This document shows positions 1-64,000 of a stretch of 64,000 nt of DNA, piece after piece. Each line of letters opens with the position of its first letter. The stretch's first letter is position 1. Position numbers and translations under genes: made by a program. This DNA is from Candidatus Poribacteria bacterium WGA-3G. GTDB taxonomy: Bacteria; Poribacteria; WGA-4E; WGA-3G. The DNA is taken from assembly GCA_000406005.1 (NCBI GenBank), contig ASZN01000008.1, forward strand, positions 19,327 through 83,326, in the 5' to 3' direction. The notes beneath the pieces were generated by a model. The model had not been told where the DNA came from, searched no databases, and was given only the letters and a program-made list of their open reading frames with translations.

Positions 1-460
1 CGGTGTTTTCGCCGATAGCATCGTTCAACTTGTCGGCGGTACACCCGTTTTCGTCGCCTACAAAAATGAGTTTACTGCCCGGAATCGTGAACGCGCGATC
101 GTAGGTATAGTGTTGCATCTTCTGAAAAACGATTTCGTCTTTCAGTCCTGTGGTATCTGGGAGTTGTGCGCACTTGTCGGGATCGTTGCCCGTCATGACG
201 GTTGCAGCTGCCAAGACGAGTGCGGTATAACATCCGGCTGTGATGTATGCATCTTCAACTTCTAAGTGTTCAGCTATGAACTGCCCTGACTTTTCGAGCA
301 ATTCTTCCATTTCGACGTAACTGTCATCTGCTTGGCGCATTGCGTCTCGGACTGCTGGCGAAGGCGTGGAGCCGCCTCTGACAGTCTGGTTTCCGGTAGC
401 GTTAATGACCGGTCGTGCGCCGAGTTTCTTGTAAACATTTCCCCAACCTATACTCGCCAT
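1..460 (-). CDS. SelA-like / DgaE-like PLP-dependent enzyme, N-terminal ~153 codons (C-terminus outside window)
   Basis: Runs off the window, so it is absent from the ORF track. Own translation from ATG at 458-460 (GGAGGT RBS upstream): MASIGWGNVYKKLGARPVINATGNQTVRGGSTPSPAVRDAMRQADDSYVEMEELLEKSG...ITAGCYTALVLAAATVMTG. This is typical of the N-terminus of the SelA-like/D-glucosaminate-6-P ammonia-lyase family. It lacks the extra N-terminal domain of true SelA. Confidence 0.6.
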   Translation of the reverse strand, partial: MASIGWGNVYKKLGARPVINATGNQTVRGGSTPSPAVRDAMRQADDSYVEMEELLEKSGQFIAEHLEVEDAYITAGCYTALVLAAATVMTGNDPDKCAQLPDTTGLKDEIVFQKMQHYTYDRAFTIPGSKLIFVGDENGCTADKLNDAIGENT

Positions 461-620
461 GGGATTACCTCCTTGGGATGGTTGTCGGTTGTTAGAAGAA
501 TAGTTATCAGTTGTCAGTTTTCAGTCGTCGGTAGGGTCCTTTTCCCAATAATAGATGGAAACCTCAGTTTTAGACCTCGTCAGCAAAGAACCTATGTAAA
601 CTCTGTCCTGTTTTTGTGGA

Positions 621-1580
621 TTAGAGGATCGTTAATTCATCGTCGTCTCCGCTCTCTTCTAATACGGATTCCAATTCGTGTGCGACTGCGCCGAATGCTT
701 CTGACTGTGGAGACTCTGGGTGTCCAGCGACAATTGGGACACCGATGTCGCCTGCTGTGCAGACTTCAGCATCAAGCGGGATCTGTCCAAGGAAGGCGAC
801 GCCGAATCGTTCGCTGGTGTTCTTACCGCCATCCTTACGGAAGATCTCGGTCTTCTCGTTGCAGTGTGGGCAGAGGAAGTAACTCATATTTTCGATAATG
901 CCGAGAATAGGCACGCCGAGGCGTTCAAACATGGCAACGCCACGTCGGACATCGGCGAGGGCAACGTCTTGTGGGGTTGTGACAATCAGTGCGCCGGTAA
1001 GCGGGATCGCCTGCGTTAAGGAGAGCGCGACATCACCAGTCCCGGGCGGCAGGTCGATGATGAGATAATCGAGTTCACCCCATTCGACATCGCTAAGGAG
1101 TTGGCGTATGGAACTGTGGAGCATCGGACCCCGCCAGATCATCGCCTGCTCCTCTGGGACCATAAATCCGATTGACATGAGTTTGATATTATGTCGCACG
1201 AGCGGAATAAGTTTACGTGCTGGACTGACCTTCGGCTGCTCTTGAATACCCATCATTGTTGGGATGCTCGGACCGTAGGCATCTGCGTCCATGAGACCGA
1301 CGGCAGCACCGGCATTCGCTAAAGAGATAGCGAGATTGGTAGCGACAGTCGATTTCCCAACGCCGCCTTTTCCACTGGCGACCGCGATTTTATACTTGAT
1401 ATTGGGGAGTGTGATATTTTGTTGCTGGGGTTGTTGCTGTTGCGGCGGGGGTTGTTGTTGTTGCGGTTGCCGCCCAGAAATCTGTGAACCGCTGATAACC
1501 TTCAGGTCCGGATGTCCCTTCTTTTCCGATTCTGATTGCGATTTAGGCTTTTTGTCGTCGCCTTTTTTAAGAAATCTCAT
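621..1580 (-). CDS. mrp: Mrp/NBP35 (ApbC) family iron-sulfur cluster carrier ATPase with a K/Q/P-rich N-terminal extension
   Basis: KIAVASGKGGVGKST deviant Walker A, CPHC motif (FLCPHCNEK) and full-length family similarity. AGGAG RBS before ATG 1580. Confidence 0.9.
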   Translation of the reverse strand: MRFLKKGDDKKPKSQSESEKKGHPDLKVISGSQISGRQPQQQQPPPQQQQPQQQNITLPNIKYKIAVASGKGGVGKSTVATNLAISLANAGAAVGLMDADAYGPSIPTMMGIQEQPKVSPARKLIPLVRHNIKLMSIGFMVPEEQAMIWRGPMLHSSIRQLLSDVEWGELDYLIIDLPPGTGDVALSLTQAIPLTGALIVTTPQDVALADVRRGVAMFERLGVPILGIIENMSYFLCPHCNEKTEIFRKDGGKNTSERFGVAFLGQIPLDAEVCTAGDIGVPIVAGHPESPQSEAFGAVAHELESVLEESGDDDELTIL

Positions 1581-1776
1581 ATCTCTGCTCCTATGGTTGT
1601 TTATGGAATGGTTTCAAGATGTTACGTTGTTTCGAGAAATAGTTTAACACTTTTTTTAATAATTTTGTATAATACTTTGGAGTTTGCTCGATTTTTTGCG
1701 TATTACGTGCGTCAGTCGGGGTTGCAAACCCCGCCTGCAGTATTGCTAAAACACAATAGATTCAGAAGGGGGCTTT

Positions 1777-2442
1777 ATGAATATTCTGATGTTACGGCAT
1801 TCCGCTGGGTTTGAACATAGTTACCTACCCGATGCTGAAGTTACACTGAAAGAGATTGGTGCAGCAAACGGTTGGAACGTTACCACGACGCACCGATGCG
1901 ATCGGATTAACGCTGACAATCTTGAAAAACAGGATATCGTCGCGTTTGCAACAACAGGGAACCTACCCTTCAATGATGCGCAAAAAGAGGCGTTATTGAG
2001 CTTCGTCCGTAACGGTAAAGCGTTCTTTGGCATCCACAACGCGACGGATACGTGTTACGATTGGCCCGAATACGGTGAAATGCTCGGCGGTTACTTCGCT
2101 GGACATCCGTGGCACGAAGAGGTGAACGTCATCGTTGAGGATAGCGACCATCCGGCGACCCGTATGTTGGGCAGCAGTTTCAAAGTTGTCGATGAAATTT
2201 ATACCTTCAAAAGTTGGGATCGCAACAAAACGCGTGTGCTGATGCGTCTGGATAACGATTCGATTGATGTCTCGCGTGGCAACCGTGAGGACAACGACTA
2301 TGCCCTCGGTTGGTGCCATACTTATGGAAAAGGACGCGTGATGTATACTGCCTTGGGCCACCCAGATGCGCTTTGGGGCGAGAAATGGTTCCGCGAACAT
2401 ATCATAGGATGCATCAAATGGGCAGGCGGATTAGAAGATTAG
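1777..2442 (+). CDS. ThuA domain-containing protein (trehalose-utilisation-like)
   Basis: GIHNATD...GGYFAGHPW...DHPATRML...DEIYTF...GWCHTYGKGRVMYTALGHPDALW matches the conserved ThuA-family blocks. Confidence 0.8.
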   Translation: MNILMLRHSAGFEHSYLPDAEVTLKEIGAANGWNVTTTHRCDRINADNLEKQDIVAFATTGNLPFNDAQKEALLSFVRNGKAFFGIHNATDTCYDWPEYGEMLGGYFAGHPWHEEVNVIVEDSDHPATRMLGSSFKVVDEIYTFKSWDRNKTRVLMRLDNDSIDVSRGNREDNDYALGWCHTYGKGRVMYTALGHPDALWGEKWFREHIIGCIKWAGGLED

Positions 2443-2478
2443 TCAGCAGTCAGCCATCAGCGATCAGATTTTTAGACA

Positions 2479-3483
2479 TCAACTGTTGGTAATAACACCT
2501 GTTGCCCGCAAAAGCGTCTCCTGCACCAACAATTCGTGTGACACTGGACGATCGGGTGGTTGTTCGCCCGCAATGGTCGCTAAAAACGCGTCAAGTTCAA
2601 GTTCATACGTGCGTTGACGGCTTTCACCGTCTATCTCTACGATCTGTTCACCTTGCGTATAACCGTCCTTTGTGCTCTCCAAACAGAGCCGAATTTTCAA
2701 TCCGGGTTCAAAAGGCTCAACGATAATGGCACTGCCTTCGGTGCCGTAGACTTCAAATCTGCGTGCCACGGGTCTCGGTTCCAAAGCGGAGATGGATATA
2801 AACGCCATCGCTTTTTCAAATTCATAAACGGTGAGGGTGTTATCTTTGAAAGGTTCGACGGAGCCGCCGTCGTTTCGGAGGAAAGAGGTGACCTTCTCGG
2901 GTCGTCCGAGGAGCCAGAGAACTTGGTCGAGGACGTGTCCGCCTAAGTCAAAAAAGATGCCGCCGATGTGTTGGCTGATGCGGGTGCGCGCCTCGTAAGA
3001 GATATTGGTAGACATGTGTGCGCGAACGGAAAAAACATCGCCTAAGAACCCGGAGTGCACCCATTCGGCAACCTGCCTGAAGGCGGAGTGGTATCGTAGC
3101 ATGTACCCCATCTGTACGTGTAGCGATTTCGCTTCTGCGGTATTGATGACGCGCTGCCACTGTACCCAGTTCTCACCGGCGGGTTTGTCGTACCAGACGT
3201 GTTTTCCAGCGTTGACAATCTGCTCGGTTTGATCTAAGCTTTCGGCGTTATTGCCTTCCGAAGCAATCGCGACGATGGTACCATCGCTGAGCATCTCCTC
3301 GGCATTCGCATACCAGTGGACATCGGTAAAGGTTCCGCCGCCAGCCTGAAGTTTCTCGCGTTGTTGTGCGTCGGGTTCAAACACACCCGCGACTTCCACA
3401 TCGGGGTTGACGAGCATCGCTTGCATTTTTCCGCGTGCGTGTCCGTGTTTCGTTCCGTATTGTGCCATCCGTATTTTCGCCAT
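2479..3483 (-). CDS. Gfo/Idh/MocA family oxidoreductase
   Basis: N-terminal Rossmann segment (IRMAQYGTKHGHARGK...VEVAGVFEPD) and family-like length. The ORF-track start at 3495 is a TTG; ATG at 3483 (MAKIRMAQ) follows a GGAG-like RBS. Confidence 0.85.
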   Translation of the reverse strand: MAKIRMAQYGTKHGHARGKMQAMLVNPDVEVAGVFEPDAQQREKLQAGGGTFTDVHWYANAEEMLSDGTIVAIASEGNNAESLDQTEQIVNAGKHVWYDKPAGENWVQWQRVINTAEAKSLHVQMGYMLRYHSAFRQVAEWVHSGFLGDVFSVRAHMSTNISYEARTRISQHIGGIFFDLGGHVLDQVLWLLGRPEKVTSFLRNDGGSVEPFKDNTLTVYEFEKAMAFISISALEPRPVARRFEVYGTEGSAIIVEPFEPGLKIRLCLESTKDGYTQGEQIVEIDGESRQRTYELELDAFLATIAGEQPPDRPVSHELLVQETLLRATGVITNS

Positions 3484-3600
3484 ATTTATCTCCAAAATCC
3501 GAAATTAGTAATGTGGTGTTGTATGGCTATTATACGGACATGAAATTGCATGTCAAGGAAATATTCGGGTGGTCAATATTTGGGTAAGAAATGGCAGCAT

Positions 3601-3949
3601 TTACAGATTGTCGCGTTGGAAGCGGAAGACACCGTTTTGCTGAGTGCCGATGTAGAAGGTCCGACCCTCAACGGCAAACGCGGTTGCAGGGTGCGGTAGT
3701 TCTGCGGCGATCTGTTTCCAGGCGTGGGTCTGTTTATCCGCCGCATAGATACCACTATCACAGGCACCGTAAACCGTTGTAAGCCTTGAGAAAAACATCC
3801 TGCGTGAGTTCCTCAGCGATATGGAAATCACCGATCTTACGCCAAACGAGGGCGTGCACCGATTTCTGGTATTTATTGACGAGCGTGGTAAACGCGTCTT
3901 GATCGCCATCTAAAACGCGTTGAATGAGATCTACATCATTTGCCTTCAT
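3601..3949 (-). pseudogene. Internally deleted remnant of an ECF-sigma/beta-propeller fusion gene (paralog of 26232..29126)
   Basis: 3758..3949 encodes MKANDVDLIQRVLDGDQDAFTTLVNKYQKSVHALVWRKIGDFHIAEELTQDVFLKAY, which aligns with MVDDNVQLIRRILSGDDEAFSILMRKHQKGVHALIWRKIEDFHVAEEITQDTFIQVY. A shift into another frame then gives TTVYGACDSGIYAADKQTHAWKQIAAELP...GRTFYIGTQQNGVFRFQRDNL*, which aligns with the last blade TTIYGVSDSGAYRLDADSKWELLSSEVP...GRLYVGTRDHGMFHISLEE of the full-length gene. Confidence 0.75.
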
Positions 3950-4106
3950 TTCTATCTCCTCACAGAAAATATAGGTTTCATAATATAGTGACGCTCGTAA
4001 AAGTCGAAATGTTGCATAAAGTGTGTATTATGCAAAGATTCACGAAAAAATGCATACATTGTTAAACGAAATAACTCACGGATGTTCATCGCTAAAGCAG
4101 CAAAAA

Positions 4107-4904
4107 TTATTCCGGATTGTCTCCTGCATTCTCTAATATTAAATTAAACAACTCCTCAAGTTCACCTTCAACACATGTCTCTTTCTTACGACTAATAGCA
4201 ACACCAAAAGGCTCTCCATTATCTACGACTTCTTTAAAAACATTATATCTACACAAGAAATATTCTGTAGGTTGTAAAACATATTGTGCCCTTAAATACT
4301 CAACATACTCTTTTTTATTTTCATCTGTAGCGATACGCCATCCACCAAATTTTTCCTTTTTCTGGCCCTCAGCAACGATATGAACCTCTGGTATATCTCC
4401 GTGCTGACGCATCAATGTTTCTGTGTAAAGTTTAACAAACAGTTCTGGATCATCTGTTTCACGCCATATTTTTTGCTTTTGGGTATCTTCCAAAACTTTA
4501 CGATTTGATTCATTGGGCCATAAAAGGTAGTGTGCTTTCGCGCGCAAAATTAAATCTTCAATTGAAGTTTCAGTCGGTTTACCGTCAGCTAACAGCGATA
4601 ACCTATAAAATATAGCCACTATGTGGACCGCTGGTATATCACCAAATTGCTGTATCAGCACTGCATGATAGTATTTGGCTTTCAATTCTGGGTCTTTTTC
4701 CTCATACCAGTCTCCAGGGAAATTAAGATTTAGAAGTTCTTTTACCTGCTCATCCGTAATTTCATAGAGTGATTCGCTTGTGTCGTAATACCTATCCGGT
4801 AACTCAACAGATAATATCGGTTCTGTATCTTCTTCTACCTCGCCACACCCTAAAAAATTGAGTCCGATAAGTAAACAGAAAAAGTACGTTAGTATACCTC
4901 TCAT
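4107..4904 (-). CDS. Hypothetical lipoprotein with two internal repeats carrying a (Q/K)(F/H)GDIPxVHIVA motif
   Basis: Start trimmed to ATG 4904 (GGAGGTATA RBS). Lipoprotein-type signal MRGILTYFFCLLIGLNFLGC. Internal duplication (LIQQFGDIPAVHIVA / LMRQHGDIPEVHIVA). AT-rich relative to neighbours. Confidence 0.6.
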   Translation of the reverse strand: MRGILTYFFCLLIGLNFLGCGEVEEDTEPILSVELPDRYYDTSESLYEITDEQVKELLNLNFPGDWYEEKDPELKAKYYHAVLIQQFGDIPAVHIVAIFYRLSLLADGKPTETSIEDLILRAKAHYLLWPNESNRKVLEDTQKQKIWRETDDPELFVKLYTETLMRQHGDIPEVHIVAEGQKKEKFGGWRIATDENKKEYVEYLRAQYVLQPTEYFLCRYNVFKEVVDNGEPFGVAISRKKETCVEGELEELFNLILENAGDNPE

Positions 4905-5240
4905 CTGCTTTATACCTCCAAACTGCTTAATGAACTGAGCCTGATAATATACATAACGTGAGTTTGATAAAAGTTTGATTATGTAGCGTCCACTGTTAAT
5001 TTTGCGCTGTATAGCCCACAAACTAACAGTTTGTGCTACGATTCACGGTTCTGTGATGCGGAAATAGAACCGGCAACACATCCGAAATGATTAATCAAAC
5101 TGGCGTTATACATAATACAACTCTGTACCTTTAGTTTTATATCAATCTTTTGGTGGGTACTGTTCACTATTTTCTTCGCTATTTACCGCGTTGTTTTCTG
5201 TTAGTGAGGCGAAATCATTATTAGACCGAAAACGCTCGGA

Positions 5241-7232
5241 TTAAGAACCTATCACGGGTTTCAGGTCCCAGAGGAGGATGGTGCTGTCAAAACTGCCACT
5301 CGCCAAAAGTGTACCATCTGGTGAAAACGCGAGATCTTGGACATCGGTGGGGTGCCCCCAGAAGGTGGCGATGTTTTCGCCGGTGGCAACTTCCCATAAG
5401 CGAATAGGCACCTTTTCTGTTTCTACGCCCCTATGCCACCATGCACCAGAAGCAAGATATTTCCCACAAGGTGAAAACGCCAAGGCACGCGGGTAACAAC
5501 TGGGGTGTGTATGAGGAAGAGTCAAGAGAGTTCGACAACTATTGATATCCCACAATCGGATTTGGTTTAGCATGCCACACGCGATCTTGTGACCGCAAGG
5601 TGAAAACGCGACAGTATAGACAGGGTTGACACGGAACTCCGGATTTTCTTTCCCTGTATCGATGTCCCATAGATTTGCCATCGTGCCAGAAGAACTCGGA
5701 ACACTTACAAGGTGTTTACCGTCGTGGCTGAATATAAGGCGGCTGATCTTATCATCATCCCAATTCCCTTCTAAGGGGAGAGTGTGTGTGAGTACACAGC
5801 GCACGTCACCACTTCTCATATCCCATACATACAGATGCCCTTTGCTATCCGCGCAGGCGATGAGATGTCGTAGCGGGGCGTGTGCAGCGGCAGTCACCAC
5901 TGCCTCTGGGTCGGGAAGTGTAAATGTCATAGATGTCGTGTTTTCGTCGGTTTCCCCAATTTTAACGGTTATTTTAACACTGTTTTTATCATACGCAAAC
6001 GCTGTCGAGTGAATTTTCTCTGAAATGAACACAAAAACGGCTTGTGGGTCATCGGATATTTTGAAAAAAGTTGGTGGTTGCATAGGGTTGGCAATATCCC
6101 AGAAGAGTGTGCTTCCATACTTTCCGGCTGCCAACTTTTTGCCATCTTGTGAGAACGCTACGGAATTCGGAGTACCATTGACATGTAAATAAGGCAACTT
6201 GCGGGGGTTGGTATCCCCGGGCGACCACACTGCCCATTCCTTGGCACCAGCAACGACAAAATGCGAACTGCTTGAAAAAAGTGCTTCATCAATCTCCCAT
6301 TCCTTTTCAACGTACGTGTAGCGTTTTTCATGACGTTCCACGTCCCACACGACGACAGTGTTTCTTTCCAGATCATTTTCCAGAGTATGAAGAACGCCTT
6401 CTTGTGAATAGCAGACACTCATGCGAGCGGTGGCATCATAGTTCTGATAGACTCCCTCTTGTTCCCAAGTCTTCACATTCCATACTTGCACTGTGCCTTT
6501 ATCGCCGCCGATGGCCAGCGTTTGTCCACAAGGTGAAAAGCAGAGGCTGCGCACAAAGCTCGGTTGTTCGGTAAGACAGGCGATGCACTCACCGGTTACG
6601 ACATCCCAGACCAAAACAACATCGGGGCCATCCGTTGTCCCGGCGGGAGCCGTACACGCCAGCAGACGACTGTCTGGCGAAAAAGCAACGGGTCGAGGGA
6701 GGGAGGGGTAAGAACTGCGTGTTTCTCTTTGGGGGTCATGGAACGTAGCCAGCGGTGTGCCGGTTCTGGGGTTCCAGGTGTAGACAATCTCACAACGGCT
6801 ACCCGTTGCGGCCAGGTGCTGGTTATCAGGTGAAAAGGCAAGAGACTGAATTGCAGTCGTCCTAGGGACTGGCTCTTTTAACCCTGGCCGCACAATTTTT
6901 GTAATGCAGGTGCTCCGCTGGATATCCCACACTTTGATAACACCATCCCAGCTGCCGGTCGCAGCCAATCGCCCATCATGAGAAATCGTAATGGCACCCA
7001 GCATCCCCCGTTGTGTTTCCCATAAAGCAACAGGTTGCATTGTCGCGAGGTCATACCACCATAACCCAATTTTGGTTGCAACTGCGAGGTATGTACCATC
7101 CGGTGATACTGCCATCGCCATCACAACTCCATGCCCGAACCGAGAAATCGCACCCTCTGGTAAAGCCCAACTCATGGGATGACCTTTGTCATCGACAATG
7201 GGTGTGGCCCTGTTTTTTCTGCCATTTATCAT
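5241..7232 (-). CDS. WD40 repeat protein
   Basis: Many WD blades (AFSPDG..LASGS.D.T..LWD). Start trimmed to ATG 7232 after AGGAGG. N-terminal [14 protein letters not shown] and the C-terminal blade are shared with 17903..19897. Confidence 0.85.
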   Translation of the reverse strand: [663 protein letters not shown]

Positions 7233-7558
7233 GTTCCTCCTAAAAACTATCCGTTCTAATACCATTTCTGAATAAACATGCGTCCAACACTATCTTATAT
7301 AGACCCGTTTTTTACGCCCTTTGCGTGCGAAAAACGCAGTGTGCTATCATATACACATTCGTGGATGCACTTTGCACGAGGGCATCCATGAAAATTAACG
7401 TGAGTTTGATGGGACTTACGGATTTTTTTTACGAGTTCCGACGCGATATAGGATGCGGAGCGGGGTTACAAACCCCGCCTGCATACGGGTTGCGTAAGTC
7501 CTGTTAAAAAAAAAGAAATGTCTCAGACCCAGGGCCGGTAGGTTCGGTTTGATGAAGA

Positions 7559-8686
7559 TTAATTTTCCACTACAGAAATTCGTGCTTTAAAGGCGTTGAT
7601 ATGTCCCTTCTCGCCGTACCAATCGCCTGTAGCACCAAATTTAAAAACGCTCCCTCGTGCGAAACGATGTCTGATTTTTCCTGCTTCACCGGGTCCAATT
7701 CCCCACGCCGAGTTAAGCGCGATATCGGGATAACCTTCTGTCGGCAGTTCGGTGTCACCATCAAAGAGATCAAACGAACCGAAAATGTCAGCATCCCCGA
7801 CACGGATATCAATAATTAATGTCCCACTGCCTTCAAACGCTGTCGTATCAATATTGATGACAGTGTAGTCCTGATAACCGGTGCCGGGTGCCCGAAAAGC
7901 GTTTAATATTTCCTGTGAGGGCTGTGCCTTGTCAAGTACAAGACGCAACTCACTTAATGGCATTTCTGGGATGTTCTCATCCGATTCAGGATTCTCTTTT
8001 TCTTCGGATTCCACTTGTGGATATTCCGCTACAGAAATTTTTGCTTTAAAAGCGTTTATACTTCCTTTCTCACTTCTACCGTAACACCCGGTAGCACCTA
8101 ATCTAAAAAACGTGCCTCGGTCAAAACGATGTGCAAGTTGCCCTGTCTCATCAGGCTCAATCCATGCAGAAGCAAGTCTCTTATCTTTAGGCACCCGTTC
8201 ATCCATAGGAAGCTCGCTGTCACCATCAAACAAATAGAAGTGCCCTTCCGCATCCGCTCTACCAGTTTCAATATCAACGGTTAGTGTGCCGCCATTTTCA
8301 AACGCCCTTGCGTCAATGACAACAATGGTGTAATCCTGATAGCCAACCGTCGGGGTTCGAAAAAAATCTAAGACATCCTGAGAAGGTTCTTCACTGTTCA
8401 GAATGATGTTTCCCAATCCGGGCTGTTTTCCCTCCAAGGACTCCTTGAGAAACATAAGGTAACTCTCCTCGTCTCGGCGTTTAAATTTATTCCAATTGTC
8501 GTCGAAGAATTCGTTGACAAGCAGTCTGCCCATCAGTTCAAACTCTGGTGATATGACGAAACAATCCACGGGTGAACCTTTTTTCGGTCCGGTCTTCCAT
8601 CCCTTTATAATTGCTTGTGCTAACGGGTGGCTTGTGTCAAACGTCTTACCCTCGCGCTCGCGTCTTTTGGCAATCGGTTCCCGCAA
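7559..8686 (-). CDS. C-terminal portion of a thioredoxin-fold protein plus two tandem ~135-aa domains; probably continuous with 8804..9580 through an in-frame UGA
   Basis: The ORF-track start is a TTG with no RBS. The reading frame stays open upstream to the TGA at 8804-8806 (GSGKGLRAGALSDDQNIEFLNENFINTWIADAELGRIHSL precedes REPIAKRR). There is an internal duplication: ...GYQDYT(I/V)..ID..AFE..GTL..DI..G.A...F.LFDGD.ELP...INAFKA(K/R)ISV. Confidence 0.6.
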   Translation of the reverse strand: MREPIAKRREREGKTFDTSHPLAQAIIKGWKTGPKKGSPVDCFVISPEFELMGRLLVNEFFDDNWNKFKRRDEESYLMFLKESLEGKQPGLGNIILNSEEPSQDVLDFFRTPTVGYQDYTIVVIDARAFENGGTLTVDIETGRADAEGHFYLFDGDSELPMDERVPKDKRLASAWIEPDETGQLAHRFDRGTFFRLGATGCYGRSEKGSINAFKAKISVAEYPQVESEEKENPESDENIPEMPLSELRLVLDKAQPSQEILNAFRAPGTGYQDYTVINIDTTAFEGSGTLIIDIRVGDADIFGSFDLFDGDTELPTEGYPDIALNSAWGIGPGEAGKIRHRFARGSVFKFGATGDWYGEKGHINAFKARISVVEN

Positions 8687-8768
8687 ACTGTGGATACGCC
8701 CTAATTCTGCATCTGCTATCCAAGTGTTGATAAAATTTTCGTTCAGGAATTCAATGTTTTGATCATCA

Positions 8769-8806
8769 GAGAGAGCACCTGCCCTCAGGCCTTTGCCACT
8801 CCCTCA
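8769..8806 (-). promoter_or_regulatory. In-frame UGA plus candidate bacterial SECIS-like hairpin
   Basis: mRNA: UGA GGGAGUGGCAAAGGCCUGAGGGCAGGUGCUCUC. Hand-folded pairs are G1-C35, G2.U34, G3-C33, A4-U32, G5-C31, (U6 bulge), G7.U30 and G8-C29. After an internal loop come G14.U27, C15-G26, C16-G25, U17-A24 and G18-C23. The G-rich apical loop AGGG lies at +19..+22 from the UGA. Confidence 0.45.
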
Positions 8807-9580
8807 GCAGGATTCGTCTGCAAGCGGTCCACCTGATGAAATGGCGTGAATTGGTTTCTGCAATATAGGTGCTAATTCCAACGCTTTCTCCAGCGATACC
8901 CAGTTAATTTGTGCCGACTTGTAAAAACGTAACATCAGTGCTTGCAATGTTTCCTCTTGGATGATCGCTTCTGTGAATTTAGCATCTTGTAAAACGTCTT
9001 GTTTTCCTGCGCAGAGTTCCATTTGCGGGCAAAAGCCGATGTCCGCTCCGCAGAGTCCATCTCTAATTCTCCACCGTGCATCAAAGTTCAGTGTGGCTTC
9101 TGGAACGTGCATCTTAAAGGCGGCAACTCTCTTTTCGACCCGATCAATCACCAGATGTCCGGCAAACTGTGATGGCGCAAACCAACCTTTTTCTAAGACG
9201 AATTCCGCGTGAATACGGAACAGAATCTCAGCAAACGCATCATTGTAGGCGCGTAGACATGCCCACAAACCGAAAGAATCCGCTCCAGCAACGTCTAACT
9301 CCAATTGTGGATTTGGACTGAGTTGCCGCAGCAGCGTTAGTGCGCCTTCTTCTTCAATCTGCCAGCATTCACTGACCGAAACCGGTTCCTGTGGCAAAAA
9401 TGCTTGAAAAACAGAGACAGGATATTGCTTCTCCGGTTCAGCAGCCTTTAGATTCGCCAATTCGTCCCAATCCACGTGATAGTCGCGTTGCGTGTATTCA
9501 ATCGGGGCGATGAAGCCTTTGACAGACACTTCTGCATCACCGTCAAGGTTAAGTGCAATTTTATTGTTGAAAGTTTTCAT
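8804..9580 (-). CDS. N-terminal portion of the same protein; terminates at a TGA inside a thioredoxin-like active-site motif
   Basis: ATG 9580 with AAGGAAG RBS. The C-terminal end INWVSLEKALELAPILQKPIHAISSGGPLADESC-TGA resembles the W..l..Al..A....KPi.......adWC start of Thioredoxin_7/DsbD-like domains. Confidence 0.65.
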   Translation of the reverse strand: MKTFNNKIALNLDGDAEVSVKGFIAPIEYTQRDYHVDWDELANLKAAEPEKQYPVSVFQAFLPQEPVSVSECWQIEEEGALTLLRQLSPNPQLELDVAGADSFGLWACLRAYNDAFAEILFRIHAEFVLEKGWFAPSQFAGHLVIDRVEKRVAAFKMHVPEATLNFDARWRIRDGLCGADIGFCPQMELCAGKQDVLQDAKFTEAIIQEETLQALMLRFYKSAQINWVSLEKALELAPILQKPIHAISSGGPLADESC

Positions 9581-9714
9581 TTCTTTTCTAAACTTCCTTT
9601 TCAGTATAGGATATTATCATCTATACACAAAATTGGATGCACTTCTACGGGTTATCAAGGCTTCTTTTGTACCATAGGAAACCGTTAGTTTGTGGGTTCG
9701 GTTGCAAACCGCAC

Positions 9715-10016
9715 GATATGTGTCAATTTAGCGATTTTCGTTGGCGTTTTAGCAGGGATGATATAAATATGCCACCCTTACAGGGTTGGAGGCTTTCCCC
9801 AACGCCTTTCTATAAACATACCGTCGTTACACGACTCAAAAGGTTTTTGAAGCCTTCAAGATTTCCGTGTAAAATCCGGTTCGGTTAGGAAACCGAACCT
9901 ACCAGGTCTGGGTCTGGGACGGGATTCAAGAGAGTTTTGAAGCCTTCAAGGTTTACGCATAGGATCCGGTTTGATTAGGAAACCGAACCTACCGGGCCTG
10001 GCTGTCCAAAATTGGA
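9715..10016. repeat. MITE-like intergenic element, copy A (degenerate, with internal duplication); paralog of 45151..45388
   Basis: Shares TGTCAATTTAGCGATTTT...CCCTTACAGGG...CTATAAACAT...GAAGCCTTCAAGGTTTCCG..ATCCGGTTCGGTTAGGAAACCGAACCTACC with the 45.1-kb copy. The GGTTCGGTT-AGG-AAACCGAACC hairpin segment occurs twice (9878-9899, 9968-9989). Confidence 0.7.
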
Positions 10017-10079
10017 TTAAAAAGCTGAGAATGGAATGGTTCTGGGTCTGGGGTCAGGGTCATTCAATTGTACGATTTC

Positions 10080-10926
10080 TCATTTTATGAGGTTAACTGC
10101 GAGTTTAGGTTCTGAAGCAAAAAGTTGAAGTGCGTCGGTGATTTTTGTATGTCCAGTGAATCGTAAAACAGAGAGTGCTGTGTTTCGCATGGCTGCCATG
10201 ACTTGAGGGATAACCCCTGTTCGGACGCATGACGCATCTTCTTGAAAGACGGTATCTCGGACCCAGTGGAGTTTATTCTCAATCGTTCAATGCTCTCGCC
10301 GGAGTTTGAGCAAGTCAGCTGCTGAGGCCCGTTCGGGTGTCAGACTTGTGATACCATACTGCACGTGGCACTTGATCTGTGCTGTTTTTTTTACACTTTT
10401 GGTGTGTGGTGTATTGATAAACTTGCTGGAGTCCGGGCCAGTCGGTGTGTTCCGTCAAGAGTGTGCTTGCGGTGAGGGTGCGTGTGGTCGTCCTACCTTT
10501 TGCGTCTTCTGCGTGAAGGTTTTCAAAGCGGCGTTGGTTGACTTCAGGGGGATCTGTTTCATCAAGGGGTTCAAAGAGGTCTCGAATATCTTCAAACAAC
10601 TGCTTCTGATTCGCTTTCACGGGGAGGCAGTCATCTGCTTGACGGTCAAGGATTTCTTGACAAAACTTGCGTTGCGTCAAAAGTGCGTCCGTGGTGATGA
10701 CGAGACCTGTGACATCAAACGCCTTCAGGAGTTCAATGGAAATAGGGATTTCATTGGTCTTTTCACTCACGGCACATTCTGCGATAGGGATGCCTAACTC
10801 ATGAAGAACCGCTGCGAGGAGATGTGTCCTACGGGCATCTTCGGTATGACTGTTGCCTAAGGTCTTGCCATTTATGGCAAGTCCCTTCAAGTCAGCCATG
10901 GATATGCTTACGGGACTAATTAGCAC
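10080..10926 (-). mobile_element. ISAs1-family transposase remnant (5'-truncated, frameshifted, one nonsense codon)
   Basis: 10315..10926 gives LAINGKTLGNS...EKTNEIPISIELLKAFDVTGLVITTDALLTQRKFCQEILDRQADDCLPVKANQKQLFEDI, the ISAs1 DDE core. After a frameshift, own translation gives YGITSLTPERASAADLLKLRREH*TIENKLHWVRDTVFQEDASCVRTGVIPQVMAAMRNTALSVLRF...LIK*, the ISAs1 C-terminus. A TGA (10287-10289) replaces the conserved Trp. The N-terminal third is missing. Confidence 0.8.
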
Positions 10927-11245
10927 AAGTCGTTACTCTACCATATTTCGCCTGAGTAAGCTAAGGATGCGGGTAAAAAAACAGACTACGTTGCTGTCAC
11001 TAATTAGGACGCGATTTAAAACACAAAAGGTTGCATAGTGAAAAAAAAATGATTTATTGTAGGGGTGATATCCTGAGCGCGTTGGACAACTCATACCACA
11101 TGCAATTTGCGTTCTCAAAGGCGTTCAGTCGCGATTCGGCGGGTACGTCCCTACGGAAAATGTATTAACTTATTTAACGTGAGTTCCATAAAAAAATAGG
11201 AGTTTTTTATGGAGACCCCCTTTGGTATAATGAACTTGGGTTATA

Positions 11246-11887
11246 TTAATGGCCCTTTTCACCTTCTCGCGTATCGCGTAGGACTTCCTGATACCTTTCT
11301 TCATTTTCTTGGCTTGGAAATAGGACACTGATCGCTTTCACGTACGCAAGATTTTCCTCAGCAGTCATAATGACTTCATTACCATCTTCCGCATTTTGTG
11401 CAGCTCTGAATGGAAAATACTTCAGAAATATATCTATTTCCGGTATATCCCCATGTTTCGCTATTAAAGCCTTCCTGTTTCTTTCAATTAACTCTTCAAC
11501 TGGTATTTCAGAGAAGTGCGGTTCAGGTTCAGGCGCGGGTTTAGTTGGGTCTAACTTCAGAGAATCACCCAAATCATTATTGGCAGCTTGTCTGGCTTGT
11601 TGTTCCTTAGCAGATTTTACAATCTCAGTTTCATTGTGAATTCTCTGTGTGGTCGGCGAGTAATGATCTCCTTCTGAACGGCTTTGTTTTGGGTCTCGTT
11701 CGACCTGTGTATGTTGTGTAACAACATGTTCAGGTGATTTTTCTGTTTTTGTCTCTATCCTTTTGGTTTGTTTTATTGGACGGTTAGGTAAGCTTTTTTC
11801 AAATTCATTCAATCTATATTCTGTATAGGCATAGAAACCTGCTAATATAACAACCATTGCTATTACGATGTACACTGCATTTCTCAC
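11246..11887 (-). CDS. Hypothetical membrane-anchored protein (KHGDIPEI motif family)
   Basis: N-terminal TM helix AVYIVIAMVVILAGFYAY, a charged linker, then a C-terminal LIAKHGDIPEIDIFLKYF...AYVKAISVLFPSQENE segment resembling the repeats of 4107..4904. AT-rich. Confidence 0.55.
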   Translation of the reverse strand: MRNAVYIVIAMVVILAGFYAYTEYRLNEFEKSLPNRPIKQTKRIETKTEKSPEHVVTQHTQVERDPKQSRSEGDHYSPTTQRIHNETEIVKSAKEQQARQAANNDLGDSLKLDPTKPAPEPEPHFSEIPVEELIERNRKALIAKHGDIPEIDIFLKYFPFRAAQNAEDGNEVIMTAEENLAYVKAISVLFPSQENEERYQEVLRDTREGEKGH

Positions 11888-11958
11888 TGTTATTCCTCCT
11901 TATAATGTGGTGTTGCCTATTGTTTACTTTTCTCAAAGAAAACAATAGGCGTTAATTT

Positions 11959-12195
11959 TTAGACTTCTCCACTGGTTGGTGTACAGTCTGTAAGATAATT
12001 ATAGTAGTAAGTGTTGATATAGATAGTCGTCATTTGGTGTGAGCCGTTTGGATCATGAGGTTCAAGAACAGTAGAATATCCATATATTAACCTGACATCT
12101 ACTATTTGACCGTAGTGACAAATATCAACTATATACCACCCATAACTTGCAACCGTTTTAGGGTGTGCCTGCACTTCAAGTATAGATGTTTCCAT
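11959..12195 (-). CDS. Small hypothetical protein (78 aa)
   Basis: ORF only. It sits between two same-strand genes and has no recognisable motifs. Confidence 0.2.
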   Translation of the reverse strand: METSILEVQAHPKTVASYGWYIVDICHYGQIVDVRLIYGYSTVLEPHDPNGSHQMTTIYINTYYYNYLTDCTPTSGEV

Positions 12196-12297
12196 TGCTA
12201 CTGCGCAACAAGGGCTTCCAGTGCTTTCTCAACGGGATATTTAAGAGGGAAAGCTTCAAACTTTCCCTCCATCTGTGGTTTCTGTATGGGGACATCC

Positions 12298-13482
12298 TTA
12301 CTTCGGCGCGGGCTGACGGTTTGGGGTGCCTTTTTCAAGTTGCGTTTCAAGTTGCGCCGCAATATCGGGATCCTCCGCTTTGAGCCTACGCAAGCCTTCT
12401 TCGCGACCATATTGCTGCAAAAGTTGTTGGGCACGATTCGCGCGTTCTTGGAAACTCTTCTTCGGTTCTACAACCTCACCCTCAGTAATTTCATTTGGGA
12501 GTGGCGTTATTCCAGCGTGTTCATGCATGCCGGCAGCCTCATGTTCCATATCTATTGTGTGAGCGGATGGAATTGGATTCGGTGGCGGCGGTTCTGCTTG
12601 AATTGTTGCCATCTCATCGCGCAGTTTTTCCTGGACAGTAGGATAATCACTTTCGTTGAGCATCGCGTTTAAAGTCACTGAGTCGTCGGGTAGAAGTTCA
12701 AGTGCCTCAAAGAAGGTATTGTATTTAAAATCTATACGCGTGTCGGTATCTCGGAAATTTTGTTCTGAAAGCGGCGCGTCCCTTGGGTACGCCCCCATTT
12801 TCATCTTTTCGTGATAGTATTCCTCAACAATTGCCGATTCATCAGGGGCATTTTCTTTCATCCATGTTCGAAGGTATCTTATCGGTTCAGTCTGACGAGT
12901 CACCTCAGAGCCCTCCTGATTCCACCTATTTGCCAGACGGGACCTTTCAAGTCTTGTCTGCTCTTCTTCAGTTAACCCGAAGAGTTCCTCTTTCAGTTCC
13001 AGAAACCGTTGCGCCTCCAATGGTGGTAGGACGGTGCTATTTGGTCGGATCTTTACGCCTTCCGGGGGCTGCGGTATCAAGCTATGTCCAATGAGATGAT
13101 AATATTCGGTCATTTTTGGGTCACCCTCCCCAAGCTCTATTGCGATGGCATGCATTTTCTCAATGGCCAGTTCCGGGGACGTATCTTTTAGTTTCATCGC
13201 TGGCGCGAAAGCAGCTAAAATGCCCTTGTCACTCAGCACCGTGGGCGGATCACTCTTTTTACCTTCCGCTTCTATGACGTTTTCTGTTTCCTCAGTCGTT
13301 TCACTCTCAGGAGATTGTGTTGTATCCTCTGGTCCGTGACTATGCGGGGTGCCTCCTGGGTGCGTATGAACATTTGGATCTACTTTCGCCGCCTCTTTCT
13401 CACAACCCGAGCACCCTAACAAAGTTAGCAGCGGTGTCAAAAGAAGGAAAGAAAAGACAATTCTTACGATATCTTTTTTCAC
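12298..13482 (-). CDS. Hypothetical lipoprotein
   Basis: Start trimmed to GTG 13482 (GGAGGG RBS 9 nt upstream). Signal VKKDIVRIVFSFLLLTPLLTLLGC with a lipobox Cys, followed by a His/Pro/Glu-rich linker. Downstream of a sigma-54-type promoter at 13748-13763. Confidence 0.6.
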   Translation of the reverse strand: MKKDIVRIVFSFLLLTPLLTLLGCSGCEKEAAKVDPNVHTHPGGTPHSHGPEDTTQSPESETTEETENVIEAEGKKSDPPTVLSDKGILAAFAPAMKLKDTSPELAIEKMHAIAIELGEGDPKMTEYYHLIGHSLIPQPPEGVKIRPNSTVLPPLEAQRFLELKEELFGLTEEEQTRLERSRLANRWNQEGSEVTRQTEPIRYLRTWMKENAPDESAIVEEYYHEKMKMGAYPRDAPLSEQNFRDTDTRIDFKYNTFFEALELLPDDSVTLNAMLNESDYPTVQEKLRDEMATIQAEPPPPNPIPSAHTIDMEHEAAGMHEHAGITPLPNEITEGEVVEPKKSFQERANRAQQLLQQYGREEGLRRLKAEDPDIAAQLETQLEKGTPNRQPAPK

Positions 13483-13569
13483 TTTGTAAAACCCTCCTAT
13501 CTGAATATGTAAATGAACAACTCTTTTTTTCTTATTCACACCCATAAAAAAAAAAGTTCCAATCAAATT

Positions 13570-13641
13570 AGGACTTACGCAATTTTCTTATAGGTCGCTA
13601 CGACTACACGCCGCTGGCGAGGAGGCTGCGTAGTAAGTCCT
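13570..13641. repeat. Short TIR element (AGGACTTACGC ... GCGTAGTAAGTCCT)
   Basis: Terminal inverted repeats of the same family as 7411-7502, 21880-21999 and 29531-29649. Confidence 0.65.
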
Positions 13642-13747
13642 ACAAATATTATACCGTTTCTGAATCGTTGGAACCTGATGCCCGGAATCTAAGGCAAAAT
13701 GTTAGGAACGGCAGAACAGCAAAAACGGAAGAGGCTCATGTAAGTGA

Positions 13748-13763
13748 GCAAGAACTGTGCCAA
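13748..13763 (-). promoter_or_regulatory. Sigma-54 (-24/-12) promoter, orphan duplicated copy
   Basis: The minus strand reads TTGGCACAGTTCTTGCT, a match to TGGCAC-N5-TTGC. Confidence 0.65.
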
Positions 13764-13873
13764 TTGGTGAAATCGTGATATCCATCCCTTTTATACCTTT
13801 GTCCGTCAAGGTAGGACGCGGGATCCAGGCTGTACGCGGTATGATCGGGTTGCTTAAAGTTGTTTTTCGTCGA

Positions 13874-13984
13874 GTGTTCCAAAATGGAACACATTTGGAA
13901 GCCGTGTAGGTTGCGGAGCCTTTGATAGAGCGGGTTTCAGTGTGTTGTGTTCCAATATGGAACAGTGTCCCATATTGGAACAAC
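13874..13984. promoter_or_regulatory. Three palindromic enhancer-like sites TGTTCCA-N3-TGGAACA
   Basis: GTGTTCCAAAATGGAACAC (13874-13892), GTGTTCCAATATGGAACAG (13947-13965) and GTGTCCCATATTGGAACAA (13965-13983), lying 110-235 bp upstream of the -24/-12 element. Confidence 0.6.
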
Positions 13985-13988
13985 ATTT

Positions 13989-14135
13989 TTACGGCAGCAG
14001 GTTATATTTCTTCATTTTCCGATAAAGTGTGTTTCTACCGATGCCCAACTGCTGTGCGGCATCAGACATATTACCGTCTGTCACTTTGAGGGCGTGGACG
14101 ACGGCTCTCCGTTCAACTTCGTCGAGTGGAAAAAT
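13989..14135 (-). pseudogene. C-terminal Fis-type HTH fragment of a sigma-54-dependent activator (no AAA+ domain, no start codon)
   Basis: Own translation: ...FPLDEVERRAVVHALKVTDGNMSDAAQQLGIGRNTLYRKMKKYNLLP*. This is near-identical to the C-terminus of 20878..21858. Homology ends abruptly at ~14128. Confidence 0.8.
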
Positions 14136-14251
14136 AAATGTCAGGGGTTTTTCTGTCTGAATCGCGGATTAGGCGGATGACGCAGATGGCGCGGATTTTA
14201 AGACATCCTATTGTCAAATCATTGCTTCTATATCGCGGTAAAAATACCTCT

Positions 14252-15193
14252 TTATGGTGTTTTTTGTTGTCTTTTCACACGCCTATTCAAAGCAAAGGCA
14301 ACACCCGCCAGAATTATTTCCGCCGACAACATCCATATCCGACACAACAGTGCGACGAGGGTCGCTTGCGGTGCTGGCATGTAGTTTGCTAATAAGAGTC
14401 CTAAAAGCCCTTCCCGAATGCCCAATCCACCCGGGGTTAGGAAACTTAAAAACCCGATGACCCACGCAAAAGCAAAGCAGGCGGTGAGAACGCCAGCGTC
14501 TGTCCACTGGACAGGTGCGAAACTTTGGACAAAGAGGAAAAAGGCGAACCCTTGGCATATCCACAGCAGGATGTGTCCCGCGATAACGTTCATCCAAAGT
14601 CTTGAATGTTGTCCGAGTGATGTGAGTGTTTTGAGGAACTCCCGCGCGTGGGTGGATACCTTTGGAATCAGAAACAGGGTTCCTATGAGAATACCGATGC
14701 AAACGAGGCTCAAAAGCGTAGTATGTCCTGATATTTTATCAAGCATGCCTACTGCGGTGTCCCGCATTTTCGGTGAAAAGAGGAGTGATAAACCGATAAG
14801 TCCACCGAGTGCGGTTTCAATCCCGACGTGTAAGGTCAGGCTACTGCCGACAGCCGTTTTGCTGATTCCGAACTGATGGCTGAGCGCGAGGAGTCTCACG
14901 ACACCCCATATCCGTCCGGGGAGGTAGCGTGTGATGTTCGCAAGATGGAAGAGCGTGAAGGCGTTACGAAAAGGGACATGTTTTTCTGTGATACCGCTGA
15001 GAAGTGTTGCAAAGGGATTAAGATAAACGCTCCAATAAAAGAGTATCGCACCGAAAGAGCAAACCAACCAACCCCAATGTATTTGAAATGTGGCATCCTT
15101 GAGTTCGATGCGCGTCTGTAAAAACGGTTTAATGAGAAAATAGAGGAGTATCCCGGCGATAAGATATCCGAGAGATTGTCGGAGTGTTTTCAT
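14252..15193 (-). CDS. Flippase-like / lysylphosphatidylglycerol-synthase TM-region (UPF0104) family membrane protein
   Basis: Start trimmed to ATG 15193 (MKTLRQSLGYLIAG). Multi-pass membrane protein with the family motif FLTPGGLGIREG. Confidence 0.75.
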   Translation of the reverse strand: MKTLRQSLGYLIAGILLYFLIKPFLQTRIELKDATFQIHWGWLVCSFGAILFYWSVYLNPFATLLSGITEKHVPFRNAFTLFHLANITRYLPGRIWGVVRLLALSHQFGISKTAVGSSLTLHVGIETALGGLIGLSLLFSPKMRDTAVGMLDKISGHTTLLSLVCIGILIGTLFLIPKVSTHAREFLKTLTSLGQHSRLWMNVIAGHILLWICQGFAFFLFVQSFAPVQWTDAGVLTACFAFAWVIGFLSFLTPGGLGIREGLLGLLLANYMPAPQATLVALLCRIWMLSAEIILAGVAFALNRRVKRQQKTP

Positions 15194-15239
15194 TCGTTTC
15201 TCAAAGCGATGATCAGTTCGCCTAAAAGCCCGATAGCAC

Positions 15240-16259
15240 TTAGGAGGATACCGGTGAGGATGCCGAGCCCACCGAGGTACCCAATTGCATCCAAACGTAC
15301 CCAAGTGCAAGTGCAAAACTTGCAAGCACTAACCCAAGAGACAGATTTCTGGCGTGTGGACGGAGTTTTTCTGCAAGCGATGATTTGGTGATTAGGAAGT
15401 GTCGGAGGGCTCGAATCCCTAATAGAACAAGTGGTGGCATCAGCACAAAGGCAAATAGGTGCTTTGTGAAACCCTCTCCACTCCGATAGGCAGGCGATGC
15501 CAGGTAAAGCGTCGGCACAAAAGTGCCTACCCACAAGGAATATAGTCGCAATCCTTTATCTTCCTCGGAGGTAATAAACCTCCAGAGTTCCATAACGAGG
15601 ATGACACTAACGAACACGCCGAAGCCTTCCCAACTCATACCCCCGAGGAAAATAGAGAAACCTGAAGCGAGCGTTAAGAACAGTCGCCAGCGAGACGATT
15701 GCGTCTGTAGGGACGCAAGATAGGTTGTGACTGCGAAAATTCCTAACATCAGACACCAGCTGTCCCTATCGCTGAAGCCCGCGGCACTGCGTTCAACGAT
15801 ACCGGGGAGCGTTGCTAAAAATATACCAACGATGCTTGAAAAGAGCAAACCAAAGCTCCGGAAAAGGAAAAGGCAAAGCACAGCTAACCCTAACACAAAA
15901 CAGACAGCAGGCGAAAACAGTGAGACCTGATAGAGAGAGACATTCGGAAAGAGAACTTTGATTGCTTTGTGCGTGTAAGCGACACCGTAAGCGTACGCAT
16001 TCAGACTTTGTTCATAGTCTCTGCCGAGGGGGAGCCAGCGGCGCATATCGCGCGCGGGCAGCCTGCCCTGTTCAGACACGATTTGCGCTTGCCAATAGTG
16101 GACGTACGGATCGTTTCCGGTAAATTGTCCTTCCGGAATGTTCGGAACGCCTTGAATGCGAATATAGAAGGCAACGATCAGAATAGCACCCAAGAGTACC
16201 CACGGAAGGAAGGCACGTGCGGGTTTCCAAAGCGGTATTAATTTTTCTAAATACTTCAT
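15240..16259 (-). CDS. Polytopic membrane protein resembling the N-terminal membrane domain of STT3/AglB- or GT39-type glycosyltransferases; apparently C-terminally truncated
   Basis: TM-rich with GNDPYVHYW, WLPLGRD and GFSDRDSW loop motifs reminiscent of GT-C enzymes. At 339 aa it is about half the usual length, and the 3' end runs into a GT2 C-terminal remnant in another frame. Confidence 0.45.
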   Translation of the reverse strand: MKYLEKLIPLWKPARAFLPWVLLGAILIVAFYIRIQGVPNIPEGQFTGNDPYVHYWQAQIVSEQGRLPARDMRRWLPLGRDYEQSLNAYAYGVAYTHKAIKVLFPNVSLYQVSLFSPAVCFVLGLAVLCLFLFRSFGLLFSSIVGIFLATLPGIVERSAAGFSDRDSWCLMLGIFAVTTYLASLQTQSSRWRLFLTLASGFSIFLGGMSWEGFGVFVSVILVMELWRFITSEEDKGLRLYSLWVGTFVPTLYLASPAYRSGEGFTKHLFAFVLMPPLVLLGIRALRHFLITKSSLAEKLRPHARNLSLGLVLASFALALGYVWMQLGTSVGSASSPVSS

Positions 16260-16621
16260 TATGTTCCTACAAATGGAAAGCGTACTGCCAACCGAGGATG
16301 AGTTTCCATGAAGGTCAGTTTGTCATGCGGGGCGAACATGACACCGAACCCATGCATCTGCATTTGCATGGCGGTAGGTGCCATCATAAAGTCTTTTAGC
16401 ACATCGACAGTTTCAACGGTGGAGGTGCCAGATTGCAGTCCTTGCATGCCCATCGCCATGAAGCGATAGGAAAACATAACTTCACCGGTCTTATGTCCAT
16501 GGTCACCCATTACGCCGATAGGGGCGTGGCTATCCGGACGGGACTTTGGCGTATCTGCGGATGTCCAAGCAAGTGCGTAAAAAAACAGATAACAGGTTAA
16601 AAGTAAATAAGAACTTTTCAA
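16259..16621 (-). CDS. Small secreted His/Met-rich protein (possibly a truncated outer-membrane/metal-related protein)
   Basis: Start trimmed to TTG 16621 (AAGGAG RBS 6 nt upstream). Signal peptide KSSYLLLTCYLFFYALAWTSA. Also GVMGDHGHKTGEVMFSYRFMAMGMQG and MMAPTAMQMQMHGFGVMFAPH. The stop overlaps the next start (TAATG). Confidence 0.45.
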   Translation of the reverse strand: MKSSYLLLTCYLFFYALAWTSADTPKSRPDSHAPIGVMGDHGHKTGEVMFSYRFMAMGMQGLQSGTSTVETVDVLKDFMMAPTAMQMQMHGFGVMFAPHDKLTFMETHPRLAVRFPFVGT

Positions 16622-16631
16622 GAACGTCTCC

Positions 16632-17900
16632 TTAATTATCGGTGTGGAGTGCATCAATAGGTGAAAGCCGCGCCGCTCGTATTGCAGGATAGACTCCAAA
16701 AGCAATCCCCATAAAAACAGAAAAGAGAACAGAAATCAGCACCCAATGTCCAGAGAGGACAACGGGCCACTCTTTCACAATGGGCAGGATACGCACGGCA
16801 ATGCGTGCCATACCGCGTGCCGCAACCCAACCGCCTGCGATCCCAAGAAGGGTGCCACAGAGACAGAGACAGATGGATTCGGTTAGGAATTGGTAAAAAA
16901 TATCCATACGTCTGGCACCGACGGCTTTACGTAACCCAATCTCGCGCGTTTTCTCGCCGACAGAGACGAGGCAGATATTCATAATACCGATGCCGCCAAC
17001 AAATAGTGAAAATCCAGCGATGCTACCCAACGCAATCTTTATCACATTTTCAAGGTGTTCCAATCGCTTGACAGTGCTTTTGGGCATCCAATAAAATACA
17101 AAGTTATCTATACCCCTATGTCTTTTACGAAGCACCTTCTGTGCGGATTTAATAACATCATAAACATCTGCACCTTTTTGAAAAAATATATTAAGCCTTT
17201 CAACATAACGAACACCTGTAATACGTTGTTGGTAGGTTGTTATTGGAACGCATATCATGTCATCTAAACTCCCCCAGGAAACACCGAGATTTCGCCCTTT
17301 CGGTACCATGGTACCGACCACGCGCGTTCTAACGGGCGTTTGCCGCCAACCATGCCGAAGTTTTACCTCTTGACTGATGGGGGCTGAATTTCCGAACAAT
17401 TCTGCCGCAACGTTGGCACCTAAGACGCAAACCTGTGTGGCGTTGTCGATATCGTTCTCGGAGAGAAATCTACCTTCTTGCAGATCGTACCGCATGAGTG
17501 GGGCATAGTCTGCTGTTACCCCTACCAGATCAGCACCTCTGAATTCTCTACCTTGGCCGTTGGTGACAAACAATCGAGATCTCCGATTCCAAGGGAGGAC
17601 CCCTATGACCTCCGGGCATTCGGCTTCAATTGCATAAGCGTCGCCCAAAGTATACCGCTCCGTTGTTGGATATCGCCGGCCGCGTCTCCTAACGAAAGTG
17701 CGTGTCCAAAATTGCACTTGGTTGGCTCCGCCGAGTTTTTCGATGTCCGCGGCAATGATCTCTTTCGCCCCATCGCCGATAGCCATCATGCAAAGGACGC
17801 TGGCAATCCCGATGAAGATGCCGAGGATGGATAACCCTGCACGCATTCTATTTTGCGCAAGATGCGCTATCCCTGAGACTATCGCATCACGGATGTTCAT
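16632..17900 (-). CDS. ABC transporter permease, MacB/FtsX family
   Basis: N-terminal TM (RAGLSILGIFIGIASV), a large periplasmic MacB-like domain and a C-terminal FtsX 3-TM bundle (REIGLRKAVGARRMDI). No cognate ATPase gene is adjacent. Confidence 0.85.
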   Translation of the reverse strand: MNIRDAIVSGIAHLAQNRMRAGLSILGIFIGIASVLCMMAIGDGAKEIIAADIEKLGGANQVQFWTRTFVRRRGRRYPTTERYTLGDAYAIEAECPEVIGVLPWNRRSRLFVTNGQGREFRGADLVGVTADYAPLMRYDLQEGRFLSENDIDNATQVCVLGANVAAELFGNSAPISQEVKLRHGWRQTPVRTRVVGTMVPKGRNLGVSWGSLDDMICVPITTYQQRITGVRYVERLNIFFQKGADVYDVIKSAQKVLRKRHRGIDNFVFYWMPKSTVKRLEHLENVIKIALGSIAGFSLFVGGIGIMNICLVSVGEKTREIGLRKAVGARRMDIFYQFLTESICLCLCGTLLGIAGGWVAARGMARIAVRILPIVKEWPVVLSGHWVLISVLFSVFMGIAFGVYPAIRAARLSPIDALHTDN

Positions 17901-17902
17901 TT

Positions 17903-19897
17903 TTATAAGTAAGGCTTCATATCCCAGAGGAGGAGAGTGCCATCATAGCTGCCGCTCACCAAAAGCGTGCCATCCGGTGAAAACGCGAGATCCTGAACGT
18001 CCGTAGAATGTCCCCAAAAGGTAGCAATATTCTCACCGGTGGCAACTTCCCATAAACGGATAGACATCTGATCCGTATCTATCCAAGACGCGCCGGAAAC
18101 GAGATACCGTCCACAAGGTGAAAATGTTAACGCCCCCACCCGTTGACATCCGTGTGGTGGACAGAACACTTTGAGGACTTCGTACGTTGTCGCATCCCAT
18201 AAGCGAATTTCGCCAAGGAGCCCGCCGGCGATGACAGTCCTACAGGGGGAAAAAATAATTGGACCTACCACCCGTTTAGGGGGACGTTCGACAGTTTTCT
18301 CTAACCGACGGAGATAAGCTTGAACGCTACGGGCATCGCCTCTATACTTTGCGGGCTCTATCTCTTTTGCTAAGCATAACTTTACTAACAACTGACCGTT
18401 TTCAACATCCCGGAGTTCTGCTTGTTTTCCGTTGAAGTCCGCAACCGCTATCTGTTTTCCTTCCGGAGAGACAGATAGAGAATCTATGCGATTTATTCCG
18501 ACAGGTAAAGCAGTCCGTTTTTTTTCGCCATCCCATACATACAGATGTCCATTCGCATTTGCACAGACCAGCCCGTCGCCGCTGGGTAAAAATGCGACGT
18601 GCCATAGCCCGGCTGCTCTCTTATCTTCTTTATGAGATTCTTTGAACTCAGCGAGGGGCGCGTCGACGTTCTCAATGTCCCATATTCTGATTGCCGCATC
18701 GTTTGAGCCAGAAGCAAGGTATTTTCCACAAGGCGAAAAATCAAGAGAGTCCCGGCGGATAGACGCTTTGCTTGCACCGAACGCTTTGAGTCGTTTTAAC
18801 CGATCAACATCCCAGAGGTGGATGTTACCGTTCCAATGCCCGGCAGCCAAAATCTTTCCATTTGGTGAAAATGTCACAGCCCCACACACCCAGGTATATT
18901 CACGAATAGAGAGACTCTGTTTTCGGGGTAAAGTTTCCTTAATATCCCATATCTGAATCTCATCCTTCCCTCCTAGTGCCAGTTGTAAAGTCTGAGGTGA
19001 AAAGCATAGAGGATAGGTACACCGTTCACTTCTTAAACTCCGCAACTTGTCCCCACGTTTCGGATCCCAGAGGGTAACCGTGCTCTCATGATTCCCGGCG
19101 GCAATGAAGGTGCCATCGGTTAAATACGCGAGTTTCGGAACACCCTTCGCGTACGTCGGCAGCTCTGAGAAGCCAACAGGGGATGCCCTTTCCGCAATTT
19201 TGTGAACATCCCATTCATGCAAGATGCCGTTTATGTCCGCAGAAGTTAGGAACTGACCACATGGAGAAAAGATAAGTTCGGCAACAAGAGCGACATGTCC
19301 CTTCAGACAAGCGATACGTTCTTTCGCCTCAAGATCCCATATAGAAATCGTATGCTCAGGGGTTGCCCCTGCGAGTAATTTCCCATCGGGCGAAAAGGAG
19401 AGCGGAATGAAACCGGGACGAAACCGCGGTTTCAGGGATTCATCAACGGTGAATTCTGCGACCTGTTCTCCGGTTTTGTGATGCCAGACGTAAACGGCAT
19501 CGTATCGCCCGCCAGAAGAGGCTAAGCGTTGCCCATCTGGAGAGAAGACGAGTCGGTTGACACGATTACATCTCCCAACTCGCTCCATTTTGGAAACGTA
19601 CCGCTGGGTGTGTCTGTCCCACACTTTGACATCGCCATCTTGATTGCCGATCGCGATCAGAGCATCATTCGGGGAAAATGCGACTTGAGTAATAAAACCG
19701 CGTTCTGTAGCCAACACATCAAAAGGGATCAGTGTGGCGGCATCGTACAGCCAGACACCTAAACGACTCCAGGTGGCGACTGTGCTCTCATCCAAAAAGG
19801 TTATGCCTGAAAAGATCCCTTGCCCCAGTCGGGCAATCGCGCCCTCGGGGAGTGCCCAAAGGGACACATCTGCAGAGCGTTTTTGATTCTCCATCAT
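17903..19897 (-). CDS. WD40 repeat protein (paralog of 5241..7232)
   Basis: WD blades throughout. Start trimmed to ATG 19897 (AAGGTGG RBS). The last blade, RLWEVATGENIATFWGHSTDVQDLAFSPDGTLLVSGSYDGTLLLWDMKP, is nearly identical to that of the paralog. Confidence 0.85.
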   Translation of the reverse strand: MMENQKRSADVSLWALPEGAIARLGQGIFSGITFLDESTVATWSRLGVWLYDAATLIPFDVLATERGFITQVAFSPNDALIAIGNQDGDVKVWDRHTQRYVSKMERVGRCNRVNRLVFSPDGQRLASSGGRYDAVYVWHHKTGEQVAEFTVDESLKPRFRPGFIPLSFSPDGKLLAGATPEHTISIWDLEAKERIACLKGHVALVAELIFSPCGQFLTSADINGILHEWDVHKIAERASPVGFSELPTYAKGVPKLAYLTDGTFIAAGNHESTVTLWDPKRGDKLRSLRSERCTYPLCFSPQTLQLALGGKDEIQIWDIKETLPRKQSLSIREYTWVCGAVTFSPNGKILAAGHWNGNIHLWDVDRLKRLKAFGASKASIRRDSLDFSPCGKYLASGSNDAAIRIWDIENVDAPLAEFKESHKEDKRAAGLWHVAFLPSGDGLVCANANGHLYVWDGEKKRTALPVGINRIDSLSVSPEGKQIAVADFNGKQAELRDVENGQLLVKLCLAKEIEPAKYRGDARSVQAYLRRLEKTVERPPKRVVGPIIFSPCRTVIAGGLLGEIRLWDATTYEVLKVFCPPHGCQRVGALTFSPCGRYLVSGASWIDTDQMSIRLWEVATGENIATFWGHSTDVQDLAFSPDGTLLVSGSYDGTLLLWDMKPYL

Positions 19898-20043
19898 ATC
19901 AACCACCTTTTTTCGCGGAGATAACAAGAGTGGACTGTCCATCTAAAACTTATGATCTATTCGTGGTGTTCTGTCCAATTTCAAATTGATGGAACGTTCA
20001 TAGTCGTGCGATTCATCGCACGACTACAAACCTATCTACTTAT

Positions 20044-20427
20044 TCAAAATCCGCAATCGTTGTTGCATAATTCTGTCTGATCCGTAGATGCTGCACACAC
20101 TTCCTGACATGAATCTGGTACATTACCACTTATAGGGTCGGGGTCGGGGTCGGTCGGACACTCACAACTTCCACCACAACTAATAAAGGAACTTAGACAA
20201 TCGTCACAACCTGCGATATTGCAGCCACAGATGCCACACTCCTCCTCGTCACAACATTCACTGCTTGAGAAAAGAGCAGCGTCTGTTCCACCGCCACAGC
20301 AGCTGGAAGCCTCAGTTTCTACGACAAACCCATCAAACGCGCCAGCAAATACGACTCCGCCAGCAAAAAGCAGAACAATTATCAGGCGACCTATGACATT
20401 AGGCGTTGAGAGAAAATTTCTAATCAT
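20044..20427 (-). CDS. Small secreted/anchored Cys-rich protein (16 Cys in ~85 residues)
   Basis: AAGGAGAG RBS. N-terminal hydrophobic segment IGRLIIVLLFAGGVVFAGAF, then SSCCGGG...SECCDEEECGICGCNIAGCDDCLSSFISCGGSCECPTDPDPDP...CQEVC...LCNNDCGF. It is the first gene downstream of a sigma-54 promoter. Confidence 0.6.
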   Translation of the reverse strand: MIRNFLSTPNVIGRLIIVLLFAGGVVFAGAFDGFVVETEASSCCGGGTDAALFSSSECCDEEECGICGCNIAGCDDCLSSFISCGGSCECPTDPDPDPISGNVPDSCQEVCAASTDQTELCNNDCGF

Positions 20428-20636
20428 TCTAAAACTCTCCTTTATGTAAAAGAGACATGAATCAGTATAGCACGTCTCTCCAAATTATACACAAACAATT
20501 CAAAAAAAACGTATCGCAAGAAACCACGCTTGTTGCAGCAGTCTGCGATGCAATGCCAAAATCCCACGATACCTTGTGTAAGACACAACTAACATCCAAG
20601 GATTTGGCTTACACTTCATTACTTAAGCAAGAATCA

Positions 20637-20652
20637 GCAAGAATCGTGCCAA
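20637..20652 (-). promoter_or_regulatory. Sigma-54 (-24/-12) promoter
   Basis: The minus strand reads TTGGCACGATTCTTGCTG, a match to TGGCAC-N5-TTGC. It lies ~210 nt upstream of the ATG of 20044..20427. Confidence 0.7.
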
Positions 20653-20762
20653 TAGGTGAAATCGTGATATCTATCCCTGTTATAACTTTGTCCGTCAAGC
20701 CAGCATGCGGGATACGGGCGGTACGCGGTATGATCGGGTTGCTTAAAGTTGTTTTTCGCCGA

Positions 20763-20872
20763 GTGTTTCAAAATGAAACACGTTTGGGAGCGATATCCAT
20801 GGCGGAGCCTTTGATAAAGCGGGTTCCAGCGTGTTGTGTTTCAAAATGAAACAGTGTTTCATTTTGAAACAA
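20763..20872. promoter_or_regulatory. Three palindromic enhancer (UAS)-like sites TGTTTCA-N3-TGAAACA
   Basis: GTGTTTCAAAATGAAACAC (20763-20781), GTGTTTCAAAATGAAACAG (20836-20854) and GTGTTTCATTTTGAAACAA (20854-20872). They lie between the activator gene stop and the -24/-12 promoter, 110-225 bp upstream of it. Confidence 0.65.
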
Positions 20873-20877
20873 CATTT

Positions 20878-21858
20878 TTACAGTAGCAGGTTATATTTCT
20901 TCATTTTCCGATAAAGTGTGGCTCTACTGATACCCAACTGCTGTGCGGCATCAGACATATTACCGCCTGTCACTTTGAGGGCATGGACGATGGCTCTCCG
21001 TTCAACTTCGTCGAGTGGAAGAATAGTAGTGGTATCCATCGGGGCACTTGTGGTGGATTGCGAACCCTCTTGCGTCTGATGTAAAAGGAGGCTTTGGGGT
21101 TGCAGCTGGTCTGTTGTCTCAGACAAAACGGCACTCTCAATGGCGTTTTCCAGTTCGCGCACGTTCCCGGGAAAGTCCTGCTGCATTAACATTTGTAAGG
21201 CATCATTAGAAATGTCGCGAATGGGTTTTTCGGCGGCTGCGGCAAATTTTTTTACGAAGTGATCTGCCAAGATAGCGATATCTTCGCGCCGTTCTCTGAG
21301 TGGTGGAACCGTGATCGGGAATGCCGCGAGGCGATAGTACAAATCCTCACGGAAATATCCCTCTCTGATAGCATTTTCTAAATCCTGATTCGTAGCAGCC
21401 AGGATCCGGATATCAATTGAGATAGTGCTTGTGCCGCCGATCCTCTGAAGTTCTCGTTGTTGTAGGGCACGCAGCAACTTCGCTTGCAAAGTGAGTGGCA
21501 TATTCCCAATTTCATCAAGAAAAAGTGTACCGGTGTTCGCTTGTTCAAAGTATCCGGTCCGACGCTCGTTTGCCCCTGTGAAAGCCCCGCGTTCATTGCC
21601 AAACAACTCACTTTCAAACAATTCGGCTGGTATTGCAGCACAATTGATGGCAAGGAAAGGTCCTGCTTTTCGCTGGCTGTTATCGTGTATTGATTTTGCG
21701 ACCAATTCTTTGCCGGTCCCGGTTTCGCCTTGAATCAGGACGGTAATATCCGCTGCTGCCACCGTTCGAATCTGGGTGAATAGGTGCTGCATTTTTTCGG
21801 TTTTGCCGATGATTTCGCCAAAGGAGTGGTTTATTTTCAGTTCGTTCTGTAATGCCAT
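20878..21858 (-). CDS. Sigma-54-dependent transcriptional activator (AAA+ plus Fis-type HTH, no receiver or sensor domain)
   Basis: Walker A GETGTGKE, GAFTGA loop (ESELFGNERGAFTGA), Walker B LFLDEI and C-terminal HTH AAQQLGISRATLYRKMKKY. Confidence 0.9.
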   Translation of the reverse strand: MALQNELKINHSFGEIIGKTEKMQHLFTQIRTVAAADITVLIQGETGTGKELVAKSIHDNSQRKAGPFLAINCAAIPAELFESELFGNERGAFTGANERRTGYFEQANTGTLFLDEIGNMPLTLQAKLLRALQQRELQRIGGTSTISIDIRILAATNQDLENAIREGYFREDLYYRLAAFPITVPPLRERREDIAILADHFVKKFAAAAEKPIRDISNDALQMLMQQDFPGNVRELENAIESAVLSETTDQLQPQSLLLHQTQEGSQSTTSAPMDTTTILPLDEVERRAIVHALKVTGGNMSDAAQQLGISRATLYRKMKKYNLLL

Positions 21859-21879
21859 AATACCCCCTTTTATAAAAAT

Positions 21880-21999
21880 AGGACTTACGCATTTTTGACC
21901 GTAGCACGCGCTGTGAGATAAGGATCGTCTAAAAAACAGAGGCGTTGTGTGGCACAGGCTAACAGCCTATGCTACAAAAGAGAACGCTGCGTAAGTCCT
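21880..21999. repeat. 120-bp TIR (MITE-like) element AGGACTTACGC...GCGTAAGTCCT with an internal hairpin-CTACAAAA unit
   Basis: 11-bp perfect terminal inverted repeats. Near-collinear copy at 29531-29649; shorter relatives at 7411-7502 and 13570-13641; a right end only at 52359-52370. Confidence 0.7.
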
Positions 22000-22094
22000 G
22001 AAAAATTAACGTGAGTTTGATGTAAACGGATCTCGTTCTGTAAAGCCGCAATGGAAAAGTCTCCTATGAAATTTCAAAGCGGCTTCTTCCTTCC

Positions 22095-22612
22095 TTATTC
22101 GCAGGGTGTTCCACTTGCTCGTAGTAACTGATTCATCTGAAATTTATGCCCATCCACCAAAATCGTCGGAGACGCTTTAATCCCTAAATCCGCGGCACGC
22201 GCAATATTTTCACGGAAAAGCTGCGCTGCTTCCGAAGTATCAAACAAGGCTTGAATCTTTGCCACGTCGATACCGAGTTTTTCCGCGCACGCCTCCCAAC
22301 TCTTGTCTAATTTTTTCCCGCGGCACAGGATATAGTCGAGATACCGGTCTGGATATTCCTGTGCGATCAGGAGCTGCCGGATATCCTCTGCAACTTCGGG
22401 GTAGCCGTGGAGGCTTATAAACGGCGTTTTTCGAGTTTTGAAAGCACGGTTTCCAAACGATCCCCGATAATCGGACGCGCCTGCTGTTTTACTGCTTGTA
22501 TCTGTTTAATCCTTTGAGATTCTGCCCATTGTGAATAAAGTGGGGGCAGCGTCACCCCCACCGTCAAAACTATTAGAACTAAAATTGCACGTTTCATAAA
22601 AAATAAAATCAA
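22095..22612 (-). pseudogene. DsbA/thioredoxin-like protein remnant: signal peptide ORF plus out-of-frame C-terminal fragment, active-site region missing
   Basis: 22415..22612 encodes a signal peptide (MKRAILVLIVLTVGV). A second frame, with no start codon, gives own translation FISLHGYPEVAEDIRQLLIAQEYPDRYLDYILCRGKKLDKSWEACAEKLGIDVAKIQALFDTSEAAQLFRENIARAADLGIKASPTILVDGHKF...*. This resembles the C-terminal half of DsbA-like thioredoxin-fold proteins. Confidence 0.4.
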
Positions 22613-22630
22613 AACCTCTTGATTCGTAAT

Positions 22631-22765
22631 CCTTTCGTGTAATAGTTGTCAGTTTCCAGTTGTCAGTTTCCAGTCGCCAGTTGTCAGTTAAAGAGATGAA
22701 CCAGATTGCCCTCTTAACTGGCAACCCGTAACTGGAAACTGGAAACTATTCCCTCTGATAACTGA
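22631..22765. repeat. Long imperfect CAGT-rich hairpin (CAGTTGTCAGTTTCCAGT.../...ACTGGAAACTGGAAACT)
   Basis: Inverted arms around 22690-22710. Same sequence flavour at 481-532, 2441-2467, 24041-24065, 38587-38720, 45951-46035 and 52291-52325, always at gene ends. Confidence 0.6.
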
Positions 22766-23572
22766 CGACTGAATTAAAATAGCTGCATGAGTTTCAGGTA
22801 AAACGGTCCTTGGCATAGAATCGTGAGGATTGTGCCGAAAGAGATCACCGGTGCGAAGCGGACAGAGGGTTGAATCCTTAGACGGTGCCGACTGAACCGA
22901 GAACCACACACATGCAAAGCCGACAACCACATAATACACCGGTGTTTTCGGAACCGACGACAATAATCGCTGCACCAAAGCAAACGCCGCCAAGGCCAAA
23001 AATAGACTCACAAATCGGTCAAGTTGCCATCCGAGCAGCTTCAACAGGGATGTCAGCGCGGTTGCGATACCGATGAAGAAAAGCAGATTAAAGAGTTTCT
23101 CAAGAAGTGCTGCCATCTGAAAGTTTGACACCACAAACCCGCGGAGAAGTGCCAACTTGTTCAGCATCAATACAAATTTGAAAAGCAGATACGCCAGTAG
23201 GCCTACCGAATATGGAATGACGATATTCAGTGCAAGAATTAACGGCGGAAAACTCAGGCTACCGCTCAAATGCTGAAAAAGTGATAATGGGAAAATCAGA
23301 CACACCCCCCAAAAGAGTTTAGAATCTCCCGGGGAGAAGATACCGAACCAATAGAACGCGAAGGCGATGAGTCCGCTCCCGACGAAAAGCCCTAAGATAT
23401 TGAGCGGCGTTGTTGTGCCAAGATACCATGACATTAATTGGCTCAGCATCCCGGCATAAAGGAGCCCTAACGAACAAACGTTGCGGATCTTCTGTGTCTT
23501 CAGGTCGGTGTAACTTGCATACCCACAAAAGACAAGGGCTAAAAATAGAAGAAAAGTCTCGTAGTATGACAT
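22688..23572 (-). CDS. A24-family prepilin peptidase-like membrane protein
   Basis: YASYTDLKTQKIRN and FSPGDSKLF correspond to the two Asp motifs (D-x-K-x-x-x-I-P-N / G-G-G-D-x-K-L) of A24 peptidases. Polytopic membrane protein. The 3' end reads into the hairpin repeat, so the true C-terminus is uncertain. Confidence 0.6.
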   Translation of the reverse strand: MSYYETFLLFLALVFCGYASYTDLKTQKIRNVCSLGLLYAGMLSQLMSWYLGTTTPLNILGLFVGSGLIAFAFYWFGIFSPGDSKLFWGVCLIFPLSLFQHLSGSLSFPPLILALNIVIPYSVGLLAYLLFKFVLMLNKLALLRGFVVSNFQMAALLEKLFNLLFFIGIATALTSLLKLLGWQLDRFVSLFLALAAFALVQRLLSSVPKTPVYYVVVGFACVWFSVQSAPSKDSTLCPLRTGDLFRHNPHDSMPRTVLPETHAAILIQSSVIRGNSFQFPVTGCQLRGQSGSSL

Positions 23573-23897
23573 CGGTATATTCTCAATTGCTTAGGAGCAG
23601 TGTATCATCTCCATAAGTAGGCGAGGTTTTTTAATCTCGCGAGCAAGTAATTTAGGGGATTACTTCCATAGACTAAAGTTGATGGAGGGCGATCCTGCTG
23701 TGAGGGAACAGGATCGCCGGAAACTACGCGTCAATAATTTGAATCAATTCTTGTATCACCAAGGTTACGATCCAACGCATTTTTTTATCAATGTCCCAGT
23801 GCAGGTGCCGTGTTCTACTGTCCCATCACACACAGGTCTACAAGACTCTCCCGGATCGCAGTCAGAATCAAAATAGCACTCATGAGTGCCGGCATAA

Positions 23898-24021
23898 ACG
23901 GTTTCCTATGCTACAGAAGATACACAGGCTAACGGTTTCCTATGCTACAGAAGATACACAGGCTAACGGTTTCCTATGCTACAGAAGATACACAGGCTAA
24001 CGGTTTCCTATGCTACAAAAA
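23898..24021. repeat. Tandem array, 3.6 copies of a 34-bp unit AACGGTTTCCTATGCTACAGAAGATACACAGGCT
   Basis: Direct reading: units at 23898, 23932, 23966 and 24000 (partial). The unit is a variant of the dispersed CACAGGCTAACAGCCTATGCTACAAAA hairpin element. Confidence 0.85.
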
Positions 24022-24067
24022 ACTGTCCAAACTTTAGTTTAGTTAACTGAAAACTGAAACTCATTGA

Positions 24068-25816
24068 TCATGCCGTCGCATTGATTAAGCCACGAACCCT
24101 TTTAAGGATCGCTTTGGCATCTACCTCATCGGAAACCAGGGCAGTCAGCAGTGCCTCCGCTTCTCTGACGGTATGATCTTTCAAAATACTCAGTGCCAAC
24201 CCATCTTCAACACGCATCGGATACAAAGCGTTTCTTATGAGACACCGCTCGTAGCGCGTGTTCATACTCAACAGAACCGACTTGTATTTCAGGATCTCCG
24301 CTTCTTCCGATGCCAACGCCTGTGTAGGCGTGAACACATTCAAAAGTCTGTTCGGATTCATAAGCCGCTTTTTCCGATGCAGTTCCTCGAACAGCTCCAT
24401 AATCCGTCGCGCAGTCTTATCCCAGGTGAACGATACCGCCCGTTCTCTTGCCTTCCGAGCAAGCGTCTCACGCATCTCAGTATCACTGATTAACGCGTTA
24501 ATCTTTTCGGAAAAATTTATTGGACACGGGTAGCTTACAAGCGTCGCTATGTCTTGGTCGAAATTCTCGGCATCCGCAATCAACCCAGCATCCGCGACAA
24601 CCGACGGAACGCCATCGAAATTCGGGACGACAGGCGGCACGCCACACGCCATCGCCTCAAGCACCGTCAACCCGAACGTCTCCTCGCCTGACATCGACAG
24701 AAAACAGTAGACATCAAACGCGTTGTAGATCACCGGTAGTTTTTCACGTGGATGGAAGCCGACATACACAAGGTTCTCAGGTAGCTGCCGCGACGCGTAT
24801 CTACCGAGACCTGGTCCCGCAATCAAGAAAAGCAGATGCGGATTCAGTTCCGCCAACTTTAAATAGACGGATGCTCCTTTCTCTGATTGCACGCGTGAGA
24901 GATAACCGACAGTCGGCATGGTTTCAATACGCGCATCTCCGACCGCTTCAGCAATTTCCCGCTTCGCTGCTGTTTTGTCCATCGGTTGAAACAACTCCGA
25001 ATCGACACCGTTAGTCAACGTGTTGAAGAAACTCGGATCCCAGACATAATCCGAATAAAAGTCCCGGACATAATCCGATGGTGCCGTAAAACCGTCACAA
25101 TCCCGCATCGCCGCGTAATGTCGTAAAAGGGAGTTGATAGCACCGCCACCGTGTCCGCGCGGCGCATGACACTGTACCAGAATCGGAGGGAGTTCGCTCT
25201 CTTGGTAAAGCGGGAAAAGCCACCTCTCATGCTCCTGATGTAGCGTGAGAATACCGAAGTATGTTTCACCAATTCTCCGACTCAGACGATTGAAGTCGCG
25301 CACATTCATATTGACCTCATACATACACTCGGCTAACTTCCGATTTTGTTTACCAGCAAAATATAGGTCTACGTAGTTGATGAGGTGATGAAACATGTAA
25401 GAGAGTGCCATGTTCGTGCCAGCAGATAACGTTTCAATATCAAAAAATGAATCTACAGCGATCCCCGGAATAGCGACAAGTAACTTGCGCTGTTGATGCT
25501 CCGTGACGAAAGTCGTCCTGAGACCTTCGCCGCGATTGAAGAGCAGTCCTTGCCCATCAAGTGCCGCGAACCTCTCAAACGCCTCAAAAATGTCATCATC
25601 CGGATAAGAATTTTTGAGTGTCTGCTGGATTTCTTGATCGTTCTGCGTCTCCACAAACTTCAACATCTCTGCCATCACAACTGACAGCTCAACAATGCGG
25701 GCTTTCTCGAGGTCCGCTGCATAAAGCACCTCGTCCTCTTCAAAGATATGTAGGGGATGCAAGGTTTTTGGAAAAAAATCTTTCACTGTTATTCTCCAAG
25801 CTTTCGTCAGGGCCAT
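24068..25816 (-). CDS. Glycosyltransferase family 4 (GT-B) with a long N-terminal extension
   Basis: The C-terminal half carries EETFGLTVLEAMACGVPPVV, the GT4 E-x7-E region. The start is uncertain (ATG 25816 or GTG 25786), because ATG 25816 lies inside a terminal inverted repeat of an inserted element. Confidence 0.8.
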   Translation of the reverse strand: MALTKAWRITVKDFFPKTLHPLHIFEEDEVLYAADLEKARIVELSVVMAEMLKFVETQNDQEIQQTLKNSYPDDDIFEAFERFAALDGQGLLFNRGEGLRTTFVTEHQQRKLLVAIPGIAVDSFFDIETLSAGTNMALSYMFHHLINYVDLYFAGKQNRKLAECMYEVNMNVRDFNRLSRRIGETYFGILTLHQEHERWLFPLYQESELPPILVQCHAPRGHGGGAINSLLRHYAAMRDCDGFTAPSDYVRDFYSDYVWDPSFFNTLTNGVDSELFQPMDKTAAKREIAEAVGDARIETMPTVGYLSRVQSEKGASVYLKLAELNPHLLFLIAGPGLGRYASRQLPENLVYVGFHPREKLPVIYNAFDVYCFLSMSGEETFGLTVLEAMACGVPPVVPNFDGVPSVVADAGLIADAENFDQDIATLVSYPCPINFSEKINALISDTEMRETLARKARERAVSFTWDKTARRIMELFEELHRKKRLMNPNRLLNVFTPTQALASEEAEILKYKSVLLSMNTRYERCLIRNALYPMRVEDGLALSILKDHTVREAEALLTALVSDEVDAKAILKRVRGLINATA

Positions 25817-25951
25817 TTAGTTTTCGGTTTTGATTTTGATTTTCGTTTACATAAGTTGACGTTTTCTTATGAAAGATCGCGAGCACAGCTCGCTCCTACA
25901 GAAGAGACTATGCACAGATATAAAGTGAATGTGTAAAACTAAATGGCCCTG
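25808..25951. repeat. 144-bp element bounded by 13-bp perfect inverted repeats CAGGGCCATTTAG/CTAAATGGCCCTG, carrying a GCGAGC..GCTCGC-CTACAGAAG unit
   Basis: Flanked by direct GCTTTCGTC (25800-25808 and 25955-25963). An inverted, related copy lies at ~53565-53685. Confidence 0.6.
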
Positions 25952-25982
25952 AGGCTTTCGTCTCGTTAAGTTGATAAAATTT

Positions 25983-26147
25983 TCTGCGTACTAACTTTTC
26001 ACCCTTCATAACCTAAAGACACACTTATTGGCGAAAAAGGTGCATATTGCTAAAAAAATCTTAAATCTGCGTACTAACTTTTCATCCTTCATAACCTAAA
26101 GACACACTTATTGGCGAAAAAGGTGCATACTGCTAAAAAAAATCTCA
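25983..26147. repeat. Tandem duplication, 2 x 83 bp, upstream of the sigma-fusion gene
   Basis: TCTGCGTACTAACTTTTCA(C/T)CCTTCATAACCTAAAGACACACTTATTGGCGAAAAAGGTGCATA(T/C)TGCTAAAAAAATC occurs at 25983 and 26066. Confidence 0.85.
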
Positions 26148-26231
26148 GAGAACAAATGCGTTTTATGCTACAATTACTACTAAAGTTTGGACAATTTGCA
26201 TGCTGCGGTTTAAAAAAATAAGGAGAATTTG

Positions 26232-29126
26232 ATGGTAGACGACAACGTTCAACTGATTCGTAGAATTTTATCTGGCGATGACGAGGCTTTCAGTATATTA
26301 ATGCGGAAACACCAAAAAGGTGTTCATGCCCTTATATGGCGGAAAATTGAGGATTTTCACGTTGCAGAGGAAATCACCCAAGACACCTTTATCCAAGTCT
26401 ACAAAAAACTGGGGACATTAGAGGATCCAAACCGATTTGAAGGATGGCTTTATGTTATTGCGAATCGACGCTGCATTAATTGGATAAAGCGGAATAAAGC
26501 TAAAATGAACAAATTGAATATGCAATCCTTAGAAGCTACACGTCCAGAAGAGATTGAAGAAGCCTTCTACGTACATTATATATCGCATCAGCGTGAAGTT
26601 GAGAACACTCAGCGGCGACAAAATCTTGCCAAAAGGCTCCTACAGCAGCTACCGGAAAGTGAACGCACCGTTGTGACGCTTCACTATCTCGGTAAAATGA
26701 CAGCGAAGGAGATCAGCAAATTCTTAGGTGTATCGGTGAATACAATTAAGAGCCGACTTCGCCGTGCCCGCAAGCGTTTACAACAACAAGAAACATTGGT
26801 CCGCGAAACGCTTAACGGGGTCCAATTGTCTGACCATCTCATTGAGAATGTCATGCGACACATTGCCGACCTGAATCCGACACCAACACCCCCTGCTAAG
26901 AAACCTTTACTCCCTTGGGCAGCTTTCGGTGCAGCAGTGGTATTGGTGATCCTCCTCGGCATGGGCAGTCAATACTTACTCCGGTTTCAGCAGCCATATA
27001 GTTTTGACGCACAATCTGAACCTACCGTTGAACTCGTTGATGAACCTATCCTCATTGATAGTGTCGCAAGACCTGATGTGCGAAATCAGATCGGCAGAAC
27101 AATCATTCCCGGTAAAAACAGTGGGGCTGGTATGCAAACCTCACAGACCTCCCTCACAACAAACGCATGGGACGAAGATGCCGCCAAATTTTCCGCTTTA
27201 CAGTGGACACAATCAACCGGACCGAAAGGCAGCGTTGTCTATGACATTTTTAAAGCCGCAGATGGAACGATCTACGCTGCCGCAAAAACGGGTCTCTATA
27301 GGTTGACCCCTAACGCAACATGGGTGCTTATTAACGCCGATATACCGACCGGACAGTACCGAGTGCCGATAACAGAACACCAAGGCACCCTCTATACTGT
27401 TTCCACTGATGAGGTGCTCGCTTCAGAAGATGGCGGTGATACGTGGAACCCGCTTGGACAGCGTCCTGAAGGTGTCGCCAGTGGACTCATCGTCACCGGG
27501 GCAAGCGAGAAACACAATCCACAAGCAAACACAGTGCTGTATCTTGCACTTCAAGAGAAGGGGATCTTTCGATCAACCGATGCTGGTCGGCAGTGGATGC
27601 TCTTAAACAACGGATTGGCAGGAAAACGGATTTATACAGTTGCTGCAATCGGAAACACGCTATTCGCTGGCACAAACCGCGGACTCTATCGCCTCGGTTC
27701 AAATAACTGGCAACAGTTGCTCACTGACCTATCTGGTGCCGTTTACGCCTTGACCATTGATGAAAACAACCTCTATGTCGGAATCGCGCCTGATGTTGTC
27801 TACTCGGAGTCCAGTAAATCATTTCCAAACATACCGACCCCTGAAACATCAGAAAAAAAGGTTTTCCACTCAGCAGATCTTGGAGCGTCGTGGACTGAAA
27901 TAACACCTACAGATGAATCTCAAGTGATAAACCTCGCTTCTGCTATACATATCCTGGCTGCAGGAAAAACGCTCTTCGTTCTCGGCATATCGGACTTTCG
28001 ATCCTTCGATGGTGGGAAAACTTGGAACCACCTCAGATCTAACATCAATTCATATATGGCCCCCAGATTCCCAGCTATCGCTATTGATGAAAAAACATTT
28101 TACAAAGCCGATGCCTTCGGTGTCAGCCGCACAACCGATGCTGGTGCGTCCTGGCATCCGTTTGTAAACGGGATGACGGGTCCGATCACACATGACTCGC
28201 TCGCCGTAAATAATAGACTCTATATGCATATTGGTGGAGACCTCGTCCAGTCAACTGATGGCGGTGAAAGTTGGAATAGTGCTCACTTCAATACGCAAGA
28301 TCAAACACTGCAATTAGATACCGATTTTTATGCGAATATCAAACTGACGATTGCCCATAATACCCTCTATGCCATTTCAATTCACGAGGGCAAACCGAGT
28401 ATTTTTCGTTCATCCGCTGCGGGCGATAAACTCATCTCCATTCAAGGTATCCCCGCTTTTGAAGCCGAGACAGTATTAGACAATAACACTGTCCCATCGT
28501 ATATGTTCCGTCTACTTAAAAAGAAAGACACAAGAATTGGAGCCTTCGTTGTCGGTGGTGGGGCATTTTACGCTGAATATAGGCAGCGACTTTTCAAATG
28601 GAGACCCGGTGATCCCGAATGGACAGACACAGGATTCGTTGATATTGGCTCGGAATCTACATTGGCTGTTTCAGGTGAAACCGTCTACGCTGGTCAATCG
28701 AATGGAAAATTGTTTCAATCTATTGACAGTGGAAACAACTGGAAAGACATTACCTCAACGCTGCCGATCCGCGTTGCGTATTTCAAAGAGATTACCTTCG
28801 CAGGTTCAACGATTTGTCTCGCAACGGATAAAGGTGTCTTGATCTCACAAACTGGAGAACACTGGCAGTTCATCACCGATAAAACCGGTATGCCCACTGT
28901 TATAGACAGGTTCGCTGTAGATGGCACTACCACCATCTACGGGGTCAGCGATAGCGGTGCCTATCGCTTAGACGCTGATAGCAAGTGGGAACTGCTTTCT
29001 TCAGAGGTTCCCAGCAGAATTCAATCCCTCGTTACCGGCAACGGTCGACTTTACGTTGGAACTCGCGATCACGGCATGTTCCACATCTCGCTTGAAGAAC
29101 AAATGGGTATAGCAAATGCGTTCTAA
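26232..29126 (+). CDS. ECF-type sigma-70 factor fused via one TM helix to a large extracytoplasmic BNR/Asp-box beta-propeller
   Basis: Sigma region 2 (DAFSILMRKHQKGVHALIWRKIEDFHVAEEITQDTFIQVY...ANRRCINWIKR) and region 4 (ERTVVTLHYLGKMTAKEISKFLGVSVNTIKSRLRRARKRL). TM helix LLPWAAFGAAVVLVILLGMG. Seven S-x-D-x-G-x-(T/S)-W boxes follow (SEDGGDTW, STDAGRQW, SADLGASW, SFDGGKTW, TTDAGASW, STDGGESW, SIDSGNNW). ATG 26232 follows AAGGAG. Confidence 0.8.
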   Translation: MVDDNVQLIRRILSGDDEAFSILMRKHQKGVHALIWRKIEDFHVAEEITQDTFIQVYKKLGTLEDPNRFEGWLYVIANRRCINWIKRNKAKMNKLNMQSLEATRPEEIEEAFYVHYISHQREVENTQRRQNLAKRLLQQLPESERTVVTLHYLGKMTAKEISKFLGVSVNTIKSRLRRARKRLQQQETLVRETLNGVQLSDHLIENVMRHIADLNPTPTPPAKKPLLPWAAFGAAVVLVILLGMGSQYLLRFQQPYSFDAQSEPTVELVDEPILIDSVARPDVRNQIGRTIIPGKNSGAGMQTSQTSLTTNAWDEDAAKFSALQWTQSTGPKGSVVYDIFKAADGTIYAAAKTGLYRLTPNATWVLINADIPTGQYRVPITEHQGTLYTVSTDEVLASEDGGDTWNPLGQRPEGVASGLIVTGASEKHNPQANTVLYLALQEKGIFRSTDAGRQWMLLNNGLAGKRIYTVAAIGNTLFAGTNRGLYRLGSNNWQQLLTDLSGAVYALTIDENNLYVGIAPDVVYSESSKSFPNIPTPETSEKKVFHSADLGASWTEITPTDESQVINLASAIHILAAGKTLFVLGISDFRSFDGGKTWNHLRSNINSYMAPRFPAIAIDEKTFYKADAFGVSRTTDAGASWHPFVNGMTGPITHDSLAVNNRLYMHIGGDLVQSTDGGESWNSAHFNTQDQTLQLDTDFYANIKLTIAHNTLYAISIHEGKPSIFRSSAAGDKLISIQGIPAFEAETVLDNNTVPSYMFRLLKKKDTRIGAFVVGGGAFYAEYRQRLFKWRPGDPEWTDTGFVDIGSESTLAVSGETVYAGQSNGKLFQSIDSGNNWKDITSTLPIRVAYFKEITFAGSTICLATDKGVLISQTGEHWQFITDKTGMPTVIDRFAVDGTTTIYGVSDSGAYRLDADSKWELLSSEVPSRIQSLVTGNGRLYVGTRDHGMFHISLEEQMGIANAF

Positions 29127-29188
29127 TACCATTTCTCAACAGTGTTGTCGCATTACCGCATGTTATGAAACAGGGTGGCATACCGGAA

Positions 29189-29649
29189 CACAGACTAACA
29201 GTCTATGCTACATAAGAGGAAACCAATAAAATCAGAAATGGTATAATTTTCCGAAGATCAGAAATCCAATATCTCACAAAGCAGATAGAATCTTTTGAAC
29301 GTCGAATCTCCGAACTTGAAGCAACCCTTATTATAGTGGATCCTGTAATTACTTATACACTTGCCTCGTTATGTGAACTTGTGAATGTGTGTCTCATGGA
29401 GGCACAGGCTAACGGTCTCCTATGCTACAAGTGTAAACATATTTTCGGATTTTACTATAAAGGCAGTTGAATGCCTCTGGGTCTGGGGTGAGAAAAAATT
29501 GACAAAAAAGGGTGAACGTTTTACAATAGTAGGACTTACGTAATTTTGACCGTAATGCTTGGTTTTAGAGGCAGATGCCGAAAAAACACAGGCATTTGGG
29601 GACACAGGCTAACAGCCTATGCTACAAAAAAGCACGCTGCGTAAGTCCT
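29189..29649. repeat. Cluster of intergenic repeats: three hairpin-CTACA units plus one 119-bp TIR element
   Basis: CACAGACTAACAGTCTATGCTACATAAG (29189-29216), CACAGGCTAACGGTCTCCTATGCTACAAG (29403-29431), CACAGGCTAACAGCCTATGCTACAAAAAAG (29603-29632), and TIRs AGGACTTACG (29531) / GCGTAAGTCCT (29639-29649). Confidence 0.75.
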
Positions 29650-29681
29650 GAATAGATGAAAAAATAGAGGTAGGATACAGA

Positions 29682-30491
29682 ATGCGAATTGCGATATGCA
29701 ACGAGATGTTTGAAGATTGGAAAATTGAAGATGTTTTCACTTACGCCGCTGAACTCGGTTACGATGCGGTTGAGATTGCGCCGTTTACGTTGGCAGACTC
29801 GGTTTTAGATATCAGTGAAACCGAACGGTCGCGTATCCGTAAAGCGGCGGAGGATGCTAAGATAGAAATTGCGGGACTGCACTGGCTGCTTGTCTCGCCG
29901 CCGGGGTTGTACGTTAATCATCCGGATGCCGAGATTCGCGAGGAGACGCGCGATTATTTTTTGGCACTGGTAAACCTTTGTGCCGATTTGGGCGGTGAGG
30001 TGATGGTCATCGGTTCGCCACAGCAACGGAATGTGATGGACCCGCTCAGTTTCGAGGAGGCGTGGGAGTATGCACGTGCAACTTTCTCAGAAAGTGCGGC
30101 ACTGGCAGGTGAGAGAGATGTGATGCTGTGTATGGAACCGTTGTCGAGTGACCAGACAAACTTCATCACGCACCCGGATAAAGCCGTTGAGATGGTGGAG
30201 GCTGTCAATCACCCGAATTTCCAGATAATTTTGGATGTGTGTAGTACCGCGAAAGAAGGGATAGATATGCCGACGCAGATCCGTAAACACGCGCAACACG
30301 TCGCACATTTTCACTCGAATGACGACAACGGATACCTACCGGGTTCTGGCAATGTCGATTATCCACCGATTATTGAGGCACTCAAAGAGATTGACTATAA
30401 GGGGTATGTCTCGACAGAGGTTTTTGATTTCAAACCGGATCCGAAGACGATCGCAAAACGGAGCATTGAATTTGTGAAATCGCTGTTGTAG
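29682..30491 (+). CDS. Sugar phosphate isomerase/epimerase (xylose isomerase-like TIM barrel)
   Basis: Family-typical pattern: GYDAVEI..., LCMEPL, HFHSNDDNGYLPGSGNVDY. Confidence 0.8.
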   Translation: MRIAICNEMFEDWKIEDVFTYAAELGYDAVEIAPFTLADSVLDISETERSRIRKAAEDAKIEIAGLHWLLVSPPGLYVNHPDAEIREETRDYFLALVNLCADLGGEVMVIGSPQQRNVMDPLSFEEAWEYARATFSESAALAGERDVMLCMEPLSSDQTNFITHPDKAVEMVEAVNHPNFQIILDVCSTAKEGIDMPTQIRKHAQHVAHFHSNDDNGYLPGSGNVDYPPIIEALKEIDYKGYVSTEVFDFKPDPKTIAKRSIEFVKSLL

Positions 30492-30500
30492 GAGAGATTG

Positions 30501-32078
30501 ATGGACAAGACTATCCACAAATGCTATACGGGTTATACGACACTCAGAAACGAGATGGGCAGATGGTTGAAGCAGAGCATGCTGCTGGATCCGCCGGGTC
30601 CGAACGATGGCGGCGAGGATGAAGCGAACTACGCCCTTGCATGGTTCCCACACTATCTCATCACGGGTGATGCGGCTGTCCTGAAGCATTTCGATATGCT
30701 GAGGGCGGCACTGCTCGGTTGGGTGAAGCGTGATTGTCTTCACGGTTATGAACCGAAGGCGGAGGCGCATCACGGGACGGAACCCTTTCTGCTTTTTCTA
30801 CCACGCTATATCGGGTTGATGCCTGAAGATGCGGAAGCCACCCACCTGTTGACGGATGCTGCGGAACACATCGGCAATTGGGTGCCTGAGATCCCGCCGT
30901 GGTATGATTACGATCGGGACACGTTTATCGGTTACAACATCGGTAGCCGAGACGTGACGAACGATGAGAAGGACAGATATGAGTTGGCGGAGCATTTCCG
31001 GTTCATCCACATCGCGCTTGCGGCGTATCGTGTGACGGGTGAGGAACGCTATCTGACGTGGGCATTGCGGTATGGGACGAAGCGTGCGGAACGGCTTATT
31101 GCGGCACCGGATCCGATGCCGCTGCTCTGGACACTCGATGGCGAAGGTCTTGATGAAGCTGCGATTGATGCCAAGAATTTACATCGGCTTGTGGCGAGTT
31201 CGCATCACATTCCGAATGATCCACTTGCAGGCATTGAAGTGCTATTGGCTTCTGGTGCCATCTATGCGTTGGGTGATCTCTACCTGCTATCTGGGGAAGA
31301 GATATTTAAAACGGCGGCGAAACGGATTGTAGCGCCGCTTGTAACATCTCTGAGCGATCCGTTTAACGATCCGGCAGCGGCTGCGTTGAGTTACTATCGC
31401 TGGACATTCGAGGATACCTGCTTTGACGCAGCAATCCGATCGGAATTAGCGGGTTTGCCCGATGCGTCGCCTGAGCTGCTGGCGTTGGTTTTTCCGCAAG
31501 AGAACCGTCGTCGTGAACCAGGGGTCGGCAAACGTGCGGATATGGCGTACTGGGGTGAATGGTCTGATGATGGGTCGGTGAAACCGATTCGGGAACCGTC
31601 AACGGCTACGTTGACGCTTGCGTATCAGGTAACCGGTGAGATGACGTATGCGATGCGTGCGTTACGAAGTGCTGGGACACGTTTGGGTATGGCGCGGCGC
31701 GTGCTGCGGGGTGGACGGGAACATGCCGATATGGGCGGCGCGGTCTGCTCAGTCGCGGCAGGCCACGGACGGAATTGGGGACAAGGTGCGGTTACGGCGT
31801 GCTACGGTCCGCTGCTGCTGGGGACGCGTGAGGTCCAAGGCGAAGTTACGCAACTTTTAGAGGTCCAACGCGGTAACGGGAACAGTCATCTGCCGCCGAA
31901 TCTTCTCTCTCTGGTGCGTCCTATTTTTGGAAGTCAAGATGGGCGTGCGGAAGCGGTTTTCTATAATGGGGGTGACGCGTCGCTCACGTTTTCGTGGCGG
32001 TTCCGAAGTGGAGACGAGGCATCTGCGTGGCATAAGGAGACGCTTGCGGCATATGAAACGCAGAAGCGGATTTTGTAA
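30501..32078 (+). CDS. Hypothetical protein (helix-rich, possibly alpha/alpha-toroid-like), co-oriented 6-10 nt after the isomerase gene
   Basis: Long uninterrupted ORF with coding-like composition. ATG at 30501 follows the TTG at 30498. I could not recognise a diagnostic motif. Confidence 0.6.
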   Translation: MDKTIHKCYTGYTTLRNEMGRWLKQSMLLDPPGPNDGGEDEANYALAWFPHYLITGDAAVLKHFDMLRAALLGWVKRDCLHGYEPKAEAHHGTEPFLLFLPRYIGLMPEDAEATHLLTDAAEHIGNWVPEIPPWYDYDRDTFIGYNIGSRDVTNDEKDRYELAEHFRFIHIALAAYRVTGEERYLTWALRYGTKRAERLIAAPDPMPLLWTLDGEGLDEAAIDAKNLHRLVASSHHIPNDPLAGIEVLLASGAIYALGDLYLLSGEEIFKTAAKRIVAPLVTSLSDPFNDPAAAALSYYRWTFEDTCFDAAIRSELAGLPDASPELLALVFPQENRRREPGVGKRADMAYWGEWSDDGSVKPIREPSTATLTLAYQVTGEMTYAMRALRSAGTRLGMARRVLRGGREHADMGGAVCSVAAGHGRNWGQGAVTACYGPLLLGTREVQGEVTQLLEVQRGNGNSHLPPNLLSLVRPIFGSQDGRAEAVFYNGGDASLTFSWRFRSGDEASAWHKETLAAYETQKRIL

Positions 32079-32084
32079 CATACT

Positions 32085-32891
32085 CTAATCACCAAAGTTT
32101 TGGGCAACGAGTGTGAGATCAAGGATGTTAACGGTGCCGTCGCCGTTCACATCAGCCTCTGCGTTTGTCCCTCCAAAATGTGCGGCGACAAAGGTCAGGT
32201 CTAAGATGTTGATGACACCGTCTGCGTTCACGTCATAAGGTTTTTCGGGTGTGACCAGCGTGAAGTTGGTTAATTCAAAGACGATATCTTGACTCGTTTC
32301 AAATTTAACGGGTCCGATGTCCGGCGCGAGCCACTGGTAGGCGGTAGAGCGACTTGCCCCTAACGCAGCGGTGGTTTTTGTATTTATCCGAATTTTCAGG
32401 CAGTTCTCAAACGTGCCTGCTGGTGTCGCTATATCTTCTATCGCGACGACTTCGTTCACGCTGGAGACTTTGACGTTGCCTACGAGATATATGTCTGCTT
32501 CTCCGAGTGTTTCCCATATTTCTCCGAGTTGGAGGATCGGTGGGAAAAAGATGGCAGGCGGCGAGAATTCCATATTCGCTGTGCCGAAAATAGGTCCAAG
32601 TTCTGCGGCAAGTTTATGGAGTTTCATTCCCTCCTCATCTATCTCAACAAGGAATGTGTTCGTCTCCATTGAAGTTGTCCCTAACGCTTCCGTTATAATC
32701 TTGAGCGTGCGGAAGTTTTTACTACTGCCCTCTTCGTTTGGTGCCTCAAGTGTGTAAGTTGCGCGTTCAGCACCGTCTTGGCTCTCCAGAACCCAAGTAT
32801 TTCCAATCTCTGCAGGATAGTAGTTCTGTGCGGACGTTGTACTAACGCTAACACAGAGCAGTCCGATGAGCAATATGGTGTTTCTAACCAT
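32085..32891 (-). CDS. Secreted protein: conserved N-terminal domain plus C-terminal dockerin-type repeat pair
   Basis: Signal peptide ...VSTTSAQ. AQNYYPAEIGNTWVLESQDG... is shared with 33003..34769 and 35162..36118. C-terminal DVNADGVINILDLTFVAAHFG...DVNGDGTVNILDLTLVAQNFG (dockerin type I-like Ca-binding repeats). Confidence 0.8.
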   Translation of the reverse strand: MVRNTILLIGLLCVSVSTTSAQNYYPAEIGNTWVLESQDGAERATYTLEAPNEEGSSKNFRTLKIITEALGTTSMETNTFLVEIDEEGMKLHKLAAELGPIFGTANMEFSPPAIFFPPILQLGEIWETLGEADIYLVGNVKVSSVNEVVAIEDIATPAGTFENCLKIRINTKTTAALGASRSTAYQWLAPDIGPVKFETSQDIVFELTNFTLVTPEKPYDVNADGVINILDLTFVAAHFGGTNAEADVNGDGTVNILDLTLVAQNFGD

Positions 32892-33002
32892 TTGATTCCT
32901 CTTTGTTTAGATGCGACGCTGTTGTTAACCGGTTATAGTTTGCTAAAAAACGCCTTGATGGTTATATCAAGGCGTTTTTTATCGTGTTGGTATTTATGTC
33001 TC

Positions 33003-34769
33003 CTACTTGAGAATAACCATGCGTCGGGTTGCGGCAAAGTCAGCCGTCTGGAGCGTGTAGAAGTAGAGTCCACTCGATACGTGTTCACCAACAGCGTTCT
33101 TACCATCCCAATACGCCGCGGTCGCAGGTGTCATGTAGGAACCGACGGGTTGCAAGCCTAAGTCTAACGTCCGAACCAATTGACCTGCGACGTTGTGGAT
33201 ACTGATTGTGACTTCAGCCGGTTTGCTCAGCTGATACGGTATCCATGTTTCCGGGTTGAACGGATTCGGGAAGTTCTGTGCAAGGATTGTATCCTTCGGC
33301 TGCACATCGCCAACATTCAGTTGCAGACTTAGGAAAGCGTTGCGGATGTCAGCGGTTGTGACGGTGCGTTGGAAGGGGCCAGAGACGACGTTACCGTGTT
33401 CGTCGTAGAGTGCGATTTCGAGTTTATCGCCGGCTTCGACGACGCTTTTACGGTTCAGGTCTGCCCAGACAGCGGCGGAACGTTTCACGTCGCTGGTGAT
33501 GCTTTCCGTAGCGATGGTGCCGGTGCGGAGGTTTTCAGCGACGAGGGTGTATCCGGTGTCTGCCTGCATGCCACGAACATTGCTGGTGACGACAAACGCC
33601 CATGTGTTCTTATGCGTTGAAAGTGTCGGTGCAGCGGGTGCATCCTCAGCCTCGGTTTCGGACTGATTATCCCACGCTGTCCCTGTGAACGTTACCGCCT
33701 CTCCAGTGGGTGTATTGACGATATAACCTTTTCCGCCATCAATACCAAAACCATCACCTTCATCAAGGGTGGTGTAAGCGATAAAGTTCTGGGTTACTGT
33801 ATCTAATCGAATAACAAGGGTTGCGTTTAACATCTCTGCTAACGATTTCGCGGTGTAGGATTCTTCCGGCATCAATGGGATGGAAACCATATTCAGACCG
33901 GGTTCAAGTGTGAGATCAAAACTGTAGGTTTTGGGAGCCATCGGTTCTTCAACGACTGGCTCATCCACAGTTGGTTCTTCGACCATCGGTTCTTCCATCA
34001 TGTCTTCTTCGACGACGGGTTCTTCTTCGGTGACAGACGTTTCCTCAGTCGCAGTTGGTTCTTCGACAGGTGTCTCCTCAACAACAGGCATCTCTTCAAC
34101 CGGAGGTGGTTCGACTAAGTTGTAACTTGCCAAGTCAAAAACAATTTCGTTTGTATCCTGGAATTTAACGGGCCCCACATCGGGTGCAAGCCATAGGAAC
34201 TCATTCTCACGTATAACTGTAATCGCTGTGACGGCTTTTCGCTGGGTCTCCACCTTAACACAATCTTTGAATACGCCTATCGGGGTTTCAACGTCCTCGA
34301 TTGCGACAACCTCTAAACTGCTGGTAGTGGTCGCTGCGCCGACCAGTAGCAGTACTGTTTCCGTCACAATCTCCCAGGTATGTCCGAGGGGTAGCGCGGC
34401 GGGGAAATTAGTGACGGGTGGCTCAAAAGTCGCCTCGGCGATGCCAAATGCGCCTCGGTCGAAGGCAACTTGATGTAGTATAATCTCTCCATCTTCAGCA
34501 ACAGTTACCCAGGACTTGTCAAACGCAACTGTGCCTGTTCCGACTGTCTCCTTAGCGATGTTCAGGAGGATAAATTCCGCACCGTTAATAGTTTCGGGGC
34601 CCTCAATGGTATAGGTGCGTTGCTCAGTGCCGTCGGTACTCAAGAGAACCCACGTATTGCCGACGGTTGCTGGAAAATGATTTTGTGCTGTCGCTGTAAG
34701 TGCGAAACCACAGATAATACTTAGGACGAAAAACGGTTTGAACCAGGACATAAGTTTGGTAGATTTCAT
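33003..34769 (-). CDS. Secreted protein: same N-terminal domain, acidic P/E/V linker, middle domains and a C-terminal 'NPFNPET...FYTL' sorting/FlgD-Ig-like domain
   Basis: AQNHFPATVGNTWVLLSTDG...; linker EPPPVEEMPVVEETPVEEPTATEE...; C-terminus QNFPNPFNPETWIPYQLSKPAEVTISIHNVAGQLVRTLDLG...YWDGKNAVGEHVSSGLYFYTLQTADFAATRRMVILK. Confidence 0.8.
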   Translation of the reverse strand: MKSTKLMSWFKPFFVLSIICGFALTATAQNHFPATVGNTWVLLSTDGTEQRTYTIEGPETINGAEFILLNIAKETVGTGTVAFDKSWVTVAEDGEIILHQVAFDRGAFGIAEATFEPPVTNFPAALPLGHTWEIVTETVLLLVGAATTTSSLEVVAIEDVETPIGVFKDCVKVETQRKAVTAITVIRENEFLWLAPDVGPVKFQDTNEIVFDLASYNLVEPPPVEEMPVVEETPVEEPTATEETSVTEEEPVVEEDMMEEPMVEEPTVDEPVVEEPMAPKTYSFDLTLEPGLNMVSIPLMPEESYTAKSLAEMLNATLVIRLDTVTQNFIAYTTLDEGDGFGIDGGKGYIVNTPTGEAVTFTGTAWDNQSETEAEDAPAAPTLSTHKNTWAFVVTSNVRGMQADTGYTLVAENLRTGTIATESITSDVKRSAAVWADLNRKSVVEAGDKLEIALYDEHGNVVSGPFQRTVTTADIRNAFLSLQLNVGDVQPKDTILAQNFPNPFNPETWIPYQLSKPAEVTISIHNVAGQLVRTLDLGLQPVGSYMTPATAAYWDGKNAVGEHVSSGLYFYTLQTADFAATRRMVILK

Positions 34770-34819
34770 AATTTAGAACTCCTTAAATGAAGTGAAATAT
34801 AAAGTGTGAACAGTGTTTA

Positions 34820-35023
34820 CTATCCTATCGGAACCCGCGTGCGTACCGGTAAAAACACGAGTGGTTGATCGTGGTGCGGTACCGTAGTATCAGGAGGGAC
34901 ATGCCATCCTTCTGGGGAGAGGTCCTCTTTTTCCGACACGTATTGGTATCCGAACCACATTCCAACTGCCATCGCCGCTGCAGCGACGACAATTACAGCT
35001 AATACCACTTTCCAAGTTACCAT
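34820..35023 (-). CDS. Small single-pass membrane protein (67 aa), hypothetical
   Basis: ORF with a clear TM helix VVLAVIVVAAAAMAVGMWFGY; no other support. Confidence 0.25.
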   Translation of the reverse strand: MVTWKVVLAVIVVAAAAMAVGMWFGYQYVSEKEDLSPEGWHVPPDTTVPHHDQPLVFLPVRTRVPIG

Positions 35024-35161
35024 GTTGACCTCTCTTGGGTTCCGTGTGATAGGTCTTAGGTGCTACAAAATTCACCATTAGAGAATGTAACCGAGCGATT
35101 GATTTCAAGGTTACAATTATTTGTTTGCTAAAAACGCTAAAGTAGGTTAATCCGGATAGGA

Positions 35162-36118
35162 TTAACTGCTGAGATTCTGTGCGATGAGAACCAGATCCAA
35201 GATGTTAACGATTCCATCACTGTTTACATCTGCTTCGGGGTCCGATTCACCGAAGCGAGACGCGACGAAGGTGAGGTCCAAGATATTTACAACGCCGTCC
35301 GCTGTCACGTCATAGGGTAGTGGTTCAGGCGTAGTGTCTTCTTCAGACGGCTCAGTTGGTTCAGAAGGCATTTCGGACGTAGTGTCTTCTTCGGACGGTT
35401 CAGACGGTTCGGATATCATGTCTTCCTCTGGCGTATCGGGTTCATCGGGGACAGTTAGCAGGTTGAAATCAACTAATGTAGAGATCAGACCTTCGCTGTT
35501 TTGGTATTGGACGGGTCCCACATTGGGTGCTAACCATTGATAGGTTGTCGATTCAACAGTTATGAAGCCTCCGGCAGAGAACACCAACGCCAGCTCAACC
35601 TTCGCGCAGTTTTGGAATGTTCCTGCGGATGTTTCAAGTTCTTCAAATGCGACGACTTCTAAATTCGTGGTGCTTTTTCCAGATATGAAAGTCAGAATGC
35701 TCAGTTTAACTGCATCGGTATCAATTTGCCATTTATCGCCTAACATTAAAGTTAAGGGGAAAAAAGTGGCAGGTGTTGAAAAGTTAGTCGTCACGGTGCC
35801 GAGATCGCCTTCTTCTAAGATAGTTCCGTGGAGTTTGATGTCCTCACTGCCGACAGTTAGGAAATATTTATCAGTATCAATAACGTCGCCAGTGTCGAGT
35901 TCTTCTATCTCAATTTTCAAGGTGATGACCTCGGTGCCTTCAAAAGTATCGGGTCCCTCGAGACTATAGGTGCGCCGTTCTTCAGCATCCTCTAAAACCC
36001 AAGTATTGCCGACATCCGCAGGGTAATAATTTTGGGCTGTCGCTGTGAAGGCGAAGCCGTAAGCGAGAACCAGGACCAGGACAGATTTAAGCCTGCGTAA
36101 AAATATTTCTGTTTTCAT
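35162..36118 (-). CDS. Secreted protein: same N-terminal domain plus acidic linker plus dockerin-type repeat pair
   Basis: AQNYYPADVGNTWVLEDAEE...; linker PDEPDTPEEDMISEPSEPSEEDTTSE...; C-terminal DVTADGVVNILDLTFVASRFG...DVNSDGIVNILDLVLIAQNL. Confidence 0.8.
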   Translation of the reverse strand: MKTEIFLRRLKSVLVLVLAYGFAFTATAQNYYPADVGNTWVLEDAEERRTYSLEGPDTFEGTEVITLKIEIEELDTGDVIDTDKYFLTVGSEDIKLHGTILEEGDLGTVTTNFSTPATFFPLTLMLGDKWQIDTDAVKLSILTFISGKSTTNLEVVAFEELETSAGTFQNCAKVELALVFSAGGFITVESTTYQWLAPNVGPVQYQNSEGLISTLVDFNLLTVPDEPDTPEEDMISEPSEPSEEDTTSEMPSEPTEPSEEDTTPEPLPYDVTADGVVNILDLTFVASRFGESDPEADVNSDGIVNILDLVLIAQNLSS

Positions 36119-36216
36119 AGTTTAATTCCATCCAAACAAAATAGTGATGTGGCTAATAGGGAATAGCGCACTCCGTAGGTTGGGTTGAGCAGGACTTCAA
36201 GCCCTACTCCATCCGA

Positions 36217-36927
36217 CTATTGTAAAATAAAATTTCTGTTTTCATCAAACGCGGGAATAGCCCGGGCATCCAATCCAAAAGCGGTATACACGTCTTTCAC
36301 TAAACCGTAAGCTACATGGTCAGGGATAAAATTGTTGCAAGCCCACTGTTCAGAATGAATGGGAGTTGTACCTTCGTACACACCTCTCTCATCCAAGAAT
36401 GCACCAAACGTAGGATAGGTAGGTGGTCCCTCTGGCAACGCATACCCTGTGATATTATGGTAGTTCTGTTGTATGAATACATCAGATTCAATACCAGACG
36501 CATCGTATATTGAATTCACTAATCGCATGAATGAGACAGGAAACTCAATCACTACATACGGGTACAACCATTTTACAGAATTAGGAATTGCAAATTGTGG
36601 GGAACCCCATCCTCTTTGGAACTGGACATTAATAGGACACCGGACTTCAAAATATCCATCCTTTAGCAAGATAATTTGACCTCCAGTTATATTGCGTCCG
36701 TTTATGCCCTCTTCCAATTGATACACTTCCTTTTCCCATAGTCCTGTAACACCAAAACCGGCCCAACGCTTATTCGGTGGATTATACAAAATATCGCGTA
36801 TACGTTGATCTTCGGTAGATACAACGTTCTGATTGGATTCATTCGGTGCCGCGAAGATACGATAATAGGGTTGGTTGGATATAGCCTCAAGAAAAGAAGA
36901 ATTATATTTTGACAAAAGTGAATTCAT
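36217..36927 (-). CDS. Hypothetical protein (236 aa), translationally coupled partner of the AlbA_2-like gene
   Basis: Its ATG overlaps the upstream stop (ATGA at 36924-36927). No recognisable motif. AT-rich. Confidence 0.6.
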   Translation of the reverse strand: MNSLLSKYNSSFLEAISNQPYYRIFAAPNESNQNVVSTEDQRIRDILYNPPNKRWAGFGVTGLWEKEVYQLEEGINGRNITGGQIILLKDGYFEVRCPINVQFQRGWGSPQFAIPNSVKWLYPYVVIEFPVSFMRLVNSIYDASGIESDVFIQQNYHNITGYALPEGPPTYPTFGAFLDERGVYEGTTPIHSEQWACNNFIPDHVAYGLVKDVYTAFGLDARAIPAFDENRNFILQ

Positions 36928-37553
36928 TTGTTCCCTCCAATTTCCTTTAAAATATTTGTTGTTTGACTTTCAATTCTGTCCAACTGTCCCCTAATGTCAT
37001 CCATAGATGACAGCTGATGTCGTGCTAAAAGATCGGGAATGAACTCCTCTATCTGAAACTCTTTTGTAGTATCTCCATACCGCTTCACAAAGTTGAGCGT
37101 CCCTCTTGAATTAAAACCATGAGGACGATTTTCACTAAAAGGAATATGAATGATTATAAGGTTGCACTCTTTGTCCGGCAATCTCAGTTTATGTGGTTTT
37201 ACCTCTAATTTTGCGATTCGTGGAACTATATGTTGGTGGCAAGTGTTATAGATACTCTCAGTTTTTCTTTCTGTATCAGGGATGTCAACAAATCTTTGTG
37301 CAATTTTGTTTTCTTCACCAACACCAATAAGGATATATCCTCCCTCAGCATTAACCATCGCGGTAACATCTTTACATATCTCGCGTTTATACTTCTCGCC
37401 GTCAGTTCTATATCCTTCGTAGTGCCTCTCCTTGAAATCAATCCATAAATTTTCTTCTTGGTTACCGATTAGATCTATCAGATCCTGGTCCTTAATTTCA
37501 GATATCGGTTTATTATCAAATATCATTGCTAATACCTGATCAACCGTATGCAT
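36924..37553 (-). CDS. AlbA_2 (Schlafen-like 'divergent AAA') domain protein, stand-alone
   Basis: SEIKDQDLIDLIGNQEENLWIDFKERHYEG...ICKDVTAMVNAEGGYILIGVGEENKI follows the E-x-x-x-(L/I)-E-(F/Y)-K ... (F/M)-x-N-x-x-GG-x-(L/I)-x-(I/L)-G-V pattern of PF04326-type domains. It lacks the HTH or helicase extensions usually attached. Confidence 0.6.
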   Translation of the reverse strand: MHTVDQVLAMIFDNKPISEIKDQDLIDLIGNQEENLWIDFKERHYEGYRTDGEKYKREICKDVTAMVNAEGGYILIGVGEENKIAQRFVDIPDTERKTESIYNTCHQHIVPRIAKLEVKPHKLRLPDKECNLIIIHIPFSENRPHGFNSRGTLNFVKRYGDTTKEFQIEEFIPDLLARHQLSSMDDIRGQLDRIESQTTNILKEIGGNK

Positions 37554-37854
37554 AGAAATCTATCAAGGTCCACAATTGCAAATGACTTTCTTTCTATAAA
37601 ATCTACCATCTCATCAAATATAGTCATGATAAACCTTCCTACGTTGCCTCTGTTTCCTAACATGAATAGCAAATTCAACACGTAGTGTCAAACCTGTCAA
37701 ACATGCAATTTTAGCGTGTTGACTTTTTCTAAATTTCGTGTGATAATAAGAATATATTACTACATTTATTGGAATTTTGCAAGACGTAAAAAGATATAAT
37801 TCCGAATCGCGAGCACAGCTCGCTCCTACAAAAATACTTAAAGGAGAAGTATAG

Positions 37855-38586
37855 ATGCGTTTAGAGGGACAGGTTGCGATTGTTACAGGTGGTGGCGGAG
37901 GTATCGGGAGAGCGACATGCCTCGCCTTTGCAAGAGAGGGCGCGGACATTGTTATCCCTGAAGTGAATATCGCGAATGCAGAGGCGGCTTCAGGAGAGAT
38001 CAAAGACCTCGGTAGAAAGTGCTTGGTTATTGAAACGGATGTGGCAGATGGCGACTCTGTCCGTGAGATGGTTCAGAGGACACTCGAAACGTTTGGACGC
38101 ATTGATATTTTAGTCAATAACGCCGGTATTTTCAGTTATACGCGTATAGATGCGTGCACCGAAGCGGAATGGGATCGGATGATGGCGGTGAATCTCAAGG
38201 GTCCGTTTCTGTGCTCGCAAGCAGTGATGGAGACGATGAAGGCGCAACGGTCCGGACGGATTATCAATCTCGGTTCGTTGGCGGGACAGGTTGGCGGTTT
38301 GGTGGCATCTGCGCCGTATTCCGCCTCAAAAGCGGGTGTTATGTGTCTGACGAAATCGTTGGCGCGTGTGCTCGGCGAATATAGTATTACTGTTAACTCT
38401 ATTGCACCGGGTGTCGCCGCGACGGAGATGGCGAAGAATCACCCGGATATGACGGATCAGATTCCGTTGGGACGCGTTGCCGATGCCTCGGAGATTGCGA
38501 GTGCTATCCTTTTTCTTGCTTCAGAAGAGGGACGTTATGTGACGGGTGCGACGCTGGATGTCAATGGTGGGATACGGATGGCGTAG
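37855..38586 (+). CDS. SDR family oxidoreductase (FabG-like 3-oxoacyl reductase)
   Basis: TGGGGGIG cofactor motif, NNAG, and catalytic YSASKAG (Y-x3-K). Confidence 0.9.
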   Translation: MRLEGQVAIVTGGGGGIGRATCLAFAREGADIVIPEVNIANAEAASGEIKDLGRKCLVIETDVADGDSVREMVQRTLETFGRIDILVNNAGIFSYTRIDACTEAEWDRMMAVNLKGPFLCSQAVMETMKAQRSGRIINLGSLAGQVGGLVASAPYSASKAGVMCLTKSLARVLGEYSITVNSIAPGVAATEMAKNHPDMTDQIPLGRVADASEIASAILFLASEEGRYVTGATLDVNGGIRMA

Positions 38587-38720
38587 ATGGTTGTCAGTAG
38601 TTGTCAGTCGTCAGTACGGTTTTCGGCGAAAACCTTTCAGTTGTCGGAAAGAGGAAACCTTAGCACTACCAAAACCTCTTGTGCCTGATAACCGATAACT
38701 GAAAACTATTCTTCTGATAG
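38587..38720. repeat. CAGT-rich long hairpin repeat
   Basis: GGTTGTCAGTAGTTGTCAGTCGTCAGT ... CTGATAACCGATAACTGAAAACT inverted arms directly after the SDR stop codon. Confidence 0.55.
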
Positions 38721-38746
38721 CCGTTAAGGATAAAAAGGGGATTAAT

Positions 38747-39754
38747 ATGGAATATAGGACGCTTGGACGTGCCGGTGTTAAAGTTTCACCGCTCTGTCTC
38801 GGTACAATGATGTTTGGTGGCCCGACGAATGAGCGGGATTCGATTCGGATTATTCATCGCGCGATGGATGCGGGTATCAATTTTATGGACACTGCGAATG
38901 TCTATAACGACGGTGAATCTGAACGGGTTATCGGGAAGGCGGTTCGCGCAAACCGAGAGAAATGGGTTATCGCTACAAAAGTACACGGATCGATGGGTGA
39001 TGATGTGAACGAAGCAGGGTCGCACCGATTTCACATTATGTCGGCGGTTGAAGCGAGCCTCGGACGGCTCGGCACGGATCATATCGACGTTTATTATTTA
39101 CATCGCTGGGATGCATCTACGCGGATTGCGGAATCATTACGCGCATTGGACGATTGCGTGCGGCAAGGGAAAGTGCGTTACATCGCGTGTTCTAATTTTC
39201 AGGCGTGGCGTATCTGTGAGGCACTCTGGACGAGCGAGAAGCATGGGCTGGAGGAGTTCGTGTGTGTGCAACCGCTTTACAACATCGTGAATCGAGATAT
39301 CGAAGTGGAGTTGCTGCCGTTTTGTGAGAAGTATGGTGTCGGTGTTGTGCCGTATAGTCCTTTGGCGCGGGGTGTCTTGTCGGGTAAGTATTTGCCCGGT
39401 GAGGAACCGCCGGATGGTTCGAGAGCGGCGCGAAAAGATAGACGGATTTTACAGACTGAGCTCCGCGAGGAGAGTTATGAAGTCGCACAGCAACTCATAC
39501 CGTTAGCGGAGGTGCACGGTAAGACGTTGACGCAGTTTTCATTGGCGTGGGTGTTGGCGAATCCGGTCATTACTTCTGTCATCATCGGTCCCCGCACGAT
39601 GGATCAATTTGAGGATAATTTAGGGTGCTTAGATTGTAAGTTAACGGAGTCCGATGAAACGGCTATTAACGAGTGGGTACCGCTTGGCGAACACACTGGT
39701 AAAGGATATAACGATCCGGCGTATCCTGTATTGGGACGGTTTGGAGCGGAATAG
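38747..39754 (+). CDS. Aldo/keto reductase
   Basis: LGTMMFGG, DTANVYNDGESE, IATKV and YYLHRWD blocks typical of the AKR family. Confidence 0.9.
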   Translation: MEYRTLGRAGVKVSPLCLGTMMFGGPTNERDSIRIIHRAMDAGINFMDTANVYNDGESERVIGKAVRANREKWVIATKVHGSMGDDVNEAGSHRFHIMSAVEASLGRLGTDHIDVYYLHRWDASTRIAESLRALDDCVRQGKVRYIACSNFQAWRICEALWTSEKHGLEEFVCVQPLYNIVNRDIEVELLPFCEKYGVGVVPYSPLARGVLSGKYLPGEEPPDGSRAARKDRRILQTELREESYEVAQQLIPLAEVHGKTLTQFSLAWVLANPVITSVIIGPRTMDQFEDNLGCLDCKLTESDETAINEWVPLGEHTGKGYNDPAYPVLGRFGAE

Positions 39755-39781
39755 TGTGGTTTACAGAGCGGAGGCATTAGG

Positions 39782-40663
39782 TCACCTCAGCCACGGTAAC
39801 ATTCTGGAAAAGGCGCGGGAGTGCTCTTTGACGAGGAAAAAATTCCTTTGGGTTGTGTCAGAGAGCCTGTTACATCGCCGGATAGAATGTTTCCTGATTT
39901 CATATAATTGATACCCTAAGTCTGTGACGTAATCTTCAATCTCTGCGAAAATGTTGCGGTTTGTTTCACCGACATCTTTGAGTTCTGCCATTAAGAGCGG
40001 TGCGTGTGTCCTTAAGCAGTGTTCACCCCCTTGTAGGACTTCTAACTGATAACCTTCTACATCAATTTTGACAAAATCCGGAGCCGATAGTTCGCTAAAA
40101 AGGTTGTCAATCGTATCGAGTGTTACGCGTTCGGATGCCGTTCGCTTGTTGGTATACTTTAAGGAAGCCGTACCTTCGGCGAGTCCGGCTTCGGAATAGT
40201 GGAGGTGGCGTTGCTCTACTTTATCACCGATCCCTTTATTAATTACAGTGGTATTTGTGAATCGGTTCAGAGAGACGTTTTCATGGAGGTAACCGTAAGT
40301 GCGTGATGCGGGTTCAAATGCTACGACTGCGCCGGTCTCTCCGACCTGTGAGGCGAGGAGACAGGTATAGAACCCGATGTTTGCACCGATGTCCCAACAA
40401 ATATCCCCCGGTTTGATCATCTTCAGGAGTTTGGTGACGATATATCTTTCGTCATGCGTGCCGTAAAAATAGAGGTACTGGTGTTCAGGGTTTGCTAAGT
40501 TGGCTTTCAATCGGAACGGGTACTTTGTTTTAAAGGTCGTTATCGGATCTTCTGGGGTAATCCAATCTCTGGTAAGGTTGAGGAGTAGGCTTTTCCCATC
40601 AGTGATTGGACACCATCGGAGATAGCCGCGTACAAGCCGATTGAGTTGCCGGTTCATCCCCAC
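39782..40663 (-). CDS. FkbM family methyltransferase
   Basis: DIGANIGFYT SAM-binding motif and FkbM-like length and organisation. Confidence 0.8.
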   Translation of the reverse strand: MGMNRQLNRLVRGYLRWCPITDGKSLLLNLTRDWITPEDPITTFKTKYPFRLKANLANPEHQYLYFYGTHDERYIVTKLLKMIKPGDICWDIGANIGFYTCLLASQVGETGAVVAFEPASRTYGYLHENVSLNRFTNTTVINKGIGDKVEQRHLHYSEAGLAEGTASLKYTNKRTASERVTLDTIDNLFSELSAPDFVKIDVEGYQLEVLQGGEHCLRTHAPLLMAELKDVGETNRNIFAEIEDYVTDLGYQLYEIRKHSIRRCNRLSDTTQRNFFLVKEHSRAFSRMLPWLR

Positions 40664-41547
40664 GTTTCAAGTCCCAGTATTTTTTTGCCGAGTTCGGTCA
40701 GTTCTGCTGTTTCGCTGGATTCGTGTTCCTTTTCGGCGCGTTCGCCGCCGAAGCCTGCCATCCGTTCTTTCCAAGCGTTGATGCGTCGCTGGCGTGCCTC
40801 CTGATTGGTTTCGCCTGCTGGGTACATCGTGATGTATTGGGCAACGCGTGGGATGTCAGCGGTATTGATGCCTGCGCTGTGCGGCAATGCGCTGTGCCAA
40901 ATGACGAGGTCCCCTGCCTTACCGGGCACGGGCACTGCTCCGAGTGCCACTAAATCCTGTTTCTTCGGGTCTGCGTCGTCAGGGAGGCTATTTATCCACG
41001 CTTCAATCTTGTTATGGAATCCGGGTACACAGGTGAATGCGCCTTGGTTGGCGGCGGTATCGGTAAGATAGAGAACGCCTTGCACATGGAAACGGAAAGG
41101 CAGGTCAATAGAGGTATCCCAATGGAGTCCTAAATTTGTGCGTTCAAATTTGCCGGGGACATTGGGTGGACTCATGCTCGCTCGATCGAAGCTCACCCAG
41201 AGTTTCTCGGTGCCCCAAATTTCGGCGAAAGCCTGATGGACGCGCGGGGACTGGCGAGTTGCCCATAGGGCTGGGTGCTGGTAGATTTCGACCATGATAC
41301 CTCTACGAGGCGGGTCGGGATACCAACTGTCTGGGTCTTCGGCATCCATTTCGATGAAATCCCAAACCGCTTTAGCGGCATCTTGGATTAATTCTGGTGG
41401 TGCAGCATCACGGATAACGACGTAGCCGTTCTCTTCCCAAAAAGCGTGGTCTTCGGAACTTAAAACTGCCATCTTTTCCTCCAGATGTTCATTGTCTGAA
41501 TCAGGATTTTTCAGGATTAGAGACATTTCTTGCGTTAAAGCGAGCAT
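40654..41547 (-). CDS. Phytanoyl-CoA dioxygenase (PhyH) family Fe(II)/2-oxoglutarate oxygenase
   Basis: GLHWDT (H-x-D) and LVIWHSALPHSAG (distal His) motifs. Overlaps the FkbM gene by 10 nt. Confidence 0.8.
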   Translation of the reverse strand: MLALTQEMSLILKNPDSDNEHLEEKMAVLSSEDHAFWEENGYVVIRDAAPPELIQDAAKAVWDFIEMDAEDPDSWYPDPPRRGIMVEIYQHPALWATRQSPRVHQAFAEIWGTEKLWVSFDRASMSPPNVPGKFERTNLGLHWDTSIDLPFRFHVQGVLYLTDTAANQGAFTCVPGFHNKIEAWINSLPDDADPKKQDLVALGAVPVPGKAGDLVIWHSALPHSAGINTADIPRVAQYITMYPAGETNQEARQRRINAWKERMAGFGGERAEKEHESSETAELTELGKKILGLETWG

Positions 41548-41590
41548 AGGCGGGCAGAAGCCCCGCCCTTTGCTATAGTGAAATGGAAAA

Positions 41591-44500
41591 TTATTTCCGT
41601 ATTAGCATTTTTCGTGTTGCAGTGAAATCTCCTGCTGTGAGCGTGTAGAAATAGACACCACTCGCCACAGGTTCACCGTGGTGATTTCTACCATCCCAAT
41701 ATGCCGCTCGCCAGCGGTTCTCGTAAACACCGGCGGATTGATAGCCCAACATCAACGCCCGAACCACGCTGCCTCGGACATCGTAGATCGTCAATGTTAC
41801 ATTTGCATCCTTCGCCAAGTGATACGGGAGCCACGTCTCAGGATTGAAAGGGTTCGGATAGTTCGGCAGTAACGCCGTCGTCTCCGGTATCGCACGCATT
41901 TCTGCAAGCAGGCGCAGGAGCTCTTCAATCACAGTTTCCACCCCTTTTCCGAGATGTGCATCGTCGGTCGCGAGGTGCTTCACATCCGCAAGTGCAGTGG
42001 CAACGTTGTCATAGGCGATATTCAAGGACAGCGCGTGCGTGCTGAAACCCATCGGTGCCCCGGCGGCACCTGCAATCTCAGCCGCCTGCTCCAAGGCGAG
42101 TAACAACACTTGTTCTATTGCTTTCATAAGCAAGGCATCCGCTGCATCAATGCCAGCAGCGACAGCAACGAGGTCAGTGACATTGACAACCCCATCCGCA
42201 TTCACATCCTCAGGCAGGTTGTTCCCGCGCTTGCCGTAAAAGATGGCAACCTGCACAAGGTCCAAAACGTTGACCTGCCCATCGCTATTGACATCCAAGG
42301 GGTCAGGTCCAGGGACGGGACCAGGTACATCTTCAGTCACCTCAATGGTGAATGTCAAAGCAGCCGATGCGCCCGTGGTATCCGTAGCGGTGTAAATGGC
42401 AGTCGTGGTTCCCGCTGTCGTTGGTGTGCCGCTCAACACTTGTATCGCTGCATCAAAGGCGAGCCCTGCCGGTATCGGCTCCAGGGTGTATGTGTAAGGT
42501 GCTGTGCCACCTGTGGCAATCGGCAGATACAGCAGTGTGATGGGGTTATTGACGACGAGGGTTTGATCGGCGACAGCGTTCGGACTAAAGCGAAGTTCGC
42601 CGCCGGTAGGCGGTTTATAAACAGCGTTAACGTTCGCATCAATGCCGACGAACATGACCGATCCACCACCACGGTTACTAACTTTCACCAATAAGAGATT
42701 ATCGCCTTGGACCAAGTTAACCGAAAATGTGTCTTGAAAATTATAAGCAGCGCGGTTGATAGCGTTTCTATGAACGACTTCACCATTGAGCCAAACCTTA
42801 ATAGAGTCATCACTCCCGACTCGCATCGTCACACCGGACTGCGCTGAGGCGGATTCAAGGGTGATCAGGGCATAAGACGAACGATCCTGTGTAGCACCTG
42901 TGCCTAAACCTATCGCAGCGACAGTATCGTCGATGTTACCATCAATAGGGCTGATCTCACCGAGCGTCCATGCTAAGGCACCAACTCTGTCCCCGTCGTT
43001 AGCACCGTTTGTTGCGACATCTGCTTCCGTGACAGTACCACTGCTCACTACAGCAAGCGAGTCAACATCCGTAGAAGCAGCACCCCCTTGACCTCTTTCC
43101 GTTGGAGCGATCATCCAGAGCCAGGGACCGGTGATTTTGTCCGGAGACAGATTTATAGGTGTGATTTTCCATAGCAGCATCGTGCCGTCGGCACTCCCCG
43201 ATGCGAGCGTGCGACCATCGGGTGAGAACGCGACGCTTCTGACCCAGGCAGTGTGTCCAACGAGTGTGTTTATGGGTTCTCCGGTTGACACATCCCATAA
43301 ATGAACCGTGTTGCCATCGTCACTCCCTGATGCAAGCGTGCCGCCATCTGGACTGAACGCTATACTACTACCACCGCCTTGAAGTGTCTTTGTCAAACTG
43401 CCGGTTGCAACATCCCATAAACGAATCCTACTATAAGACATTGCTGCGATGGTAGTGCCATCCGGACTGAACGCTACACTATTGCCACCACCTTGAAGTG
43501 TATTTATTAGGTTTCCGGTTGCCGCATCCCATAAACGAACTGTGCCGGACTCACTCCCCGATGCGATGGTGGTGCCATCAGGGCTGAACGCTACACTCAA
43601 GACACTCTTGGTGTGCCCGATGAGTGTGTTGATCAGGCTTCCGGTTGCGGCATCCCAGAGACGGACGGTATTGTTCTCACTTCCCGCTGCGAGGGTGGTG
43701 CCATCGGGTGAAAACGCCACACTACTGCCACCGCCTTGAAGTGTGTGTATCAGACTCCCGGAGGCAATATCCCAGAGACGGACGGTGTTGTCCCCACTTC
43801 CTGATGCAAGGGTCATGCCATCGGGTGAAAACGCCACACTTCTGACAGAACCCGTATGTTCAAGTGTATTTGTGATGTTTCCGGTTGCGGCATCCCAGAG
43901 ACGGACGGTGCTGCCCCCACTTCCCGATGCGAGGGTTATGCCATCTGGACTGAACGCCACACTTCTGACAGAACCCGTGTGTTCAATCGTATTTATCAGA
44001 CTGCCGGTTGCGACATCCCATAGACGAACTGTGTCGTCCACGTGGTCTCTGCCTCCAGAAACTTCTGAGTAGTCCCCACTTCCTGATGTGAGGGTTATGC
44101 CATCGGGTGAAAACGCCACACTATAGACCCATCCGGTGTGTCCTGCAAGTGTATTTATGAGTTCTCCGGTTGACACATCCCAGAGACGGGCTGTGTTGTC
44201 CCGACTTCCCGATGCGAGGGTGGTGCCATCGGGACTAAACGCGACGCTTCTCACATACCATGTGTGTCCGTCAAGTGTGTGTATGAGTTCTCCGGTTGCG
44301 ACATCCCATAAATAAACCGTTATAGAATGCCCCACTGCGAGGGTAGTGCTATCGGGTGAGAACGCTATACTATAATAGCCCCAGGCCGTGTTAAGTGTAT
44401 TTATCAGACTGCCGGTTGCGGCATCCCATAAACGAACCCCGTCTCTATCCGCTGATGCGAGGGTAGTGCCATCGGGACTGAACGCTACACTATAGACCCG

Positions 44501-45013
44501 GTACGTGTGTTGAAGTGTATTTATGAGGTTTCCAGTTGCGACATCCCATAAACGAACCCAATAGTCATCGTAGCCATCATTTCCTGATGCGAGGGTAGTG
44601 CTATCGGGTGAGAACGCAACACTATTGACCCATCCCGCGTGCCCTCCAAGCGTATTTATCAGACTGCCGGTTGCCACATCCCAGAGAAGCACCTCTTGAT
44701 AACTTCCCCCTGCGACCATGCGGCCATCGGGACTATATGCTACACTATCGACCGGTTGTGTGTTTCCTGTGAGAAGTGCGACCTCTTGAAGCGTTCCCGT
44801 ATCGTAGAGCCAAATACCGATACTGCCACCCACTGCAAGCCGACTCCCATCCGGTGAATACGCGATATCACCTATTGTGCCTTTGCCGAGACGGGCTCTG
44901 GCACCGTCCGGTAAGTGCCACTGTGGGGAATCTTGGGCGAAAGTGGTGTCGTTGATAAAAAATAGCGTTGTTAAACAGAGGACAGTTAATATGGAAAAGC
45001 ATGTGGTTTTCAT
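41591..45013 (-). CDS. Large secreted multidomain protein: ~13 WD40 blades, LamG/jelly-roll-like domain, Ig-like domain, dockerin-type repeat pair, helical spacer, C-terminal sorting/FlgD-Ig-like domain
   Basis: Start trimmed to ATG 45013 (signal MKTTCFSILTVLCLTTLFFINDTTFAQ). Repeated VAFSPDG(T/I)TLASGS..(N/S)TVRLWD(V/A)ATG. GSDDSIKVWLNGEVV...LLLVKVSNRGGG. GGTAPYTYTLEP. DVNSDGQVNVLDLV...DVNADGVVNVTDLV. C-terminus NYPNPFNPETWLPY...SGVYFYTLTAGDFTATRKMLIRK. Confidence 0.85.
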   Translation of the reverse strand: MKTTCFSILTVLCLTTLFFINDTTFAQDSPQWHLPDGARARLGKGTIGDIAYSPDGSRLAVGGSIGIWLYDTGTLQEVALLTGNTQPVDSVAYSPDGRMVAGGSYQEVLLWDVATGSLINTLGGHAGWVNSVAFSPDSTTLASGNDGYDDYWVRLWDVATGNLINTLQHTYRVYSVAFSPDGTTLASADRDGVRLWDAATGSLINTLNTAWGYYSIAFSPDSTTLAVGHSITVYLWDVATGELIHTLDGHTWYVRSVAFSPDGTTLASGSRDNTARLWDVSTGELINTLAGHTGWVYSVAFSPDGITLTSGSGDYSEVSGGRDHVDDTVRLWDVATGSLINTIEHTGSVRSVAFSPDGITLASGSGGSTVRLWDAATGNITNTLEHTGSVRSVAFSPDGMTLASGSGDNTVRLWDIASGSLIHTLQGGGSSVAFSPDGTTLAAGSENNTVRLWDAATGSLINTLIGHTKSVLSVAFSPDGTTIASGSESGTVRLWDAATGNLINTLQGGGNSVAFSPDGTTIAAMSYSRIRLWDVATGSLTKTLQGGGSSIAFSPDGGTLASGSDDGNTVHLWDVSTGEPINTLVGHTAWVRSVAFSPDGRTLASGSADGTMLLWKITPINLSPDKITGPWLWMIAPTERGQGGAASTDVDSLAVVSSGTVTEADVATNGANDGDRVGALAWTLGEISPIDGNIDDTVAAIGLGTGATQDRSSYALITLESASAQSGVTMRVGSDDSIKVWLNGEVVHRNAINRAAYNFQDTFSVNLVQGDNLLLVKVSNRGGGSVMFVGIDANVNAVYKPPTGGELRFSPNAVADQTLVVNNPITLLYLPIATGGTAPYTYTLEPIPAGLAFDAAIQVLSGTPTTAGTTTAIYTATDTTGASAALTFTIEVTEDVPGPVPGPDPLDVNSDGQVNVLDLVQVAIFYGKRGNNLPEDVNADGVVNVTDLVAVAAGIDAADALLMKAIEQVLLLALEQAAEIAGAAGAPMGFSTHALSLNIAYDNVATALADVKHLATDDAHLGKGVETVIEELLRLLAEMRAIPETTALLPNYPNPFNPETWLPYHLAKDANVTLTIYDVRGSVVRALMLGYQSAGVYENRWRAAYWDGRNHHGEPVASGVYFYTLTAGDFTATRKMLIRK

Positions 45014-45150
45014 AAATTTTCCTTGTAATATAACACGAGTTGCTATGAACAAGATTTAGGCAGGCAAACCTCGTTTTTTCAGACAACACGGTTGATTATC
45101 CGTGGCGTTTCGTACCGTAAATTGTTAGTTGGTATCCGACACAGAAGCAC

Positions 45151-45388
45151 CATAGGTGTCAATTTAGCGATTTTTGATAGTGTTGACTCACTCTAAATAT
45201 AAACAGGTTTCCGCCCTTACAGGGCTTAGGTTTTTTAGCCACACGCTGCTATAAACATTGCGTCGCTACGCGACTGAAGAGGTTCCTAAAGTCTTCAAGG
45301 TTTCCGCGTAGAATCCGGTTCGGTTGGGAAACCGAACCTACCGGGCCTGGGTCCGAGACGGTTGTTGTTTCTAAAATTGACACTTATG
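45151..45388. mobile_element. 238-bp MITE-like element, copy B, with 15-bp TIRs and flanking 19-bp direct repeats
   Basis: TIRs CATAGGTGTCAATTT (45151-45165) and AAATTGACACTTATG (45374-45388), 14/15 complementary. Flanked by identical GTATCCGACACAGAAGCAC at 45132-45150 and 45389-45407. The interior is collinear with 9715-9905. Confidence 0.7.
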
Positions 45389-45491
45389 GTATCCGACACA
45401 GAAGCACAGACTAACAGTCTATGCTACAAGTTGCTTTTTTCAGGGTCCTCTATCCTATTGAGAAAATTTCAAATAGAAGTGGTATAATATC

Positions 45492-45950
45492 CTATCCCAA
45501 CCGGCGTAAGTAGGCGGATAAAAAGATAACGATCAATCCGAAGATTACTGTAAGGTTGAGCCACGGCGCGGGTCTCTTTTGATACACACTGAACACCGGA
45601 TATGGGAATGTTAGGACGATTGCTAACGTAAATATTAGAAAGACGATAAAGAGTTTGATACCTAAGACGAAGATATAGAGCGAGTGGTCTGAAACAACTG
45701 GATCCATGGAGGCATCTGCGCGTGCACTGCGAAAAAAGGTGATAAAGTTATATAGACCTGATATGAGGATGGTTAACAACGCTGTCCAGACAATGCCGCT
45801 GAAGCGTCGCAAGGCGGACGCGATCAAATTTTCGGAATCAGTGGAACGGTTAGCGATAGGGAGCAGAACAACGCGAAAAAAAAAGAACCCTCCTATCATC
45901 AGGACGACAGATCCGACATGTATCCATTGTATCAACGATTTCAGCAACAT
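45492..45950 (-). CDS. Four-TM membrane protein (CopD-like / DUF2269-like)
   Basis: WIHVGSVVLMIGGFFFF resembles the H-x3-a-x-W-x-GG start of CopD-type domains, with three further TM helices. Confidence 0.5.
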   Translation of the reverse strand: MLLKSLIQWIHVGSVVLMIGGFFFFRVVLLPIANRSTDSENLIASALRRFSGIVWTALLTILISGLYNFITFFRSARADASMDPVVSDHSLYIFVLGIKLFIVFLIFTLAIVLTFPYPVFSVYQKRPAPWLNLTVIFGLIVIFLSAYLRRLG

Positions 45951-46035
45951 ATTTTGTAGTTTTCAGTACGCAGTTTTCAGTACGCAGTTAAGGAGACGCT
46001 TGTAACTGATAACTGAGTACTGAAAACTGTTAACT
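45951..46035. repeat. CAGT-rich hairpin repeat
   Basis: TAGTTTTCAGTACGCAGTTTTCAGTACGCAGTTAAGGAGACGCTTGTAACTGATAACTGAGTACTGAAAACTG; inverted arms. Confidence 0.55.
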
Positions 46036-46055
46036 AATTTAACCGATAACCATTT

Positions 46056-46295
46056 TCACACCACCGGTTTTCCACCAATAGGATTAAAACAGGCACGAGA
46101 TTGCTTGCATGCATCGGGTGATACAAACTGATCATCGGGTCCTACGACTTGCATCGTGCAGTTGCACCAATAGTGTGAACCGGGGTTGTTTTCAACGAGG
46201 TTCTGCAGATTGCCGCCCGGAATGTAGATCGCCTTCGTCCGTAGATTTTGACAAATTGGACGATTAAAGATTGGAAGTGTCTTTCCTTCTAACAT
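46056..46295 (-). CDS. Small Cys-containing hypothetical protein (79 aa) downstream of the Mo-hydroxylase operon
   Basis: ORF 12 nt after the FAD-subunit gene on the same strand, with coding-like composition and five Cys residues. Confidence 0.45.
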   Translation of the reverse strand: MLEGKTLPIFNRPICQNLRTKAIYIPGGNLQNLVENNPGSHYWCNCTMQVVGPDDQFVSPDACKQSRACFNPIGGKPVV

Positions 46296-46307
46296 ATTGC
46301 TGCTCCT

Positions 46308-47288
46308 TTAGCTTGCTGCCATCATAGCGGCGCGGCTGACGAGGTTCTGTGTTAAAGTCACCTTATAGGCGTTATCGTTCAAGGGTTGTGCGTCCTTGAT
46401 AGCATCTGCTCCTGCCTGTCTGCTGACTCCATCGTCAATCATCTTACCGTTAAGTGCGGCTTCGGCTTCTTTGGAGCGCCACGGTGCGGGTGCGACGCCA
46501 CCGAGCACGATGCTCGCGGATGTGCAGGTTTTCGCATCCATTTCAAAGACCGCTGCCACGCTTGCGAGTGCGAAGTCCGGCGCGCCTTTCTCGCGTGCTT
46601 TCAGGTAGAAACTCTTCGTATTCGGTTTCGCAGGTGGCACTTGGACTTCGACGACAATTTCGTTGGATTGCAGCACGTTTTCTCGGAACGGATTTGCTGC
46701 CGGTAAGGTAAAGAAATCCTCAAGAGACATCGTTTTCTCACCTTCGGGTCCGACGATTTTGACTGCTGCGCCGAGTGCGATAAGTGCGGGTGCGAGGTCG
46801 GATGGATGGACGATGTAAACTGGATCGCCGCCGAGAATCGCGTGGTATTTGCTCAAGCCGTCAACGGCGAAACAGATGTCTCCACCTTTTTTGAGGCAGT
46901 TGGTGCTCTCATCGCGATAATACCAGCATCGTGGACGTTGACAGAGATTTCCACCGAGCGTGCCGACGTTCCGAATCTGCGGTGTCGCAACAGACGCAGC
47001 GGCTTGTGCCAAGACGGTATAATGGTGCTGGATCGTCGGATGTCTGGCAATGTCTGCAACAGTGGCTAATGCGCCGATTTTTAATCCCGATGCGTCTGCT
47101 TCGATGGCATCCATTCCGGGCAACGTTTTGAGGTTAACGAGTGTCTTTGGTGTCTCAACATACTCCTTAAGCTCAGCGAGCAGGTCCGTGCCGCCGGCGA
47201 TAAGCATGACTTCGCCCCACCGGCTGTCGCTCAGGAGCGCGGTGACCTGTTCAAAACTGGTGGCGTTAACGTAACTAAATTTTTCCAT
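46308..47288 (-). CDS. Xanthine dehydrogenase family, FAD-binding subunit (CoxM/PaoB-like)
   Basis: Start trimmed to ATG 47288 (MEKFSYVNATSFEQVTALL). IAGGTDLL FAD motif and CO-dehydrogenase flavoprotein C-terminal domain. Confidence 0.85.
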   Translation of the reverse strand: MEKFSYVNATSFEQVTALLSDSRWGEVMLIAGGTDLLAELKEYVETPKTLVNLKTLPGMDAIEADASGLKIGALATVADIARHPTIQHHYTVLAQAAASVATPQIRNVGTLGGNLCQRPRCWYYRDESTNCLKKGGDICFAVDGLSKYHAILGGDPVYIVHPSDLAPALIALGAAVKIVGPEGEKTMSLEDFFTLPAANPFRENVLQSNEIVVEVQVPPAKPNTKSFYLKAREKGAPDFALASVAAVFEMDAKTCTSASIVLGGVAPAPWRSKEAEAALNGKMIDDGVSRQAGADAIKDAQPLNDNAYKVTLTQNLVSRAAMMAAS

Positions 47289-47430
47289 CTTTCTAATTTT
47301 CCTTGCGGTTCGATTAGGTAAGTTGAATGAATGAAGTGTCTTTCCGTAGATATAAAAAAATACCCGAGCAAAACCCTTCCATTTCATTACCGGCTAAGGT
47401 TTCTGATGTTGCGAAAAACGTCTTTTTCCC

Positions 47431-49551
47431 TTATGCCTTCTTCTCGGCAAGCGCGATGAGAATCTTATCGGGTGTGATGGGTAATTCCCGGATCCGGACA
47501 CCGATTGCGTTGTGAACGGCGTTTGCGATAGCGCCGAGTGTCGGGATACATGGCGGTTCACCGATTCCAGTAACCTTCCGGTGTGTATCAAAGACGATGG
47601 ATTTAATCTCCGGTATCTCGAAAGTTCCGGGAACTTTGTAATCCTCAAGGTTCGCGTTGAGCATCCGTCCGGTCTGTGCGTCCATGAAGCGTTCTTCAAG
47701 GAGTGCTTGCCCTAAGCCCATGATAACACCGCCGTTAATCTGGCTTTCTGTGGTCAGTCGGTTGATTGCGAGTCCACAATCCTGAACGGCGACAATTTTG
47801 ATAACTCTGACGGCACCGGTTTCGGTATCGACTTCAACTTCAGCGAATTGTGTTCCCGCAACGCCGCCTTGACGGAGTTCTCTATCCCATTCTCCACCTT
47901 CAGTGATGCTTTCCATGCCGAGTTGCCCGGTTGCGAGTTCCCACTTGATTGTCTTGGTTCTATCAGAGACGACGTAGATTGTGTGGTTACCGACGCGTAG
48001 GTCTTCGACAGAAGCCTCAAGTTGTGGTGCGACGCGTTCAAACAATTTCTGCTTTGCTGCCGCTGCTGCCGTTTTGATGACGGGTGCGACGGATGCGGTT
48101 GTCTGACTACCGCCACTACCGCCGGATGGGAGTCCGGGACCAGAATCGCCAACCTTTACCATAATATCGGTTGGGTTGAGTCCCAATTCTTCGGCGACAA
48201 TAATAGCGATCGCTGTGCGGATACCGGTTCCGATGTCTTGTGTTCCGGTAACGGCTTCAACGGTGCCGTCGGCATTGATAGTGACACGTGCTTGTGTGCC
48301 GTCTCCGCCGCCGCCGCCCCATTGTCCGCTGCCGACACCCATGCCGCGTTTTTTCACGCCTGTGCCGGAACCGGGGACGCTGTTACGCCGGTGCCATCCG
48401 ATCTCTTGTGCGCCGAGGGTATATTGTGCTTGTCGAACTTCACTTGGATCGTTGATACGTCTGAATTCGAGTGGGTTCATGCCGAGTTTCTCGGCGAGTT
48501 CATCCATCAGCGAATCCATGGCGAATGCGCCTTGTGGATGTCCTGGCGCACGCATTGCGCGTTGGTTGCCGACGTTGACAGCGACGTTCCTCCGCTCCGT
48601 GCGTCGGTTGGGTACATGATAGACGTAAGGTGCTTGAAAACCTGCGCCGCTTGAAATACCGCCTGTGCCGTAGCCTTTCATATCGTAGGCGATGATCCGT
48701 CCGTCGCCGGTTGCACCTGCACGTACGTGTTGTGTCATCGAAGGACGGTTACCCGCGACGAGGTGCTCGGCTTTCCGAGTGAGCATCAGTTTGACGGGTC
48801 TACCTGTGGCACGTGCCAGGTTAGCGGCAGTGCGTCCTTCTACACCCGGTCCGAATTTGCTTCCGAAACCGCCACCCATGTGCTCTGTGATGATTCTGAC
48901 CTGATTGGCTGGCAGATTGAAGTGACCGGCTAAATCGTTTCGGACACCAAAAACGCCTTGTGTAGATGCCCAGACAGTTAGATTCTCGTCGTCTTCCCAT
49001 TCAGCGACGTTTCCATGTGTCTCTAAGCAGACGTGTGTTTGGACAGGCGTGTGATAGGTCGCCTCTACTTCAACGGCGGCTTGCTCAAATCCTGCGTTAA
49101 TGTCGCCTTCTTCTCTGACGTTCGGTTCGCTCTGGTTTCCAGCCCAATCGTCTCGGATCTGTGGTGCGTTTTCCCGCATTGCGTCTTCTTCTGTGACGAC
49201 ATGCGGTAGTTCTTCGAGCTCGACACGGATACGCCGGATCGCGTCTTTGGCGATGTCATCTGTCTCTGCTGCGACTGCGGCGATCTCTTGTCCTTGGTAA
49301 CGGATTTGCCTTCCAACTTCAATGAGTGGTAAAACTGCTTTGACACCGGGCATCGCTTCTGCTTCGCTTAGGTCTAAATCGACGACGTTTGCGCGTGCGA
49401 CTTCAGAACGTAAGATGCGTCCGTAAAGCAGTCCCGGTCTATTAATATCAAAGGTATACTTCGCTTTTCCTGTAACCTTATCTTTACCTGACAGACGGGG
49501 TATCCGTTTGCCGATAAGACGAGATTCGCTTGCTTCTCCCCATGATGCCAT
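47431..49551 (-). CDS. Xanthine dehydrogenase family, molybdopterin-binding large subunit (CoxL/PaoC-like)
   Basis: Start trimmed to ATG 49551 (GGAGG RBS). VTGKAKYTFD, GGGFGSK and MGLGQALLEE blocks typical of aldehyde oxidase/xanthine dehydrogenase Mo-binding subunits. Confidence 0.9.
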   Translation of the reverse strand: MASWGEASESRLIGKRIPRLSGKDKVTGKAKYTFDINRPGLLYGRILRSEVARANVVDLDLSEAEAMPGVKAVLPLIEVGRQIRYQGQEIAAVAAETDDIAKDAIRRIRVELEELPHVVTEEDAMRENAPQIRDDWAGNQSEPNVREEGDINAGFEQAAVEVEATYHTPVQTHVCLETHGNVAEWEDDENLTVWASTQGVFGVRNDLAGHFNLPANQVRIITEHMGGGFGSKFGPGVEGRTAANLARATGRPVKLMLTRKAEHLVAGNRPSMTQHVRAGATGDGRIIAYDMKGYGTGGISSGAGFQAPYVYHVPNRRTERRNVAVNVGNQRAMRAPGHPQGAFAMDSLMDELAEKLGMNPLEFRRINDPSEVRQAQYTLGAQEIGWHRRNSVPGSGTGVKKRGMGVGSGQWGGGGGDGTQARVTINADGTVEAVTGTQDIGTGIRTAIAIIVAEELGLNPTDIMVKVGDSGPGLPSGGSGGSQTTASVAPVIKTAAAAAKQKLFERVAPQLEASVEDLRVGNHTIYVVSDRTKTIKWELATGQLGMESITEGGEWDRELRQGGVAGTQFAEVEVDTETGAVRVIKIVAVQDCGLAINRLTTESQINGGVIMGLGQALLEERFMDAQTGRMLNANLEDYKVPGTFEIPEIKSIVFDTHRKVTGIGEPPCIPTLGAIANAVHNAIGVRIRELPITPDKILIALAEKKA

Positions 49552-49642
49552 ACGTTTTCCTCCTATGGACACGCCCTCCGATGGAGCAGTGGATTTTTGT
49601 GTCCGGCAAGCCGAGGCTTGCTTTCAATAACAGCGATAGGAA

Positions 49643-50278
49643 TTACATCTTCTTTGATGCAGTCTTGACAGCATCAAAGATGAACGGATAGGTGCCACAG
49701 CGACATGTATTTCCGGACAGACCGACTTTGATTTCTTCAAGCGTCGGTTTTGTATTTTCGCTCAACAGTGCTGCGGACGAGACGACGAAACCGGGTGTGC
49801 AGAACCCGCACATCAGAGCGTCGTGTTGGACGAATGCGTCTTGGACGGGGTGTAGGTTGTCGCCATCTGCTAAACCTTCAACGGTTGTTATCTGCGTGCC
49901 TTCTGCGTCCATAGCGAGCATCATACAGGCGTAGACGGTTTTTCCGTCGACCATGACGGTACAGCCACCGCATTCGCCTCGGTCGCAGATCAGTTTGGCA
50001 CCGGTTAAGTCAATGTTTGTTCCGCTTGTATCAATTCCGTCGCGTAAGACGGTCAAGAGGGTTGTGCGCGCTTCGACCTCAACTTGATACGGTTTACCGT
50101 TGATATTGAGTTGAATTGTTGCGCTGGCAACGGCGTCCCCTGTTTGTGCATCAGCCGCTTTTTCGCTGCCGATCAAGACACTGGGCGCGACGGTTGCTGC
50201 AACAGTCCCGGTCCCTACACCTTTCAAGAAGTTCCGGCGGGAGATGTTCGTCCCCTGTTTTTTCTCTTTATCAGGCAT
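49643..50278 (-). CDS. (2Fe-2S)-binding small subunit with twin-arginine signal (PaoA-like)
   Basis: TAT motif SRRNFLKGVG. Cys clusters C-x-x-G-x-C-G-x-C (CDRGECGGC) and CGFC...C-x-C. Confidence 0.9.
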   Translation of the reverse strand: MPDKEKKQGTNISRRNFLKGVGTGTVAATVAPSVLIGSEKAADAQTGDAVASATIQLNINGKPYQVEVEARTTLLTVLRDGIDTSGTNIDLTGAKLICDRGECGGCTVMVDGKTVYACMMLAMDAEGTQITTVEGLADGDNLHPVQDAFVQHDALMCGFCTPGFVVSSAALLSENTKPTLEEIKVGLSGNTCRCGTYPFIFDAVKTASKKM

Positions 50279-50544
50279 ACGGTGCCTCCTTACAATCGTG
50301 AATTCAGATAATATTTATAGCGTTAACTGGACAATCTTTTATCCTTCAATTCCCGATAATATATCATATTTTATTTTTTTTATCAAGCGAAAAAATTTCG
50401 GTCATCTAATTGAGGTATCAAAAATTGATTGGCAATTTTTGATAAAATAGGGTATTATATTACTAAAGAACTTTTTGGAATAAATTTTATTTTTCACAGA
50501 GGCGACTTCGCCTATAAGACACTGAACTATAGTAAGGAGTTATC

Positions 50545-50871
50545 ATGGCTGAGAATACGTTTGAAATTAGCGACGATACGTTTGAAGGAATGGTGCTTAC
50601 ATCAGACACACCTGTTGTTGTTGACTTTTGGGCAGAGTGGTGCGGTCCGTGCAAAATGATTGCGCCGATCTTAGAAGAACTTGCTGGGGAAAATACAGAG
50701 ACCTTCAAAGTTGGGAAAGTCAATGTTGATGACAATCGCCAGACGGCGATGCAGTATAACGTTCGGAGTATACCGACACTGCTGGTGTTCAAAGACGGAA
50801 AAGTTGCGGGACAGATTGTCGGTGCGATGCCCAAAGATGCACTGAAAAAGAAAATCTTAGACGTTCTGTAA
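50545..50871 (+). CDS. trxA: Thioredoxin
   Basis: 108 aa with FWAEWCGPCK active site; AAGGAG RBS. Confidence 0.95.
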   Translation: MAENTFEISDDTFEGMVLTSDTPVVVDFWAEWCGPCKMIAPILEELAGENTETFKVGKVNVDDNRQTAMQYNVRSIPTLLVFKDGKVAGQIVGAMPKDALKKKILDVL

Positions 50872-50966
50872 ATCCCTGCCCTTGAAATGGAAGGTTGGAA
50901 GTTTCGGGATTGCGGTTCCGTTCTACCCTTCCATTTTTTAATTTTCCTGCCTCTCTACGGTTCACT

Positions 50967-52253
50967 ATGCTTTGGAAATTTGTTTATAACGCCTGCGCTG
51001 TGCCAGCGATGTTCATCGGTTTTCACTGCGCCGGGTGCTGCAACCCTAAAATCCGAGAAGGCATCGACGGAAGAAAACGGGTATTTAGGGAACTGGTTGA
51101 CCAGCTCCAGCGGGCGCGAGATTTAGAAAAAACGGCGTGGTTCCATTTCACCTCTGTCGGTGAGTTCGAGCAGGCGAAACCGCTTATTGAAGCGATTTAT
51201 GCAGAGACCCGGATTGTTTTAACCTTTTTCTCGCCGTCTGTTGCACCGAATGCGAAATCCTACCCTTATGCCGACGCTGCCGTTTACCTGCCTTTAGACA
51301 CACCGCGTAACGCTGAGCGTTTAATACATCTCATTGAACCGGCGTTGATCGTTTTTTCTAAATTCGATATTTGGCCCAATCTCGTCTGGAAAGCCTCCAA
51401 GCATGAGATTCCGATTATCGTGGTCGCTGGTACGCTGCACGCCGAATCGAAACGGTTGTCCGGCTTTGCGAAACCGTTTTTTCGGAGTGTACACCGATAT
51501 ATCCGTGTACATTGTGCGATCTCGGAAACAGATGCGGGGCGTTTTCAACAGCTCTGCTCATCGGGACACGAGATTGTTGTCACGGGGGATACACGCTATG
51601 AACAGGTTTATCGACGGGCAATCTCTGTTGAACCTGATGCGGAATTTTTTCCGGGACAGGGCAGCCTCAAACGTCCTATTCTCATCGCTGGTAGCACCTA
51701 CACTGAGGATGAGAGGGTGCTGTTGCCTGCGTATCAGTTGCTGCGGGAAGACGGGCGAGATGATCATCCGCATCTAATTCTGGTTCCGCATGAACCGACA
51801 CCTGAACGGATAAAGGAGATTCGTGGACATCTAACACGCGAGCGATTGGCGCATCTCTGTTTTTCTGAGCTCACATCTGATGTGGATTTGTCGGCGGTGG
51901 ATGTGCTTATCGTTGATGCCGTGGGACTTCTTGCGAAGTTGTATCGGTTGGCGGATATAGCGTTTGTGGGTGGAAGTTTTCGGGGAAGCGTTCACAATGT
52001 AATGGAGCCTGCTGCGATGGCGAAACCTGTTATTTTCGGTCCGACGATCCAGAATGCCCACGAGGCATCTCTACTTGTAGATCGCGGTGGTGCGAAATTG
52101 GTTCGGACTGCGCAAGAATTGGCAGATGCTATCACGGTGTGGTTAGACGATGCGGATGCGCGGACGATAGCGGGCGATGTTGGCAGGCAGTTGATTGAGG
52201 AAAATTTGGGTGCGGTGGCGCGGACTTTGGGACATTTGCGGAGGTATGTGTGA
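50967..52253 (+). CDS. waaA: 3-deoxy-D-manno-octulosonic acid (Kdo) transferase
   Basis: Start trimmed to ATG 50967. WFHFTSVGEFEQAKPLIEA (the family's wiHaaSvGE block), a C-terminal GT-B half with GGSF...HN.(M/L)EPAA, and a length of ~428 aa. Confidence 0.8.
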   Translation: MLWKFVYNACAVPAMFIGFHCAGCCNPKIREGIDGRKRVFRELVDQLQRARDLEKTAWFHFTSVGEFEQAKPLIEAIYAETRIVLTFFSPSVAPNAKSYPYADAAVYLPLDTPRNAERLIHLIEPALIVFSKFDIWPNLVWKASKHEIPIIVVAGTLHAESKRLSGFAKPFFRSVHRYIRVHCAISETDAGRFQQLCSSGHEIVVTGDTRYEQVYRRAISVEPDAEFFPGQGSLKRPILIAGSTYTEDERVLLPAYQLLREDGRDDHPHLILVPHEPTPERIKEIRGHLTRERLAHLCFSELTSDVDLSAVDVLIVDAVGLLAKLYRLADIAFVGGSFRGSVHNVMEPAAMAKPVIFGPTIQNAHEASLLVDRGGAKLVRTAQELADAITVWLDDADARTIAGDVGRQLIEENLGAVARTLGHLRRYV

Positions 52254-52480
52254 TCTGAACTGTGATTTATTTGATTTGTGTGATTTCCGTGATTAGGTTG
52301 TTTTCAGTTTTCGGTTGTTGGTTAGGGCGCGGTTTTCAACCCTGCTTGCAAAGAGGGTTGCGTAAGTCCTGAGTAAGTTGTGTAGGTTCTGTTCATTTTT
52401 CACGTTGAAAGTGCTCGGACTTTTCCTGTCGTCCCACATTTCGGTCGAATTCTCAAGGGCAGTGGATGCTCATAGGTATA

Positions 52481-53434
52481 TCAATTGCTATTTTCTGTTA
52501 GCGTCCGTGCGAAGTCGTCGAGCGTCTCTGCAAGGATCGCGGCGCGATGCAATTGTGCGAGTCTATCTAAGTCCTCAATTGTCTCAAGTGTGGGTTTGAA
52601 GACAGTCGCTGCATACGGCTTTAATCGGAGCTCAAGCACTTCAAGGATGTCTTTCAGGGCACGTTCTCTGGCACCTTGTTCGATGCCTTGTTCGATGCCT
52701 TGTTCAAGACCTTGTTCGATGCCTTGTTCGATGCCTTGTTCAAGACCTTGTTGTAGTGCTTCTGCCGCGAAGTGTTCAGCAATAGAAGGGCGTTCCATGG
52801 TTTCCTCCGAGATAATATTCAAAATCGTTTCTGGTTCATAGACTAAGCTGCCTAAAACCGCTAACGTCCCAAGATAAGCGGTTTTGTTCTCTACATTCAC
52901 GCTATCTGCCGTTTGTACGCAACGCCGCAACCATGCTTCTGCACTTATGTCCTTAGGACGTTTCATCAAGGGTGTAAAGGGCAGAAGCCCCATAGGCTTT
53001 GCTTCTAAGATGCTTTGTCCGTCTATCTCAATCAGACGAAAAACTTTGTATTGAGTCAAAACCTCATGTCCGGCTATATTTTGTACAAACTGTCCGGGGT
53101 CCCTGCGGCCTGCATCCGGACGAAGATAGATAACGTTGGAATAAACCTCTAATCCATAAGTTTCGATAAGACGAACAATATAACCCGCCATCCGGAGTGA
53201 CATATCGATTTCGGAGCTGTCGGTGGTTTGAAATTCAAAGTGTACGATGACTTGTTTTCCATTGATTTCTGTCTTAATGACGATATCTGCTTGGCGCATA
53301 TCGACCGTGGGTTGTTCCGGTTGGATGAGTTCGATGTCGGTAATATCGATTGTCTCAAAACCGAAGCAGAGGTCGACGAAATCTTTAGGAGATATTTCAG
53401 CGGTTTTCTTAGAGGCCGTATCAAAATTTGCCAC
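52481..53434 (-). CDS. Rpn-family / DUF4351-type PD-(D/E)XK nuclease-like protein with a (EQG[IL])6 tandem repeat
   Basis: ADIVIKTEINGKQVIVHFEFQT (D...E-x-Q nuclease core), YSNVIYLRP and a DUF4351-like C-terminus. Twelve-nt repeats CCTTGTTCGATG/CCTTGTTCAAGA at ~52676-52750. Confidence 0.65.
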   Translation of the reverse strand: MANFDTASKKTAEISPKDFVDLCFGFETIDITDIELIQPEQPTVDMRQADIVIKTEINGKQVIVHFEFQTTDSSEIDMSLRMAGYIVRLIETYGLEVYSNVIYLRPDAGRRDPGQFVQNIAGHEVLTQYKVFRLIEIDGQSILEAKPMGLLPFTPLMKRPKDISAEAWLRRCVQTADSVNVENKTAYLGTLAVLGSLVYEPETILNIISEETMERPSIAEHFAAEALQQGLEQGIEQGIEQGLEQGIEQGIEQGARERALKDILEVLELRLKPYAATVFKPTLETIEDLDRLAQLHRAAILAETLDDFARTLTENSN

Positions 53435-53895
53435 TTAAAGCCTTTCGTTGGTTCAGCACATTTCTTGTAAAATAAATTATAACATATATAAGCAATTTAT
53501 GTCCACTTTTATTCCCCGAGCCCATGGCTATTTAGTTGTACAAGTTCGCTTTATATGTGTGTATGTTTTCCTCTGTAGGAGCGAGCTGGGCTCGCGATAT
53601 TTGAGAAAAACGTCAACATCTATAAACGAAAATCAAAAGCGAAAGCTAAATCGTCCTGCCCCGAGCCCAGGGACATTTAGGTTTAGATAAATTAACTGGA
53701 CCCTAATGCACAGGAAAATAACCGCATCTGCTAATAACGGCAGTCCCAACAGGTAAACCGTATGTGTATAGAAACGCGTACCAACCTATTCTAAGCCCGG
53801 CGGGACGGTATATGTATACGAGCCACTAAATGGATGTCAAATATGTTTCTATGGAATCCAAGTACTTCCTCAAAAACTATTAAAATTATCCAAAG

Positions 53896-56800
53896 TTAGT
53901 AGCTCGTACAAAGCTGACTTTTATTGACATCCTGCCAAGTTATCGGATATTGCTTCAGGTTTTCGATCAACCACTGACGTTCGTACATTTCCACGTGCTG
54001 CGAATGGCTGTACCGACGCGCAGGTTTGTTAAACTCACGGTTTGTGATAACAGCCAATTGGAAGGTCGCTCCATATTTTTCTTCATAAAACGGTTTTGCT
54101 GCTAAAATCTCGTCTACAGCATGATGTCCTGATTTTCCACCTGCTTGTCGATGTTTAGCCTGTATCAGAAGTCCACCAGTATCATTCCCACGCTGACGAG
54201 CAACGACATCCGCACCTTTGTCTCCCGAATACGGGGTTAACACGACATAACATCCTTGTTTATTAAAAAGTGCAGCAACGAAAGCTTCAAAGAACCTCGG
54301 TTCAAGTTTATCAACATCCTCTATTGTTAGCGGCGAACTTTTCTCATCAGTGACATCTATTGGCTGCAAACTCTCAAGAAATTCTTTAGGCGTTACTTCG
54401 GCTTGCTCGGTTGGGAACAACGTGCCTTGTGAAAGTTGGCGTTTTCGCTCAAGGAGCTCGTGTAAAATAACATCAAAAGTTTGAAATTCAGGGTGCGTTG
54501 CCATTGGCAAATAGATATGTACGGGTCGCTCTTGTCCAATGCGGTAAACTCTATCACTTGCCTGATCTTCTTTGGCCGGATTCCACCACCGACTGTAGTG
54601 GATAACGTGGTTTGCTTCAGTGATATTGAGACCTACACCAGCCGAGAGTGGTGACATGATAATGGCGTTGAAACCGGAAGCGTTTTGAAAACGGTCTACG
54701 CTTTGTTGACGACTCATTTTCATTGAATTTGCTCGTTGTGTGCTTCCCGGGGTATCGCCATTTACGATAAAGATATCCTTCAAACCAAAATACTCGCGAA
54801 CGACATCTGCTAATAGGTGTTGTGTCTTTCGGCGTTCAGCAAACAGAATTACTTTCTCGTTGGCGGTGCGTATTTTTTCGAGCAATTGGACTGTCACCAT
54901 TAGTTTTGCCGATTGTTTGATTAATTCGGGGACAGGGATTTGTTCCCATTGAGAATCCGCTAATAGTGGATGATCTGATATATCCCGTAACTGGTGCAAA
55001 ACTTGCAAAATTTGATTACGTTGCTGTGGTCCGTCTGATTCACTATCTTTCGTAGATTGGAAGGCAGCTTGATATCGTTCCGCTTGTATTGGCGGCATGT
55101 CTTGTTGGCAATCTGCATCGTGAATGCGTTTTTTCGGCAGATCGTCAAGAATATCGGTCTTTAGTCGTCTTTTCAGGTAAACGCCGATGCGCTTACGAAT
55201 CTGATCACCGAGGGCGCGAATATCGGTTTCTGGGTTTTTAAGCGGACGACAAAATTCACTGTTGAAATCTTTCGCGCTGTCAAGATGACCCGGTGCTACA
55301 AAATCTGTGATGCACCATAAGTCCATCAAGGAGTTTTCAACTGGCGTTCCTGTCATAGCGAGGCGAAAATCGGTCTTGAGTGCTTTCAATGCATTTGTGA
55401 CAAGTGCTCCGGGGGTTTTGATGCGTTGCGCTTCATCAATAATCACCGTTGCCCACGGAATTAAGCCTAAATCCAATTGGAAGTCTCGAACGGTTTCATA
55501 GGTCGTTAGCACAACATCGGCGTTTCGGAGACGTTTAACATTGAGGGCACCACGGCGTTTGCGTAATTCCAGAAGTCGTTCTGCTCCCTCAATTTCTGGT
55601 ATTTGAAAATTGGCTGCTTCAGATGGATCACACTTGAAGTTTTGTAATGCTTTCCCGTACAATGTAATGAATTCCAGTGAACCTTTGCTAAAAAATTTGG
55701 GATATTCTGCCGCCCAATTCTCTAAAAGTGCAATTGGTGCAACGATGAGGTACGGTCTCTGTTGTGATTCTTGTAGGCGATGTTTTTTGTGATGCCATTC
55801 GAGAAAACAGAGCACTTGTAAGGTTTTACCAAGCCCCATGTCATCGGCAAGTAAACCTCCGAGATAGTTGTTTTCCCAAAGTTGCTGTGCCCACGCAAGG
55901 CCTTCCTCTTGATGTGATAAGAGTTTAACCCCTTGTTTCAGATTTGGTGTAGGTTCCAGAAGGTGTCGAAACGGTTCTTCAACTTTTGAAGTGGACGTTT
56001 TTTCAATATAATCAGTGTCTTCAATGTTTTCATCAATGATTAAGACTGTAGTTTCAGGTTTCTCCCCGGGAACGCGCGAGGGCTTTTTGCGATGTTTGAG
56101 TTGTTTTTCGATAAATGGAAGATGTTTTTCAACATCTGGAACGGAAAATTCTTGTCCTTTCCACTTAATCTGATTTTGCCCTGTCCGCTTCGCTTCATGA
56201 ATTGTTTGTTTTAAGTCTACGAGTTCTTCCTCGGTTTTAATTTTAAACTTTTTCTGTGTTCCTGACTGGTCTTCAACTAAAATACCCGGGATCCACTCAC
56301 TTTTGTAGGGCGAAACGAACGGATAAACTCTTGGTTTGTAGATGCCGATTTCACGGACGCGTTCACTGAAAGATAGCGTCTCATCTGTCGGATCCAGTTC
56401 AATAACTTCGGGATCAAAGTACAACTGTGGTTGTTCCGCAATTTCCGCGAGTTCTTCACGAGGGACACGTCGATACTGCTTAAGGGTTTGCAAAGCCTCT
56501 TTCTGTTTTTCTTCAAAAAGAACACGGGTTCGTCCACCATCGGTTTGGGAAAGATTGTACGTCGTCTGAGAGGTTGGAAATTTATCAAATATTGCCTCAA
56601 ATTGTTCACTGTTAATATCAGCGACATTTGGAATTATTTCAACGCTATTGCCGGATTCACGTAGACGCAAACGAACTGTTTTGGGGGCAACGACTTCTTC
56701 TTGGTTTAGATATTGATCCAATGCACTTCCTGTCTCTTTGGCGAGCCCCTTAATTTTCGCGAACTCGATCAAATTTGCCTCAAAACTTTTATCTGTCGTA

Positions 56801-57291
56801 TCTCGCGTGTTGAACGCGTCTAATTTTTCTAAGAGTGTGAACTGTTCGTGCGTTAGGAGGTACGCCCATTCCTCAGTCAAGCGCAGAATACAACCGGTTC
56901 GTGTTGGATACAAAGGTTTCCAATCGGGTTTCAAGAATCGGTAATTGTAGCGGAATTCTGGCTGGTTGAAAGTGCCATCTGATCGGATTTCGATTTCAAA
57001 TGGATAGGGTTCAGGTAAACCGAGGAGTTCCTGCTCAACAGACTCAAGGCGACATACCTCCTCAAATGGAATATGAATACTTGTGTCTGATGCTTCTGCT
57101 TGGCCGTTATCAAGCAATTCCTTTAGCAGCAGCCATTGTGCCTGTGTTTGATAGGCATCTGGTGGCAGGTTAGCAGTGTATTCAGTCAGAGTGACGTTAT
57201 CCGATGGGATGGTAAACCGAATACCACTTGGTGTCTCATCCCAGTTGAATTGGGATGTTTTAGTTTCGGACTTTCGGAATAAGTTTAACAT
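53896..57291 (-). CDS. zorD: ZorD-like: SNF2-family helicase with C-terminal Mrr-type restriction endonuclease domain
   Basis: LLADDMGLGKTLQ (motif I), IIDEAQRIK (motif II), helicase C-terminal QASDRVYRIGQ (motif VI). C-terminal FEAFVAALFNKQGCYVVLTPYSGDKGADVVA...LLIQAKH (Mrr_cat D...(D/E)xK core). It is the last gene of the four-gene module. Confidence 0.8.
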   Translation of the reverse strand: MLNLFRKSETKTSQFNWDETPSGIRFTIPSDNVTLTEYTANLPPDAYQTQAQWLLLKELLDNGQAEASDTSIHIPFEEVCRLESVEQELLGLPEPYPFEIEIRSDGTFNQPEFRYNYRFLKPDWKPLYPTRTGCILRLTEEWAYLLTHEQFTLLEKLDAFNTRDTTDKSFEANLIEFAKIKGLAKETGSALDQYLNQEEVVAPKTVRLRLRESGNSVEIIPNVADINSEQFEAIFDKFPTSQTTYNLSQTDGGRTRVLFEEKQKEALQTLKQYRRVPREELAEIAEQPQLYFDPEVIELDPTDETLSFSERVREIGIYKPRVYPFVSPYKSEWIPGILVEDQSGTQKKFKIKTEEELVDLKQTIHEAKRTGQNQIKWKGQEFSVPDVEKHLPFIEKQLKHRKKPSRVPGEKPETTVLIIDENIEDTDYIEKTSTSKVEEPFRHLLEPTPNLKQGVKLLSHQEEGLAWAQQLWENNYLGGLLADDMGLGKTLQVLCFLEWHHKKHRLQESQQRPYLIVAPIALLENWAAEYPKFFSKGSLEFITLYGKALQNFKCDPSEAANFQIPEIEGAERLLELRKRRGALNVKRLRNADVVLTTYETVRDFQLDLGLIPWATVIIDEAQRIKTPGALVTNALKALKTDFRLAMTGTPVENSLMDLWCITDFVAPGHLDSAKDFNSEFCRPLKNPETDIRALGDQIRKRIGVYLKRRLKTDILDDLPKKRIHDADCQQDMPPIQAERYQAAFQSTKDSESDGPQQRNQILQVLHQLRDISDHPLLADSQWEQIPVPELIKQSAKLMVTVQLLEKIRTANEKVILFAERRKTQHLLADVVREYFGLKDIFIVNGDTPGSTQRANSMKMSRQQSVDRFQNASGFNAIIMSPLSAGVGLNITEANHVIHYSRWWNPAKEDQASDRVYRIGQERPVHIYLPMATHPEFQTFDVILHELLERKRQLSQGTLFPTEQAEVTPKEFLESLQPIDVTDEKSSPLTIEDVDKLEPRFFEAFVAALFNKQGCYVVLTPYSGDKGADVVARQRGNDTGGLLIQAKHRQAGGKSGHHAVDEILAAKPFYEEKYGATFQLAVITNREFNKPARRYSHSQHVEMYERQWLIENLKQYPITWQDVNKSQLCTSY

Positions 57292-57306
57292 CCGTGTTCC
57301 TTTCGT

Positions 57307-58845
57307 TTAGGACTCAAAGTAGTGCTCAAAGGCGGTCAGGCAGTTAGAGCATCTAATTCTTCTTATAATACCCTTCCTTGTAGTGATCGTTAGCCTTTGC
57401 CTGCAACTCTTGTTAGGACATCTTATGATAACAGAATCAGATTTTATAGGGACAGAATTAGATTTTCGTTCCAGTCGATAACTTCGCACAGGCTCAATAC
57501 CAATCTCACGCTCTAACCACGAGGCGAATCCATCTTGCCAAGAATACTTCTCTGAGCCATTGTGAATTACCCGATGTTCAGCCCATGACAGGGAACGTAA
57601 CTCGTCCATCCGGTATTCTGAGTCTCCCACTTCAAATGGAAGATCAGAGTTTTGGTAAACATAACATGCCCCTGCTGTGCTAAACTCAACAAATGTGTAC
57701 TCACCCATTTGAATAATAAAAGCGTGTTGATCGCTTGTACCGCCTTTTAAAGTTGCGGGTTGACGATCTCGGTAGTATTGCAGAGCTTGTGGATCGTGAC
57801 GAAAAAGGTATTCGGCGTTTTTTCGCAACACTGGTCGACAAAAGGTGATTTCTTCAAAATACGCCAGCCAGAAGGCTTTGCGATAGGCAAACTTCTGATC
57901 ATTACAAGCCTTTGCGACAACGTCGAAAAAGAAACGGATGTCTTCTTCTGTAACCCATTTCGTGAAGATTTGACGGGCTTTATCAGATACATCGCGCCAA
58001 CGGACATCTGCGCCAGCGATACGCGGGTCTTGCCATTTTTGAAGAACGTAAGATTGAACAAGTTGGCGCAGATCCGCAGTTGCTTCAGACCCAAGTTTTT
58101 CAATGAGTTTAGATAGAACGATCCGGCTTGTTTTGTCATTGTTGTGCTTTTTCACAAACGCGATGACATCTTTAACGTATTCAATATCTATCTGATTATT
58201 GAATGTTGTGTATGATGTAGCGACCGCGCCAAAGTATGTATAACTATGCATATAGTCTGGCAATTCGAGAAATGTCCAGACATTTGACAACTTGTTGGGT
58301 GAGCGTATCAAGTACATTGCAAGATTTGTCGAACTGTTTTCCTCACAGTACCACGCTATGTTCGCTTTTAATTTCTGCACGAATTTTCGAGAACCGGTGT
58401 AGTCAGTCAGGTGTTTTTTGAGAAATGCTCGGAGTAAGGCTGCATTTGGGGTATCCCAGGCTTGTAGCAATGCGTTAAAAATACCGAGAAGCATACTGGT
58501 ACGGAATTGGTTTTCGATTAATTGGAGTGCGTTTTGAAGGCTCGGAGTATCTACAATTCGGGGCAATTCATTTTCGGAGTAGGTCAAAGTCCAAGCGAGT
58601 TGCCGGATACGTCTGAGAGAGTCAAATTCTGAGGAAAGTTTACCGGTGGGTGTTGTTATAAATTGGCGGTAAACTTGCCGCAAATTTTCTCTATTTGGCA
58701 AATCAGAATTAGGACCATCATGTGTTTTGATAATTTTTTCCAAAGTTTCAAGTTGTTCTTTGGGGATTATGTCAGGACGTGGAGCGCGTGCAGCAAAACT
58801 GGTTGCGTCGAAATTGAACTGCAGCAGTATTTTAGCGGAATTCAT
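57307..58845 (-). CDS. zorC: ZorC-like protein (expected EH-signature domain) with C-terminal Cys4 zinc-ribbon
   Basis: Assignment rests mainly on position and size between the MotB-like and SNF2-Mrr genes. Start trimmed to ATG 58845 (GGAGGAG RBS), overlapping the MotB-like gene by 14 nt. C-terminal CPNKSC-x17-CSNC. Confidence 0.6.
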   Translation of the reverse strand: MNSAKILLQFNFDATSFAARAPRPDIIPKEQLETLEKIIKTHDGPNSDLPNRENLRQVYRQFITTPTGKLSSEFDSLRRIRQLAWTLTYSENELPRIVDTPSLQNALQLIENQFRTSMLLGIFNALLQAWDTPNAALLRAFLKKHLTDYTGSRKFVQKLKANIAWYCEENSSTNLAMYLIRSPNKLSNVWTFLELPDYMHSYTYFGAVATSYTTFNNQIDIEYVKDVIAFVKKHNNDKTSRIVLSKLIEKLGSEATADLRQLVQSYVLQKWQDPRIAGADVRWRDVSDKARQIFTKWVTEEDIRFFFDVVAKACNDQKFAYRKAFWLAYFEEITFCRPVLRKNAEYLFRHDPQALQYYRDRQPATLKGGTSDQHAFIIQMGEYTFVEFSTAGACYVYQNSDLPFEVGDSEYRMDELRSLSWAEHRVIHNGSEKYSWQDGFASWLEREIGIEPVRSYRLERKSNSVPIKSDSVIIRCPNKSCRQRLTITTRKGIIRRIRCSNCLTAFEHYFES

Positions 58846-59596
58846 TGTCTCCTCCAATCATATCCTCAAGTTCCTTGATTTTCTCAAGTTGCTTTTCTGC
58901 GTTTGTCCGTACGCGGAACTCTACACGTCTTGATTCTTCACTGTTTTCAGTACTATTTGAATGCATTATCAACTTACTTGAAGACAAACCGTTAGCAGTC
59001 AATTGCTGCTGTAGCCAATTTTTACTTTCGCGAATTTCAGGTATCTGAAGTACATATTGTAGGACACTTCTCGTTCTGTCTTGCGATAATTCCATATTGA
59101 AAATATAGGCCTCTTCAGGGGTGACATCTTCTGACCACTCACTTGAGGTATGCCCTTCAATCCGAATTTCTGCGATAGCCTTAACATATTCCGGTCGTTT
59201 TAAAATCCGAACATAGCGTGGAAAAAAGTCATCCAACATCTTTTTAAAGTCGGATTTAACATCTGCTTTGCCTTGATCAAATAAAACTTCAGGTTCTCTG
59301 AAACGAACTGACAGGGTTTCATGATCCAAGAGGGCATTCCATTGCCGAAGATCTTTCTCAAATTCTGTTTCAAGAGCGAGGTACAAGTTTTGCCGTAACG
59401 CGGCATAATCTGTAAAAATTTTCAGTAGGACCTGCTGAATTTCGTCATCACGCTTCTCTTTTTCCATCAAGTCCAACATAAGGAAAGAGAGGACGAGTAT
59501 GAAGATAAGCAGAAGACCTGCCATCAAGTCGCCTAATGAGAGACTAAAAGGATTTTCATCTACAAGAGTTTTGGAGGTAGACGGTGTTCTTGACAT
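58832..59596 (-). CDS. zorB: ZorB-like: MotB-type stator plug/TM plus OmpA-like peptidoglycan-binding domain
   Basis: FSLSLGDLMAGLLLIFILVLSFLML (TM with a conserved Asp, as in MotB/ExbD). C-terminal IEGHTSS...NMELSQDRTRSV...RRVEFRV OmpA-like block. Starts 3 nt after the ZorA-like stop. Confidence 0.8.
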   Translation of the reverse strand: MSRTPSTSKTLVDENPFSLSLGDLMAGLLLIFILVLSFLMLDLMEKEKRDDEIQQVLLKIFTDYAALRQNLYLALETEFEKDLRQWNALLDHETLSVRFREPEVLFDQGKADVKSDFKKMLDDFFPRYVRILKRPEYVKAIAEIRIEGHTSSEWSEDVTPEEAYIFNMELSQDRTRSVLQYVLQIPEIRESKNWLQQQLTANGLSSSKLIMHSNSTENSEESRRVEFRVRTNAEKQLEKIKELEDMIGGDNEFR

Positions 59597-59599
59597 TAC

Positions 59600-61951
59600 C
59601 TATAACCTCCGTTGGTTTGTTTGCTTTTCTATCATATCTGTCAATTCGTGAACGTTTTCTTCGAGAGCCTCAACGCCACCTGCAAGTGCTGCTGACGCAT
59701 CTGTCAGGTGTTTGGAGAAGTCGCTGAGATAGGTATTGATTGAGTCCCGGGCGGTTGTGGAATAATTTGTTAAACCTCCTTCAATTTCTTCAAAGATGCC
59801 TGTCAATCCAGTATTGATTGTTTGGAAACGTTGCGCGAAATCGTTGAGTAGCTGTCGTGATTGCCCAAGAGTGTTCTGGAGTTGTTGAGTCGTCTCTCGA
59901 TTAGCTGTAAGATATTTGGCGTTTTCTTCAGTAAATGTTTCACTTACTTCTATTAGTTGCTCGCTTGCATCTTCAAGCCTATCGCCGCTTGTAAGCAATA
60001 AGTCAGATAAGGTTTGCGTATTTTCAAGGAGGGCTTGGACTTTGGTTACGCTTGTATCCATCTGTTGCAACATATTACTACTCTTTTCAAGTGTTTCCTG
60101 CGAATTGGCTATCTGTGCGTTGACTTCTTTGATTTGGTTTTCCTGTTGTTCCAAGAGTGAACTGACACTCAATTCTCCAGATGCGAAAATACTATCAAGG
60201 CGGGTAGTGCTCTGTTCTACAAGTTGATGCATCCGCGTTATCATCGCTTCCGATTTTTCTGTTGTTTGTGACGCGATAGATGTCATTGATTTTTGTAATT
60301 CCGCAATTAAGGTTTGTAGTGTTTGAGTGGTCTGAGCAGAGGTCTGCTCTATATCCGTTATGCGTTGTGCCAATTGTTCATCAGTACGCTTTGCTGCCGA
60401 TTCCAATAGATCTCGTATCTGGTTGGCGATTTGCTCCATTTCTTGATTCATGCTATCAGTCGTGGCGGTCAATCCCGCCTTATGTGTATCAATCGCGTTT
60501 TGAAATGCGCTTGACCCGCTCTCCATCATATTTTTAACCTGTTCTGTTTGATTTTGGGATGTTTCCGATAGCAATTTTCGCGTTTGGTTAACCTGATCCT
60601 GTATGCCGAGCATCATGCTTGCTAACTGTTCTGGCAGCGTTATCAAACTTTGGCTTGCTTTGTTAACAGTTTCAGCAAGTGCTTCCATTTGCGCTGTTGC
60701 TGACCCTGAAAGAGATTGTTGGAATTCTACAACGAGTTGCTGGATAGCGTCAGCTGAGGATTCTTCCTTGTGTTTCTGTAATGCCTCAACGGCGGAATTC
60801 AGGTTGTTGAAACTGGGCGCGAACTTTTTCTCTAATGCACTACCGAAGGCATCTGGAGCGTTACGAAGTTCTCGAAGAATCTCTTGATTTCCTTCGATTA
60901 TAGTCTGCTTAATCTCGCTAACAACGTTATTTAGGTTATCAAGGTTGGGGGATAACTGCTTTTCGATTGTTGTGCTCAGGACTTGGTGGGTATTAGACAG
61001 CTGCTGAAGGATTTGTTGGTTTCCATTTTCCATTGTACTTTTGAGAGTTGTTGTGGAATCTGTAACTGCACTATTCAGGTGATTTAGGCTGGGTGTCAGC
61101 TGCTCACCAATAGCGTTGCTGAAGGTCTCAGGGGCATTGCGAAATTCCGAGATAATTTCTTGCCGTCCTTGTGCCATAGCACTTTTAATCTCGTTTGCGA
61201 GGTCTGTAGAGAAGGCTTTGAGTGCCTGTGTCTGTTGTGCAAGTTCATCCTCTTGCCGAAACGCTATCTCTTCTTGTGTGGTCAATGTAAATAGTCGATC
61301 CAGCGTGCGTTGCAACACTGCAATTTTGCTACTTACCCAGCCGATGCAGGATTTCTCTATCCAATTGAATAAAAGCGACAATAGCATACCCCAAACGGAG
61401 GTTACGAATGCTGTGGATACTCCAGATAGGAGAGATTGAATTGCACTGCGAATGTTCTCTGTTTGTTGAAAGTCAATATTTGAAAAGGGCAGTAGTCCCC
61501 AAACCAGTCCAACAAAGGTTCCCAAAATACCCAATCCTACGAGCAGGGCTGGCACACTATTCCAAAATCGAAGGTTCATGTATTGTCCGAGCAGTCGCTC
61601 TTCGCCGAAAAAGAGGGATGCCTCGTCTGTTTTATAGACTATTTTCCCTTGGTTTTTTTCGGGTTCTCGGGTAATCAGTGAATTCTGAAACTCATGCCAA
61701 ACCTCAGCAAGTTCACTGTTGCAATCAAACTCCGTTTCGAGATGTGGTAAGATCTCCGGTTTAGCAGGTTTTAGGTGTTGACTGACTTTGTTAGTTAAAT
61801 TGTTAATCAGGCCGGATCGGCGGATGGTTTTCCATAGGAAGATTCCCAAACAAATAAAAAAAGATGAAAGGATACCGTAAACAAAAATGTCTGTAATCGG
61901 ATTGAAACCACGTGCTGGCCATGGGAGAAGTAGTTTTAAAAATTCGTTCAT
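59600..61951 (-). CDS. zorA: ZorA-like: MotA/ExbB/TolQ-type proton-channel domain with a ~580-aa coiled-coil tail
   Basis: Three TM helices (aa ~22-40, 131-152, 176-196) with ALLVGLGILGTFVGL and STAFVTSVWGMLLSL (MotA/ExbB signatures). These are followed by a Q/E/L/S/T-rich heptad-like sequence to aa 783, including three 46-aa tandem repeats. Confidence 0.8.
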   Translation of the reverse strand: MNEFLKLLLPWPARGFNPITDIFVYGILSSFFICLGIFLWKTIRRSGLINNLTNKVSQHLKPAKPEILPHLETEFDCNSELAEVWHEFQNSLITREPEKNQGKIVYKTDEASLFFGEERLLGQYMNLRFWNSVPALLVGLGILGTFVGLVWGLLPFSNIDFQQTENIRSAIQSLLSGVSTAFVTSVWGMLLSLLFNWIEKSCIGWVSSKIAVLQRTLDRLFTLTTQEEIAFRQEDELAQQTQALKAFSTDLANEIKSAMAQGRQEIISEFRNAPETFSNAIGEQLTPSLNHLNSAVTDSTTTLKSTMENGNQQILQQLSNTHQVLSTTIEKQLSPNLDNLNNVVSEIKQTIIEGNQEILRELRNAPDAFGSALEKKFAPSFNNLNSAVEALQKHKEESSADAIQQLVVEFQQSLSGSATAQMEALAETVNKASQSLITLPEQLASMMLGIQDQVNQTRKLLSETSQNQTEQVKNMMESGSSAFQNAIDTHKAGLTATTDSMNQEMEQIANQIRDLLESAAKRTDEQLAQRITDIEQTSAQTTQTLQTLIAELQKSMTSIASQTTEKSEAMITRMHQLVEQSTTRLDSIFASGELSVSSLLEQQENQIKEVNAQIANSQETLEKSSNMLQQMDTSVTKVQALLENTQTLSDLLLTSGDRLEDASEQLIEVSETFTEENAKYLTANRETTQQLQNTLGQSRQLLNDFAQRFQTINTGLTGIFEEIEGGLTNYSTTARDSINTYLSDFSKHLTDASAALAGGVEALEENVHELTDMIEKQTNQRRL

Positions 61952-61985
61952 ATAATTTGCTCTATGAGTTGTCTTTTAGTCCCTT

Positions 61986-63026
61986 TCATTTTTGATCTGC
62001 TGTTGTCTCGTAGCGGATTGTTAGGAGTGGACGGAGGGTTGCGTCGGTTGCTTCTTTTGAGGTGAATACGATGGGGACATTGCCATCTTTTAAGGCGAAG
62101 AGGTAACCGTAGTTGTAGTCGGGGTTTGCGACCCAAAAACGGACGGCATCGGTGAGGTGCTCGCTTTTGAATTCATAACGTTTGTCTGCGCCTTGAATTT
62201 CGCTCGTGCCGTCAATGCGGTGGGCGACATCCTCGGAACCGTTGTAGTCGCTCTCGTTGTCGCCGTTTATGCCTGAGAGCATGGCTTGTGCTGGCGGTCT
62301 GTTCCACGGGAGTTCGCGATGCAACGCGCTGTTATAAGTGAGTTCGTTGTCTTCTGCACGCGTTGATGTGCCTCTACCTTCTTTCCACGGGAGCAGGACA
62401 CGCCGGTAGAGAACGGTTTGCACAGCGTCGGTTTCACACTGCTGAACATGTAGACTTATCGTTGCTTCTAAGACCTGTGCGGGTTCACGAATCCCTATAT
62501 CTTCAAATGCGTCAAATAGATCAAAGGCGACGAAGAAGACACTCCCTGTCGGATCACATAAAAGCGTCGGTTCGGCACCGGCATTGTTGTTTCGTGTCTT
62601 TCGATCTTTATAGACAAGCAGCGTGGTGTCCTGCAAACCGCCGGAGAAAGTAACGGCATCGCTTGCGCCGAAGGTTATTTCGTTTACGGGTGGGAGTGTA
62701 ACCACGATTCCGGTTTGTGAATTTGGAAGCGTGAGACGGTAGGTTTTTTTTCCCTCTAACGGTGTCGTCATCAATAAGACGCGGTTGCGTCGTTGGTCGA
62801 GTAACGCGTATTCGATTTCGGCATCCGGTGCGATTTGGTAATTATTGAGGTCTTCGGCTGTCTCTGCTTGCAGTTCTCCGTTGAATTGTAATTGAATAGC
62901 GGTTTGGGAGAGCGGGGTTGCCGCCACGAGTTCTGGTATGTCGGCAGCGTCGGCGGCTGAGATATGGCAAAATAGGAGTGATAGAAATATGAGAACCGTG
63001 TACGCTACGTTAAAATAGGTTTTCAA
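61986..63026 (-). CDS. Secreted protein: N-terminal Ig-like domain plus DNRLRE-like (disaggregatase-related) domain
   Basis: Signal peptide ...CHISAADA. LTDAVRFWVANPDYNYGYLFAL resembles the conserved C-terminal block of DNRLRE domains. GC is normal compared with the adjacent Zorya genes. Confidence 0.55.
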   Translation of the reverse strand: MKTYFNVAYTVLIFLSLLFCHISAADAADIPELVAATPLSQTAIQLQFNGELQAETAEDLNNYQIAPDAEIEYALLDQRRNRVLLMTTPLEGKKTYRLTLPNSQTGIVVTLPPVNEITFGASDAVTFSGGLQDTTLLVYKDRKTRNNNAGAEPTLLCDPTGSVFFVAFDLFDAFEDIGIREPAQVLEATISLHVQQCETDAVQTVLYRRVLLPWKEGRGTSTRAEDNELTYNSALHRELPWNRPPAQAMLSGINGDNESDYNGSEDVAHRIDGTSEIQGADKRYEFKSEHLTDAVRFWVANPDYNYGYLFALKDGNVPIVFTSKEATDATLRPLLTIRYETTADQK

Positions 63027-63047
63027 AATGCGTCTCCAAAATTATTA

Positions 63048-63177
63048 ATCGCGAGCGCAGCTCGCTCCTACAGAGGCGTTTATCGCGAGCGCAGCTCGCT
63101 CCTACAGAGGCGTTTATCGCGAGCGCAGCTCGCTCCTACAGAGGCGTTTATCGCGAGCGCAGCTCGCTCCTACAGAA
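63048..63177. repeat. Tandem array, 3.8 copies of a 34-bp unit ATCGCGAGCGCAGCTCGCTCCTACAGAGGCGTTT
   Basis: Units at 63048, 63082, 63116 and 63150 (partial). Each contains the hairpin GCGAGC-GCA-GCTCGC followed by CTACAGA(G/A)G. Single copies at 25875-25905, 37806-37834 and 53571-53598 (inverted). Confidence 0.85.
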
Positions 63178-63187
63178 GAGCCGAGAT

Positions 63188-64000
63188 CTACGGCGCATCA
63201 GCTGTGATAAAGACGGCGTTTAGGACATCTCGTTCCTGTTGACCGGAGGGTTTATTGACGACGGTATCGTTGACGATGAAGGTGCTGGAGGAGCCGCCGT
63301 CGAGGTTAATCGCTTCCGTTGCGCCGAGTTCTATGAAGATACTGGCGAGTTCATAGAGCGTTAGACCGGTACTATACTTCGGTTGCCGTCCGTCTGCGAC
63401 GACGAGAAAGAGTTTATCTGCGTTGTAACCGAGTGCTGTTCGGGGTTCGTGGCTCAGGTTTAGCAGAGGTGCACGTTTGCCTGGGGTGTGCCGTTTTTCG
63501 GCGTTGTGCATCTCCGCGATGGTTTGATTAATCTCTCCATTTTTGAGGAGTCGAAGTCGTCCACCGATGGCGTGTTGGACCTTGTTCCATTCGGGTGGCG
63601 AGAGCGAGAGTGTGATCGTGCCGCTCGCGCCGGTGCTGAACTCAGGAACCGCTGGGTCTCTCAGGCGTGCGTTAAACCAGAGGATTGCACCGTCTCTCGG
63701 AATTAGGCTGTTTCCGTCGCTCAGGACATCTTCGACGCGGTAAGTGTGCGTGTAGTTAGGTGTCAATGGGAGTGAGAGTCCACTGATGATGACCTCTTTG
63801 CCGCGACGCCGGTTGGTGCGTGTCGATTCGCCGAGGCGCGGTGTATAAAGCGTTACTTGACACCCGTCAAGCCGGCGCTGATTAACACATCCGAGTGGCA
63901 GTGTCCGCTCGCCGATTTGGATGTTGGCTTCCATGTGTACAGCCGAACTCAAAAACTCACCCGTCTCGGTTACGCCGAAACATGTCTCTGTGTCGGTCGG
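63188..64000 (-). CDS. Phosphodiester glycosidase (DUF2233/NAGPA-like) family protein, 5' end outside window
   Basis: NLDGGSSSTFIV and RTALGYNADKLFLVVADGR family blocks. The reading frame stays open upstream of the ORF-track TTG to the window edge. Confidence 0.7.
   Translation of the reverse strand, partial: PTDTETCFGVTETGEFLSSAVHMEANIQIGERTLPLGCVNQRRLDGCQVTLYTPRLGESTRTNRRRGKEVIISGLSLPLTPNYTHTYRVEDVLSDGNSLIPRDGAILWFNARLRDPAVPEFSTGASGTITLSLSPPEWNKVQHAIGGRLRLLKNGEINQTIAEMHNAEKRHTPGKRAPLLNLSHEPRTALGYNADKLFLVVADGRQPKYSTGLTLYELASIFIELGATEAINLDGGSSSTFIVNDTVVNKPSGQQERDVLNAVFITADAP

Follow-up and report, generated by a model that had tools for sequence, protein, structure and literature searches.

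The gene for selenoprotein N (SELENON) of animals is found mutated in congenital myopathies, and to our knowledge the substrates, the catalytic cycle and the structure of this protein are still poorly defined. Human SelN carries its selenocysteine (Sec462) within the sequence SCUG, which continues as GSGR (Arg466), and the SelN literature compares this motif with the GCUG of thioredoxin reductase. The adjacency of Cys and Sec, which makes a selenenylsulfide possible, is found in thioredoxin reductase and also in SaoL, SaoC, HgcA and MbdU.

Bacterial selenoprotein genes of the bSECIS type have an in-frame UGA and a small stem-loop in which the second loop nucleotide is G and the next is G or U, and they have homologs with Cys in place of Sec. 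In Poribacteria, the COGs for SelA, SelB and SelD have been listed for bin70, bin44 and the single-cell genome WGA-3G (PMC5649159, Supplementary Table S4). Sec-type [NiFeSe] hydrogenases have also been reported from Poribacteria.

Here we analyse a locus in a stretch of 64,000 nucleotides (hereafter the window). We consider it very likely that positions 9580..7559 of the minus strand form one gene, the product of which is a cytoplasmic selenoprotein of 673 residues and a bacterial homolog of SELENON, with the reservation that no selenium-incorporation, peptide or transcript data are available.

A single reading frame interrupted by one TGA

According to the ORF listing and our translation, two ORFs of the minus strand, 8804..9580 and 7559..8686, lie in one frame. 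The read-through CDS (7559..9580, minus strand) comprises 673 codons from the ATG at 9580 to the terminal TAA (7561..7559), and the sole stop between them is the TGA at 8806..8804, codon 259, which we propose to be a selenocysteine codon. It is located inside S-C-U-G-S-G-K, in the context ...PLADESC-TGA-GSGKGLRAGALSDDQNIEFLNENFINTW. A possible Shine-Dalgarno-like sequence, AAGGAAG (9593..9599, minus strand), precedes the ATG by 12-18 nt, a rather long spacing, and is proposed from reading the sequence only. When the whole window was scanned, this was the only pair of adjacent ORFs of one frame joined by one TGA with more than 250 codons on both sides (269 and 414).

Downstream of the TGA, the earliest in-frame ATG, GTG or TTG is the TTG at 8686, so that 39 codons (8687..8803, minus strand) of conserved coding sequence come before any possible start. 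The first-pass annotation of this DNA had described two ORFs in one frame with a single TGA between them, a full protein of about 673 aa and a downstream ORF without a start of its own, and our retranslation agrees with it in these respects.

The TGA column is conserved throughout a large poribacterial family

The gene is a member of a family with many tandem paralogs in Candidatus Poribacteria, each copy of which is cut into two "hypothetical proteins". Our family set consisted of 224 copies from the window and 73 related loci (14-kb stretches, about 1 Mb in all), and all named loci belong to Candidatus Poribacteria. Up to six paralogs are found per 14 kb, and the family amounts to more than 1,600 sequence clusters. 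Complete poribacterial chromosomes, such as OX638352.1, OZ244821.1 and OZ220722.1, are among its carriers. A stop codon, forming the C-U pair, occupies the same column in 223 of the 224 copies, and wherever the codon identity was read it was TGA (161/161), never TAA or TAG. The conservation of the TGA column is thus far beyond chance. The family motif around it is DE[SAG]C-U-G[ST]G[KR], and residues are conserved on both sides of the column. Among the representatives at 50% identity, dozens of divergent members either terminate precisely at profile position 308 or begin at position 315.

Unsplit distant bacterial relatives (P0249, P0253, P0260, P0268 and P0299) have Cys at the UGA column, DESC-C-GSGK, and in P0249 the codon for this Cys is TGT. 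The initial proposal of one unannotated selenoprotein gene, with a TGA adjoining a Cys in a redox motif, came with the suggestion that homologs be inspected for Cys or an in-frame TGA at this column. Both were found, the TGA being kept in all homologs checked, and the proposal is thereby supported.

The same proposal had named an assembly error at the TGA as an outcome that would refute it. Such an error, whether of sequencing or of assembly, is a general possibility and nothing more, and it is contradicted by the presence of the same codon in assemblies obtained independently from dozens of samples and laboratories, complete long-read chromosomes among them. We regard the chance of it as negligible.

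Translation might also end at the TGA, with the downstream part made separately as a second gene or, in a pseudogene, never made. All public annotations of the family copies do call two ORFs, and some copies possess a TTG five residues after the TGA which gene callers take as a start; the window has CTG at the codon that some gene callers use in this way, as do 86 of 156 unique copies. No start codon is conserved after the TGA, though the downstream sequence is conserved as protein: the codons immediately following the TGA (GSGK.LR) are maintained as such ahead of any possible start, and R266, L270, S271, D273, N280, N282, F283, N285, T286 and W287 are invariant. The absence of a start for 39 codons in the window argues in the same direction. 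Moreover, separate genes would be divided inside a single thioredoxin-like domain, as judged from the model of the paralog P0027, whereas the unsplit Cys, Gly and Trp relatives run straight through this point, and the full-length P0027, P0035 and P0069 align end to end with the read-through protein. A pseudogene would not stay in such a state across 223 diverged copies, nor would its stop be expected to be TGA in every copy read. Both variants of this explanation appear very improbable, and we continue with a single read-through gene.

A short hairpin downstream of the TGA satisfies the bSECIS limits

Just 3′ of the TGA, a SECIS-like hairpin may be formed at 8771..8786 of the minus strand, with the 5′ arm GAGGGC (8786..8781), the loop AGGU (8780..8777) and the 3′ arm GCUCUC (8776..8771). 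Relative to the UGA, its 6-bp stem spans +20..+35 and its 4-nt loop +26..+29, such that the stem begins 17 nt and the loop 23 nt after the UGA. The hairpin at +20..+35 is the RNAalifold consensus, with an energy of -8.6 kcal/mol. In Zhang and Gladyshev's bSECIS model, in the summary given by PMC13188914, the loop has 3-9 nt and the stem 4-16 bp, G is present at loop position 1 or 2 and is followed by G or U, the distance from the UGA is 16-37 nt, and the MFE is <= -7.5 kcal/mol. The AGGU hairpin satisfies every one of these limits.

The comparative data support this structure. In 143 sequences, 94.5% of the cells were paired vs. 91.8% in shuffled alignments (none of 500 shuffles reached the observed value), 23 compensatory cells were counted vs. 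7.6 expected, and all whole-structure measures that count cells exceeded 500/500 shuffles. Control hairpins slid along the alignment paired at 43-81% only. One of the pairs is represented by G-C in 78 cases, G-U in 18 and A-U in 20, and never by A-C. The synonymous sites within the hairpin are frozen, Ala being always GCA and Arg always AGR, and where the encoded amino acids differ, a hairpin is retained through a register shift. The Gly-form paralog, whose loop reads AACU, has lost the loop G, and the hairpin is absent from the Trp and Cys forms.

By thermodynamics alone, the region is unremarkable in this single sequence. With gathering thresholds, Rfam gave no match anywhere in the window, SECIS included, and a permissive search of 8700..8840 returned only chance snoRNA and miRNA matches and no SECIS family. 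No support was obtained for a lower stem or an internal loop below the AGGU hairpin. The first-pass annotation had rightly placed a hairpin directly 3′ of the UGA, but the form it drew, a 35-nt bulged structure (+2..+38) with an AGGG loop at +19..+22, could not be upheld. This long hairpin was no more stable than shuffled sequence (z = -0.13), it showed no covariation, and it paired at 84.0% vs. 84.6% in column shuffles of the 143 sequences, 500/500 shuffles being equal or higher; the loop that has support is the AGGU at +26..+29.

The protein is related to animal selenoprotein N

Searched against a library that comprises 1.84 billion proteins, the family profile matched one protein of Nematostella (E = 2.7e-32) and one of the wombat (E = 3.0e-28). 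A BLASTP comparison of the window protein with the latter gave 2e-26 and 31% identity over 218 residues that span the Sec site, covering aa 104-287 of the query. Both animal matches bear the database name "EF-hand domain-containing protein", and their identification as SelN is inferred from the motif, the length, the EF-hand and the description in the literature. On the strength of these comparisons, the window protein is a clear bacterial homolog of animal SELENON, an identity that the first-pass annotation had not recognised.

The two proteins are alike in the Sec column and in the motif around it, S-C-U-G-S-G-K in the window protein vs. S-C-U-G-S-G-R in SelN. The homology spans the beta-rich and the thioredoxin-like domains, and the downstream block LN..F..TW is conserved. 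The differences concern the surroundings of this common core. SELENON has a transmembrane anchor, an EF-hand and a glycosylated setting in the ER lumen, whereas the bacterial protein has none of these (no EF-hand match was found with Pfam in the window protein) and adds one or two C-terminal beta-sandwich domains. Recoding is signalled by a bacterial-type hairpin within the CDS here and by a 3′-UTR element in SELENON. Finally, the bacterial family consists of many tandem paralogs, while in a metazoan survey a single SelN was found in 5 of 6 invertebrate genomes, namely in those having one.

Animal SelN shares about 30% identity with the poribacterial forms and just as much with other bacterial forms, which leaves a recent transfer from the sponge host unsupported. 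A literature search for bacterial or poribacterial SelN found no description in searchable papers. Structural work on SelN may have mentioned bacterial SelN-like sequences.

As to other selenoproteins, the window gene resembles the bSECIS-type genes in its in-frame UGA, its small stem-loop with the appropriate loop G, and the existence of Cys homologs. Nevertheless, the family is absent from the prokaryotic selenoprotein catalogue of 2026 (119 families), and it has no NCBIfam model. The "CU" selenoproteins SaoL, SaoC, HgcA and MbdU share the adjacent Cys and Sec with the window protein but, like thioredoxin reductase, show no sequence similarity to its family. In thioredoxin reductase, furthermore, the motif is C-terminal and accompanies a flavoprotein domain, whereas in the window protein it is internal and there is no flavoprotein domain.

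The relation to SELENON also bears on the possibility that the UGA is read through as a residue other than Sec: as Cys, by means of a tRNA(ReC)-like tRNA together with SelB and the hairpin, or, through a suppressor tRNA, as Trp or Gly. Decoding of a SECIS-linked UGA as Cys by the tRNA(ReC) type has been reported in some bacteria, and the non-Sec paralogs within Poribacteria have Gly, Trp or Ser at the column, each one base from TGA, instead of Cys, which is unusual for a loss of Sec. Against this, Sec occupies exactly the same residue in the animal homolog, and genomes of Poribacteria are reported to have not only SelB but also SelA and SelD, which are required solely for the making of Sec. 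We therefore consider such read-through unlikely. General reassignment of TGA is excluded, since it is a normal stop for other ORFs of the window, where it closes 11 of the 43 long ones (TAA closes 23 and TAG 9). ARAGORN detected no tRNA, and so no tRNA-Sec, in the window or in the roughly 1 Mb of related loci. Taken together, the in-frame UGA almost certainly encodes selenocysteine, although selenium incorporation has not been demonstrated.

Domain organisation and predicted fold

The read-through protein comprises four regions, all encoded on the minus strand: an N-terminal beta-rich domain (aa ~1-210, 8951..9580), which is common with animal SELENON and lacks a signal peptide; a thioredoxin-like domain (aa ~208-388, 8417..8959), in which Cys258-Sec259 would be placed at the N-terminus of a helix; and two copies of a beta-sandwich domain (aa ~392-516, 8033..8407, and aa ~541-673, 7562..7960). 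Both copies are supported by the alignment, in which they show as an internal repeat, and by the structural model described below. A hydrophobic N-terminus is absent in 222 of the 223 Sec-form copies.

The AlphaFold (AF2) model was made not for the window protein but for P0027, a Gly-form paralog with 60% identity, and the thioredoxin-like assignment rests on this predicted structure. The overall pLDDT was 85, and the N-terminal part was beta-rich and confidently predicted. The thioredoxin-like domain showed the order beta-alpha-beta-alpha-beta-beta-alpha with pLDDT mostly above 90, and the column pair equivalent to Cys-Sec was found after strand 1, where the first helix has its N-terminus. 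A Foldseek search with the model gave a probability of 1.00 to 7tkv (Thioredox_DsbH) and 3ira, with E of about 4e-4, and for its C-terminal domain there was resemblance to CBM6, C-CPE and the collagen-binding domain of ColH.

The Thioredox_DsbH/DUF255/Thioredoxin_7 domains (7tkv, 3ira) thus have a similar predicted fold, with helix 1 bearing the redox residues at its N-terminus, and 3ira has the pattern W...A...A....KP.......C....... ...F.. in common with the window protein. However, Thioredox_DsbH-type domains use a C-x-x-C active site, in place of which the window protein has C-U-G-S-G. In a weak alignment to 3ira, which is not significant (E = 1.3), Sec falls on the first Cys of the CxxC and Gly on the second; in that case the Cys just before Sec would provide the partner thiol.

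Sequence searches did not assign the protein to a known family: Pfam, queried with the central domain and full-length paralogs, gave no family up to E = 10, NCBIfam gave none up to the same limit, and a PDB sequence search gave no significant match to a solved structure. The domain plan of the first-pass annotation (an N-terminal domain, a thioredoxin-like domain and two repeats of about 130 aa) is borne out by the alignment and the P0027 model. Its more specific assignment to the Thioredoxin_7/DsbD type is sustained as regards the fold, by the model and Foldseek, but not by any Pfam match.

The C-terminal fragment bears the NCBI name BrnA antitoxin. We rejected this name because the PF14384 score is below the gathering cut-off (17.5 vs. 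26.1 bits); the sub-threshold match (E = 0.0054) covers 16 residues. As for the number of C-terminal beta-sandwich domains, most paralogs have one, and a minority including the window gene have two.

Proposed mechanism and wider significance

As inferred from the way in which bacteria are known to insert Sec, the ribosome would arrive at the UGA of codon 259, where the 6-bp hairpin with the AGGU loop, 17 nt further 3′, would recruit SelB with Sec-tRNA(Sec). Sec would then be inserted and translation would proceed into what remains of the thioredoxin-like domain and on through the two beta-sandwich domains. In a thioredoxin domain, the attacking Cys of the CxxC normally occupies the N-terminus of helix 1, and, if the paralog model holds, Sec259 would take up this position. 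If SELENON and comparable redox centres of the Cys-Sec or thioredoxin-fold type are taken as a guide, Cys258 and Sec259 may form a reversible selenenylsulfide, and the window protein may act as a thiol/selenol oxidoreductase or a redox sensor, an activity that has not been shown. The beta-sandwich domains might, again by analogy, bind the partner or substrate. The catalytic mechanism is thus proposed by analogy only.

In a broader reading, Poribacteria possess an undescribed prokaryotic selenoprotein family, an amplified counterpart of SELENON, and the wider bacterial family serves as an extracytoplasmic redox sensor; the Cys-Sec centre would be kept, and decoding would rely on a bacterial in-frame SECIS. 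We see the chances for and against this joint reading as evenly balanced. Were it true, Poribacteria would be among the bacteria richest in selenoprotein genes, and the membrane-anchored, lumen-facing animal SelN would share its ancestry, and perhaps its logic, with a bacterial sensor.

A soluble bacterial homolog with the Cys-Sec motif would be a tractable object for the structure and enzymology of SELENON, for which hundreds of natural variants, including Cys, Gly and Trp forms, could be studied. The prokaryotic selenoproteome would gain a large group that current annotation pipelines systematically split, and heavy use of selenium would be indicated in a dominant phylum of sponge symbionts. 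The family would also supply a clean SECIS consensus for Poribacteria.

In the wider bacterial family, exported Cys-Cys forms are encoded beside ECF sigma factors or fused with them. This linkage of exported Cys forms to ECF sigma factors suggests a role as sensors.

Reading frame of the gene

Translation of the minus strand from 9700 to 7559 agreed with the first-pass annotation, which had proposed two ORFs joined in frame by a single TGA. The upstream ORF (9580..8804, minus strand, 258 codons, ATG start) shares its frame with the downstream ORF (8686..7559, minus strand), and the TGA at 8806..8804 is the sole internal stop, flanked as ...KPIHAISSGGPLADESC-TGA-GSGKGLRAGALSDDQNIEFLNENFINTW...; the whole gene (9580..7559) terminates with TAA. 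As had also been claimed, the downstream ORF lacks an ATG of its own, the nearest in-frame ATG/GTG/TTG lying 39 codons past the TGA. A scan of the whole window revealed no second TGA-joined in-frame pair of ORFs long on both sides (the pair studied here has 269 + 414 codons). Since TGA is the ordinary stop of 11 of the 43 long ORFs in the window, a reassignment of the genetic code was ruled out.

Conservation of the TGA

When the read-through product was used as a protein query, over 100 matches of 375-410 residues were returned (50-90% identity); they comprise only the part after the TGA, and the named ones are from Candidatus Poribacteria. With the upstream ORF as a query, 1,684 clusters were obtained, and the best 120 of these 1,684 are all about 258-260 residues long with the same terminal Cys. 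Relatives were then sampled from one genome per GTDB species (265 found, 73 loci kept; all titled Poribacteria except three 'uncultured bacterium'), and family copies were counted in these loci and the window. The block NxNF[IVL]NTW locates 161 copies; in 161/161 a stop is present 22 codons upstream of it, and in 161/161 this stop is TGA. A looser pattern locates 224 copies, where Cys-Sec (C-U) is found in 223 and C-S, with the codon TCA, in one. A family profile matched 755 proteins among 50%-identity representatives, dozens of which have their last residue at position 308 or their first at 315; these exact breaks indicate that even very divergent members retain the split.

These data contradict the alternatives that the locus is an assembly error, a pseudogene or a pair of separate genes. 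At a gene boundary the stop would be expected to change between TAA, TAG and TGA, yet the stop here is TGA throughout; a start codon would also be needed, yet among 156 unique sequences 86, the window included, have CTG where some gene callers place the start; and conservation extends to the residues directly past the stop, G-[ST]-G-[KR]-x-L-R. The Cys homologs and the covarying hairpin described below speak against these alternatives as well. The family thus has one reading frame, with a family-wide stop specific to TGA.

The copies lie in tandem, with up to six within 14.6 kb (locus L032, 1208-10971). One database protein, P0095 (541 aa), joins two neighbouring copies: it starts with what follows the TGA in the first and continues into what precedes the TGA in the second, down to a terminal ...DDESC.

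A hairpin downstream of the UGA

The first-pass annotation had placed a hairpin resembling a SECIS, the element directing Sec insertion, just 3′ of the UGA. The 35-nt hairpin it drew could not be supported: its folding is no more stable than that of shuffled sequence (z = -0.13), and among 143 distinct homologous 60-mers its pairing is slightly below that of column shuffles, with almost no compensatory changes. What did stand is a SECIS-like hairpin at this place, in the form of a 6-bp stem at +20..+35 (+1 is the T of TGA) with the loop AGGU at +26..+29, found as the RNAalifold consensus (minus strand, stem 8786..8771, loop 8780..8777). Its cells are paired in 94.5% of cases vs. 91.8% in shuffles (0/500 reach 94.5%), with 23 compensatory cells vs. 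7.6 expected (0/500 shuffles), and slid controls give a pairing of only 43-81%. The pair 23-32, for example, is G-C in 78, G-U in 18, A-U in 20 and A-C in 0 sequences, and copies with differing amino acids (Glu or Arg codons) retain a hairpin via a register shift. Synonymous sites within this stretch are frozen (Ala is GCA in 156/156 unique sequences, Arg is always AGR), whereas comparable sites upstream vary freely. The hairpin satisfies published constraints on bacterial SECIS elements, having a 6-bp stem, a 4-nt loop whose second nucleotide is G and whose third is G or U, a folding energy of -8.6 kcal/mol and a UGA-to-loop distance of 23 nt. We conclude that it is conserved, covarying and of SECIS geometry; no Rfam family matches it or the region.

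In copies without TGA, the state of the hairpin goes with the codon at the Sec column (L074, about 3920-3990; L077; L076; L005, about 4370-4440). The Gly-form paralog (GGC) keeps the stem with the loop AACU, and no hairpin occupies this place in the Trp (TGG) and Cys (TGT) forms. In the sole Poribacteria copy with TCA (Ser), the AGGU hairpin is still intact, so that this copy reflects a sequencing error or else a loss that is very recent.

Cys homologs and kinship to animal selenoprotein N

Among the representatives spanning the site, five bacterial proteins (P0249, P0253, P0260, P0268, P0299) read DESC-C-GSGK and one reads C-A; Cys homologs do exist at the Sec column. Thus, inspection of homologs for Cys or in-frame TGA, suggested along with the initial proposal, revealed both (five C-C proteins; TGA in 161/161). 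Two further representatives running through the site are animal proteins (Vombatus ursinus, Nematostella vectensis), which read WGALDDQSC..SGRTLRE...LLNEKFISTW, their gene models having skipped the UGA. Human selenoprotein N (SelN, SELENON), an EF-hand protein of the ER, has 590 residues and carries its Sec inside an SCUG motif; Sec462 and Arg466 are sites of known pathogenic changes, a spacing that matches U-G-S-G-R. The window protein aligns with the wombat protein from the beta-rich domain to the Sec site (E = 2e-26, 31% identity, 218 residues), and the family profile run against the whole library finds the Nematostella and wombat proteins at E = 2.7e-32 and 3.0e-28, respectively. At the level of sequence, this shows the window protein to be homologous to SelN, motif included. 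SelN has been reported from sponge and Nematostella; a recent transfer from host to symbiont is not indicated, as animal proteins are 24-34% identical to every bacterial group over the shared core.

Animals are thus already known to have this protein family and its Sec motif, but the bacterial form departs from animal SelN in its architecture and copy number, its place in the cell and the signal by which its UGA is decoded. It is absent from the 119 prokaryotic selenoprotein families catalogued in a 2026 review, which does not mention SELENON in prokaryotes, and we found no description of a bacterial or Poribacteria SelN in open-access papers. In NCBI records the fragments are called 'hypothetical protein' or, erroneously, 'BrnA antitoxin family protein' (window 7559-8686, minus strand; P0007); the latter name is spurious, because its sole support is a sub-threshold 16-residue Pfam hit (17.5 vs. 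26.1 bits).

Predicted fold, location and function

Pfam and NCBIfam contain no family for the window protein. We modelled P0027, a full-length Gly-form paralog 60% identical to it, from a 119-row alignment (mean pLDDT 85, pTM 0.69). The model has a beta-rich N-domain, a beta-alpha-beta-alpha-beta-beta-alpha domain and a C-terminal beta-sandwich; Cys308 and residue 309 of the Sec column lie in the middle domain directly ahead of helix 310-317. For the middle domain, the Foldseek matches in the PDB are thioredoxin-fold structures of the Thioredox_DsbH type (7tkv, 3ira; probability 1.00), so that the thioredoxin-like domain proposed around the UGA is recovered as the predicted fold of this paralog. 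A profile search of PDB sequences gave 3ira alone, non-significantly (E = 1.3), in a register that aligns the Sec column with the first Cys of its C-H-W-C and Gly with the second. The C-terminal domain resembles the ColH collagen-binding domain, CBM6 and C-CPE (Foldseek vs. PDB); its duplication, noticed earlier, was confirmed, the window protein having two copies vs. one in most paralogs. As 222 of 223 Sec-form copies lack a hydrophobic N-terminus, the Sec forms are probably located in the cytoplasm; signal peptides are present in the Gly and Trp forms.

We infer that the UGA would be read by SelB with Sec-tRNA(Sec), and that Cys258 and Sec259 may form a selenenylsulfide redox couple acting on thiol or disulfide substrates or sensing the redox state, while the beta-sandwich domains might bind partners.

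Selenocysteine machinery

COG counts for Ca. Poribacteria WGA-3G and two Poribacteria bins (Supplementary Table S4, Slaby et al. 2017, PMC5649159) include SelA (bin70 2, bin44 4, WGA-3G 2), SelB (1 in each) and SelD (1, 2 and 1, respectively), and a 2026 study lists Poribacteria among phyla having Sec-type group 4 [NiFeSe] hydrogenases. Only mass spectrometry could exclude a reading of the UGA as Cys or some other residue; the reported SelA and SelD, together with the Sec of the animal homolog, argue against such a reading. ARAGORN found no tRNA genes in the window (1-64000) or in roughly 1 Mb of related loci (L001-L073). This is below the expectation for a random sample of Poribacteria sequence, probably because the loci are homologous neighbourhoods.

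Genomic neighbours

Relatives that are exported and lack Sec are linked to ECF sigma factors (L074 1630-4674; L075 1630-4674; L076 6796-9254; P0253). A 440-aa Sigma70_r2/r4_2 gene is followed after 48 nt by the Gly-form P0027, and a 342-aa one is followed after 176 nt by the Cys-Cys form P0249; P0253 combines an ECF sigma domain and the SelN-like domain in a single 668-aa fusion protein. These arrangements suggest that the exported non-Sec relatives act as sensors or in an anti-sigma-like way.

Within the window, five neighbouring ORFs of 200-420 aa (10315-10926, 11246-11887, 12298-13566, 14252-15325 and 4107-5021, all minus strand) gave no Pfam match at E <= 0.001, and the ORF 15240-16259 (minus strand) matches the STT3 oligosaccharyl transferase N-terminal domain (Pfam E = 1e-14). 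The region is flanked by two WD40 beta-propeller proteins (5241-7265, 674 aa; 17903-19942, 679 aa; both minus strand), which are large, eukaryote-like repeat proteins; high WD40 COG counts have been reported in Poribacteria bins (Slaby et al. 2017, PMC5649159).

What the first reader, a model, noticed from the sequence alone, without database searches (positions are those of the whole stretch)
53896..61951. Complete four-gene Zorya type I-like defence module (zorA-zorB-zorC-zorD order) on an AT-rich island
Four tightly packed or overlapping minus-strand genes match the published type I Zorya architecture.
1. A 783-aa MotA/ExbB-like protein has three TM helices with ...GILGTFVGL... and ...AFVTSVWGML... 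signatures, followed by a ~580-aa coiled-coil tail.
2. A 254-aa MotB-like protein has a TM Asp (SLGDLMAGLL) and an OmpA-like domain (IEGHTSS...RRVEFRV).
3. A ~512-aa protein of otherwise unrecognisable sequence sits at the ZorC position and ends in a CPNKSC-x17-CSNC zinc ribbon.
4. An 1131-aa SNF2 helicase (DDMGLGKT, DEAQRIK, QASDRVYRIGQ) carries a C-terminal Mrr-type nuclease core.

Gene junctions suggest one operon: a 3-nt gap, a 14-nt overlap and a 15-nt gap. Sampled lines are ~40-45% GC against ~50-55% in the flanks, which suggests horizontal acquisition. Zorya is established knowledge; its presence in this genome, the zinc-ribbon on the ZorC-like protein and the repeat-built tail are the points worth examining.
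Basis: partly seen in the sequence, partly recalled or inferred. Interest (0 to 1): 0.85.

Follow-up and report, generated by a model that had tools for sequence, protein, structure and literature searches.

The report
Type I Zorya phage-defence operon
This is a complete, intact four-gene type I Zorya anti-phage system in a variable slot of a sponge-symbiont (Candidatus Poribacteria) genome, so it is a clear member of a well-studied family with a few lineage-specific decorations and not a new kind of system.

Summary
Four minus-strand genes at 53896-61951 are zorA (783 aa), zorB (254 aa), zorC (512 aa) and zorD (1131 aa), with the stated 3-nt gap, 14-nt overlap and 15-nt gap. All four match type I Zorya models: PADLOC ZorA1 3e-49, ZorB 2e-83, ZorC 4e-34, ZorD E=0; Pfam EH_Signature 1e-37, SNF2 3e-57, Mrr_cat 2e-17. 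They also match the solved Zorya structures. Catalytic and signature residues are intact.

The source is Candidatus Poribacteria. The same zorABCD order occurs in every one of the 37 related loci that holds enough DNA.

The operon is compositionally distinct (GC3 0.38-0.41 against roughly 0.45-0.58). It sits in a variable slot between two convergent core genes that is empty in some relatives. A near-identical relative has lost it by a 9.2-kb deletion, so the island is old and accessory, not a recent arrival.

Lineage-specific points:
- ZorB's periplasmic domain is type II-like.
- The ZorA ion filter matches the Na+-bound Shewanella ZorA.
- The ZorC zinc ribbon is confined to this clade and is optional within it.
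- The ZorA tail has three diverged ~46-aa repeats, and copy number varies among relatives.

Verdict: new member of a known kind, of modest interest.

The parts
59600..61951 (-). zorA: 783-aa MotA-like motor subunit with a long cytoplasmic tail
   Evidence: PADLOC ZorA1 PDLC00601 gives 2.8e-49. NCBIfam antiphage_ZorA_2 scores 125.4 bits, above its cut-off of 100. PDB 8qyd E. coli ZorA gives 3.6e-24, with the alignment running through the tail.
61292..61951 (-). ZorA motor region (aa 1-220): TM1, membrane-proximal cytoplasmic domain, TM2 and TM3, with ion-filter residues T145 and T184-S185
   Evidence: Hydrophobic segments lie at 18-44, 129-158 and 177-196. The region aligns to 8qyd and 8vvn from residue 20-28 onward, but to type II ZorA 8vvi_F only over 130-225. 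GILGTF and AF(V/I)TSVWG are present in every Poribacteria-clade locus in which this part of zorA was recovered.
59603..61291 (-). ZorA cytoplasmic tail (aa 221-783, 563 residues)
   Evidence: The tail aligns with the E. coli ZorA tail. Its hydrophobic period is 3.65 residues, with power 4.46 against a shuffle maximum of 2.45; the heptad period of 3.5 has power 0.14. Tail identity to relatives is only 31-88%, and ZorA length among six compared loci is 645-816 aa.
60752..61180 (-). Three diverged tandem ~46-aa repeats in the proximal ZorA tail (aa ~258-400)
   Evidence: Self-comparison scores are 85, 67 and 61 against a shuffle maximum of 47. Relatives carry 1-3 copies.
58832..59596 (-). zorB: 254-aa MotB-like stator subunit with TM Asp D23 and an OmpA-like peptidoglycan-binding domain of the type II-like class
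   Evidence: PADLOC ZorB2 PDLC00641 gives 2.1e-83 and ZorB1 PDLC00609 gives 2.2e-61. Pfam OmpA gives 9.9e-9 over aa 105-221. PDB 8vvi (S. kujiense type II ZorB) gives 6.4e-43, against 1.7e-8 and 3.3e-6 for the type I ZorBs.
57307..58845 (-). zorC: 512-aa EH-signature protein (E387, H428)
   Evidence: Pfam EH_Signature gives 1.2e-37 and PADLOC ZorC1 gives 4e-34. The AlphaFold2 model's only significant PDB match is 8r68, E. coli ZorC, at E = 6.8e-9. E387 and H428 are invariant in 24 aligned homologues.
57319..57438 (-). ZorC C-terminal zinc ribbon (aa 470-509; C476, C481, C499, C502), joined to the core by a disordered linker
   Evidence: All four Cys are conserved wherever the module is present. 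The AlphaFold2 model shows four short strands at 470-509 and a linker at 454-468 with pLDDT below 50. The last 44 residues hold 9 K+R against 3 D+E. Pfam zinc-ribbon hits are sub-threshold.
53896..57291 (-). zorD: 1131-aa Snf2-family ATPase with a C-terminal Mrr-type nuclease
   Evidence: PADLOC ZorD1 PDLC00631 gives E=0 (1140 bits), matching aa 49-1122 to profile positions 33-1070 of 1071. PDB 8qy7, E. coli ZorD, gives 8.5e-121.
54535..55914 (-). ZorD Snf2 ATPase core (SNF2-rel_dom aa 460-775, Helicase_C aa 802-919; K489 Walker A, DEAQ 619-622)
   Evidence: Pfam PF00176 gives 3.3e-57 and PF00271 gives 3.9e-13.
53962..54312 (-). ZorD Mrr_cat PD-(D/E)xK nuclease domain (aa 994-1110; D1028, Q1044-x-K1046)
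   Evidence: Pfam PF04471 gives 1.7e-17. A (L/V)(L/V)(I/V)Q.K motif was found in all but one of the loci whose recovered zorD runs through this domain, including all three distant phyla. E. coli ZorD ends about 14 residues after the point that aligns to residue 962 here, so it has no such domain.
52840..62005 (.). Variable island relative to a near-identical relative (L039): zorABCD plus the 5' two-thirds of the neighbouring 317-aa gene
   Evidence: blastn against L039 aligns window 64000-62006 at 94% and 52839-49000 at 98.9%, with the 9,166 bp in between absent from L039. More distant relatives L041 and L042 have the two flanking core genes adjacent.

Best explanation
This is a functional type I Zorya anti-phage system (zorABCD) of a Candidatus Poribacteria sponge symbiont.

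The mechanism is inferred by homology to the E. coli system described in PMC11946911.
1. Five ZorA and two ZorB subunits form an inner-membrane ion-driven rotary motor.
2. When phage attack perturbs the envelope, the ZorB OmpA-like domain anchors to peptidoglycan.
3. Ion flow past ZorB D23 and the ZorA T145/T184/S185 filter turns ZorA and its ~563-residue tail. That tail would be about 78 nm long if scaled from E. coli.
4. The signal recruits ZorC (a DNA binder) and ZorD (an Snf2 ATPase and nuclease), which destroy the incoming phage DNA locally.

Three local particulars are all inferred.
- The coupling ion is probably Na+ and not H+.
- The DNA-cleaving site is probably the C-terminal Mrr-type domain, which E. 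coli ZorD lacks.
- The basic zinc ribbon stands in the position of the E. coli ZorC C-terminal globular domain, which that protein needs for DNA binding.

What is shown here is gene content, domain content, intact motifs and co-conservation. What is inferred is the stoichiometry, rotation, recruitment, ion type and anti-phage activity.
For: Family matches:
- All four proteins hit type I Zorya models strongly.
- They also hit the solved Zorya chains 8qyd, 8vvn, 8vvi, 8r68 and 8qy7.
- The predicted ZorC fold matches only 8r68.

Intact functional residues:
- ZorB D23.
- ZorA T145 and S185, equivalent to E. coli T147 and S184, whose double mutant loses defence (PMC11946911).
- ZorC E387 and H428, equivalent to E. 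coli E400 and H443.
- ZorD GLGKT and DEAQ.
- Mrr D1028 and Q1044-x-K1046.

The tight junctions are consistent with a single operon.

Conservation:
- zorABCD order is kept in 37 related loci.
- Identity to the window is 75-91% for the ZorD Snf2 core and 57-87% for the ZorC core.

Ion type: the filter AFVTSVWG equals Shewanella ANA-3 AFLTSVWG, and that structure has Na+ bound (PMC11890865). E. coli has AFLGSAFA and was called H+-driven because it lacks the extra polar residue (PMC11946911).

The tail's hydrophobic period of 3.65 residues fits the right-handed bundle described for E. coli ZorA.
Against: - No experiment was done, and no phage of Poribacteria is in hand.
- The NCBIfam type I equivalog models all score below their cut-offs (ZorA1 84 of 750, ZorB1 33 of 400, ZorC 80 of 490, ZorD 547 of 1500). 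The proteins are therefore far from the curated exemplars.
- ZorB resembles type II ZorB more than type I ZorB.
- The second E. coli Ca2+-site residue, E89, is N90 here.
- No sigma-70-like promoter lies upstream of zorA, and only 34 nt separate it from the preceding gene.
- The zinc ribbon is missing from roughly half of the related species, so it cannot be essential to the core mechanism.
Confidence: 0.93

Rival explanations
1. It is a distinct Poribacterial Zorya sub-lineage and not a plain type I system. In this reading a conserved core is combined with swappable interface modules that change sensing or targeting. The core is the ZorA TM2-3, the ZorB TM helix, the ZorC core and the ZorD Snf2 domain. 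The swappable modules are the ZorA tail repeats, the ZorB periplasmic domain and the ZorC C-terminal module.
For: - Segment identities are strongly uneven. The ZorA tail is 31-88% and ZorA residues 1-120 are 41-90%, with mosaic combinations: L001 is 56% in the N-terminal part but 88% in the tail, and L009 is 90% and 75%.
- The ZorB periplasmic domain is bimodal. It is 55-78% identical in most loci but 27-31% in L007, L021, L029, L030 and L034; L007, the one scanned, hits the ZorB1 model PDLC00609 best.
- The ZorC C-terminus takes four forms: zinc ribbon, nothing, HEAT repeats or an FGE-sulfatase domain.
- Among the best 150 clusters of 1,674 ZorC relatives, only three have the zinc ribbon, and all three fall in the same clade as the Poribacteria homologues.
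Against: - PADLOC already holds a type I ZorB model (PDLC00609) that this ZorB hits at 2e-61, so type I systems with similar ZorBs are known.
- ZorA tail-length variation across Zorya is already described (PMC11946911).
- Nothing here shows that the modules alter function.
- Gene order, domains and motifs all satisfy the type I definition.
Confidence: 0.3
2. The operon is a decaying relic, or has been co-opted for a role other than phage defence, in a host-restricted symbiont.
For: - It is dispensable. A relative with 94-99% identical flanks has deleted it, and other relatives have an empty slot.
- Two assemblies, L005 and L011, share a frameshift that cuts the zinc ribbon off ZorC.
- No recognisable promoter lies upstream of zorA.
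Against: - All four reading frames in the window are intact and every catalytic or signature residue is present.
- Conservation across 27 species-level representative contigs labelled Poribacteria (ZorD Snf2 core 75-91%) indicates purifying selection.
- Presence/absence polymorphism is what is expected of an active accessory defence gene set.
Confidence: 0.05
3. It is another Snf2-containing defence system (Dpd, DISARM, BREX-associated helicase) or an ordinary MotAB/ExbBD-type motor that happens to sit next to a helicase.
For: ZorD also hits DpdE (1.3e-124), DrmD and BrxH models. ZorB hits flagellar MotB and MotS models weakly.
Against: - The ZorD1 score is 1140 bits against 415 for the best DpdE model.
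- ZorA carries the 563-residue tail.
- The EH-signature gene always lies between zorB and zorD.
- PADLOC and Pfam scans of the four operon proteins and of the neighbouring genes tested returned no Dpd, DISARM or BREX partner.
Confidence: 0.01

Closest known systems
E. coli NCTC9026 type I Zorya (EcZorI; PDB 8QYD ZorAB, 8R68 ZorC, 8QY7 ZorD; PMC11946911)
   Same: - The gene order is zorABCD.
- ZorA has three TM helices, the membrane-proximal domain and a long tail that aligns end to end.
- The ZorB TM Asp, the ZorC EH pair and the ZorD Snf2 motifs are all present.
   Different: - The ZorA filter is T-S where E. coli has G-S, which is the Na+-type pattern.
- The tail is 563 residues against 507.
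- ZorB matches E. coli ZorB only at 3e-6.
- The ZorC C-terminal globular domain is replaced by a ~40-residue zinc ribbon. Only residues 268-409 (numbered from the upstream TTG start, 516-aa form) align by sequence.
- ZorD has an extra 170-residue Mrr-type nuclease domain that is absent from E. coli ZorD.
Shewanella sp. ANA-3 type I ZorAB (PDB 8VVN; PMC11890865)
   Same: It has the type I ZorA architecture and an identical TSVWG ion-filter motif, with Na+ seen in that structure.
   Different: ZorB is only distantly similar, at 1.7e-8. The tail sequences do not align significantly beyond residue ~260.
Sulfuricurvum kujiense type II ZorAB (PDB 8VVI; PMC11890865)
   Same: Its ZorB is the closest solved relative of this ZorB, at 6.4e-43 over residues 16-246. 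This agrees with the PADLOC ZorB2 and NCBIfam ZorB2 models being the best hits.
   Different: - Its ZorA is the short type II form, which aligns only to residues 130-225 here at 1e-4.
- Its effector is the ZorE HNH nickase, which is absent here.
- This ZorB has an 11-residue longer segment after the TM helix.
Flagellar stators MotAB / PomAB
   Same: These share the 5:2 ion-driven motor family. They have the conserved Asp on the B subunit, a Thr/Ser ring on the A subunit and an OmpA-like peptidoglycan-binding domain.
   Different: They have no cytoplasmic tail and no ZorC or ZorD partners. The Pfam MotA_ExbB hit is below threshold.

Membership tests
Type I Zorya (Doron 2018 / PADLOC definition) | ZorA: a MotA/ExbB-like membrane protein with a long C-terminal helical tail | tested here: met
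   PADLOC ZorA1 gives 2.8e-49 and 8qyd gives 3.6e-24. ZorA has three hydrophobic segments and a 563-residue tail with a 3.65-residue hydrophobic period.
Type I Zorya (Doron 2018 / PADLOC definition) | ZorB: a MotB-like protein with the conserved TM aspartate and an OmpA-like peptidoglycan-binding domain | tested here: met
   D23 lies in SLGDLM. PADLOC ZorB gives 2.1e-83 and 2.2e-61, and Pfam OmpA gives 9.9e-9, above its cut-off.
Type I Zorya (Doron 2018 / PADLOC definition) | ZorC: an EH-signature domain with the conserved Glu and His | tested here: met
   PF15611 gives 1.2e-37. E387 and H428 are invariant in 24 homologues. Foldseek to 8r68 gives E = 6.8e-9.
Type I Zorya (Doron 2018 / PADLOC definition) | ZorD: an Snf2-family helicase, with an Mrr-like nuclease in the PADLOC description | tested here: met
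   PADLOC ZorD1 gives E=0 over the full model length. Pfam gives SNF2 3.3e-57, Helicase_C 3.9e-13 and Mrr_cat 1.7e-17.
Type I Zorya (Doron 2018 / PADLOC definition) | Gene order zorA-zorB-zorC-zorD on one strand, conserved as a unit | tested here: met
   Junctions of +3, -14 and +15 nt. The same order is found in all 37 related loci that hold enough DNA.
Type I Zorya (Doron 2018 / PADLOC definition) | ZorA5:ZorB2 complex with a pentameric tail, and protection against phage | not testable with these tools
   This needs multimer prediction or cryo-EM, plus plaque assays.
NCBIfam type I Zorya equivalogs (E. coli-like exemplars; an annotation threshold, not a family definition) | Score at or above the curated cut-off of NF041794, NF041788, NF041789 and NF041790 | tested here: not met
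   The scores are 84 of 750, 33 of 400, 80 of 490 and 547 of 1500. Only the subfamily model NF033915 passes, at 125 of 100. This explains why the public names returned for close homologues are only generic, such as 'OmpA family protein' and 'EH signature domain-containing protein'.
Type II Zorya | A ZorE HNH endonuclease downstream of a short-form ZorA and ZorB | tested here: not met
   No ZorE hit appears among the operon proteins or the adjacent 317-aa gene product. ZorA is the long type I form. Only ZorB is type II-like.
Type III Zorya | ZorF (DUF3348) and ZorG (DUF2894) partners | tested here: not met
   No such Pfam hits occur in the operon or the adjacent genes.
Na+-coupled 5:2 motors (PomAB-like filter) | An additional polar residue next to the conserved Ser/Thr on the inner helix of the A subunit | tested here: met
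   T184-S185 lie in AFVTSVWG, identical to the Na+-bound Shewanella ZorA and unlike E. coli G183-S184 (PMC11890865; PMC11946911). The motif is consistent with Na+ coupling but does not prove ion use.

The most novel reading that the evidence does not exclude
Poribacterial Zorya is a modular sub-lineage. Three interface modules are exchanged or resized between otherwise conserved cores, and together they set what the system senses and targets. The modules are the ZorA tail repeat number, the ZorB periplasmic domain class and the ZorC C-terminal module (zinc ribbon, HEAT, FGE-sulfatase or none). In this reading the window's copy is a Na+-driven version that cleaves DNA through the Mrr domain and not through the Snf2 core.
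Probability: 0.3. Interest if true: 0.5.

Novelty: new member of a known kind. Interest (0 to 1): 0.3.

Why it matters
Zorya's mechanism has been worked out in only a few Proteobacteria. This locus extends type I Zorya to an uncultivated sponge-symbiont phylum, where it occurs in at least 27 species-level representative contigs labelled Poribacteria.

The set of related loci forms a natural series of variants around a conserved core:
- tails of 645-816 aa built from different repeat numbers;
- two ZorB periplasmic classes;
- four kinds of ZorC C-terminus;
- an Mrr-bearing ZorD.

That series could guide experiments on which parts of Zorya carry signal and specificity. It does not change the current picture of how Zorya works.

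Tried and rejected
- **Inverted repeats as island ends.** The 30-nt inverted repeats bracketing the region (53570-53599 against 63048-63179) looked like island ends. The unit is in fact a dispersed REP-like element, with further copies at 25878 and 37808. It is absent from the related Zorya-bearing loci L001 and L005. I rejected it as an attachment site.
- **Negative scans.** No tRNA and no Rfam family is present in the window. The promoter and terminator scans give no more hits than shuffles, and nothing upstream of zorA.
- **DNA-level repeats in zorA.** TRF finds none, so the tail repeats are old and visible only at protein level.
- **'Short' ZorC relatives.** Some are artefacts of a frameshift. 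L005 and L011 keep an intact zinc ribbon in another frame, and the apparent 1176-aa ZorD in L005 is only an upstream ORF extension. Others truly lack the module.
- **The ZorB homologue search.** It returned only close homologues, with Poribacteria the only organism named, and did not help place ZorB between the Zorya types. PADLOC, NCBIfam and PDB comparisons did that instead.
- **Recent horizontal acquisition.** I rejected this in favour of an old accessory island.

Full report
**Observation.**
- zorA is 59600-61951 (783 aa).
- zorB is 58832-59596 (254 aa).
- zorC is 57307-58845 from its ATG (512 aa). An upstream TTG would give 516 aa.
- zorD is 53896-57291 (1131 aa).

The junctions are a 3-nt gap, a 14-nt overlap and a 15-nt gap. 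Every quoted motif is present. ZorA has three hydrophobic segments. The four cysteines of the ZorC C-terminus are C476, C481, C499 and C502, with 17 residues between the two knuckles.

**Identity.**
- PADLOC assigns all four proteins to type I Zorya: ZorA1 2.8e-49, ZorB 2.1e-83, ZorC1 4e-34, and ZorD1 E=0 over the full model.
- Pfam gives EH_Signature 1.2e-37, OmpA 9.9e-9, SNF2-rel_dom 3.3e-57, Helicase_C 3.9e-13 and Mrr_cat 1.7e-17. The generic MotA_ExbB model is just below its threshold.
- The solved Zorya structures are the best PDB matches for each protein: 8qyd ZorA 3.6e-24, 8r68 ZorC 3e-11 and 8qy7 ZorD 8.5e-121.
- An AlphaFold2 model of ZorC (mean pLDDT 73) has 8r68 as its only significant structural match.
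- The NCBIfam equivalog models for type I Zorya all score far below their cut-offs. This fits the generic names returned for close homologues and shows that the proteins are distant from the E. coli exemplars.

**Source and conservation.** The same ZorC sequence is encoded on GCA_000406025.1, contig ASZM01000006.1. Where a public name is given for a close homologue, it is almost always Candidatus Poribacteria.
- A scan of one genome per species found 30 loci. Of these, 25 are labelled Poribacteria MAGs, two carry other labels and are probably mis-assigned, and three are distant (Spirochaetales, Myxococcota, Deltaproteobacteria).
- In every locus that holds enough DNA, the four genes occur in the order zorABCD on one strand.

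**The island.** The operon has 43.2% GC against 48.2% for the rest of the window. Its GC3 is 0.38-0.41 against about 0.45-0.58 for most other genes. It lies between two convergent core genes: a Poribacteria-specific 346-aa gene (61986-63026) and the Kdo transferase gene (50895-52253).
- Seven loci share this slot, with ZorD 79-88% identical.
- Two other groups of relatives carry the operon in different slots.
- In each genome the operon's GC follows the host but stays 1.5-5 points lower.
- Relatives L041 and L042 have the slot empty, with about 50 nt between the two core genes. L040 holds an unrelated gene there.
- L039 has flanks 94-99% identical to the window. It lacks exactly 52840-62005 and retains only the last 105 codons of the neighbouring 317-aa gene. 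That is a deletion of the operon, not an insertion in the window.
- The last ~10 codons of the 346-aa gene change with the slot content, and zorA starts 10-34 nt after its stop. No promoter-like site was found in that gap.
- I conclude that the operon is an old, dispensable island in a variable slot.

**Mechanism.** By homology with the E. coli system (PMC11946911) I infer the following. A ZorA5B2 ion-driven motor, once anchored to peptidoglycan after envelope perturbation, rotates its tail. It then recruits ZorC and ZorD to degrade phage DNA.
- The residues shown to be essential in E. coli are present here: ZorB D23, ZorA T145/S185, ZorC E387/H428 and the ZorD DEAQ box.
- The tail has 563 residues against 507 in E. 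coli. Its hydrophobic period of 3.65 residues is close to 11/3 and far from the heptad, which fits the right-handed bundle described for E. coli.

**Differences from the exemplars.**
1. *ZorB.* It is closest to type II ZorB. It matches 8vvi at 6.4e-43, against 1.7e-8 and 3.3e-6 for the type I ZorBs. The PADLOC and NCBIfam ZorB2 models are its best hits. ZorA, by contrast, is the long type I form. Five related loci have a ZorB periplasmic domain only 27-31% identical to this one. L007, the one scanned, hits the ZorB1 model PDLC00609 best.
2. *Ion filter.* The ZorA filter reads AFVTSVWG, as in the Na+-bound Shewanella ZorA. E. coli has AFLGSAFA (PMC11890865). The motif is present in every Poribacteria-clade locus in which this part of zorA was recovered, with one V-to-I change. 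Na+ coupling is a reasonable prediction for a marine symbiont.
3. *ZorD.* It carries an Mrr-type nuclease domain that E. coli ZorD lacks. The PADLOC description of ZorD includes this domain, and the PDLC00631 model covers it.
4. *ZorC.* It ends in a basic zinc ribbon after a disordered linker.
   - The ribbon sits where E. coli ZorC has a C-terminal globular domain needed for DNA binding (PMC11946911).
   - Among the 150 best clusters of 1,674 ZorC relatives, only three have the ribbon, and all three fall in the same clade as the Poribacteria homologues.
   - Within the clade it is in frame in the window and 15 related loci, frameshifted in three and absent from the rest.
   - Other members carry HEAT repeats or an FGE-sulfatase domain instead.

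**Tail repeats.** Three diverged ~46-aa repeats lie at about residues 258-400. Relatives carry one to three copies. A second ~57-aa unit is present once here and three times in L006 and L007. This accounts for ZorA lengths of 645-816 aa. The repeats are not detectable at DNA level.

**Uneven conservation.** Identity to the window by segment is as follows.

| Segment | Identity to the window |
|---|---|
| ZorD Snf2 core | 75-91% |
| ZorA TM2-3 | 69-98% |
| ZorB TM helix | 66-92% |
| ZorC core | 57-87% |
| ZorA tail | 31-88% |
| ZorA residues 1-120 | 41-90% |

The last two rows occur in mosaic combinations. This pattern is compatible either with recombination between alleles or with fast evolution of the interface parts. 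I did not test which.

**Verdict.** This is a genuine and apparently intact type I Zorya system. It is a new member of a known kind, in a phylum where I found no specific report of it. The lineage-specific features are worth noting but do not alter the established model. Interest is modest.

Noticed in passing
window 52481-53434 (-); L001 5746-6639 and 15603-16472; L039 11094-11411: The 317-aa gene next to zorD carries (EQGI/EQGL) repeats. It has a weak Rpn-family recombination-promoting nuclease hit (TIGR01784, E = 0.019) and a near-consensus promoter at 53505-53476. Two copies flank the Zorya operon in L001. The deletion that removed Zorya in L039 has one breakpoint inside this gene, so it may promote rearrangement of the slot.
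   Followed up: partly
window 63048-63176, 53572-53596 (-), 25878-25902, 37808-37832: A 34-nt REP-like palindromic unit (core CGCGAGCNCAGCTCGCTCCTACAGA) is dispersed in intergenic DNA, with 3.8 tandem copies at 63048-63176. It is present in the same-strain loci L002 and L003 but absent from the related species' loci fetched up to that point.
   Followed up: partly
L005 about 11350-11520; L011 (OZ251998.1); L022: In these relatives zorC is frameshifted just before the zinc ribbon, which stays intact in another frame. L005 and L011 are independent assemblies and share the same shift. It is therefore either a real truncation or a recoding site, and not a read error.
   Followed up: partly
P0121 (746 aa); P0089, P0102, P0106, P0111, P0112; L006 10001-11746; L034: Some ZorC homologues in this clade carry an FGE-sulfatase domain (1.2e-62) or HEAT repeats in place of the zinc ribbon. 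Several others end in a conserved ...DTSEWWNY tail.
   Followed up: partly
window 36217-37553 (-): A low-GC3 (0.34-0.36) two-gene cassette encodes a 209-aa SLFN_AlbA_2 protein (PF04326, 1e-16; weak PADLOC PDC-S50, 3e-7) overlapping a 236-aa protein with no family hit. A REP-like unit lies just upstream. This may be a second defence locus.
   Followed up: partly
window 4107-5021 (-) and 11246-11887 (-): Two further ORFs have very low GC3 (0.32 and 0.30) and no hit in Pfam, NCBIfam or PADLOC.
   Followed up: partly
window 61986-63026 (-): The 346-aa gene upstream of zorA is conserved in relatives (446 homologues; Poribacteria is the only organism named). It has a hydrophobic, signal-peptide-like N-terminus by eye and a sub-threshold DNRLRE-domain hit (28.5 bits against a 34 cut-off). 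Its last ~10 codons differ according to what occupies the downstream slot.
   Followed up: partly
L007, L021, L029, L030, L034 (zorB): These Poribacteria loci pair a conserved ZorB TM helix (66-76% identical to the window) with a different periplasmic domain (27-31% identical). L007, the one scanned, hits the ZorB1 model PDLC00609 best. This suggests domain-level replacement within zorB.
   Followed up: partly
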